A stretch of DNA of 64,000 bases from positions 1,792,001 to 1,856,000 of the forward strand of contig OZ219754.1 in NCBI GenBank assembly GCA_964291295.2, in the 5' to 3' direction. The notes under the pieces were generated by a model. That model was not told the DNA's origin. It was given only the letters and a program-made list of their open reading frames with translations, and made no database searches. Shown in pieces: positions 1 to 64,000 of this stretch. The stretch comes from an uncultured Candidatus Binatia bacterium (GTDB lineage Bacteria > Desulfobacterota > Binatia > UBA9968 > JAJDTQ01). Numbering within the stretch: position 1 is the stretch's first letter; each line of letters begins with the position of its first letter. Made by a program: the position numbers and the translations under genes.

Positions 1-417
1 AGGGACTTGCGCATCGACGTCTTCCGTTCCTCGGGGCCCGGGGGGCAGAGCGTCAACACCACCGACTCGGCGGTGCGGATCACCCACGTGCCCACGGGGA
101 TCGTGGTGTCGTGCCAGGACGAGAAGTCGCAGCACAAGAACCGGGCCCGGGGTCTCAAGATCCTGCGCGCCCGCCTGCTGGAGCAGACCCGGGAGGCCCG
201 GCGCTCGGAGGTCGCGGCTTCGCGCAAGCTGATGGTGGGGAGCGGGGACCGCAGCGAGCGGATCCGCACCTACAACTTTCCGCAGGGGCGGGTGACCGAC
301 CACCGGATCAACCTGACCCTGTACAAGCTGGACCAGGTCATGGACGGCGGCGTCAAGGATCTGATCGACGGCCTGATCACGTACCATCAGGCGGAAGCGC
401 TCCAGGCTACCGCCTGA
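1..417 (+). CDS. prfA: peptide chain release factor 1, C-terminal part (5' end lies outside the window)
   Basis: [18 protein letters not shown] (GGQ motif) and [18 protein letters not shown]; directly upstream of prmC. Confidence 0.95.
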
Positions 418-421
418 CCTC

Positions 422-1312
422 GTGGAACCGCAGATGACAGGGAAAGTGGCGGATGTGCTGCGGCGCGCCGCCGCCCGCTTGGGGGATGCCGGCATCGACA
501 CCGCCCGGCTTGATGCCGAGCTGCTCCTGATGGAGGCGCTCGGGTGGTCGAGGGAGCATCTCTACCGCAACCCCCGGGGCGAATTGCGGGACTTCCAGAC
601 GGCGCGGTTCGAGAGCCTGATCGGCCGGCGGCTCGGCGCCGAGCCCGTGGCCTACGTCACCGGCTTGCGGGAGTTCCGGTCCCTGGACTTCCGGGTCACG
701 CCGGACGTGCTCATCCCGCGTCCGGAGACTGAGCACCTGGTGGAGACGGTGGTGGAGTTCCTGGCGCCGGGTTCCGGCCCGGGCCGGATCCTGGAGATCG
801 GTACGGGCAGCGGCGCGGTGGCGGTCTGTCTGGCCCTGGAATTCCCGCGGGCGGAGATCTGGGCCACCGACGTTTCGGTCGCGGCCCTGGAGGTGGCCCG
901 GGACAACGCGGTTCGTCATGGCGCCGCCGGCCGGATCCGCTGGTGCCCGGGAGATCTGCTGGCGCCGCTGCGGGGTCTGTGCGCATGGTTCGACGTCCTG
1001 GTGTCGAATCCGCCCTACATCCCCAGCGGCGCCATCGCCTCGCTGCCGCCAGGCGTGCGGGAGTGGGAGCCGGCGCTGGCCCTGGACGGCGGCGCCGACG
1101 GCATGGACTTCCACCGCCGGCTCGGGCGCGGCGGCGCCCGGCACCTCCGGGAGGGTGGAATGCTGGCGCTGGAGGTGGGAGCGGCGCAAGGTGACACGGT
1201 CTCCGGATTGTTCCGGGACAACCGGGAGCTTCGACGGGTGCGGGTGCGGCGGGACTACGGCGGCCGCCCCCGGGTGGTGACCGCGGAACGGGCGCCGATG
1301 TCAAGAAATTGA
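422..1312 (+). CDS. prmC: release factor glutamine methyltransferase (HemK)
   Basis: [20 protein letters not shown]-binding motif, SNPPY; follows prfA. Start could be ATG 434. Confidence 0.95.
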
Positions 1313-2604
1313 CAAGGGAAACGGGGTCGGCGGTCTTGGACAGCATCGTTGTCAGGGGCGGGACGGTTCTGGAGGGCGAGGTGGCCCTCGGCGGGTCGAA
1401 GAACGCCGCGCTTCCGGTGATCATCTCGTCGCTTCTGACCGCCGATGCGTGCTGTTACGACAGGGTGCCGGCGCTTCGTGACGTGAGCACGACCCTGCGC
1501 CTGCTCTCCCGCCTGGGAGTCACCATCGAGAAGGATGTCTCGCCCGGCGCCCGGCTGAAGCTCACCGCCGACAGGATCAGCGAGTTCGAGGCGCCCTATG
1601 ATCTGGTCAAGACCATGCGCGCCTCGTTCCTGGTCCTGGGGCCGCTGGTGGCGCGCTTCGGCGAGGCCCGGGTGTCGACGCCCGGCGGCTGCGCCATCGG
1701 CTCCCGGCCGGTGGATCTGCACCTCCGCGGGTTGGAGCGCATGGGCGCCTCCATCCGCCAGGACCACGGCTATGTCGAAGCACGGGCGCGCCGGCTCGGG
1801 GGTGCCGTCATCCCGCTCGATTTCCCTTCCGTGGGGGCCACCGAGAATCTCATGATGGCCGCCACCCTCGCCCGGGGGGAGACCGTGATCGAAAACGCCG
1901 CCCGCGAGCCGGAGGTGGCCGAGCTGGCCGCCGTGCTGCGGAAGATGGGCGCCCGGGTGAGCGGGGCCGGCGGCGCGGTCATCCGCATCGAGGGCGTGGA
2001 GGAGCTTCACGGCGCCTCTCACGAGATGGGTCCGGACCGCATCGAGACCGGCACCTTCATGGTGGCCGCCGCCCTCACCGGCGGCAACGTCCTGATCGAG
2101 GGCGCCCGGGCCGAAAACCTCGAAGCTGTCATCGCCAAGCTGCGGGAGACCGGCGCCGGGGTGGCGGAAGAGCCGGGCGGGATTCGCGTAACCGGCAACG
2201 GTCGGGTGCGCGGCACCGATGTGGCCACGCGGCCCTACCCGGGTTTTCCGACGGACCTGCAGGCGCAGATGATGGTACTGATGGCGGTGGCCGACGGCGC
2301 CAGCGTCATTACGGAGAACATCTTCGAGAACCGCTTCATGCACGTCCAGGAGTTCAACCGGATGGGCGCGCGGATCACCCTCGACGGCAACAGGGCGGCG
2401 GTCCGGGGTGTGGCGGCGTTGTCGGGCGCGCCGGTGATGGCCACGGACCTGCGCGCGAGCGTGTCGCTGGTGCTGGCGGGCCTGGTGGCCAAGGGCGTCA
2501 CCGAGGTGTCGCGGATATATCACCTGGAGCGGGGGTACGAGGAGATCGAAGGCAAGCTTGCCCGCCTGGGCGCGGACATACGAAGGGTGGACCGTGACGG
2601 TTGA
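1309..2604 (+). CDS. murA: UDP-N-acetylglucosamine 1-carboxyvinyltransferase
   Basis: [22 protein letters not shown] (catalytic Cys loop), [17 protein letters not shown]; start may be TTG 1336. Confidence 0.97.
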
Positions 2605-3904
2605 CATCGTGAAGACCACGGATCCCGGTTTCGACAGGACCCTGGACCGGATCCTCCAGCGGCGCGGCGAGATCGAGCGGGACGTGGAGACGAGGGTGGC
2701 GGAGATCATCGAGAACGTGCGGCGTCACGGCGACAAGGCCCTGGTGCGCTATGCCAGAGCGTTCGATGGCATTGCCCTGAAACGTTCCGGCATCGAGGTG
2801 CCGGCGGAAGAAATCGACCGCGCCCGCGAGAACGTTTCCAGGGAGGATCTGCGCTGGCTGCGGCTGGCGGCGGCGCGCATCCGGCGGTTTCATCGTCGCC
2901 AGATCGAGAAGAGCTGGCGCTACCGGGACCCCCTGGGGCTGGAACTGGGCCAGCGTATCAGCCCGGTGGACCGCGCCGGTGCCTACGTGCCCGGCGGCAA
3001 GGCCGCCTATCCCTCCACCGTGCTCATGACCGTGATCCCGGCGGTGGCCGCCGGTGTCCGGGAGGTGGTGGTGGCCACTCCGGTTCGGGAGCAGGCCGCG
3101 CTGGTGCTGGCGGCGGCGCGCATCGCCGGCGCGCATCGGGTCTTTCGCATGGGCGGGGCCCAGGCCGTGGCCGCCCTGGCCTACGGTACCGAAACCGTCC
3201 CCCGGGTGGACAAGGTGGTGGGGCCGGGCAACGTGTACGTGGCGGCGGCGAAGCGGCTCGTGTTCGGCCAGGTGGATATCGACTCCATTGCCGGCCCCAG
3301 TGAGTTGCTGCTGCTGGTGGACGGCTCCGCGGACCCGCGTTACGTGGCCGCGGACATGCTGTCCCAGGCCGAGCATGACGAGTTGGCCGCCGCGGTGTGC
3401 GTCACCCCGTCCATGACCATGGCCCGCAAGGTCCAGGCGGCCATCGACCAACAGCTCGGGAGTACCCGGCGGCAGGCCATCGTCCTGGGGGCGCTGCGGC
3501 GCTTCGGCACCCTCATGGTTTCGCGCTCCCTGAAGGAGGCGGTGGACATCGCCAACGCCATCGCGCCGGAGCACGTGCAGATCATGGTGCGGCGCCCCGA
3601 GCCATGCGTCGAGGCGGTGCGCAACGCCGGCGCGATCTTTGTCGGAGCCCATGCCACGCCGCCGCTGAGCGACTACGTGGCCGGCCCCAGCCACGTGCTC
3701 CCCACCGGCGGCAGCGCGCGCTTCTTTTCGCCCTTGGGCGCCTACCACTTCGTCAAGCGGACGAGCATCGTGCGCGCCGAGCCCGGCGGACTGGCCGCCC
3801 TTGCACCGGCCGTGGTCCATCTGGCGCGCCGGGAGGGGCTGGACGCCCACGCCCGGGCCGTGGAGGCGCGGATGCCGGCGGGGAAGGAGAAAGCGCATGA
3901 ATAG
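2594..3904 (+). CDS. hisD: histidinol dehydrogenase
   Basis: [43 protein letters not shown]; GTG start overlapping the murA stop. Confidence 0.95.
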
Positions 3905-4484
3905 AACGGCTACGGTACACCGCAGGACCACGGAGACGGACATCACCGCGGTGGTCGCCATCGACGGCAAGGGCCAGGCCCGGGTGAGCACCGGCATCCC
4001 GTTCTTCGACCACATGCTGGAGATCTTCACCCGTCACGGCCTGTTCGACATCGCCGTGGACGCCAAGGGCGACCTTGAGGTGGACTATCACCATACGGTG
4101 GAGGACGTGGGGTTGACCTTGGGGCAGGCGTTCAAGGAGGCGCTGGGAGACAAGCACGGCATCCGAAGGTTTGGCGAGGCCGCGGTGCCGCTGGACGAGG
4201 CGCTGGCGCGGGTGGTGGTGGACCTTGGCGGACGGCCCTATCTGGCCTATCGGGTGCGGGTCCGCGAGGGCCGGGTGGGAACCTTCGACACGGATCTTCC
4301 TCATGAGTTCTACCAGGCCTTCGTCAACCAGGTGGGAATGAACCTGCACATGGACGTCCGCCACGGCGAGAATCCGCATCACGTCATCGAGGCCTGTTTC
4401 AAGGGGTTCGCCCGGGCCATGGACCGGGCCACGGGGCGCGACGAAAGAATCGAAGGGGTGCTTTCCACCAAGGGGAGCCTGTGA
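3897..4484 (+). CDS. hisB: imidazoleglycerol-phosphate dehydratase
   Basis: RRTTETDI, TGIPFFDHML, DYHHTVED, NPHHVIEACFK, LSTKG. Confidence 0.97.
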   Translation: MNRTATVHRRTTETDITAVVAIDGKGQARVSTGIPFFDHMLEIFTRHGLFDIAVDAKGDLEVDYHHTVEDVGLTLGQAFKEALGDKHGIRRFGEAAVPLDEALARVVVDLGGRPYLAYRVRVREGRVGTFDTDLPHEFYQAFVNQVGMNLHMDVRHGENPHHVIEACFKGFARAMDRATGRDERIEGVLSTKGSL

Positions 4485-4653
4485 AGGGGCGCTTCGGGAG
4501 CGCGGGCGAGCCGACGGCAGTCCGGAAACCGCGGCACGTGCGCCGTTGGACGCGGCGCGAGACGGGTGCTCGGGGACGGTCACGTCATCCTGCCGTCCAC
4601 GGGACGCCGGGCGCTTTGGCGGTGCCGCGTCCGGCGTCAACGGAGGATTCGCG

Positions 4654-5280
4654 GTGATCGCGGTTGTCGACTACGGCATGGGTAATCTGAGAAGCGTCCA
4701 GAAGGGACTGGAGCGGGTGGGCTGCCAGGCCGAGGTCACCCGCGACCCGGGGCGCATTGCCGGTGCACGGGGCGTGGTGCTTCCCGGCGTGGGCGCGTTC
4801 CATGCCTGCATGGAGAACCTCCGGCGTTTCGGCCTGGTGGAGGTGGTGCGGGACGTGGTGCGCCACAAACGGCCGTTTCTCGGCATCTGCCTGGGGCTGC
4901 AACTCCTTTTCGAGAAAAGCGAGGAGTTCGGCGGGCCGGAAGGTCTCGGGCTGGTGCCCGGGAGGGTCCTGGGATTCTCCGCCGCGGACGGTCTCAAGGT
5001 GCCGCACATGGGCTGGAACGCCATTGAGATCCGCAAGCCCACGCGCTTCCTGGAAGGCATCGACAACGCCGCGCAGGTCTACTTCGTGCACTCGTTCCAC
5101 GCCGCGCCCGCGGACGCCGCGGTGGTGGCCACCGTCACCTCGCACGGGACACCCTTCGTGTCGAGCATCGCCACCGACCATCTCTTCGCGTGCCAGTTCC
5201 ATCCCGAGAAGAGCCAGGCCATCGGCCTGCGCATCCTCGAGAACTTTGGACGCTTTGCCGAAACGGGAGCCGCGGCCTGA
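4654..5280 (+). CDS. hisH: imidazole glycerol phosphate synthase, glutaminase subunit
   Basis: VDYGMGNL, LPGVG, GICLG, VPHMGWN, QFHPEKS; GGAGG upstream of GTG 4654. Confidence 0.95.
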   Translation: MIAVVDYGMGNLRSVQKGLERVGCQAEVTRDPGRIAGARGVVLPGVGAFHACMENLRRFGLVEVVRDVVRHKRPFLGICLGLQLLFEKSEEFGGPEGLGLVPGRVLGFSAADGLKVPHMGWNAIEIRKPTRFLEGIDNAAQVYFVHSFHAAPADAAVVATVTSHGTPFVSSIATDHLFACQFHPEKSQAIGLRILENFGRFAETGAAA

Positions 5281-5298
5281 GCCGCCGGTGCCGCCGAC

Positions 5299-6027
5299 AT
5301 GCTGATCATCCCCGCCATCGACATCAAGGACGGCCGCTGCGTGCGGCTGTACCAGGGCGACATGGAGCGCGAGACCGTCTACTATCCGCAGCCGCTGGAC
5401 GCGGCCCGGTATCTGGTGGAGGAGGGCGCCCGCATGCTCCATGTGGTGGACCTCAACGGCGCGGTGGCGGGACGTCCGGTCCATCTGCCGGAGCTGGCCG
5501 CCATCTGCGCCGAATCGGCGGTGGCGGTGGAGATGGGCGGCGGGCTGCGGACCCTGGAAGCCGTGGAGCAGGCCGTGGCGGCGGGGGTGGCGCGGGTGGT
5601 GATCGGCACCCGGGCGTACGAGAGCCCGGACTTCCTGCGCCGGACCTGCGCGCGCTTTCCCGGCCGGGTGGTGGCGGGCATCGACGCGCGCGCCGGCCGG
5701 GTGGCGGTCCGGGGCTGGCGTGACGACACGGCGCTGGATGCGGTGGAACTGGCGCGCCGGTGCCAAGGCGCCGGCGCCGCGCGGATCATCTACACCGACA
5801 TCGGCCGCGACGGCACGGGCCTGGGCGTGAATGTGGAGCAGACGGCGCAGGTGGCCCGGGCGGTGGCGATCCCGGTCATCGCCTCCGGCGGGGTCGGTTC
5901 GCTGGATGACATCCGCGCACTGGCGGCGCTGGCGGGCGAGGGTGTCGAGGGGGTCATCGTGGGCCGGGCGCTCTACAACGGCGCCTTTTCCCTGCTCGAA
6001 GCCATGGCGGCGGCGGATGCTCACTAG
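5299..6027 (+). CDS. hisA: ProFAR isomerase
   Basis: [44 protein letters not shown]. Confidence 0.97.
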
Positions 6028-6787
6028 ACGACTCATTCCCTGCCTCGACGTCGACGCCGGCCGGGTGGTGAAGGGGATCCGGTTCGTGGAGATCCGCGAC
6101 GCCGGGGATCCGGTGGAGGCGGCCCGGGCCTACGACGCGGCCGGCGCGGACGAACTCTGCTTCCTCGACATCACCGCCTCCCACGAGCAGCGCGGGATCA
6201 TCCTGGACGTGGTGGCGCGCACGGCCGACGCGGTTTTCATGCCCCTGACCGTGGGCGGCGGGATCCGGGAGAACGCGGACATCCGCAGGCTGCTGAAGGC
6301 CGGCGCCGACAAGGTCTCCATCAACACCGCGGCGGTGGCGCGTCCGGAGTTCGTGCGCGAAGCGGCGGAGATCTTCGGCAGCCAGTGCATCGTGGTGGCC
6401 ATCGATGCCAAGCGGGTGGAGGACCACTGGGAGGTGTTCACCCACGGTGGCCGCAAGCCCACCGGCATCGACGCGTGCGCGTGGGCCGAGCGCATGGCGG
6501 CCAGCGGCGCCGGCGAGATCCTGCTGACCAGCATGGACCGCGACGGTACCCGGGACGGCTACGATCTGCCGCTGACCCGGGCGATTGCCGACCGGGTCAC
6601 GGTTCCGGTCATCGCCTCGGGCGGCGTCGGCAATCCGGAACACCTCCACGACGGTTTCGTGGAGGGGCATGCCAGCGCCGCGCTGGCGGCGTCCATCTTC
6701 CACTACGGCGAGTACACCATCGGCGAGTGCAAGCGCTATCTGGAAGAGTGCGGGGTTCCGGTGCGGCCCACCCATGCCCAAGGCTGA
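6017..6787 (+). CDS. hisF: imidazole glycerol phosphate synthase, cyclase subunit
   Basis: [47 protein letters not shown]. Confidence 0.97.
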
Positions 6788-6799
6788 CTTGGTCGAAGC

Positions 6800-7340
6800 A
6801 TCTGCGCAGCGAACTCGCGACCCACGGCATCCCGGGGAGAAACGGGGCCAGAGAGGCCGCCAGAGCTCACGGTCGCATTGAGCATCGCGGTCCCGGCTTG
6901 GTTTCCCGGCCTTGTCAACCATCCCCATGTCGCGCAGCTCCTTCGCATCGCTCGCGAGCGCGGCACCGACGTGACCACCCTTGAACACGCCGGTGGCATC
7001 ACCTCGGTGCCGCCTCCCCGGAGCCGCTCCTCGCCGGGAACCGTGGCCATGGATCGGTGGCCGTACACCCTCACATCAGGGGCACGACCTTCCAGGAAGA
7101 CGCCTGCCTTGCGTGCCAGCGCTTCGCCTCCGAGAACAACGGCCGTGCAGCCGCATCGCCGTCGTGCTCGTCATCCACGGGACTCCGTTCGACAGCGTCG
7201 CCTCCGCAACCCGCCACCTTGCGCTCAAGCGCGAGGACGCTTTCGCCGTTATTCTCTCACCCTGAACATCACAACGCCGGACCATGGGACGTCCGGCGCT
7301 TTGCCAGCACCCGCACGTCCGCGCTGACCGAAACCCTGTC
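6800..7340 (+). mobile_element. degenerate ISAs1-family transposase remnant (3' part)
   Basis: Frame-broken fragments AHGRIEHR, HPHVAQLLRIARER..EHAGGITS and TFQEDAC resemble ISAs1 transposase motifs (HGRIExR, FxED). Confidence 0.6.
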
Positions 7341-7601
7341 ACCGCAGGCTCCCGCCCGCCCATTCATCGGTCCGCGCCCGGCTGCCTTGTCGCTGGGTGC
7401 ATGCCATCAACCATCGAAGCCTCTGGACAAACACACCCGGGTTCTTCCGCTGTTCCCCAACGTGGGATGATCCTGGCCGGCAAAGCCGCGGGTATTGCAA
7501 CCGCTCGCTGTTTCGGCTATCAGGTATGGGCTGTCCGCTTCGGCCGTGCGCCGGCACGGACATTCTCTCGACCATACCATTCGAGACGGAAGGGTGAGGC
7601 C

Positions 7602-10600
7602 ATGACGAAAATACCGCGCGGTTGTTCGGACGGGAAACACGGTTGCCTCATGCACGCGGGGCCTTCGTCCCCCCCCCCCCCCCCCCCCCCCTTCCAACAT
7701 CCACTCTCTCTCTGGGCGCGAGGCTGATCCGGTGCGCGCCTCCGCCAGAAGCCCACGACACCTGAGGGCGGGACTGCTCGCCGGCCTCTTCCTGCTCACG
7801 TTCGCCGCCGCCCTCGCGCCGCAGACGGCACAAGCACAGATCATTGATCTCACCGTAACGCCGGGCAACGGCAAGGTCGACCTGTCCTGGAGCTGGAGTG
7901 GCATTACCGGACAAATCAGGTGGCGGTACCACACATTCGGAGCTGCAACCAACAGCGCAACGGTTACGCCTTCCCCAGGGAAGCGAACTGGTACAGCGAC
8001 GATAACTGGTCTGACCAACGGCCAGATATATGATATCGAGATGCGCGCGAGTCGTCCTAGCGGGATTCATATTGGAACTTCCAACCGTGTCAGGGTGGTG
8101 CCGAACGACCTCGTCATCGTGTCCGCCACCGGGCTGGACAGCACAATACGGCTCAAATGGGACTATCAAGGTAGCCAAACCGGCAGTGGCTGGCAACATC
8201 AGACTTTTGAGGGAACAGGCGGCGGCCCATGGAAACAGCTGGCAGACTATTCTGCCGCCCGCGGGGCTGATATTCGAAATCTTGTTAACGGCAGAACCTA
8301 CAATATCGCTATTCGGTATCTGAGCGGCGGGGGCGGCTCCCACGCTGATTCCGTGCTCCACAACATTGGCTGGGTCAGCGCCACGCCGCGGGGGTCGACC
8401 CCGACGCTGGTTTCCGGCTCGAACGCCAGCGCCGCGGTCGAGTCGACCGGGGCGACGACGCTGGTGTGCTACAACCTTCTGGCGGCCTCGCAAGAAACCC
8501 CGCAAGGCTTGGTCAAGTATCTGGAGGCGCGCGCGGGCATGAGCGCCGTGCCTGCGCACAGCGTACTTGCCGATTCGAGTCTCGGCGTCGAGATCACCCA
8601 GGCCCCCGCCGGCATCACCAAGGGGCGCGGCGTCAACCTCAGTCCCTGCGTCAATCTCGGAGTGGGCGCGCATACCGTCACCTGGAGCTGGAAGGGCCGC
8701 GACGGCACTGCCGTGGCCGCCACGACCTCCACCACGATCACCGTGGCGGAGAGGGTCTCCAGTCCCAAGACGATCACGCTGTCGGCGTCCCCGTCGGCCA
8801 CGATCACCGAGGGCAACTCCGGTTCGACGGATGTCACCATCACCTTCACCCTCAGTGAGTCTGCGCCCGCGGGCTTCTCGGTTAGCTTGGGTTATCCCGC
8901 GGACATTGGCACAGCCACTGCCTCCGGCAAGGGATCTAACCCCTGCGATCCGCCTCTGCTTCCGAAGGGCACGGACGTGTGCCTCCCGGACGGCGTTATT
9001 GTCTCCATCGCCGAAGGCGAGACCCAGGGCACGAAGATCGTCCGCATACTCGGTGACACCCGGGAAGAACCGGACGAGACGATAAACCTCATCGGCTACC
9101 AGGACGACTGGGCCACCGGCAGGCTCACCCTGACCATCAGGGACGACGACGAGGGCGCCACCAAACCGGCCAGGCCGAGGGGCCTGTCGGCGGAAGCGGG
9201 CAATGCGCAGGTGGTGCTGACCTGGACCGATCCGGAGGACGATTCGATCACGGGGTATCAGGTGCAGAAGAAGAAGGGGAGCGCGGCCTGGGGCAGCTGG
9301 ACCGACCTCTCCGGTTCGGACGCGGACACCGTGATCCACACGGTGACGAGTCTGGACAACGACAGCGAATACCGCTTCCGCATCCGGGCGAAGAACGGTT
9401 CCGGCAACAGCGCCGCGTCGGCGGCGGTGAGCGCGACGCCGGCTGCCAATCCCAAGCCGTCCAAGCCGGTGCTGACGGCGGTGGCGGGTAACCGTTCGGT
9501 CACCCTGAGCTGGCCCGCCCAGACGAATATCGGGAATTGGGGTTACGAGTACAAGAGCGGGGCCGGCAGTTGGATCGCCAGGACGGTTTCGGACGGCAGC
9601 GCGACAAGCACGGTGGTGACGGGACTGACGGCCGGGACGGAATACACGTTCCGGCTGTTCGCCCGCCGCAGCAGCGGCGGGTCGTACCTTTCGTCGGTGT
9701 GGTCGGACCAGGTGACGGCGACGCCGTATGCCCTGTCGGCGCCGGTGCTGACAGGGGCCACATCGAATGTGGCCAGCTATAGTCTGGGGGTCCAACTGAC
9801 GTGGACCCATAGTGGTGACCTTCTCCCCAGTGGAGCCAGCTGGTTTCATTGGCAGATGGGTTATCGTCTCAAGGGGAGCACCACTTGGCAGGAAACCGCT
9901 CGCACGATCAGTTCGTCGGTACGTTCGGCGCGGACGGTTTCCTGGGAGGGAGGCGGCTACCCCGAGGGTGCGGTGGTGGAGGTGCGGGTCCGGGGACGGG
10001 GGTTGAATGATCAGACTGGCGTCTGGTCCAATATCCGCACGGTGACCCTCAGTGACGATGATGATGACAGGCCAGCCCTGACGTTCACCAGAGCGCCGGT
10101 GACGGTGGAGCCCGGGGCCGCCGCGACCTACACGGTGGCGTTGACGCAGGCGCATGCGGGCACACTGTCGATCGCGAGCGACGACACGGCCACGGCGACG
10201 GTGGACCCGGCGAGCCTGACCTTTACGGCGGTCAACTACAACACGGGTCAGACGGTGACGGTGACCGGGGTCGGCAACGGCACGGCGACGATCAACCACG
10301 CCTTCCGGCTGACGGGAGCTTCCGCGGATGCGATACCGGACGCGGGGACGGTGGACGTGACGGTGGCCGATACGCCGGGGGTGACGGTCTCGACGGCGGT
10401 GCTGACGGTGGTGGAGGGTGACTCCGGCACCTACACGTTGCGGCTGAACAAGGCGCCGTCGAGCGATGTGACGATAAGGGTGGACGGCGCTTCGGGGGAC
10501 GTGACGGTGGCGGGCGCGCCGCTGACCTTCACCACGTCCAACTGGAACAAGCCGCAGACGGTGACGGTGAACGCGGGGACGGACACGGACAATATCAGGG

Positions 10601-13065
10601 ATCCCGATGTGACGCTGACCCACAGCGCGGCGGGCGGCGGCTACGGTTCGGTGGGCATCGCCTCGGTGGTGGTGAGCGTGACGGAGAAGGATGTGGCGCC
10701 GGCGAAGCCGACGGGCCTGGCTGCGGCGGCGGGCGACGGTTCGGTGACGCTGAGCTGGACGGACGCGGGCAATCCGACCATCACGAAGTGGCAATACCGG
10801 CGGAAGGCCGGCGGCGGGGCTTGGGGCGATTGGAAGGACATTGGGGGCTCCGGAGCGATCACCACCAGCCACAAGTTGACCGGGCTGACCAACGGCACCG
10901 CGTATCAGTTCGAGGTGCGCGCGGTGAACGGTGCCGGCAACGGCGCCGGCCCGGATGCGCCGGTGAGCGCGACGCCGGCGGACGCCACGCTCCCGCCCGC
11001 GCCGCCCGCGGCGGGCGTGAGCGTGAGGGTGACGCCGACGGCGCTGACGGTGGAGGAGGGTGGCTCCGGGAGCTACACGGTGGTGCTGGGTGCGGAGCCC
11101 ACGGACACGGTGACGGTGACGGTGGGCGGGGCATCGGGGGAGGTGACGGCGTCGCCGCAGCGCCTGACCTTCACGGTTTCGAACTGGAGCGAGGCGCAGG
11201 GGGTGACGGTGAGCGCGGCTCGTGACGCGGACATGGCGGACGACAGGGCGACGCTGACGCACGGAGCGAGGGGCGGGGGCTATGAATCGGTGAGCATCGC
11301 CTCGGTGGCGGTGCGGGTGAGGGACACGACGCCGGTGCTGAGTCTGGAGACGGACCCGGCGGCGGTGGCCGAGGGGGAGAACATCCGCCTCACGGTGACC
11401 TCGGACCGTGCGCTGACGGGCAGTCTGACGGTGAGTCTGACGCTGGCGGCGCGCGACGGCGGCGGCTTCGATGGGGAGGACCTTCCGGGTGGGCTGGGGC
11501 CGCGTTCGTTGGATGTGGTGTTCGGCGCCACGGCGAGCCGGAGGGGTTTGGTGATGATACCCACCAGGGTGGATGGGGAGGCGGAAGGGAGGGAGTCGTA
11601 CCGCATCACGCTGAACGCGGCGCCGGGCTATGCGGTGGGGGTGGATGCGGTGGCGGAAGGAGTGCTGGAAGAGGGTTCGTCGTCGTCGGCGAACCGGGTG
11701 AACCGTGCGATCCTGCCGCATGTGGCGGCGCTGGCGCTGTCGCAGACGCTTGAGGCGGTGACGGGGCGGATCGAAGCGGTGTCGGATGGCGGTGCGGGTG
11801 GTACGGTGCGTTTTGGAGCGGCGCCGGGGATGGTGGTGGATGATGAGTGGGTTGGTCCGGGAGGTCGGGGGCAAGGGGGGCCGGGCTTGCGAGAGTTGCT
11901 GGACGGGGCCTCCTTCGCGCTGCCGCTGGGAGCTTCGGGGGCGGGAGGGGCGGCGGCGCCGGCGTTGTGGGGAGTGGGGGAGTGGCGGTCGCTGTCGGGT
12001 TCGGAGCGGGATCTTTCCTGGGACGGCGGGCTGTGGTCGGGGTATCTGGGGGCGGACGTGCGGGTTCGCCCGGACCTGTTGGCGGGGGCGGCGGTGTCGT
12101 ATGCGAAGGGCAAGGTGGATGCGGTGTCCCGGGGTGGTGATGGGACGAAAAGCAGGCACGAGAGCCGGGTGGTGTCGGTGAATCCGTATCTGGCGTGGCT
12201 GCGTGCGGACGGCACGACGCTGTGGGCGAGTGCGGGCTATGGGAGGGGCGAGGTGCGGATCACCGAGGCGGGAGCGGCGGCGCGCACGGCGGACCTGTCC
12301 CAGTGGAGTGGGGCGGCGGGCGGGCGCGGGGTGCTGTTGGAGGATCCGGAGCTCATCGCCGGGGGCACCACGCGAGTGGCGGTGAAGGGGGAGGGCTCCC
12401 TGGTCCAACTGGACACGGAGGCCGGCGACGGTCTGACCGAGTTGACGGTGAAGGCGAGCCGACTGCGGCTGATGCTGGAGGGGTCCTGGGAGCACCGGGT
12501 CGGGGGCGATGCGACGCTGACGCCGGCACTGGAAGTGGGCGTGCGTCATGACGACGGCGACGTTGGGCAGGGCGGCGGCGTGGAGGTGGGGGCCGGCGTG
12601 ACCTGGCGCGACCCGGGTGCCCGTCTGACCGCGGAGTTGCGGGCCCGGATGCTGGCGGTGCACGAGCGGGACCGGGAGGAATGGGGCGTGAGCGCCTTGG
12701 TGCGCCTTGACCCCGGGGCCGACGGGCGGGGGAGCTACCTGAGCTTCGGCCCGACCCACGGTCGCACGGCAAGCGGTCTGGGGCGGTTGTTCGACTACGG
12801 CTCGGCCATGGACAGCGGGGCGGGGGCGGGAGAGAGCCGCCTGGAGGCGGAGATGGGGCACGGCATCGGCATCGCCGGCCCGGCGCCGCTGGCGCTGCTG
12901 ACGCCTTATGCCGGGCTCAGCCTGGCGGAGTCGGGCGAGCGCACGCTGCGCCTGGGCGCACGCTACAGCCTGGGCCCGGGGGTCGCCCTGGGAATCGAGG
13001 GCACAAGCCGGCCCTGGACCAACGGCGAGCAGGGCCTCATGCTGCGCGGTGCGCTGCGCTGGTGA
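7602..13065 (+). CDS. large autotransporter-type adhesin 1 (fibronectin type III and Calx-beta/Ig-like repeats, C-terminal autotransporter beta-barrel); currently frameshifted at a poly-C tract, long ORF 7732-13065
   Basis: Signal peptide ..LLTFAAALAPQTAQA|Q; repeated FN3 units (PAKPTGLAAAAGDGSVTLSW..YQFEVRAVN); beta-barrel ending LMLRGALRW; RBS-backed ATG 7602 upstream of C23. Confidence 0.85.
7669..7691 (+). repeat. poly-C homopolymer (C23) in the 5' coding leader of autotransporter 1
   Basis: Counted directly: C run from 7669 to 7691. Confidence 0.95.
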
Positions 13066-13319
13066 GGAGAACGCCGGGGCAGGAAATGAACGGAGGCCGC
13101 CGCTCGGCTGGCCGATGCCCTCCACCTGTAGTCGTGAGGGAACGGGCTTTGTTCACTATCGGGTGCGGACGCTGAAACCGTGACTCCGCCCACCACCCGA
13201 GCCAGCGGTCCGGGTGCCGGCTCTTGAAAGCGCCCGCCGATGCACCCCGAAAGCTTGGTGGCATCGGCGGTGGCGCGATGCGCAGAGAAATGTGGAACGC
13301 CGCGCCAAGGAAAGCCATA

Positions 13320-13400
13320 ACGGCGCGGCAGGGAACCCCTCGCAACCCGCTGATTCCATTGATTCACCCCGGCGAATCCGGGATGGTTCAGACTCTCCCT
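13320..13400 (+). mobile_element. IS5-family right-end remnant (homologous to 36960-37055)
   Basis: gcaacccgctgatt...gattca...ggcgaatccgggatggttcagac is shared with 36981-37050, whose ttgttcagaccttcc end resembles IS5 terminal repeats. Confidence 0.5.
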
Positions 13401-13584
13401 TCCAGGTCATTGATCCGATCGAAAACTTCGTCAAGATCCGCCGCGAGGCTGTCTATCCGACTGGAAAACCGCCGGGAAACGTAAATTCCGACCAGGGTTA
13501 TAGCCACTGGAATGGCGACGGCGACGATCCCGATCAGCAGCGACAGGCCTTGCAGTACAACGCAACAGGAACGCCTTCACACAT
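13388..13584 (-). pseudogene. small membrane protein (one TM helix plus coiled-coil tail), apparently with a 1-nt frameshift near the start
   Basis: Minus-strand frame reads VVLQGLSLLIGIVAVAIPVAITLVGIYVSRRFSSRIDSLAADLDEVFDRINDLEGRV*; the nearest ATG (13584, 7 nt after the upstream stop) is in another frame. Confidence 0.45.
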
Positions 13585-13591
13585 GGTCCGG

Positions 13592-13807
13592 TCACCGGCG
13601 CCGGGTAGGACGGCCCTTCGCAGCCTGTTCGCGTTCCCATTCGAGGGCGGCCGCCTTGGTCGTCGCGTACCCGACCTTCACGATATGACCGTCATCGCCA
13701 AAGTCCTTCTTGTGCTCGGTTTCCCGACGCTCAAGATCATTGGTGATGCCGGTGTGAACGATTCTGTGGCCCTGTTTGAAGTGATACTTGTAGGTGTCGC
13801 GCGCCAT
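13592..13807 (-). CDS. minimal GIY-YIG-like nuclease-domain protein (71 aa)
   Basis: TYKY..IVHTGITNDLERRETEH..AALEWE matches the GIY-YIG Y..G.T.DL.RR..EH pattern; AAGGAGG RBS upstream. Confidence 0.7.
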   Translation of the reverse strand: MARDTYKYHFKQGHRIVHTGITNDLERRETEHKKDFGDDGHIVKVGYATTKAAALEWEREQAAKGRPTRRR

Positions 13808-14087
13808 GATCCGTGCCTCCTTGCGATTATTCCGGTTTCCAGAAGATCATCCCCGTGGTGGCCGGCAGAACGCTGATCCACAATCCGGACCCTTCGTAAA
13901 GCCTGCCTTTGCTTGGGGAGTCATCTTGACAGACGAGTCGAACCAGCTTTTCTCCTTCTGAAAAAGCCTGACCGCTCCGGAGACGGAGGCAGGCGGCTGC
14001 AATCAGGTTCAAAAGTTTCTTTGAGGCCTTCGAGGTCGATGGATCAATCAAGGATCCGGGCGGCGTCAATGCCCGGCGAGGGTCACG

Positions 14088-15035
14088 TCAGCCGCCGCTC
14101 TCCAGTTCCGCCAGGTAACGCTCGGCGTCGATGGCGGCCATGCAGCCGGTTCCGGCGGCGGTGACGGCCTGGCGGTAGACGCGGTCCTGGACGTCGCCGC
14201 AGGCGAATACGCCCTCCAGCGTGGTCCGGGTGCCGTCGTGGGTCTTGATGTAGCCCAGTTCGTCCATTTCCAGAACGCCCTCGAAGAGTTGCGAGTTGGG
14301 CTGGTGCCCGATGGCGATGAAGACGCCGTCGCAGGCGAAGGTACGGTCCGCGCCGGTTCGGACGTCCCGCAGCGTGACGCCGGTGACGCCGCCGTCCTGC
14401 GGATCGCCGTGGATGTCCGCCACCGTGGTGTTCCAGATGAAGTCGATCCCGGGGTTGGCCCGGGCGCGATCCTGCATGATTCCGGAGGCCCGGAGCTGGT
14501 CGCGGCGGTGCACGACGAAAACCTTGCTGGCGAAGCGGGTGAGGAACGTGGCCTCTTCCATGGCGGTGTCTCCGCCGCCCACCACGATGACCTTCTTGTC
14601 CTTGAAGAAAAAGCCGTCGCAGGTGGCGCAGGCGGAGACCCCGTGTCCCATCAGCCTGTTTTCGGCGTCCAGCCCCAGCAGCTTGGCGGTGGCGCCGGTG
14701 GCGATGATCAGGGCGTCGCAGGTGTAGCGGTCGCTGCCCGCCCGCAGCGCCATGGGCCGGCTTCCGAGTTCCACGGCGGCAACATCCCCGAAGACGATCC
14801 GGGTGCCGAAGCGTTCCGCCTGCCTGCGGAACTGCACCATCATGTCCGGCCCGAGAATGCCGTCCGGGAAGCCGGGGTAGTTCTCGACGTCGGTGGTAAT
14901 GGTGAGCTGGCCCCCGGGCTGGGAACCCTCCACCACCAGCGGTCCGAGGTTGGCGCGGGCCGTGTAGAGGGCGGCGGTGAGGCCCGCCGCTCCCGAACCG
15001 AGGATGACGACGCGGTAATGAGTCTGCTCTGCCAT
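14088..15035 (-). CDS. trxB: thioredoxin-disulfide reductase
   Basis: [54 protein letters not shown]. Confidence 0.97.
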
Positions 15036-15149
15036 GGTTTCATTCATACCATACGGGCCGCTTCGCTTGTAGGTCGGCCAGGCTGCGGCGGCTTGCATTC
15101 GCGGTGCCGGAAGATACACTGAGCGCCGGACGCTCGGGGAGGATACAGG

Positions 15150-15635
15150 ATGGCGACATTGTCCCATGTCGATGAACAGGGGCGGGTGAGGATGGTGGAT
15201 GTCACCGGCAAGGAGGTGACCCGGCGGGTTGCGGTGGCCGGAGGCGTGGTGACCATGCGCCCGGAGACCTTGGCCGCCATTGCCGGGGGGCGGATTCCCA
15301 AGGGCGATGTGCTGGCGGTGGCGCGCATCGCCGGGATCATGGCCGCCAAGAAGACGTCCGAGCTCATACCGCTGTGTCACCCGCTGCCCATCAGCAGCGT
15401 GGAGGTCACGCTCACCCCGCGGCAGGAGCCGCCGTCGGTGGAGATCGAGGCCGCCGTGCGCATCCAGGGCCGCACCGGCGTGGAGATGGAGGCGCTTACC
15501 GCGGTGGCGGTGGCGGGTCTCACCCTCTACGACATGTGCAAGGCCGTGGACCGGGAGATTGCCGTCGGCGAGATTCGCCTTCTGCGCAAGAGCGGAGGCA
15601 AAAGCGGTCCATTCGAGAGAAGGCCGGCCGACTGA
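15150..15635 (+). CDS. moaC: cyclic pyranopterin monophosphate synthase
   Basis: [41 protein letters not shown]. Confidence 0.97.
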
Positions 15636-15707
15636 CCGGCGGGTCTCCCGGCGGCGCGGGCTAAAGTCTCTCCAGGCCGTGCCGACTGTATACCCGGGAA
15701 CCTGTCC

Positions 15708-16412
15708 ATGTCATCGTCCGCGCTCATGACGACACCCATCAACCAGTGGCCGATGGAAGACCGCCCGCGGGAGAAGCTTCTCGATCGGGGGGCGGAACAG
15801 CTGACGGAAACCGAGTTGCTGGCGATCCTGCTGGGCACGGGAAGCGCCGGCGCGCATCAGAGCGCGCTGGATCATGCGCGCGCGCTGATGGTGCGGTTCG
15901 GCGGGCTGAGGGGCATCGACGACGCCTCCGTCGCCGAGTTGACCGGGCTCAAGGGGCTGGGTGAGGCCAAGGCCGCCCGCCTCAAGGCCTGTCTGGAGCT
16001 CGGCCGCCGCCGCGAGGACCTCCGGTGCGAGGCGGGTCAGTTGATGAGTTCGCCGGAGGAGGTGTTCCGGCATTTCCGGCCCCGCTGCATCAACGCCAAG
16101 CGCGAGGCGTTCTACGTTGTCTTGCTGACCAATCGGAATCGGAAGATCCGGGACGTCAAGATCTCCGAGGGGTCTCTCACGGCCTCTGTCGTCCACCCGC
16201 GGGAGGTGTTCAACCCGGTCATCCGGGAGTCCGCGGCCGGGGTCATCTTCGTCCACAACCATCCCAGCGGCGACCCTTCCCCCAGCCGCGAGGACGTGGA
16301 GATTACCCGCCGTCTGAGACAGGTGGGCGAGGTACTGGGGGTGCGGGTCCACGACCATGTGGTGGTGGGGCACGACCGGTTCTTCAGCTTCAACCGGGAG
16401 GGAATGCTGTGA
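15708..16412 (+). CDS. radC: RadC/UPF0758 JAB-domain protein
   Basis: [41 protein letters not shown]. Confidence 0.93.
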
Positions 16413-16518
16413 GGGCCCCGGGCACGTGTTGCGGAACGCCGCGGGCGGCTTGACCCCCGGGCGCGGGACGGAGTACGTTGACCGGCAACGCAATCGTGCC
16501 GTCAGGGGGTCCAGCCGC

Positions 16519-17994
16519 ATGTCTCAGGTCAAGCATCTCGACACGGATGTCGCCATCGTCGGGGCCGGCGGGGCCGGCATCGCCGCGGGCATCGAAGCTC
16601 TCGACGCCGGCGCCAGCGCCATCGCCTTGGAAAAGGCGCCGGAGCCGGGGGGCGCCGCCATCATCTCCGGCGGCGGCTGCCTCATCGTGGGTACGCCGAT
16701 CCAGAAAGCCAACGGCATCGTCGACTCGCCCGATCTGGCCTTCAACGACTGGATCCGCTGGGGCGGGCCTTCGGTGGACGAGGTCTGGGCGCGCTACTAC
16801 ATCGAGCACTCGCTTCATGATCTCTACTTCTGGGCCCAACGCCTGGGCGTCGAGTGGGTGGACATGAAGCAGCAGGAAGGCAACACCGTCGTGCGCTGGA
16901 CCCGTTCCCGGAGCAACGGGCTCGGGCTCATGACCCACCTCATCGACGCGTTCCGCCAGCGCGGCGGCGTGATCGTGGCCGACACCGAGGTCACCGGGCT
17001 CACGCGCGAGAACGGGCGGGTCGCCGGCCTGTCGGGACGGGACGCCGCCACCAGCGAGACCGTGGAGGTGGCCAGCAAGGTGGTGGTGGTGGCCACCGGC
17101 GGTTTCAACTCCAACCTCGACATGGTGCTCGAGGCCGCCCCCGGACTCCAGGGCGACCGCGTCATGGAAGGCTCCGGCCGCGGCTCCACCGGCACCGGCC
17201 ATCGTCTGGTGCGGCAGGCCGGCGGCTATCTGACCCACATGGACCACATCTGGTTCTACGTCTACGCCACCCCGGACTATCGCGACCCGGACCAGCGGCG
17301 CGGCCTCGTCTTCCGCCAGGCGCCGGGCTACATCTGGATAAACCAGCAGGGCCGGCGTTTCCACAACGAGGCGCTGTCCGGCGGCAACTCGGCCACGCCG
17401 GCGTTGATGGCCCAGAGCCCGCGCCACGCATGGGCGGTGGTGGACACGCCGATGGTTGCCAAGGTCGAGATCGCCGACCCCTACTACCGCGCGGGCGACA
17501 GGGTGGACCGGGCCAAGGTCCAGGAACTCCTGGACCATTCCCCGTTCATCAGGAAGGCGGACTCCCTGGAGGCCCTCGGCCAACGCATGGAGGTGGACGT
17601 CCCGGCCTTTCTGGACACCGTGGCACGCTACAACCAGGCGTGCGCGCGGGGGCTGGACCGGGAACCCGACTTCGGCAAGCCGCTGAAGCTCTCCAAGCCG
17701 TTCGACACGCCCCCGTACTATGCCATCCAGATGTTCCCGCTGGCGCGCAAGAACTTCGGCGGGGTCAAGACCGACATCCGCTGCCGGGTCCTGAACAAGC
17801 ACTTCGAACCGATTCCCGGCCTTTACGCCGCCGGCGAGGTGGCGGGCATGGCCGGGGGCCATATCAACGGCCGCGCGGGTCTGGAAGGGACGATGCTCGG
17901 TCCGTCCATCTTCAGCGGCCGCGTGGCCGGCGGCTGGGCGGCCCGGGAAGCGGGGTGCGGCGACGGCTTCACGGGCGTGCCGAACCGCGACTGA
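16519..17994 (+). CDS. FAD-dependent oxidoreductase (fumarate reductase flavoprotein / 3-ketosteroid dehydrogenase-like)
   Basis: DVAIVGAGGAG, SGGG, VVATGGF, GRRFHNE, IPGLYAAGE; substrate not assignable. Confidence 0.85.
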   Translation: MSQVKHLDTDVAIVGAGGAGIAAGIEALDAGASAIALEKAPEPGGAAIISGGGCLIVGTPIQKANGIVDSPDLAFNDWIRWGGPSVDEVWARYYIEHSLHDLYFWAQRLGVEWVDMKQQEGNTVVRWTRSRSNGLGLMTHLIDAFRQRGGVIVADTEVTGLTRENGRVAGLSGRDAATSETVEVASKVVVVATGGFNSNLDMVLEAAPGLQGDRVMEGSGRGSTGTGHRLVRQAGGYLTHMDHIWFYVYATPDYRDPDQRRGLVFRQAPGYIWINQQGRRFHNEALSGGNSATPALMAQSPRHAWAVVDTPMVAKVEIADPYYRAGDRVDRAKVQELLDHSPFIRKADSLEALGQRMEVDVPAFLDTVARYNQACARGLDREPDFGKPLKLSKPFDTPPYYAIQMFPLARKNFGGVKTDIRCRVLNKHFEPIPGLYAAGEVAGMAGGHINGRAGLEGTMLGPSIFSGRVAGGWAAREAGCGDGFTGVPNRD

Positions 17995-18069
17995 ACAGCA
18001 GCCGGCCCTTGGCGGGGGCGGGTTGCAGGCCCGCCCGCGTCCGCCGCAAGGCGGCACGGACAAGTCAAC

Positions 18070-20466
18070 ATGACGGAACCACAGGTCGAGAAAGTACCGG
18101 GATATTGCGCGCTGTGCACCGCCCACTGCGCCACCGTGGCCACGGTGGAGAACGGGCGCGTGACGCGGCTCGATCCGGACCATGAGCATCCCAACGGCGG
18201 AGCCATCTGCGTCAAGGGCAAGGCGGCGCCGGAACTGGTCTACAACCGCGAGCGGCTGAACCGCCCGTTGCGCCGCACCAACCCCAAGGGCGCCGCCGAC
18301 CCGGGCTGGCGGCGCGTGGGGTGGGACGAGGCGCTGGACGACATCGCCGCCCGCCTGCTCGACATCCGCGAGCGCCACGGCGCCGAGGCCATCGCCATGG
18401 CCCGGGGCACCGCCAGCGGCACTTCGACGGACGACGTCAACGGGTGGTCGTCGCGTCTTCTCAACCTCATGGGCAGCCCCAACTCGCTGTCCACCACCCA
18501 CGTCTGCAACTGGCACCGGGATACGGCGTTCAGCTACACGTTCGGCGTGCCGCAGCCCTCCCCGGACGTGCTCCACAGCGGCGCCTTCCTGCTGTGGGGC
18601 CACAACCCGAGTTCCACGCAGTTGATGCTGGCCCAGGATGTCGCCACCGCGCGCAAGCGCGGCATGAAGGTGGTCGTGGTGGATCCGCGCAGGGTGGGCT
18701 TCGGCAGTCAGGCGGACGTCTTGCTCCAGGTGCGCCCGGGCGCCGACGGCGCGCTGGCCCTGGCGCTCGTCCATGTCCTGATCGAGGAGGGACGGTACGA
18801 CGAGGACTTCGTCCGCGACTGGACCAACGGCCCGTTTCTCCTGCGCACGGACACCGGAGCGCCGCTGACCGAGTCGGACATGGCGGCGGGAGGGAGTCCG
18901 GACCGCTGTCTGGTCCGGGACGAGTCCTCCGGCCGGGTCGTTGTCCATGATCCGGAGACCCGCGCCTGCGTGGAAGAGGGCGTCCGCCCGGCTCTTCAGG
19001 GGACGGTCCGCGTGTCCATGAAGGACGGCGCCGCGGTGATGTGCGAACCGGTCTTTGCCGCACTGGCGCGGCTGGCCGCGGCGCATGCCCCGGAACGGTC
19101 GGAGGACGTCACGCGTGTGCCGGCGGACAAGGTTCGCGAGGCCGCCCGCGTGCTCGGCGGCCACCGCCCCGTGAGCATGTTCATGTGGAACGGCGTCGGC
19201 CAGCACACCAATGCGACGCAGACGAGCCGGGCCATCTCCATCCTGTACGCGTTGCTGGGCGACATAGACGCGCCCGGCGGCAATCTGATGCTGCCCATGG
19301 CGCCGTTGCGCGGTGTGGACGGCAAGGAGTTCCTTTCCCCCGAGGCGGTTTCGAAGCGTATCGGACTTGCCGGAAAACCGTTGGGCCCGCCGGCCACCGC
19401 GGGTGCGTGCGCGGCCCACGACGTCTACACCGCCATCCTGGAGGAGCGCCCGTATCCGGTCCGCGCCCTCATCAATCTGGGCTCCAACACGGTGATCTCC
19501 AACGGCGACTCCGAACGCGGCCGCAAGGCCCTTTGCAGCCTGGAGTTGGGTGTGGCCACCGAACTCTTCATGACCCCCACCGCCGAGCTCTGCGACTACG
19601 TTCTGCCCGCCACCAGCTTCCTCGAAATGGACCACCTCGCCGGCGGCTTCCGGCACCGGGTGGATGCCCGCTCCCACGTCCAGTACCGGCGGCGGGCGGT
19701 GGAGCCGCTGGCCGAGCGGCGTTCCGACACGTGGGTGGTGTTCGAGCTGGCCCGGCGCATGGGCTTCGGCGGCGACTTCTGGGGCGGCGACGTGGAGGCG
19801 GCCCGTTCCTGGCAGTTGGAACCTGCCGGCCTCACGCTGGACGAGCTCAGGGCGCGGCCGGGCGGTGTGACCCTGGCGGCGCCGCGGCGTTACCGGAAGT
19901 ACGCGGAGACCGACGGCGAGGGCCGCCGGAAGGGCTTCTACAATCCATCGGGCCGGGTGGAACTCTACTCGCACCGGTTGGCGCGGCACGGGTTCCCGCC
20001 GTTGCCGGAGTACCGGGAGCCGGCCCTGAGCCCGGTGAGCACGCCGGAGCTGGCCGCGGAGTACCCTCTGGTCCTGACCAACGCCAAGTTCACGACGTTC
20101 ATCCACAGCCAGCAGCGGGCCCTGCCCGGTCTTCGCAAGGCCGCGCCCGAGCCCATTGCCGAACTCCATCCGGATACCGCGGTCGAGCACGGCATCGGAC
20201 ACCGGCAGTGGATGGTCGTCGAGAGCCCCAAGGGCGCGGTGCGGGTGCGGGCCAATCTCACCGCCCGGATCATTCCCGGTGTGGTCTGTGTGCAGCACGG
20301 CTGGTGGCAGGCGTGCCGGGACCTTGCACTCCCGGGGCATGATCCCTTCTCCCGGCTCGGGGCCAACGCCAACCGCCTGGTGGACGCCGAGTACCAGGAT
20401 CCGGTCAGCGGCTCCCTGCCGCACCGGTCGTTCCTGTGCCGCGTGCGGCCGGTGGACGGCCCGTGA
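18070..20466 (+). CDS. molybdopterin-dependent oxidoreductase (DMSO reductase superfamily), cytoplasmic
   Basis: N-terminal CALCTAHC..ICVKG 4Fe-4S motif, RLNRPLRR, WDEALD, VDPRR, DYVLPA, C-terminal molydopterin-binding domain; no Tat signal. Confidence 0.9.
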   Translation: MTEPQVEKVPGYCALCTAHCATVATVENGRVTRLDPDHEHPNGGAICVKGKAAPELVYNRERLNRPLRRTNPKGAADPGWRRVGWDEALDDIAARLLDIRERHGAEAIAMARGTASGTSTDDVNGWSSRLLNLMGSPNSLSTTHVCNWHRDTAFSYTFGVPQPSPDVLHSGAFLLWGHNPSSTQLMLAQDVATARKRGMKVVVVDPRRVGFGSQADVLLQVRPGADGALALALVHVLIEEGRYDEDFVRDWTNGPFLLRTDTGAPLTESDMAAGGSPDRCLVRDESSGRVVVHDPETRACVEEGVRPALQGTVRVSMKDGAAVMCEPVFAALARLAAAHAPERSEDVTRVPADKVREAARVLGGHRPVSMFMWNGVGQHTNATQTSRAISILYALLGDIDAPGGNLMLPMAPLRGVDGKEFLSPEAVSKRIGLAGKPLGPPATAGACAAHDVYTAILEERPYPVRALINLGSNTVISNGDSERGRKALCSLELGVATELFMTPTAELCDYVLPATSFLEMDHLAGGFRHRVDARSHVQYRRRAVEPLAERRSDTWVVFELARRMGFGGDFWGGDVEAARSWQLEPAGLTLDELRARPGGVTLAAPRRYRKYAETDGEGRRKGFYNPSGRVELYSHRLARHGFPPLPEYREPALSPVSTPELAAEYPLVLTNAKFTTFIHSQQRALPGLRKAAPEPIAELHPDTAVEHGIGHRQWMVVESPKGAVRVRANLTARIIPGVVCVQHGWWQACRDLALPGHDPFSRLGANANRLVDAEYQDPVSGSLPHRSFLCRVRPVDGP

Positions 20467-20475
20467 GGATACACG

Positions 20476-21549
20476 ATGGTTCTCGTACTCAAGAATGAAC
20501 AGCTGGAGGATCTGGTTCCCATGGCGGAGGAGATCGACGCCATCGAGCAGGCCTATCGGGAGATGGGCGAGGGCGGCGCGGTGAATGCGCCCCGCGCTCG
20601 CCTCCGGGTCCAGGCGCCGGGGAAGAAGCCGGGCTTCCAGTACTACTTCAACAACATCATGGGCCTCGTTCCCGGCATGAAGTCCATGGGACTCAGGATC
20701 GACTCGACCTTCTCCGACGAAGAGGAGGTGGCGGGCACGAAGAGACGGATCTACCCCGGCAACTACGTCGGGCTCGTGTTCCTGTTCGACATGGAGGACT
20801 GCTCGCTGCTGTCCATCATGGACGACCATTTCATCTCCATCTTCCGCGTCGGCGCCACCAGCGGGGTGGCGGCGAAACATCTGGCGCGGACGGACGCCCG
20901 GGTGATGGGGCTGGTGGGGTCCGGGGAGCAGGCCCGGACGCAGCTGCTGGCGGCCTGCGCCGTGCGGCCCCTGGACCGGGTCAAGGTGTTCAGTCCCACC
21001 CGCGCCAACCGGGAGCGGTTCGCCGAGGAAATGACCGGGACGGCGGGCGTGGAGATCGTGCCGGTGCACTCCGCGGAAGAGGCCGTGCGCGGCAGCGACA
21101 TCGTCACCGCCGCCACCAACACGGTGGACCCGGTCATTCACGGCGAATGGCTCGAGAAAGGAGCGTTCGTCAACAGCATCGTGGGCGGCGACAGCTATCT
21201 GTCGCGCCATGAACTGGACGACGCCGTGATCGAGCGCGCCGGGCTGATCGTGGTGGGCTTCCGCCAGCAGATCTTTCTGGACAAACAGGCGGAGATCTAC
21301 CCGCGCATCCAGCGCGGCCTCGTCCGGGAGGAAGACCTGCACGAGTTGAGCGAGTTGCTGGCGGGGCAATGCCGCGGCCGCGAGAGCGACGACGAGATCG
21401 TCGTCTTCAAGAACAACACCGGCATGGGCATCCAGTTCGCCGCCACCGCCCGGCTCCTTTACGAGGCCGCGCGCCGGAAGGGCATCGGCACCGAGCTTCC
21501 CTCGGAACTGTTCATCACCGACCGCAAGGGCAAGACCTACTCGCCGTAG
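20476..21549 (+). CDS. ornithine cyclodeaminase / mu-crystallin family protein
   Basis: FRVGATSGVAAKHLA, GSGEQARTQ, DIVTAAT, RESDDEIVVFK..GMGIQ. Confidence 0.88.
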   Translation: MVLVLKNEQLEDLVPMAEEIDAIEQAYREMGEGGAVNAPRARLRVQAPGKKPGFQYYFNNIMGLVPGMKSMGLRIDSTFSDEEEVAGTKRRIYPGNYVGLVFLFDMEDCSLLSIMDDHFISIFRVGATSGVAAKHLARTDARVMGLVGSGEQARTQLLAACAVRPLDRVKVFSPTRANRERFAEEMTGTAGVEIVPVHSAEEAVRGSDIVTAATNTVDPVIHGEWLEKGAFVNSIVGGDSYLSRHELDDAVIERAGLIVVGFRQQIFLDKQAEIYPRIQRGLVREEDLHELSELLAGQCRGRESDDEIVVFKNNTGMGIQFAATARLLYEAARRKGIGTELPSELFITDRKGKTYSP

Positions 21550-21558
21550 CGCGCCGCT

Positions 21559-22842
21559 TCACGAACCGGCGCCCGGGGTCGGGGTGTCGCGCTTGACCGG
21601 CCGTCTGATGAGCAGGGTCAGTCCCGCGCACAGGATCTGCACGGCGACGAAGAGGGTCAGCGGCAGATCGTAGCTGCCGGTGTAGTCGTGGAGGTAGCCG
21701 AAGAACGGCGCCCCGGCGGCGGCGCAGAGCAGCAGGATGGGGACGCTGAGACCGCGGACCGTGCCGAGGGACAGCCGCCCGAAACAGTTGGCCCAGACGA
21801 CTTCCTGAAGCACCTGCGCGCCCCCGAGGCCGGCGCCGTAGAGGAAGAAGGCCGCGTACAGCCACGGCAAGGCATGGGTTCTCAGGGCGATGACGAGTCC
21901 CGCGGCCTGTATCACGAACATCAGCGCGGTGGTTCTGCGGACGCTCACCCGTTCGCTGACAAAGCCCCACAGGAGGCCGGAGCCCAGTTGGGTGGCGGCG
22001 GTGACCGTGACCACGGACCCGGCCCGGAAGTCGGCATGGCCCATGTCGGACACGAAGGGGAACAGGTGCAGGTTGAATCCGGCGACGCCGATGTCCACCA
22101 CGCTGAAGATGAAGGTGATGAGCCAGAAGGTGGAGGTGCGCACGGCTTCCCGCCGGGTCCAGACCACGTCCGTGCGCGGCGTCCGGTCCCCGCGGCCGCT
22201 CTCCGGACGCATGCCGGGTTCCGGGTCGCCGTCCGGATGGAGTCCGATGTCTTCGGGGCTGCGCCGCATCCACACCGCCGCCGGTATCAGGATCAGGAAG
22301 ATCACCAGGGCTCCGAACAGGATCCACAGGTGACGCCAGCCGATGGTGGTCAGGAGGTAGGCGGCCACCAGGGCGATGGTGGTCTTGGAGAGGCCCTGTC
22401 CCAGATGGGCGATGGCCACGGCCCGGCCGCGCTGCCTGACGAACCAGCGGGACACCGTGACGTTGACCACGAAGTAGCACACCAGGGCGTGCCCGATGGA
22501 AACCAGGGCCACCCGGATGACGGTGAACTGCAGGAAGCTCCGGGCGTAGCCCAGCGACACGAAGCCCGCCACCGAGATGACCGCGCCAGTGACCATCAGC
22601 CACCGGGCGCCATACCGATCCAGCAGGGAGCCGATCCACGGCGCCGCGCCGGCGTAGGCCACCAGTTCGAGGGAACGCATGATCGAGAAGGTGCCGCGGG
22701 TGACGCCCAGATCGGCGGTAATGGACTTCATCAGCACGCCGAGGGTGCTGGACAGGTAGAAGGCGCAGGCGATGTTGACCAGAAAGCCGGTGGCGACGAT
22801 GTACCAGCCGTAGAACAGACCGGGTCTTGCGGATTCCTGCAT
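21559..22842 (-). CDS. MFS transporter (monocarboxylate/OFA-like)
   Basis: FYGWYIV start, ~12 hydrophobic segments, LDRYGARW, WFVRQRGRA. Confidence 0.9.
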   Translation of the reverse strand: MQESARPGLFYGWYIVATGFLVNIACAFYLSSTLGVLMKSITADLGVTRGTFSIMRSLELVAYAGAAPWIGSLLDRYGARWLMVTGAVISVAGFVSLGYARSFLQFTVIRVALVSIGHALVCYFVVNVTVSRWFVRQRGRAVAIAHLGQGLSKTTIALVAAYLLTTIGWRHLWILFGALVIFLILIPAAVWMRRSPEDIGLHPDGDPEPGMRPESGRGDRTPRTDVVWTRREAVRTSTFWLITFIFSVVDIGVAGFNLHLFPFVSDMGHADFRAGSVVTVTAATQLGSGLLWGFVSERVSVRRTTALMFVIQAAGLVIALRTHALPWLYAAFFLYGAGLGGAQVLQEVVWANCFGRLSLGTVRGLSVPILLLCAAAGAPFFGYLHDYTGSYDLPLTLFVAVQILCAGLTLLIRRPVKRDTPTPGAGS

Positions 22843-22863
22843 TCCTTCGATTCGCCCGGGCGG

Positions 22864-24159
22864 CTAACCGGCCCGTTCCAGGCTCGCCGGGTGCCGGGGC
22901 CGCCGTATCGTGAGCGTCAACGCGGATGAAGCCAGCAGCATGGCGATGAACAGGTAGAACGAGATCCTGTACGATCCGGTGTAGTCATTCACGAAGCCGA
23001 AGAACGGTGGACCGCAGACGCCGCACAACAGCACGATCTGCAGGGCGGCGCCGCGAACCGTACCCAGCGACACCCGGCCGAAGTAGTTCGCCCACATGAC
23101 CTCCTCCAGCACCTGGGCGCCGCCAAGCCCCAGGCCGTAGAAGAAAAACCCGAGGTAGATGGTCGAGAGGTCCTGTGCGGTCGCCGCCACGTACAGCCCG
23201 GCGGCCTCCATCAGAAACAGGAACGCGATGATCCTGCGGACGCGGAAGCGCTCGCCGACGAAGCCCCACAGCAGGCCCGAGGCGGTTTGCGTGCCGGCGA
23301 TCACGGTCATGGTCAGGGCCGCCGGGAACCCGCCGTATCCCAGGTCCGAGACGTAGGAGACGACGTGGAGGTTGAGGCCGGTGATGCCCACGTCCACCAT
23401 GCCGAACACCAGGATGATGAGCCAGAAGGTGGGGGTGCGCCGCACATCCCGCCGCGTCCAGTGAACGTCCGGCTCCGGCGCCCGCGCCCGGGCATGGACG
23501 GTGCCCTTCATGGGTTCGCGTTGGGCGGCGCCGTCGGGATGAAGCCCCATGTCCTCCGGGCTCCGGCGCATGAAGAGGGCCACCGGGATGACGGCGAGCA
23601 CCACCACCAGCACGCCGAACAGGGTCCACACCTGGCGCCAGGCGATGAATGTCAGCAGCCAGCCCACCACCGCGGAGATGGCCACCTTGGCGACGCCATG
23701 TCCCAGGTGGGAAAGGGCCAGCGCCCTCCCCCGCATCCGGACGAACCACCGGGCCACCGTGACGTTCACCACGAAGTAGCAGACCAGGGCGTGGCCGGCC
23801 GCCATCACGGTCATGCGCACGGAGGCGAACTGCCAGAAGTGGGACACCTGACCCAGCACCAGGAACCCGACGGCCGAGAGGGCTGCTCCGGTGACCATCA
23901 TGCGGCGCGGACCGTATTGGTCCAACTTCGATCCCACCCAGGGTGCCATCAGGGCGTAAAGGAGGTGCTCGCCCGACCGCAGCAGCGAGAAAAGCCCCCG
24001 GGACACGCCAAGATCGGCGGTGACGGGCTTCAGAAAGACGCTGAGTGTACTGGACAGGAAGAAGGCGCACGAGATGTTGGCCAGGAAGGCGGCGCCCACG
24101 ATGTACCAACCGTAGAACACGCGCGACCGTCCGGAGCGGTGGAGGGGATCAGAAATCAC
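22864..24159 (-). CDS. MFS transporter, tandem paralogue of 21559-22842
   Basis: Shared segments GHALVCYFVVNVTV, MRRSPED.GLHPDG, LGGAQVL.EV.WAN.FGR.SLGTVRG. Confidence 0.9.
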   Translation of the reverse strand: MISDPLHRSGRSRVFYGWYIVGAAFLANISCAFFLSSTLSVFLKPVTADLGVSRGLFSLLRSGEHLLYALMAPWVGSKLDQYGPRRMMVTGAALSAVGFLVLGQVSHFWQFASVRMTVMAAGHALVCYFVVNVTVARWFVRMRGRALALSHLGHGVAKVAISAVVGWLLTFIAWRQVWTLFGVLVVVLAVIPVALFMRRSPEDMGLHPDGAAQREPMKGTVHARARAPEPDVHWTRRDVRRTPTFWLIILVFGMVDVGITGLNLHVVSYVSDLGYGGFPAALTMTVIAGTQTASGLLWGFVGERFRVRRIIAFLFLMEAAGLYVAATAQDLSTIYLGFFFYGLGLGGAQVLEEVMWANYFGRVSLGTVRGAALQIVLLCGVCGPPFFGFVNDYTGSYRISFYLFIAMLLASSALTLTIRRPRHPASLERAG

Positions 24160-24561
24160 GGCGGTGCGGGAATCCGGGGCAATTCTGGCTCAGGTTGCAC
24201 TCTTGCGCGAACGGGCTGTGGCAAGCAGGAACCCGGGACCCGGTTCATTCGGGGAAACGTAGGCAATCGCGTCGTCGGAGTCAAACTTTGTCCGGCGTTT
24301 GTTCGGCGGCCGCCGCGGTGATGGCGGTTCGGTCGGCATGACGCCGAGCGGGTTGCCAGAACCATCCCGCGCCGGGGAATGGCGGAAGAACCAGGGTATG
24401 GACGTTTCTCGCTTCGTCAGCCGGCACGCCCGCGCTGATCGAGACCCCCGTCACCGCCCGCACATGACCCCGCCGCCACCCGCCGCCCTTGCGCTCGGTC
24501 TGCGCCGTCAACCATCGAAGTCTCCTGGACAGACGCCCGCTGTTTCTGCCGCCAATCCCCC

Positions 24562-24603
24562 GCGTGGGACAGCCCCGGGATAGCCGCCCGGGCTGTCCCA
24601 CGC
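24562..24603. repeat. GC-rich inverted repeat (REP-like hairpin)
   Basis: gcgtgggacagccc...gggctgtcccacgc arms. Confidence 0.6.
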
Positions 24604-24699
24604 TGCGTGTCGGGTGCGTGGGGGAGAGATTGGGGTGTCAGGCAGTGGCGTTCTTGCGCTATGGCAGATAGCGCGGTGGCAGATAGACATGGGGGGATG

Positions 24700-26215
24700 T
24701 GGGAACGCATCCGCAAGGGGTCGGGCGCGGTCCACGGTGAGGCACCGGAAGGGTATGCGCTGTGGGAGGTGGGGGAGGGTCGGGTGAAGCCGGAGGAGCG
24801 TTCCCGGAGGAGCGTCCGGACCGGGACGTGCTGATGGACAGGCATCCTTGTCCGGGCTTTCGCGGTCTGGCAGGCCGCGGCCTTCGTCATGCGGCGACCT
24901 TCAGAGGTCGATGGCCGGGCTTGGCGGCGTGGCAGAACGGCGCCTTCAAGTGCCGACCGCGGGACCGTTGGACCGGCGGACGGTCGAAGCAGCCGTTCGA
25001 GCGTCCGGGTCGGATCGCCGACCACACGCGCCTTCTGCTGCTCTCCGAGCCCGGAGTGTTTCCCAACCTTGCCTCCCGTTTCGTGGCGCGCATGACCCGC
25101 TGGCGGGCGGTGCACGGCCATCCGGTGCTTGTGGCCGAGACATTCCACGATTCGGGGTTTTCCGGGGTTGTTTGCGGGCACGCTTTACAAGGCGGCGGGC
25201 CGGGCAGGACCCGTGGGTTAGCGCGCGCCAACGGGCGTTGCACCGACCCCCACGGTTGGCGGAAGGAGACAGGGGTCAAGCCGCTGCGGCCCGACGCCCG
25301 GGCGCGGCTGTCGAACCCGCGTCCGCTGCCGCCCCACGTGGCGCCTCCGGTCGATCCCGGCCTGGCTTCCCGCCACCCGGTGGCGATGCGTTCCCAGTAT
25401 GCCGAACGGGCGGTCGTGCCGGACTTCCGCCGGAACCAGGGCCGGAAGCCCGGGGTGGCCTGCGTGCTCGCCGTGCATGTGCGGTGCCGACGACCTCTTC
25501 CGGGTCAAGGCCAACGCGCCGGACACCTTCCATCTTCTCGCCCGCATTGACTGGGAGAAAGACGCCACCGGCCACTTCGAGGAGGAACTCGACAAGCTCC
25601 CCGGTGGTCCGGAGCCGCGCTCCATCCGCGTCCCGCCCCCGCGCCGGGTCCACTACCCCGGCGTCCGCCAGATCACCCGCCACCGTGAGCCCCTGCGCGA
25701 GGACGGGGACAGGGCCGGGGAAGAACACATGGAAACCGCCCATGTCCTCACCTCCCTTGATGCCGCAGCGGCATCTCCGAGAGACCGGCTCCGGCTCAAT
25801 CGCGGACACGGGGTCGTGGAGAACCGCAACCAGCGCCGGAGGGACTGCGTCTTCGGCGAGGACGCATGCCTGACCGGCATCGGACACGGACCGGCCAACC
25901 GCGCCCGCCTTGACCGCATCGCACTCGCGGTGATCTTCACCAACCGGCGCGACACCGAGAGCTTCACCGAAACCCGCCGACGGCTGCAACTCGACCGGGG
26001 CCAAGCCTTCGCCGCCCTGACCCGGCCACCGACGTCCCGGAACCCCAGCCCCAACCACCCCCGCAGGCCACCCCACCGCCAGGCCCATCCCCGGCTCACC
26101 CGGCCCGGCGCTTATCCCCGGACAGTACCCCTGCACCGACAACCGCATGAAAGGCACCCTACCCCCCTCTGCCCCACTCTCATCCCAACCCCCAGCTTCG
26201 GAAAGTCCTGGTGTC
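24700..26215 (+). mobile_element. degenerate ISAs1-family element with an N-terminal DUF4338 (DruA-like) domain; many frameshifts and deletions
   Basis: GRGLRHAAT..W..GAFKCRPRDRW..PNLASRF..HGHPVLVAETF (DUF4338-like), then VPDFRRNQGRK, FRVKANAP, NRGHGVVENRN..RDCVFGEDAC (ISAs1 transposase). Confidence 0.75.
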
Positions 26216-26338
26216 GGGCGCGGCGCACGTTGAAATCGGCCTGCGGATGGGTTACAGGTTGCACCGATGGGTTTGCTGCGGTCGTGCGGGTTCGGCGCCC
26301 CGATATTCGACAGGAATTCAGGACGGGAGGATGAGATC

Positions 26339-29300
26339 ATGACGGGGACGCCGGGCGATGTCGGGATGCATGACCTGCGGCTGTCCGGGCGGGGCATGAG
26401 CGCCTCACGCGCGCGCGAACCCGAACTCGTTGCCCCCCCCCCCCCCCCCGAAAACCGGCTGTGGGGCTTAGTCCGGTGGGCGCCCTCGGGAGAACCGCCA
26501 GCCGCCTGAAGGCGGCATTCGCCCTCGTCTTCTTCGCGCTGGTGACGCTCGCCGTGCTCGCGCCGCAGGACGCGCGGGCGCAGCAAAAGCCGGCGCTCAC
26601 GGCAACCCCGGGTGTCGGCAGTGTCACGCTCAACTGGACCCGTACCGGCAACACTGGATTTGGATATTGGGTTTACCGACAGGGGGTCACCGGAGGAGGT
26701 TACGGCGACTGGATCGATATACCGGGCGGCGCCACCATCAGAACCCACACGGTCACAGGGTTGACCCCCGGCACCTCCTATACCTTCCAGGTGGCAAGGG
26801 CGGAAGGTACCGGTCTCAACTTTTCCGTCTTCGCTAGTGGGGGAGGGTACTCGAACGGGGCCACGGCGACGCCAACGGCGGCCACTTCCACCAAGACGAT
26901 CACCCTGTCGGCGACATCGACCTCGATCACCGAGGGCAACTCCGGCTTTACGGACGTGACGGTCACCGTGACGCTCGGCGAGGCGGCGCCGGCGGCGGAT
27001 CCGGATTTGGGGATTTTTTCGCTCTCCCTTATTTCTGCCAGTCCCCCCGGCACGGCCACAGGCTCCAGCAAGGGAGCAAACCCCTGCACGGCGCCGCTGA
27101 ATCCGGCGGACACCGACTGGTGCCATCCGGACGGGGCCAACATCTCCATCGCCGAAGGTGAGACCATGGGCACGAAGAAAGTGCGTATTCTCGCCGACAC
27201 CCGGGACGAGCCGAACGAGACCATCAAGCTCGTTTCTTCGGCTGCGCATCCTGGCTGGACCGACGGCAGCCTCACCCTGACCATTACCGACGACGATCCC
27301 CCCACCACGGCCGTTCCTGCCGCGACAGCGGGACTGGGTTCGGATGCAGGGGATCGGAAGGTGACGCTCATATGGGAGGCTGTCAGGGATTCCAATCCGG
27401 CCATTACCAAGTGGCAGTATCAGCAGAAGACCGGGTTGGCGGCCTACGGCGCATGGACCGATATTTCCAACTCGGCGGAAGGTGAACCCAATAACGGCAG
27501 ATATGTGGTGACGGGTTTGAGCAACGGGACGGAATACAAGTTCAAGGTGCGTGCGGTGAACAGTTCCGGCAACGGTGTGGTATCCAATGAGACAACGGCA
27601 ACCCCCACTGGCAGCAAGACCATCACCCTCACAACCGATCAGCCCAATAACCGTATCACGGAGGGTGATACGGAAAGGAAGAACATAGTCCTCACCGTTA
27701 CCCTCAGCGAGGATGCACCGGACGAGTTTCTTGTCAGCATCAGCTATGGTGGGGGTATCGGCACCCTGGTGGGCAATGATAACGGAGGTTCCGACAACTG
27801 CAGCAATCCGACCCCCGCGACAGCAGATATCTGCTTCCCCGGCGGCCCTTCCGCGAGTAGCCTCCCCATAGAGTCTGGGCAAAGAACAGCCACAAGGACG
27901 GTTGGCATTCTTCCGGACACCTTGGAGGAGGGGGATGAGTACTTCTCCATGCGGGCCAGCACCAGCACAGGGGGCTGGTCGGGCGACTCCATCCTCATCA
28001 CCATTGTTGACAATGATGGCACCACCGCCAAACCCGCCAAGCCCACGGGGTTGTCGGCGGAGGCGGGCAACGGTCAGGTGGAGCTGACGTGGACGGACCC
28101 GGAGGACGATTCGATCACGGGGTATCAGGTGCAGCAGAGGAAGGGGAGCGCCGCCTGGGGCAGCTGGACCGACATTTCCGGTTCGGACGCGGACACCACG
28201 AACCACACGGTGACGGGTCTGGACAACGACAGCGCGTACCGTTTTCGCATCCGGGCGCAGAACGGCGGCGGCAACAGCGCCGCGTCGGCGGTGGTGCGGG
28301 CGACGCCGGCGGAGCCCGCTACGGCCCCCGCCAAGCCGACGGGCTTGGGCGCGACGAAGGGCGACACGTGGGTCTACCTGACGTGGACCGATCCGGGCGA
28401 CGCCAGCATCACCCGTTGGGAGTACCGGCAGAAGGCCGGTACCGGAAACTACGGTTCGTGGATGCGGATGACGGGTTCCGGCGCGGCGACGGTGAAGCAC
28501 CAGATCCCGGGCCTGAAGAACGGCACGGTCTACGCGTTCAGGATTCGCGCGGTGAACGGCAACGGCAACGGCGCGGCGTCGGAGGAGGTGACGGCGACGC
28601 CGAATCCGCCGGTGGCGCCGGTGTTGACGGCAGCCACTTCAACGACCAATCGGAATCTCACGCTGACCTGGACCCATGCCGGCTCGACCGCGGTCGATTA
28701 CATCGACGGCGGGGGTGCCAGCGCCGTCTGGTGGCAAACGGGGCATCGGCTGAAGGGGTCCACCACCTGGACGGCGTACGGCGGGAACGTATCCGCCGCG
28801 AGGGGCAACTCCCGGCGCACCTCGTCGGCGCTCCTCGGCTCCGCTGCTGCCTACCCGAACGGAGCATCGGTGGAGGTGGCGATTCGGGCATCGGGCGATT
28901 CCTTATTGCTGGGCAGGTCGGATGTCAAGGGCCCCTGGTCGAACGAGCGCACGGTCACGTTCATGAACACCGATACGAACGCGCTGACGATCACCGGAGC
29001 GCCGGTGACGGTGGCGCCCGGTTCCACGGCGGTCTACAGGGTGGCGCTGACGAAGGCGTATGCGGGGACGCTGTCGGTCAAGAGCGACGACACGGACACG
29101 GCGACGGTGAGTCCGCCGAATCTGACGTTTACCGCGGACAACTACAGCACGGCGCAGGATGTGACGGTGACCGGGGTCAAGAACGGCACGGCGACCATCA
29201 ACCACGCCTTTCGGCTGACGGGGGCCACGGTGGATGCGATACCGGATGCGGGCACGGTGGACGTGACGGTGGCGGATGCGCCGGGGGTGACGGTGTCGAC

Positions 29301-31989
29301 GGCGGCGCTGACGGTGGCGGAGGGCGGCAGCGGCGCCTACACGATGCGGCTGAACACGGCGCCGTCGAGCGATGTGACGATAATGGTGGACGGCGCTTCG
29401 GGCGACGTGACGGTGGCGAATGCGACGCTGACCTTCACCACGGTCAACTGGAACATGCCGCAGACGGTGACGGTGAACGCGGGGACGGACACGGACACGA
29501 CGCCGGACGCCGCCGTGACGCTGACCCACAGCGCCTCGGGGGGCGGCTACGCTTCGGTGAGCATCGCCTCGGTGGTGGTGAGCGTGACGGAGAGCGGCGT
29601 GGTGCCGGCGAAGCCGACGGGCCTGGCGGCGGCGGCGGGGGACGGTTCGGTGACGCTGAGCTGGACGGACGCGGGCAATCCGACCATCACGAAGTGGCAA
29701 TACCGGCGGAAGGCCGGTGGCGGGGCCTGGGGCGATTGGACGGACATCGGGGGCTCCGGAGCGAGCACCACAAGCTACGAGGTGAGCGGGCTGACCAACG
29801 GCACCGCGTATCAGTTCGAGGTGCGCGCGGTGAACGGTGCCGGCAACGGCGCTGGCCCGGATGCGCCGGTGAGCGCGACGCCGACGGGCGCCACGCCGCC
29901 ATCCACGCCTCCCGGGACAACGCCGACGCCGCCTGCGGCGGTCGGGAGCGGGAGCGTGCGGGTGACGCCGGCGGCGCTGACGGTGGAGGAGGGCGGCACC
30001 GGGAGTTACACGGTGGTGCTGGGTGCGGAGCCCGCGGGGACGGTGACGGTGACGGTGGGCGGGGCATCGGGGGAGGTGACGGCGGTGCCGCGGCGCCTGA
30101 GCTTCACGGTGTCGAACTGGAGCGAGCCGCAGCGGGTGACGGTGAGCGCGGCTCGTGACGCGGACACGGCGGACGACAGGGCGACGCTGACGCACGGAGC
30201 GAGGGGCGGGGGCTATGATTCGGTGAGCATCGCCTCGGTGGTGGTGCGGGTGAGGGACACGACGCCGGTGCTGAGTCTGGAGACGGACCCGGCGGCGGTG
30301 AGCGAGGGGGAGGACATCCGCCTTGTGGTGACCTCGGACCGTGCGCTGACGGGCAATCTGACGGTGAGCCTGACGCTGGCGGCGCGCGACGGCAGCGGCT
30401 TCGATGCGGAGGACCTTCCGGGGGGACTGGGGCCGCGTTCGTTGGATGCGGTGTTCGGCGCCACGGCGAGCCGGAGGGGAGTGGTGATGATCCCCACCCG
30501 CACGGATGGAGAGGTGGAAGGCCGGGAGTCGTACGGCATCAGGCTGAACGCGGCGGAGGGCTATGCGGTGGGGGTGGATGCGGAGGCGGAGGGAGTTCTG
30601 GAAGAGGGTTCGTCGGAGGGGGCGGATCGGGTGAACCGTGCGATCCTGCCGCAGGTGGCGGCGATGGCGCTGTCGCAGACGCTGGAGGCGGTGACGAGGC
30701 GGATCGAAGCGGTGTCGGATGGCGGTGTGGGCGGTGCGGTGCGTTTTGGAGCGGCGCCGGGGAAGGCGGTGGAGGAGGAGTGGGTTGGCTTGGGAGACCC
30801 GGGGCAACAGGGACCGGGCTTGCGGGAGATGCTGGACGGGGCCTCCTTCGCGCTGCCGCTGGGTGCTTCGGGGGCGGGAGGGGCGGCGGTGCCGGCGTTG
30901 TGGGGAGTGGGCGAGTGGCGGTCGCTGTCGGGTTCGGAGCGGGATCTTTCCTGGGAGGGCGGGCTGTGGTCGGGGTATCTGGGGGCGGACGTTCGGGTTC
31001 GCCCGGACCTGCTGGCGGGGGCGGCGGTGTCGTATGCGAAGGGCAAGGTGGATGCGGTGTCGAAGAGGGGCGACCGGACGAAAAGCAGGCACGAGAGCCG
31101 GGTGGTGTCGGTGAATCCGTATCTGGCGTGGCTGCGTGCGGACGGCACGACGCTGTGGGCCAGCGCGGGTTACGGGAGGGGCGAGGTGCGGATCGCCGAG
31201 GCGGGAGCGGCGGCGCGCACGGCGGACCTGTCGCAATGGAGTGGGGCCGCGGGCGGGCGCGGGGTTCTGATGGAGGATACGGAGATCATTGCCGGGGGCA
31301 CCACGCGAGTGGCGGTGAAGGGGGAGGGCTCCCTGGTCCAACTGGGCACGGAGGCCGGCGACGGTCTGACGGAGTTGACGGTGAAGGCGAGCCGACTGCG
31401 GCTGATGCTGGAGGGGTCGTGGGAGCACCGGGTCGGGGGCGATGCGACGCTGACGCCGGCACTGGAAGTGGGCGTGCGTCATGACGACGGCGACGTTGGG
31501 CAGGGCGGCGGGGTGGAGGTGGGGGCCGGCGTGATCTGGCGCGACCCGGGTGCCCGTCTGACCGCGGAGTTGCGGGCCCGGATGCTGGCGGTGCACGAGC
31601 GGGACCGGAAGGAATGGGGCGTGAGCGCCCTGGTGATCCTGGACCCCGGGGCGGACGGTCGGGGGAGCTATCTGAGCTTCGGCCCGGCCCACGGTCGCAC
31701 GGAAAGCGGTGTGGGGGGGTTGTTCGACTACGGTCCGGCCACGGACAGCGGGGCGGGGGCGGAGGAGAGCCGTCTGGAGGCGGAGCTGGGGCACGGCATC
31801 GGCATCGCCGGCCCGGCGCTGCTGACGCCTTATGCCGGGCTCAGCCTGGCGGAGTCGGGCGAGCGCACGCTGCGCCTGGGTGCGCGCTACCGCTTGGGGT
31901 CGGGGGTCGCCCTGGGAATCGAGGGCACAAGCCGGCCCTGGACCAACGGCGAGCAGAGCCTCATGCTGCGCGGTGCGCTGCGCTGGTGA
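26339..31989 (+). CDS. large autotransporter-type adhesin 2 (FN3 and Calx-beta/Ig-like repeats, C-terminal beta-barrel); currently frameshifted at a poly-C tract, long ORF 26461-31989
   Basis: Signal peptide ..FFALVTLAVLAPQDARA|Q; FN3 repeats; C-terminus LMLRGALRW; GGAGG-N8-ATG 26339 upstream of C17; paralogue of 7602-13065. Confidence 0.85.
26433..26449 (+). repeat. poly-C homopolymer (C17) in the 5' coding leader of autotransporter 2
   Basis: Counted directly: C run from 26433 to 26449. Confidence 0.95.
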
Positions 31990-32180
31990 GGATCGCGACC
32001 GACCCGTGGCTGGAGGGAGGGGATTTCGCCGCGGCCGCGGCCCCGTCCGATCAGAGTCAGCAGCCTGATCCTGGTGGTGGAATCCAGGTTCCGCCGGGCC
32101 GGCGTCGGAATGCGAGCGCCGCCCCGATCCGGTTCAATGGAATTTCTTCCCCGGCACCGGAGAGGTTCCGCCGCGGCGGA

Positions 32181-33030
32181 TCAGAAGGGCAGGGTGTGGA
32201 CCGCCAGGTCTCCGTGTCCGATGGTGACCCGGCTGCCAGGCTCGACGTAGTCCCGGTGGAGGTATCCCGGGGCGATGGGGCAACCGAGCCGTGGCGAGGC
32301 TGACACGCTGGTGATGCGGCCCATGTCGCGGTCGGCGCCGCGCAGGGTGTCTCGGGGGTGGGGTACGATGTCGTGAGCCCCACCAGCCGGCGGTTCACGT
32401 GGCCTCGAGAGTGAATGCGCTCCACCGTCTCCTGTCCCGGATCGCATCCTTTGGTGAAGCGGACGGCGTGCTGGAGAGCGGTTTCCAGCAGCAGCGTGTC
32501 GGCGTCCATATCGACCCCGTACCGGGGGATCCCGGCCTCGATGCGCAGAGTCTCCCTTGGCGTTCAGGCCGATCCAGGGGATCGGCCTGAACGAGCGGCA
32601 GGGCCATTCGGACCGGCGCTTCATGTAGAGACGCCACGCGGGTGGCCCGCGCGCGCGGCAGGGCCATCATGGCCGGCCGCCGATCCCGGGGTACCCGCAG
32701 GTCGAAACCGGGCTCCCCCGTATGCGTCGCGCGCACCGCCCGGATCCGGCTTCCGGCACAGACCCTCTCCCGGTGGCCCCGTTCTTCCGCTGGCAACACA
32801 GCGGCGTCCAGCAGCCCTGAGAGGCGAGTTTCCGAAGCCGGTCCCTGGATGGAGATCATGGCCAGCTCGCCCGAAAACTCGACAATCTCCACCTACAATC
32901 TCCACTTGGTCCGCCATCCGGTGGCGGTGGAGGTGTTCCAGCACACCCGGTGCGAGGAGTTCGTCCACCTCCCGCAGAAAGCCGCCGGCGGTGCGCAACA
33001 CCCTCACGTCGGCCAGGATCTTTCCCTGGG
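32181..33030 (-). pseudogene. ygfZ: YgfZ/GcvT-like folate-binding protein pseudogene, 5'-truncated by an ISAs1 remnant
   Basis: Fragments in different frames: QGKILADVRV, ISIQGP, HTGEPGFDL, KGCDPGQETVERIHSRGHVNRRLVGL (degenerate KGCYxGQE), GRITSVSASPRLG. Confidence 0.8.

Positions 33031-64000: not shown

Follow-up and report, generated by a model that had tools for sequence, protein, structure and literature searches.

A C23 tract in the conserved leader of an FN3-repeat autotransporter gene as a candidate translational frame selector

Introduction

Repeat-slippage phase variation is a hallmark of host-adapted pathogens. The closest described counterparts of the locus reported here are NalP and MspA of Neisseria meningitidis, which carry poly-C tracts of 6-15 nt and are ON only at in-frame lengths, as judged by immunoblot (PMC3723659). 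For NalP, the same study reports protein from one length class in three (7, 10 or 13 C), with lengths that vary among strains (PMC3723659). Like the protein described here, NalP and MspA are presented there as type Va autotransporters with a sense-strand poly-C tract near the 5' end, the length of which sets the reading frame (PMC3723659), as we predict for the present locus too; the tract here is much longer, at C23 (C9-C29 in relatives). Unlike those of NalP and MspA, the present tract lies in a separate, conserved leader ORF, 5' of a full second initiation site (SD and start) and the signal peptide, and precedes a passenger of FN3 repeats instead of a protease. A poly-C/G-driven mechanism has also been proposed for phase variation in a high-GC bacterium, Bordetella pertussis (PMC1891110). 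The organism studied here comes from a group of which MAGs are the main record and, unlike N. meningitidis, is not a human pathogen. A Pfam search found no serine-protease passenger homologous to that of NalP/MspA, the passenger being of FN3 type only; the resemblance is one of mechanism, not of family.

Other Neisseria surface proteins carry repeats in the signal-peptide-coding region, namely poly-G in pilC and CTCTT in opa. As would be the case here, the repeat falls in the part of the precursor that is cleaved off, and in-frame length changes spare the mature protein. The pilC and opa tracts, however, lie inside a single signal peptide behind the sole start, whereas the present tract precedes the n-region and is followed by a second possible start. 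Repeats are also found in the 5' untranslated regions of adhesin genes, such as the poly-G of Moraxella catarrhalis uspA1 and the heptamers of Haemophilus hmw1A/hmw2A. These resemble the present case in that a hypermutable tract between promoter and adhesin start can act as a volume control, but they are untranslated, whereas the present tract lies in a frame opened by a conserved SD-ATG. Extended signal peptides are known from autotransporters and two-partner secretion proteins, as exemplified by the ESPR (PF13018) and by the long FhaB signal peptide. Like the fused product predicted here, the proteins concerned are large secreted adhesins in which additional N-terminal residues precede a standard n-h-c signal peptide. 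The extension predicted here differs in its greater length, in its low conservation at the peptide level and in the variable run of prolines that breaks it up, and PF13018 was in no precomputed Pfam list of the listed homologues, extended ones included.

In this study, we examine the leader of an autotransporter gene in a 64,000-nt stretch of DNA (the window) from an uncultured Candidatus Binatia bacterium. The mechanism proposed is of the kind known from NalP and MspA in Neisseria; what is new is the leader with two starts, together with its occurrence across phyla.

Results

The ORF behind the tract runs from the second start to 13065 (7732..13065, + strand) and encodes 1777 aa comprising a signal peptide, FN3 repeats and a beta-domain. 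Its N-terminus shows an n-h-c pattern ending in AQA, and the Sec-type signal peptide, VRASARSPRHLRAGLLAGLFLLTFAAALAPQTAQA (7732..7836, +; read by eye), is likely cut before QIIDL. The passenger consists of FN3 repeats (PF00041, 110 bits), and Pfam assigned it FN3-type domains only. The Autotransporter beta-domain, PF03797, matched at 11971..12597 (+) with 41.2 bits (cut-off 26) in a scan restricted to the last 419 aa, the domain being missing from the results of the whole-protein scan; paralogue 2 scored 45.2 bits for the same domain. The C-terminus reads ..LMLRGALRW. On its predicted beta-barrel, signal peptide and passenger, the product is a type Va autotransporter, and the 1777-codon ORF behind the tract is intact with all of these domains present.

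The tract itself (7669..7691, +) is an uninterrupted run of 23 C, and homologous leaders carry C9-C29 at the same site. Genome-wide, G/C runs number 938 at 6 nt, 117 at 7 nt, 15 at 8 nt, 8 at 9 nt, 2 at 10 nt and 0 at 11 nt, despite which there are 35 runs of 12-27 nt. Because so many long runs are present in a genome with none of 11 nt, the C23 tract is non-random and far beyond chance; its length exceeds that predicted from base composition, as is characteristic of the repeat tract of a contingency locus. Long homopolymers are prone to assembly error, and the exact length of this 23-nt run comes from one assembly and may be off by at least one base. Among Logan contigs, those of one sequencing run break within the tract, a contig of another run of the same study has it 5 nt shorter (in the assembled contig, not in reads), and those of a third run of that study, in which next to none of the window's sampled words were listed, match in short conserved pieces only.

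Upstream of the tract, a first SD-like element, GGAAGG (7588..7593, +), lies 8 nt 5' of ATG 7602 and aligns with GGGAGG of the other leaders; the sequence directly 5' of this ATG (7602-7604) is gacggaagggtgaggcc. In the C23 state the ATG opens a leader ORF of 41 codons (7602..7727, +), conserved in its SD and start, that translates as MTKIPRGCSDGKHGCLMHAGPSSPPPPPPPFQHPLSLWARG and closes at TGA 7725-7727. The large ORF occupies the next frame, and since that frame is open back to 7606, tract lengths of 3n+1, such as that left by the loss of one C, would join ATG 7602 to it without a stop through ..PPPSNIHSLSGREADPVRASARS.. The stretch after the poly-proline run in the fused precursor would read ..SNIHSLSGREADPV.., and the precursor is predicted to have about 56 residues ahead of the hydrophobic core. 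The three length classes give fusion (3n+1), a stop at 7725 (3n+2) and a stop at 7763 (3n), the last at a TGA (caccTGAggg; 7763..7765, +) that would close an ORF spanning 7622..7765. C23 lies between the conserved SD-ATG 7602 and the large ORF, the placement expected of a contingency locus, and the leader that holds it is very probably transcribed and translated.

Eight paralogous leaders in this genome have an identical order of elements, with tracts of C14-C23. One of them (26339..26478, +) carries ATG 26339 in the context gacgggaggatgagatcATGACG, C17 at 26433-26449 and a conserved second start at GTG 26476; the ORF caller begins the gene at 26461 (26461..31989, 1842 aa), and the frame of ATG 26339 is likewise out of register with this ORF. 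The first-pass annotation had described the context of this ATG, the uninterrupted C23 run, the 41-aa frame closed at TGA 7725-7727 and the stop-free fusion that follows the removal of one C, and re-analysis bore out all of these. The upstream SD-ATG is conserved in six of the eight leaders, and six of the eight have an ATG frame that reaches the tract without a stop; C1:5012 has lost the ATG and kept C19, and the ORF of C1:586116 ends before reaching the tract. Two of the six with an open ATG frame, C1:3071512 (C15) and C1:896843 (C17), are in-frame alleles. Twin leaders that are otherwise near-identical differ only in phase, C15 being in frame and C14 out. In paralogue 2, the stop before the second start is TAG instead of TGA, with frame and distance unchanged.

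The same annotation had considered GTG 7732 to lack a clear RBS. This is incorrect, as a second SD-like element, GAGG (7720..7723, +), precedes it by 8 nt; the family has GGGG or GAGG at this site, and the whole SD-stop-GTG arrangement, G[G/A]GG-C-TGA-nCC-g-GTG, is conserved among its members. The TGA that closes the leader ORF at C23 (7725..7727, +) stands 4 nt 5' of GTG 7732, and all 28 aligned leaders have a stop (TGA or TAG) in the same place and frame. A TGA aligned to 7763 is likewise found in 28 of 28; outside this set, L040 and L045 lack it. In the 28 aligned leaders the second start is GTG in 26, ATG in one, and lost in one; GTG 7732 is also the exact expected beginning of an ordinary 35-aa Sec signal peptide. 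Because the second start is conserved, has an SD and sits at the beginning of the signal peptide, the OFF states may be leaky, or the leader ORF may act by coupling instead of fusion. The ON/OFF switch proposed initially is supported in part, by a non-random tract in a conserved SD-ATG leader, with strict ON/OFF behaviour a hypothetical outcome. The related proposal of a poly-proline stretch in an extended n-region agrees with the in-frame homologues, 21 of 54 database proteins with the same signal peptide reading through P3-P11 into it; gene callers place the start of 31 of the 54 at the second start.

The leader is shared by 25 of 45 homologous MAG loci, with C10-C29, and three further loci have C9. 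The MAGs with homologous loci are labelled Alphaproteobacteria, Pseudohongiella, Porisulfidus and Thermoanaerobaculia. The layout is the same throughout, with an SD-ATG, the poly-C tract, a second SD and start, and the signal peptide, and in every leader with a tract, own or MAG, the sense strand carries C and never G. The first SD and ATG are conserved in most of the 25, L044 and L045 having GTG for ATG with the start kept. Six of the 25 are in frame, nine terminate immediately ahead of the second start and 10 run past it to a stop about 38 nt further downstream. This near-even spread, found in MAG and own leaders together, fits an absence of selection for the fused state in the assembled consensus sequences, and the counts for the 25 MAG leaders do not discriminate between models of fusion and of coupling.

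As the copies differ in frame and substitutions in the leader ORF are mostly non-synonymous, judged by eye, the leader peptide appears hardly constrained; the nucleotides between tract and second start, for example, are read as KTGCG in L043 and as RKPAVG in paralogue 2. The nearest start of L038, a homologue with no tract, is about 47 codons before the hydrophobic core, and P0044, a tract-less protein, also has no second start; long N-terminal extensions therefore occur in the family. Identity of the leader DNA across genomes is 74-97%, versus 68-76% for the beta-domain DNA, which points to exchange of, or strong selection on, a presumed regulatory cassette. The leader DNA was not found among the 18 same-genus and 12 same-order genomes searched. 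The names of the MAGs that hold the closest relatives point to a putative marine sponge microbiome.

Promoter-like hexamers, TTGCAA (7495-7500) and TATCAG (7518-7523), are spaced by 17 nt upstream of the leader (7495..7523, +) and form a candidate promoter; they align with TTGAAA/TTGCAA ... TTACAG/TATAAA of the paralogous leaders and were missed by a strict sigma-70 scan of 7200-7900, which gave 0 sites. A role of C23 as a promoter spacer was rejected, as there were 0 sigma-70 sites and the tract lies 67 nt behind the conserved SD-ATG. This rejection does not extend to the G17 run at 55782, elsewhere in the window. The leader RNA (7585-7800) folds at -70.6 kcal/mol, and each of 200 shuffled versions is more stable (z = +2.39). 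For 28 of the 36 leaders, the near-duplicates L012, L019, L020 and L006 and the long-insert forms L040, L045, L008 and L009 being left out, the consensus fold is weak, at -8.26 kcal/mol with covariation in 2 of 15 pairs. Masking of the second SD or start by RNA structure was rejected on these two grounds. A search of 7300-7900 against Rfam at E up to 1 gave 0 matches.

Discussion

We read C23, tentatively and with slightly less than even confidence, as a hypermutable contingency tract in the translated leader of a gene for a type Va autotransporter with FN3 repeats, where it would select the reading frame. Transcription probably starts upstream of the leader, and ribosomes would initiate at the strong SD and ATG 7602 and traverse the tract, translating it as proline whatever the frame. 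Slipped-strand mispairing during replication would alter tract length and with it the frame of the ribosomes that leave the tract. At 3n+1 lengths the leader would be fused to the signal peptide, giving an N-terminally extended precursor with poly-proline, the presumed ON state; the extension would be cleaved along with the signal peptide, leaving the mature adhesin unchanged. At C23 (3n+2) the leader would end at TGA 7725, 4 nt before GTG 7732, and at 3n lengths it would end at TGA 7763. In both of these states the 5.3-kb gene would at best be weakly translated from the second, weaker start (GAGG and GTG), and Rho, acting on untranslated C-rich RNA, may truncate the transcript. In favour of this reading are the excess of long tracts, the shared order of elements in own and MAG leaders, the conserved first SD and start, the in-frame alleles and the twin pair, the coding poly-C of a lipoprotein family, the long extensions of tract-less homologues and the precedent of NalP and MspA. 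Counting against it are the conserved second start, the even spread of frames, the weak constraint on the peptide, the two own leaders that lack the ATG-to-tract frame, and the roughly 56 residues predicted ahead of the hydrophobic core of the fused precursor. Were GTG 7732 active independently of the leader, the presumed OFF states would still yield protein. RNA polymerase slippage on a tract this long could also blur the frames.

Under the main alternative, which we consider unlikely, GTG 7732 would be the true start, weak when alone, and the leader a regulatory uORF in which the tract sets where ribosomes stop, so forming a three-state rheostat. In the C23-type frame, ribosomes would stop at TGA 7725 and re-initiate at GTG 7732 by coupling, yielding the native protein; in the 3n frame they would pass over the start and terminate about 30 nt into the gene, occluding initiation and leaving output low; and in the 3n+1 frame the extended fusion would be made. 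Such coupling calls for a strong first SD and ATG and a weak second SD (GGGG/GAGG) and GTG, which is the arrangement seen. The conserved SD-stop-start motif, in which all 28 leaders have the stop 4 nt ahead of the second start (TAG in paralogue 2 likewise) and 27 of 28 have GTG or ATG as that start, argues in the same direction, as do the 31 of 54 database homologues called from that start. Moreover, the T on which this TGA depends occupies a third codon position of the main frame and is invariant, among neighbouring third positions that vary, and on both sides of the tract the peptide is poorly constrained while the nucleotides are conserved. The entire block is, however, 85-100% conserved, with no strong distinction of the stop, and simple ON/OFF switching also predicts out-of-frame stops shortly past the tract. 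Nor does RNA structure appear to hide the second SD (z = +2.39; weak consensus fold with 2 of 15 pairs covarying), and L047, with no second start, is in frame with its upstream ATG. To our knowledge, a coupling switch selected by a homopolymer has no precedent. Still bolder, and in our estimate decidedly unlikely, is the proposal that the leader is a horizontally shared regulatory cassette among the adhesin genes of unrelated bacteria in one host-associated community, working as such a rheostat rather than as a plain ON/OFF frameshift. Its elements would be a strong SD-ATG, a short ORF free of constraint, a poly-C selector and a stop 4 nt before a weak second start, and poly-proline stalling and Rho loading on poly-C RNA may sharpen its states.

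Two further explanations dispense with frame selection. We find it improbable that the tract acts on the RNA, with GTG 7732 as the sole relevant start and tract length tuning transcript yield or stability, for instance by loading Rho or by causing RNA polymerase to slip, comparable to the repeat tracts in the 5' UTRs of adhesin genes. The tract does lie 3' of promoter-like hexamers and 5' of a complete SD, start and signal peptide, and the leader, rich in C, has less structure than its shuffled counterparts. Rho loading sites are C-rich with little structure, and the Rho gene is present in the genome. The near-even spread of frames and the retention of C19 in C1:5012, a leader with no ATG, are also in keeping with action on the RNA. 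Left unexplained would be the conserved strong SD with ATG or GTG and its open frame into the tract, the restriction of the sense strand to C and never G, and the stops of both other frames that flank the second start. The other explanation, that nothing functional is present and the tract is a homopolymer-length error of assembly or sits, with no regulatory use, in a frameshifted or idle copy of the family, is very improbable. Homopolymers are error-prone, one run's contigs break in the tract and a contig of another has it 5 nt shorter, and in most copies the upstream ATG is out of frame. Against this stand the 35 tracts of 12-27 nt beside zero of 11 nt, the occurrence of tracts at the same site in dozens of homologous genes from independent assemblies, and the intact 1777-codon ORF with all its domains. 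Long tracts are expected to decay without selection.

If C23 and its counterparts are frame-selecting contingency tracts, a slippage device with unusually long tracts heads a whole family of giant FN3 adhesins, the closest gene relatives of which are found in uncultivated MAGs spanning several classes and phyla. A search of a literature library listed no paper on repeat-driven phase variation in sponge symbionts. Should the tracts switch, beneficial or commensal symbionts would vary their surface stochastically, as pathogens do, and such variation could act against host recognition, phages or neighbours. The dual-start layout also offers a clean system in which to test whether a homopolymer could direct translation to more than two outputs. 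In the same genome, a lipoprotein family carries poly-C directly after the lipobox, in frame in four of five copies (C16, C19, C19 and C22) and out of frame in the remaining one (C20); with most copies in frame, the organism therefore uses poly-C inside coding sequence.

Poly-C tract and reading frames at the autotransporter locus

An uninterrupted run of 23 C is present at 7669-7691, as the first-pass annotation had read it, and the ATG at 7602, which follows gacggaagggtgaggcc, opens a frame that translates the tract as seven prolines and ends at TGA 7725-7727, giving the 41-aa peptide proposed there. The GTG at 7732, the start of the 1777-aa ORF in the ORF list, lies one base off this frame. 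Because the frame of the 1777-aa ORF is free of stops back to 7606, tracts of 3n+1 length would join the two frames with no stop between them, as proposed there; tracts of 3n length would terminate the leader at TGA 7763-7765. The layout recurs at a paralogue with ATG 26339, C17 at 26433-26449 and an ORF to 31989, and there too the ATG frame is out of register with the ORF.

The 1777-aa ORF contains FN3 repeats (PF00041, 110 bits) and, with its last 419 aa scanned alone, an autotransporter beta-domain at the C-terminus (PF03797, 41.2 bits; cut-off 26), and the protein ends in ..GALRW; an ordinary signal peptide, VRASARSPRHLRAGLLAGLFLLTFAAALAPQTAQA, is predicted by eye from GTG 7732. The ORF is flanked by housekeeping genes; one, of the His_biosynth type, ends at 6787, and the other, for a pyridine-nucleotide-disulphide oxidoreductase, occupies 14088-15380. 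No Pfam family matched the antisense ORF at 7648-13125 (1825 aa), which is a high-GC shadow.

The stretch is contained in two runs of a single study, in assembled contigs only. In one, contigs both end and begin within the C23 tract; in the other run, 7350-7703 is covered by a contig of 1182 nt with 5 letters fewer. Since De Bruijn contigs are unreliable at homopolymers, the shorter contig and the breaks at 7669-7691 are only a hint of length change at this locus.

A second start downstream of the tract

It had been claimed that GTG 7732 has no clear RBS, but GAGG is found at 7720-7723, 8 nt upstream. Of 36 homologous leaders, 28 were aligned, with near-duplicates (L012, L019, L020, L006) and leaders with long inserts (L040, L045, L008, L009) omitted. 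GTG serves as second start in 26 of these and ATG in one (L044), and one (L047) has lost it; a stop codon stands 4 nt upstream of its position in all 28; in paralogue 2, TAG replaces TGA with distance and frame unchanged. Two conserved starts are thus candidates for this gene: one ahead of the tract, which is strong, and another behind it, which is weaker.

Conservation and spread of the leader

Homologous leaders with C14-C23 precede eight autotransporter genes in the window's own genome (G000); in a ninth gene, of giant size, the leader is a different one and carries C21. A search with the beta-domain alignment, restricted to one genome per species, yielded 45 loci in MAG records titled Alphaproteobacteria bacterium, Pseudohongiella, candidatus Porisulfidus, Thermoanaerobaculia and others. 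At 26 of them a homopolymer of at least 10 nt lies no more than 400 nt from the open frame's 5' end, in every case C on the coding strand. Exclusion of L053, whose tract is inside an ORF, leaves 25 leaders with C10-C29; three further loci have C9. In all of them the elements follow in the order ACGGGAGG, 8 nt, ATG (GTG in L044 and L045), 20-50 codons, poly-C, 26-66 nt, G[G/A]GG-C-TGA-nCC-g-GTG, and a signal peptide of the GALGRTARRLKAGLAALFLIALAAALAPQDAQAQ type.

Identity between G000 and MAG loci is 74-97% over 100-nt flanks on the tract, against 68-76% for beta-domain DNA, the flank figure being the best of seven own leaders per locus, a choice that favours it. Leader DNA was not found in the 18 other genomes of the genus that were searched. 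Of the 28 genus genomes (G000 counted), 26 contain related, more distant beta-domains, with a best score of 297 bits outside G000 versus 853 among its own paralogues.

At C1:2911900-2912100, on a contig of G000 (L003/L010), ctccgggcgcggggctgatccggtg, the SD2-stop-GTG segment normally just 3' of the tract, is duplicated upstream of SD1-ATG, and in MAG leaders the flank upstream of the tract and the one downstream have their best matches in different own paralogues. The duplication and these mixed flanks suggest that leader modules have been shuffled by recombination.

Two giant autotransporter-type open frames are seen in G000, C1:2348994-2381015 and C1:5030 across the contig start to ~3618040, both headed by poly-C tracts (C21, C19). 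In one, ~10,400 codons precede the beta-domain match; provided that contig C1 is a circle, the other would number ~11,600. Among congeners, open frames that finish with related beta-domains reach 19,556 aa.

Interpretation of the tract

We tentatively favour a poly-C contingency tract in which slipped-strand changes of length would choose the reading frame of a translated leader, and a 3n+1 length would fuse leader and gene, the productive state. What the first pass observed holds, and its reading as a switch is supported in part. Fusion is favoured by the commonness of in-frame alleles, by a twin leader pair whose sole difference is C15 (in frame) versus C14 (out), by the long extensions of the tract-less leader L038 and the database protein P0044, neither with a nearer start, and by a G000 lipoprotein family with poly-C inside the coding sequence, in frame in four of five copies. 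NalP and MspA provide the precedent (PMC3723659).

Frame counts do not discriminate between the starts. In the MAG leaders the upstream start shares the gene's frame in 6/25; its frame terminates shortly ahead of the second start in 9/25 and ends ~38 nt past it in 10/25; among own leaders the conserved ATG is open into the tract in six of eight, two of these six in frame. The N-terminus of the in-frame paralogue, a query biased towards extended forms, gave 89 matches among proteins, 54 with this signal peptide: 31 called from the second start, 21 through P3-P11 and two extended without a proline run. A rheostat in which three tract states set translational coupling is unlikely; it would suit the side-by-side conservation of weak SD, stop and start, the reading of identical nucleotides in differing frames across copies, and the mostly non-synonymous substitutions (by eye) of the leader ORF. 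An effect of the tract at the RNA level is quite improbable. Folding of the leader and a consensus fold revealed no structure masking the second start, and Rfam had no family match in the leader region. Runs of G/C in G000 (3.70 Mb, 66% G+C, three contigs) of 6, 7, 8, 9, 10 and 11 nt number 938, 117, 15, 8, 2 and 0, and those of 12-27 nt 35, which is more than chance; two peaks of this kind are the mark of hypermutable tracts under selection. That the tract does nothing functional, or is an artefact, is highly improbable.

A frame-selecting tract is a kind of device already known; what is new is the length of the tracts, their position ahead of a second start that is complete in itself, and a cassette spread over phyla in uncultivated bacteria. 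Among the papers listed by a literature search, none concerned repeat-driven phase variation in sponge symbionts.

Other tracts in the window and genome

G000 encodes MutS, MutL, Rho and EF-P. G/C tracts of at least 14 nt occur in 24 of the 28 genus genomes (G000 counted) and differ strongly among congeners, with none in four and an abundance (at least 100 overlapping matches) in seven, including G000; in fragmented congener assemblies many lie at contig ends.

A G17 in the window (55782-55798) sits between a perfect TTGACA and ATAAAG in a promoter-spacer layout (site 55774-55833), 35 nt upstream of an ORF at 55833-57989 (718 aa) with a TbpB_B_D match (65 bits) and a Slam-dependent surface lipoprotein match below cut-off. 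The same flanks surround three more G000 tracts of 15-17 nt (C1:1431620, 2164767, 2553056). Unlike the C23 leader tract, G17 is a switch of the kind that acts on transcription.

Five paralogous lipoprotein genes of ~560 aa (C1:351886, 874052, 1555359, 2270508, 2799053) have poly-C immediately 3' of the lipobox, in frame with C19, C16, C22 and C19 and out with C20, and read as a clear case of in-ORF phase variation. Long poly-C/G tracts within long open frames at C1:43450, 485035, 829088, 1005727 and 2287382 may mark phase-variable restriction-modification genes; one frame encodes ..ILDPACGSGHFLL.., which we take to resemble a SAM-methyltransferase motif. A further class (C1:667172, 699787, 502203, 1209581, 1268213, 2138419) has flanks ..TTGAC(T/C)TGA-G(n)-AGTATATG.. 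on the other strand, a layout that again resembles a promoter spacer; the ORFs downstream are short or unclear.

What the first reader, a model, noticed from the sequence alone, without database searches (positions are those of the whole stretch)
26315..26520. C17 translational switch in the leader of autotransporter 2
Seen: GGAGG-N8-ATG 26339 reads MTGTPGDVG..ELVAPPPPPE and stops at 26509 (56 aa). C18 or C15 would join it in frame (..RKPAV..) to the 1842-aa ORF. The leader coding sequence has otherwise diverged from that of paralogue 1, yet a long C run is kept at the equivalent position. Inference: the tract itself is under selection, and the two adhesins switch independently (four states).
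Basis: partly seen in the sequence, partly recalled or inferred. Interest (0 to 1): 0.75.

Follow-up and report, generated by a model that had tools for sequence, protein, structure and literature searches.

The report
Poly-C switch heading autotransporter adhesin gene
A run of 17 C's sits in a short translated leader in front of a large surface-adhesin gene and most likely turns it on and off by slippage, as in known pathogens, but here in an uncultured bacterium and on a gene head shared with very distant bacteria.

Summary
C17 lies at 26433-26449. A GGGAGG-N8-ATG start (26339) reads through it and stops at 26509. C18 or C15 would fuse it to the 1842-aa FN3 autotransporter ORF.

The tract is not a chance run. 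The genome has 35 C/G runs of 12-27 nt and none of 11. All 9 paralogous gene heads in this genome carry one, as do all 18 homologous heads fetched from other MAGs. Seventeen of those are C9-C29 and one is G16. Those MAGs are distant: transketolase is 47-52% identical.

Best reading (0.58) is a slipped-strand translational ON/OFF switch, here OFF. It is of the NalP/MspA kind.

- For: the start is conserved, and the leader frame is open in 19 of 21 distinct leaders.
- For: phases among 23 loci are 7/7/9, and near-identical duplicates differ by one C.
- For: the poly-G homologue has no start codon behind its tract.
- Against: the leader peptide shows no purifying selection, and a conserved GTG with its own Shine-Dalgarno-like motif follows the tract.
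- No read-level alleles could be obtained.

This scan has noted the same cassette four times before on other DNA.

The parts
26325..26330 (+). Shine-Dalgarno-like GGGAGG, 8 nt before the leader ATG
   Evidence: The context ACGGGAGG-N8-ATGAC recurs in the paralogues and in homologues from other MAGs.
26339..26509 (+). Leader ORF as it stands with C17 (56 aa, stop TGA 26507-26509). It overlaps the start of the main ORF in another frame.
   Evidence: phase 2, off.
26433..26449 (+). C17 homopolymer, read as poly-Pro. Presumed slipped-strand mispairing site.
26469..26471 (+). TAG in the third frame, 4 nt before GTG 26476. A leader in that phase would end here. The other paralogues have TGA at the same place.
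   Evidence: all 7 phase-1 loci end ..ARG* at this stop.
26476..26580 (+). Conserved GTG (preceded by GGGG, 8-nt spacing) and the Sec-type signal peptide VGALGRTASRLK-AAFALVFFALVTLAVLA-PQDARA, then QQ. The cleavage site is read by eye.
   Evidence: No signal-peptide predictor was available.
26461..31989 (+). Main ORF (1842 aa from the first GTG): FN3-repeat passenger plus autotransporter beta-domain
30904..31506 (+). Autotransporter beta-domain (PF03797)
   Evidence: E 1.1e-11, 45.5 bits, cut-off 26. One search places the same match in genome coordinates.
7602..7691 (+). Paralogue 1 head: SD-like GGGTGAGG, ATG at 7602, leader, and C23 at 7669-7691 (phase 1, off; C22 or C25 would join)
7732..13065 (+). 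Paralogue 1 main ORF (1777 aa) from the homologous GTG

Best explanation
The C17 is a hypermutable slipped-strand site inside the translated 5' leader of a type Va autotransporter gene with an FN3-repeat passenger.

Ribosomes start at the strong SD-ATG (26339) and read about 31 leader codons and the tract as poly-proline. Only when the tract length puts them in the main frame (C15, C18, C21) do they continue into the signal peptide and the 1842-aa protein. With C17 they stop at 26509, so this copy reads as OFF.

Replication slippage adds or removes C's, so each of the nine such genes in the genome flips on and off on its own.

Shown: the anatomy, the conservation of start and tract, length differences between copies and genomes, and the frame arithmetic. 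Inferred: that the ATG is the start that matters, that the tract length varies within a population, and that the protein is an adhesin.
For: (1) SD-N8-ATGAC is conserved at 67-108 nt before the tract in 7 of 9 paralogues. The same holds in 16 of 18 homologous loci from other MAGs.

(2) The ATG frame is open up to the tract in 19 of 21 distinct leaders. The +2 frame is open in 10 of 21.

(3) Of 23 loci with such a leader, 7 are in phase 0 (fused), 7 in phase 1 and 9 in phase 2. This even spread is what free-running tract length would give.

(4) Near-identical duplicates differ in tract length. In this genome C15 (fused) and C14 (off) have flanks that differ by one base. In one MAG C11 (fused) and C10 (off) have identical leaders. 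Another pair shows C21 and C24.

(5) 27 of 27 gene heads carry a tract, C9 to C29.

(6) The homologue in a 51%-GC locus of an Arenicellales-labelled MAG has G16 instead, in frame from an upstream ATG. It has no ATG, GTG or TTG between the tract and the signal peptide.

(7) Database proteins include 24 forms of 64 family members read through poly-Pro of 3-11 residues. At least 8 of them carry the leader motif G[DN][IV]GM[HQ].

(8) Two extended forms lack the valine of the GTG (K and A).

(9) No promoter-like hexamers lie around the tract.

(10) Elsewhere in this genome, five lipoprotein paralogues carry C16-C22 directly behind the signal-peptide cysteine. A tract there can only act through the frame.

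(11) Known precedent: nalP and mspA of N. meningitidis have poly-C tracts of 6-15 nt in their coding sequences, and ON lengths were confirmed by immunoblot (PMC3723659, abstract and passages read).
Against: The leader peptide shows no purifying selection in the ATG frame. pN/pS is 1.30 over the first 48 nt (10 distinct sequences) and 0.88 over 93 nt (5 distinct). This is no lower than in the other frames.

Homologous leader bases are read in different frames in some copies.

A GTG with a GGGG/GAGG motif at 8-nt spacing follows the tract and gives a textbook signal peptide. It is kept in 8 of 8 intact paralogues and is V in 24 of 26 extended proteins. The gene might therefore be translated without the leader.

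Three heads keep a long tract although the leader ATG is lost (genome position 5012) or the leader has a stop (586116 and L095).

An in-frame product would carry an N-terminal region of about 60-75 residues before the hydrophobic core, which is unusually long.

No read-level alleles, no RNA and no protein data exist for this locus. Homopolymer lengths in assemblies are error-prone.
Confidence: 0.58

Rival explanations
1. Dual-start or coupled reading. The adhesin is translated from the conserved GTG (26476), and the ATG leader is a separate upstream ORF. The tract decides where that ORF ends.
- Phase 0: fused product.
- Phase 1: the leader stops 4 nt before the GTG, where ribosomes could re-initiate.
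- Phase 2 (this copy): the leader runs about 30 nt past the GTG and may block it.
The switch would then have three levels rather than ON/OFF.
For: The GTG and the preceding GGGG/GAGG at 8-nt spacing are conserved. This is the same spacing as at the leader ATG.

All 7 phase-1 leaders end at the TGA/TAG 4 nt before the GTG. Eight of 9 phase-2 leaders end at the TGA in ..CGCCTGA.. behind it.

The leader peptide is unconstrained. One head has lost the leader ATG yet keeps C19 and the GTG. Gene callers start 38 of 64 family proteins at or near this GTG.
Against: The poly-G homologue has no start codon behind the tract. Two family proteins have K or A in place of the V.

The conserved bases around the GTG also encode a conserved peptide (GRGAEPVGALGRTARRLKAG). 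Their conservation therefore need not mean a ribosome-binding site.

Folding gives no consistent structure that would couple tract and GTG.
Confidence: 0.27
2. The tract acts on transcription or on the untranslated RNA, as promoter spacing, a 5'-UTR element or a Rho loading site. It would not act through the reading frame.
For: Other tracts of this genome do sit between TTGACA and TAnnnT hexamers. One is the G17 at 55782-55798 in this window. A poly-C RNA is a good Rho ligand (recalled knowledge, not tested).
Against: No promoter-like site lies in 25800-26700 (0 found). The bases flanking this tract are not hexamer-like. A conserved SD-ATG lies upstream, and its frame is kept open.
Confidence: 0.07
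3. There is no working switch. Either runs this long slip during transcription as well, so that every allele yields all three frames, or the out-of-frame copies are decaying pseudogenes or assembly errors.
For: The tracts (14-29 nt) are longer than an RNA-DNA hybrid of about 9 bp (recalled). The assembly may mis-size homopolymers. Two thirds of copies are out of frame.
Against: The 5.5-kb ORFs behind out-of-frame tracts are intact in this genome and in the other MAGs. The tract is retained in 27 of 27 heads across distant genomes. The run-length distribution is bimodal: 114 runs of 7, 15 of 8, 7 of 9, 2 of 10, 0 of 11 and 35 of 12 or more.
Confidence: 0.08

Closest known systems
NalP and MspA, phase-variable type Va autotransporters of Neisseria meningitidis (PMC3723659; abstract and passages read)
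   Same: A poly-C tract lies inside the coding sequence of an autotransporter gene. Expression is ON only at lengths of one residue class modulo 3. Tract length differs between strains.
   Different: The tracts there are 6-15 nt; here they are 14-23 nt in this genome and up to 29 nt in homologues. Here the tract lies in a roughly 30-codon leader before the signal peptide and is followed by a conserved GTG. The passenger is FN3 repeats, not a protease. The host is an uncultured bacterium, with nine copies per genome. Expression has not been tested.
Poly-G/C contingency loci ('phasome') of Campylobacter jejuni and Neisseria (PMC4965091 and PMC5084427; search listing and abstracts only)
   Same: Dozens of G/C homopolymers per genome lie in or before surface-structure genes and methyltransferase-like genes. 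They give combinatorial ON/OFF states.
   Different: C. jejuni NCTC11168 has 29 loci with tracts of seven or more (abstract). This genome has 35 tracts of 12-27 nt in 3.7 Mb. It does have MutS and MutL domains.
Promoter-spacer homopolymer switches (Bordetella fim genes; recalled, no call)
   Same: A long poly-C run and slipped-strand variation.
   Different: In that case the tract sets promoter geometry. At this locus no hexamers flank the tract and it lies behind a start codon. Other loci of this genome do look like that type.
Extended signal peptide region (ESPR) of autotransporters (recalled)
   Same: An N-terminal extension before a classical signal peptide of an autotransporter.
   Different: The leader gives no Pfam match (0 families for the 56-aa leader). 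Its sequence is not conserved at the protein level.

Membership tests
Translational (frameshift) phase variation by a homopolymer, NalP/MspA type | Hypermutable mononucleotide run of about 7 nt or more | tested here: met
   C17 at 26433-26449.
Translational (frameshift) phase variation by a homopolymer, NalP/MspA type | The run lies between the functional start codon and the body of the ORF | tested here: inconclusive
   A conserved SD-ATG lies upstream and its frame is kept open in 19 of 21 leaders. However, a conserved GTG with an SD-like motif lies behind the tract.
Translational (frameshift) phase variation by a homopolymer, NalP/MspA type | Run length differs between copies, strains or cells while the flanks stay the same | tested here: met
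   Between copies and genomes the range is C9-C29. Pairs with near-identical flanks show C15/C14 and C11/C10. Variation within a population could not be tested, because only contigs were available and they break at the tracts.
Translational (frameshift) phase variation by a homopolymer, NalP/MspA type | Protein made only at in-frame lengths | not testable with these tools
   No RNA or protein data. No RNA run holds the locus.
Type Va (classical) autotransporter | C-terminal beta-barrel translocator domain | tested here: met
   PF03797, E 1.1e-11, 45.5 bits against a cut-off of 26, window 30904-31506.
Type Va (classical) autotransporter | N-terminal Sec signal peptide | tested here: inconclusive
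   A charged stretch, a 17-residue hydrophobic core and ARA-Q were read by eye. No predictor was available.
Promoter-spacer phase variation | Tract between -35 and -10 hexamers | tested here: not met
   0 promoter-like sites in 25800-26700.
ESPR-type extended signal peptide | Match to the conserved ESPR motif | tested here: not met
   Pfam scan of the 56-aa leader: 0 families.

The most novel reading that the evidence does not exclude
The leader, tract, GTG and signal peptide form a portable switch cassette. It has spread by horizontal transfer among very distant uncultured bacteria that share a habitat, and each of them also runs a large homopolymer 'phasome'.

Because it combines two start codons with conserved stops in both other frames, the cassette may give three expression levels rather than two: a fused product, re-initiation at the GTG, or a blocked GTG.

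This would be a graded, horizontally shared contingency system in non-pathogenic community bacteria.
Probability: 0.25. Interest if true: 0.75.

Novelty: new variant of a known kind. Interest (0 to 1): 0.55.

Why it matters
Homopolymer contingency loci are textbook features of a few host-adapted pathogens. Here the same logic appears in an uncultured bacterium, with nine switchable adhesin genes and 35 long tracts in 3.7 Mb.

The switch-bearing gene head is shared with MAGs whose transketolase is only about 50% identical. If confirmed, this would show two things. Stochastic surface variation would be a general strategy of community or symbiotic bacteria, and the switch itself would travel with the gene.

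It also matters for annotation. Gene callers start 38 of 64 family members at or near the internal GTG and so hide the switch.

In five literature searches (listings and abstracts only) I found no report of this cassette.

Tried and rejected
Read-level alleles. The three runs that hold the locus are kept only as contigs. When laid on 7400-26900, no listed contig bridges either tract; one ends inside the C23, and two end at 26413. This shows nothing either way. No RNA holder is listed.

JGI metagenome scan with the N-terminal 475 aa: no relative.

Same genus and order: no orthologue of the gene head by protein or DNA in 41, 28 and 123 genomes.

Orthologue of this very gene in another assembly: none. 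The best matches outside this genome are 59-71% identical over part of the length. Strain-level alleles of this tract therefore could not be compared.

Purifying selection on the leader peptide: not found.

RNA structure linking tract and GTG. Z-scores ran from -0.8 to +2.2 over 17 loci, with no consistent pairing. In two of them the script anchored on an earlier CCGGTG, so those two rows are not informative.

Promoter and terminator scan around the tract: 0 and 0.

Names for homologues: the cluster look-up returned none.

Mismatch-repair loss as a cause of instability: rejected, because MutS_V and MutL domains are present.

Taxon of this genome: not determined here.

Full report
**What is there.** The window holds 17 C's at 26433-26449. 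GGGAGG at 26325-26330 is followed after 8 nt by ATG 26339. That frame reads 31 codons, the tract as five prolines and 19 further codons, then stops at TGA 26507-26509. The 1842-aa ORF 26461-31989 is in another frame. The offset is 2, so C18 or C15 would fuse the two. The protein has five FN3 stretches and a C-terminal autotransporter beta-domain (PF03797, E 1.1e-11, 45.5 bits, cut-off 26).

**More than chance.** C9 words occur 33 times in the window against 5.2 +/- 3.3 in shuffles. In the 3.70-Mb, 66%-GC genome, C/G runs number 114 of length 7, 15 of 8, 7 of 9, 2 of 10 and none of 11. There are 35 of 12 to 27. This distribution is bimodal, which composition alone does not give.

**A family of gene heads.** Nine loci of the genome share the plan SD-ATG, leader, C14-C23, 17-69 nt, GTG, signal peptide. 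Seven of them lead into ORFs of 1790-2186 aa with PF03797 domains. One heads a giant ORF that crosses the contig origin, and one is a truncated remnant. The alignment shows only a few conserved parts:
- the SD and ATGAC;
- a GC-rich stretch before the tract;
- the block GGGGCTGAnCCGGTG and the signal-peptide codons behind it.

**Relatives elsewhere.** No orthologue was found in 123 genomes of the same order or in JGI metagenomes. A scan of species-representative genomes gave 29 loci, of which L085-L102 (18 loci) are family members. They lie in MAGs labelled Vicinamibacteria, Alphaproteobacteria, Pseudohongiella, Gammaproteobacteria and Arenicellales.

All 18 carry a homopolymer before the signal peptide. 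Seventeen are poly-C of 9 to 29 nt, including L098, whose head lies 770 nt upstream of the match. One is G16. Most have the same ACGGGAGG-N8-ATGACG leader as the target.

Five of these MAGs were probed with the window's transketolase and gave 47-52% identity. The N-terminal adhesin segment is 53-95% identical, and the 160 nt behind the tract are about 70-80% identical to the target in 9 of 12 loci compared. Taken together, this says the gene head moved horizontally. All five MAGs also hold many C12+ runs, as do several genomes of the window's own genus.

**Does the tract act through the frame?**

*Evidence for.*
- The upstream start is conserved, and its frame is open to the tract in 19 of 21 distinct leaders. 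The +2 frame is open in 10 of 21. The +1 frame always has the TGA within ATGA and is not informative.
- Among 23 loci with such a leader, 7 are fused to the main ORF, 7 are in phase 1 and 9 in phase 2.
- Copies with near-identical flanks differ by one C and thus in state: C15 versus C14 in this genome, and C11 versus C10 in one MAG.
- The Arenicellales homologue is in frame from an ATG through G16. It has no ATG, GTG or TTG between tract and signal peptide, so translation there must cross the tract.
- Of 64 family proteins in the protein collection, 24 are read through 3-11 prolines, 38 are called from or near the GTG and 2 lack a poly-Pro.
- Five lipoprotein paralogues of this genome carry C16-C22 right behind the lipobox cysteine. 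This organism therefore uses tracts inside coding sequence.

*Evidence against.*
- The leader peptide is free to vary. pN/pS is 1.30 and 0.88, no lower than in the other frames. Some copies read homologous bases in different frames.
- The GTG behind the tract has a GGGG/GAGG at the same 8-nt spacing as the leader ATG. It is kept in all eight intact paralogues and is V in 24 of 26 extended proteins.
- Three heads keep long tracts although the leader start is lost or the leader is interrupted.

These points leave open a dual-start or coupled arrangement. In phase 1 the leader always ends at a TGA or TAG 4 nt before the GTG (7 of 7). In phase 2 it ends about 30 nt behind it (8 of 9). The target is in phase 2. 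Folding gave no structure that would link tract and GTG. There are no promoter hexamers at the tract.

**What could not be done.** Only contigs of three runs of one study hold the locus, and they break at the tracts. Length heterogeneity within a population is therefore untested. No other assembly holds an orthologue of this very gene. The length of a 17-nt run in an assembly may be off by one, so 'OFF' is provisional.

**Comparison with the known.** The closest cases are nalP and mspA of N. meningitidis: poly-C of 6-15 nt in the coding sequence, with ON lengths confirmed by immunoblot (PMC3723659, abstract and passages). This locus works like them on the best reading. It differs in four ways:
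- tract length;
- position in a leader before the signal peptide, with a second start behind it;
- the FN3 passenger;
- copy number and host.

Membership in the class 'translational homopolymer switch' is met for the tract and for its length variation between copies. It is inconclusive for the start codon and untestable for expression. MutS and MutL domains are present. Five literature searches found no report of this cassette (listings and abstracts).

**Earlier notes of this scan.** Four notes on other genomes describe the same cassette and reach the same reading. I reached it from my own calls. The following points come from my own calls; whether the earlier notes already hold them I could not see:
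- the phase census;
- the open-frame test;
- the negative selection test;
- the poly-G homologue without an alternative start;
- the conserved stops that make a three-level reading possible.

**Verdict.** The locus is a new variant of a known kind of switch, of moderate to good interest.

Noticed in passing
window 55782-55798 (G17 on +) and ORF 55833-57989 (+): The third long tract of the window lies between TTGACA and TAAAGT (TTGACAgt-G17-a-TAAAGT). This looks like a promoter-spacer switch, upstream of an ORF with a TbpB_B_D beta-barrel domain (E 1.3e-17). Three more copies of this element in the genome have G15-G17.
   Followed up: partly
whole genome G000: There are 35 C/G runs of 12-27 nt in 3.7 Mb and none of 11. 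They fall into families: autotransporter heads, lipoprotein N-termini, promoter-like spacers, and ORFs with methyltransferase-like motifs read by eye (DPPY, DPACGSG).
   Followed up: partly
G000:C1 351886, 874052, 1555359, 2270508, 2799053: Five paralogous lipoprotein genes carry C16-C22 directly after the signal-peptide cysteine and a short Ser/Asn stretch. Four of the five lengths are 1 modulo 3.
   Followed up: no
G000:C1 2349145 (C21), open frame of 10,794 aa to 2380868; also 5012 (C19), which heads an ORF that crosses the contig origin: Two giant autotransporter ORFs also have tracts at their heads. At 2349145 the tract lies about 85 nt upstream of an SD-ATGACC, which is a different arrangement from the target.
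   Followed up: partly
L085-L102 against the window: The adhesin head is shared with MAGs whose transketolase is 47-52% identical to the window's. This points to horizontal transfer between distant lineages. Those MAGs are also rich in C12+ runs.
   Followed up: partly
L093:2882-2897: A homologue in a 51%-GC locus has G16 (poly-Gly) instead of poly-C at the same place, beside an unrelated AT-rich leader.
   Followed up: yes
genus of G000: Tract richness varies widely between species of the genus. C14 words range from 0 to several hundred. Some of the high counts are in fragmented assemblies where runs sit at contig ends and may be artefacts.
   Followed up: no
window 53296-55716 (+): An ORF with a DDE transposase domain and a DruA (Druantia) domain match lies next to the G17 element.
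   Followed up: no
window 38723-41641 (-): A 972-aa ORF has a ThyX (Thy1) domain only in its last 200 residues, with two matched stretches. That is unusually long for ThyX. The listed ORF may be over-extended in this GC-rich DNA.
   Followed up: no
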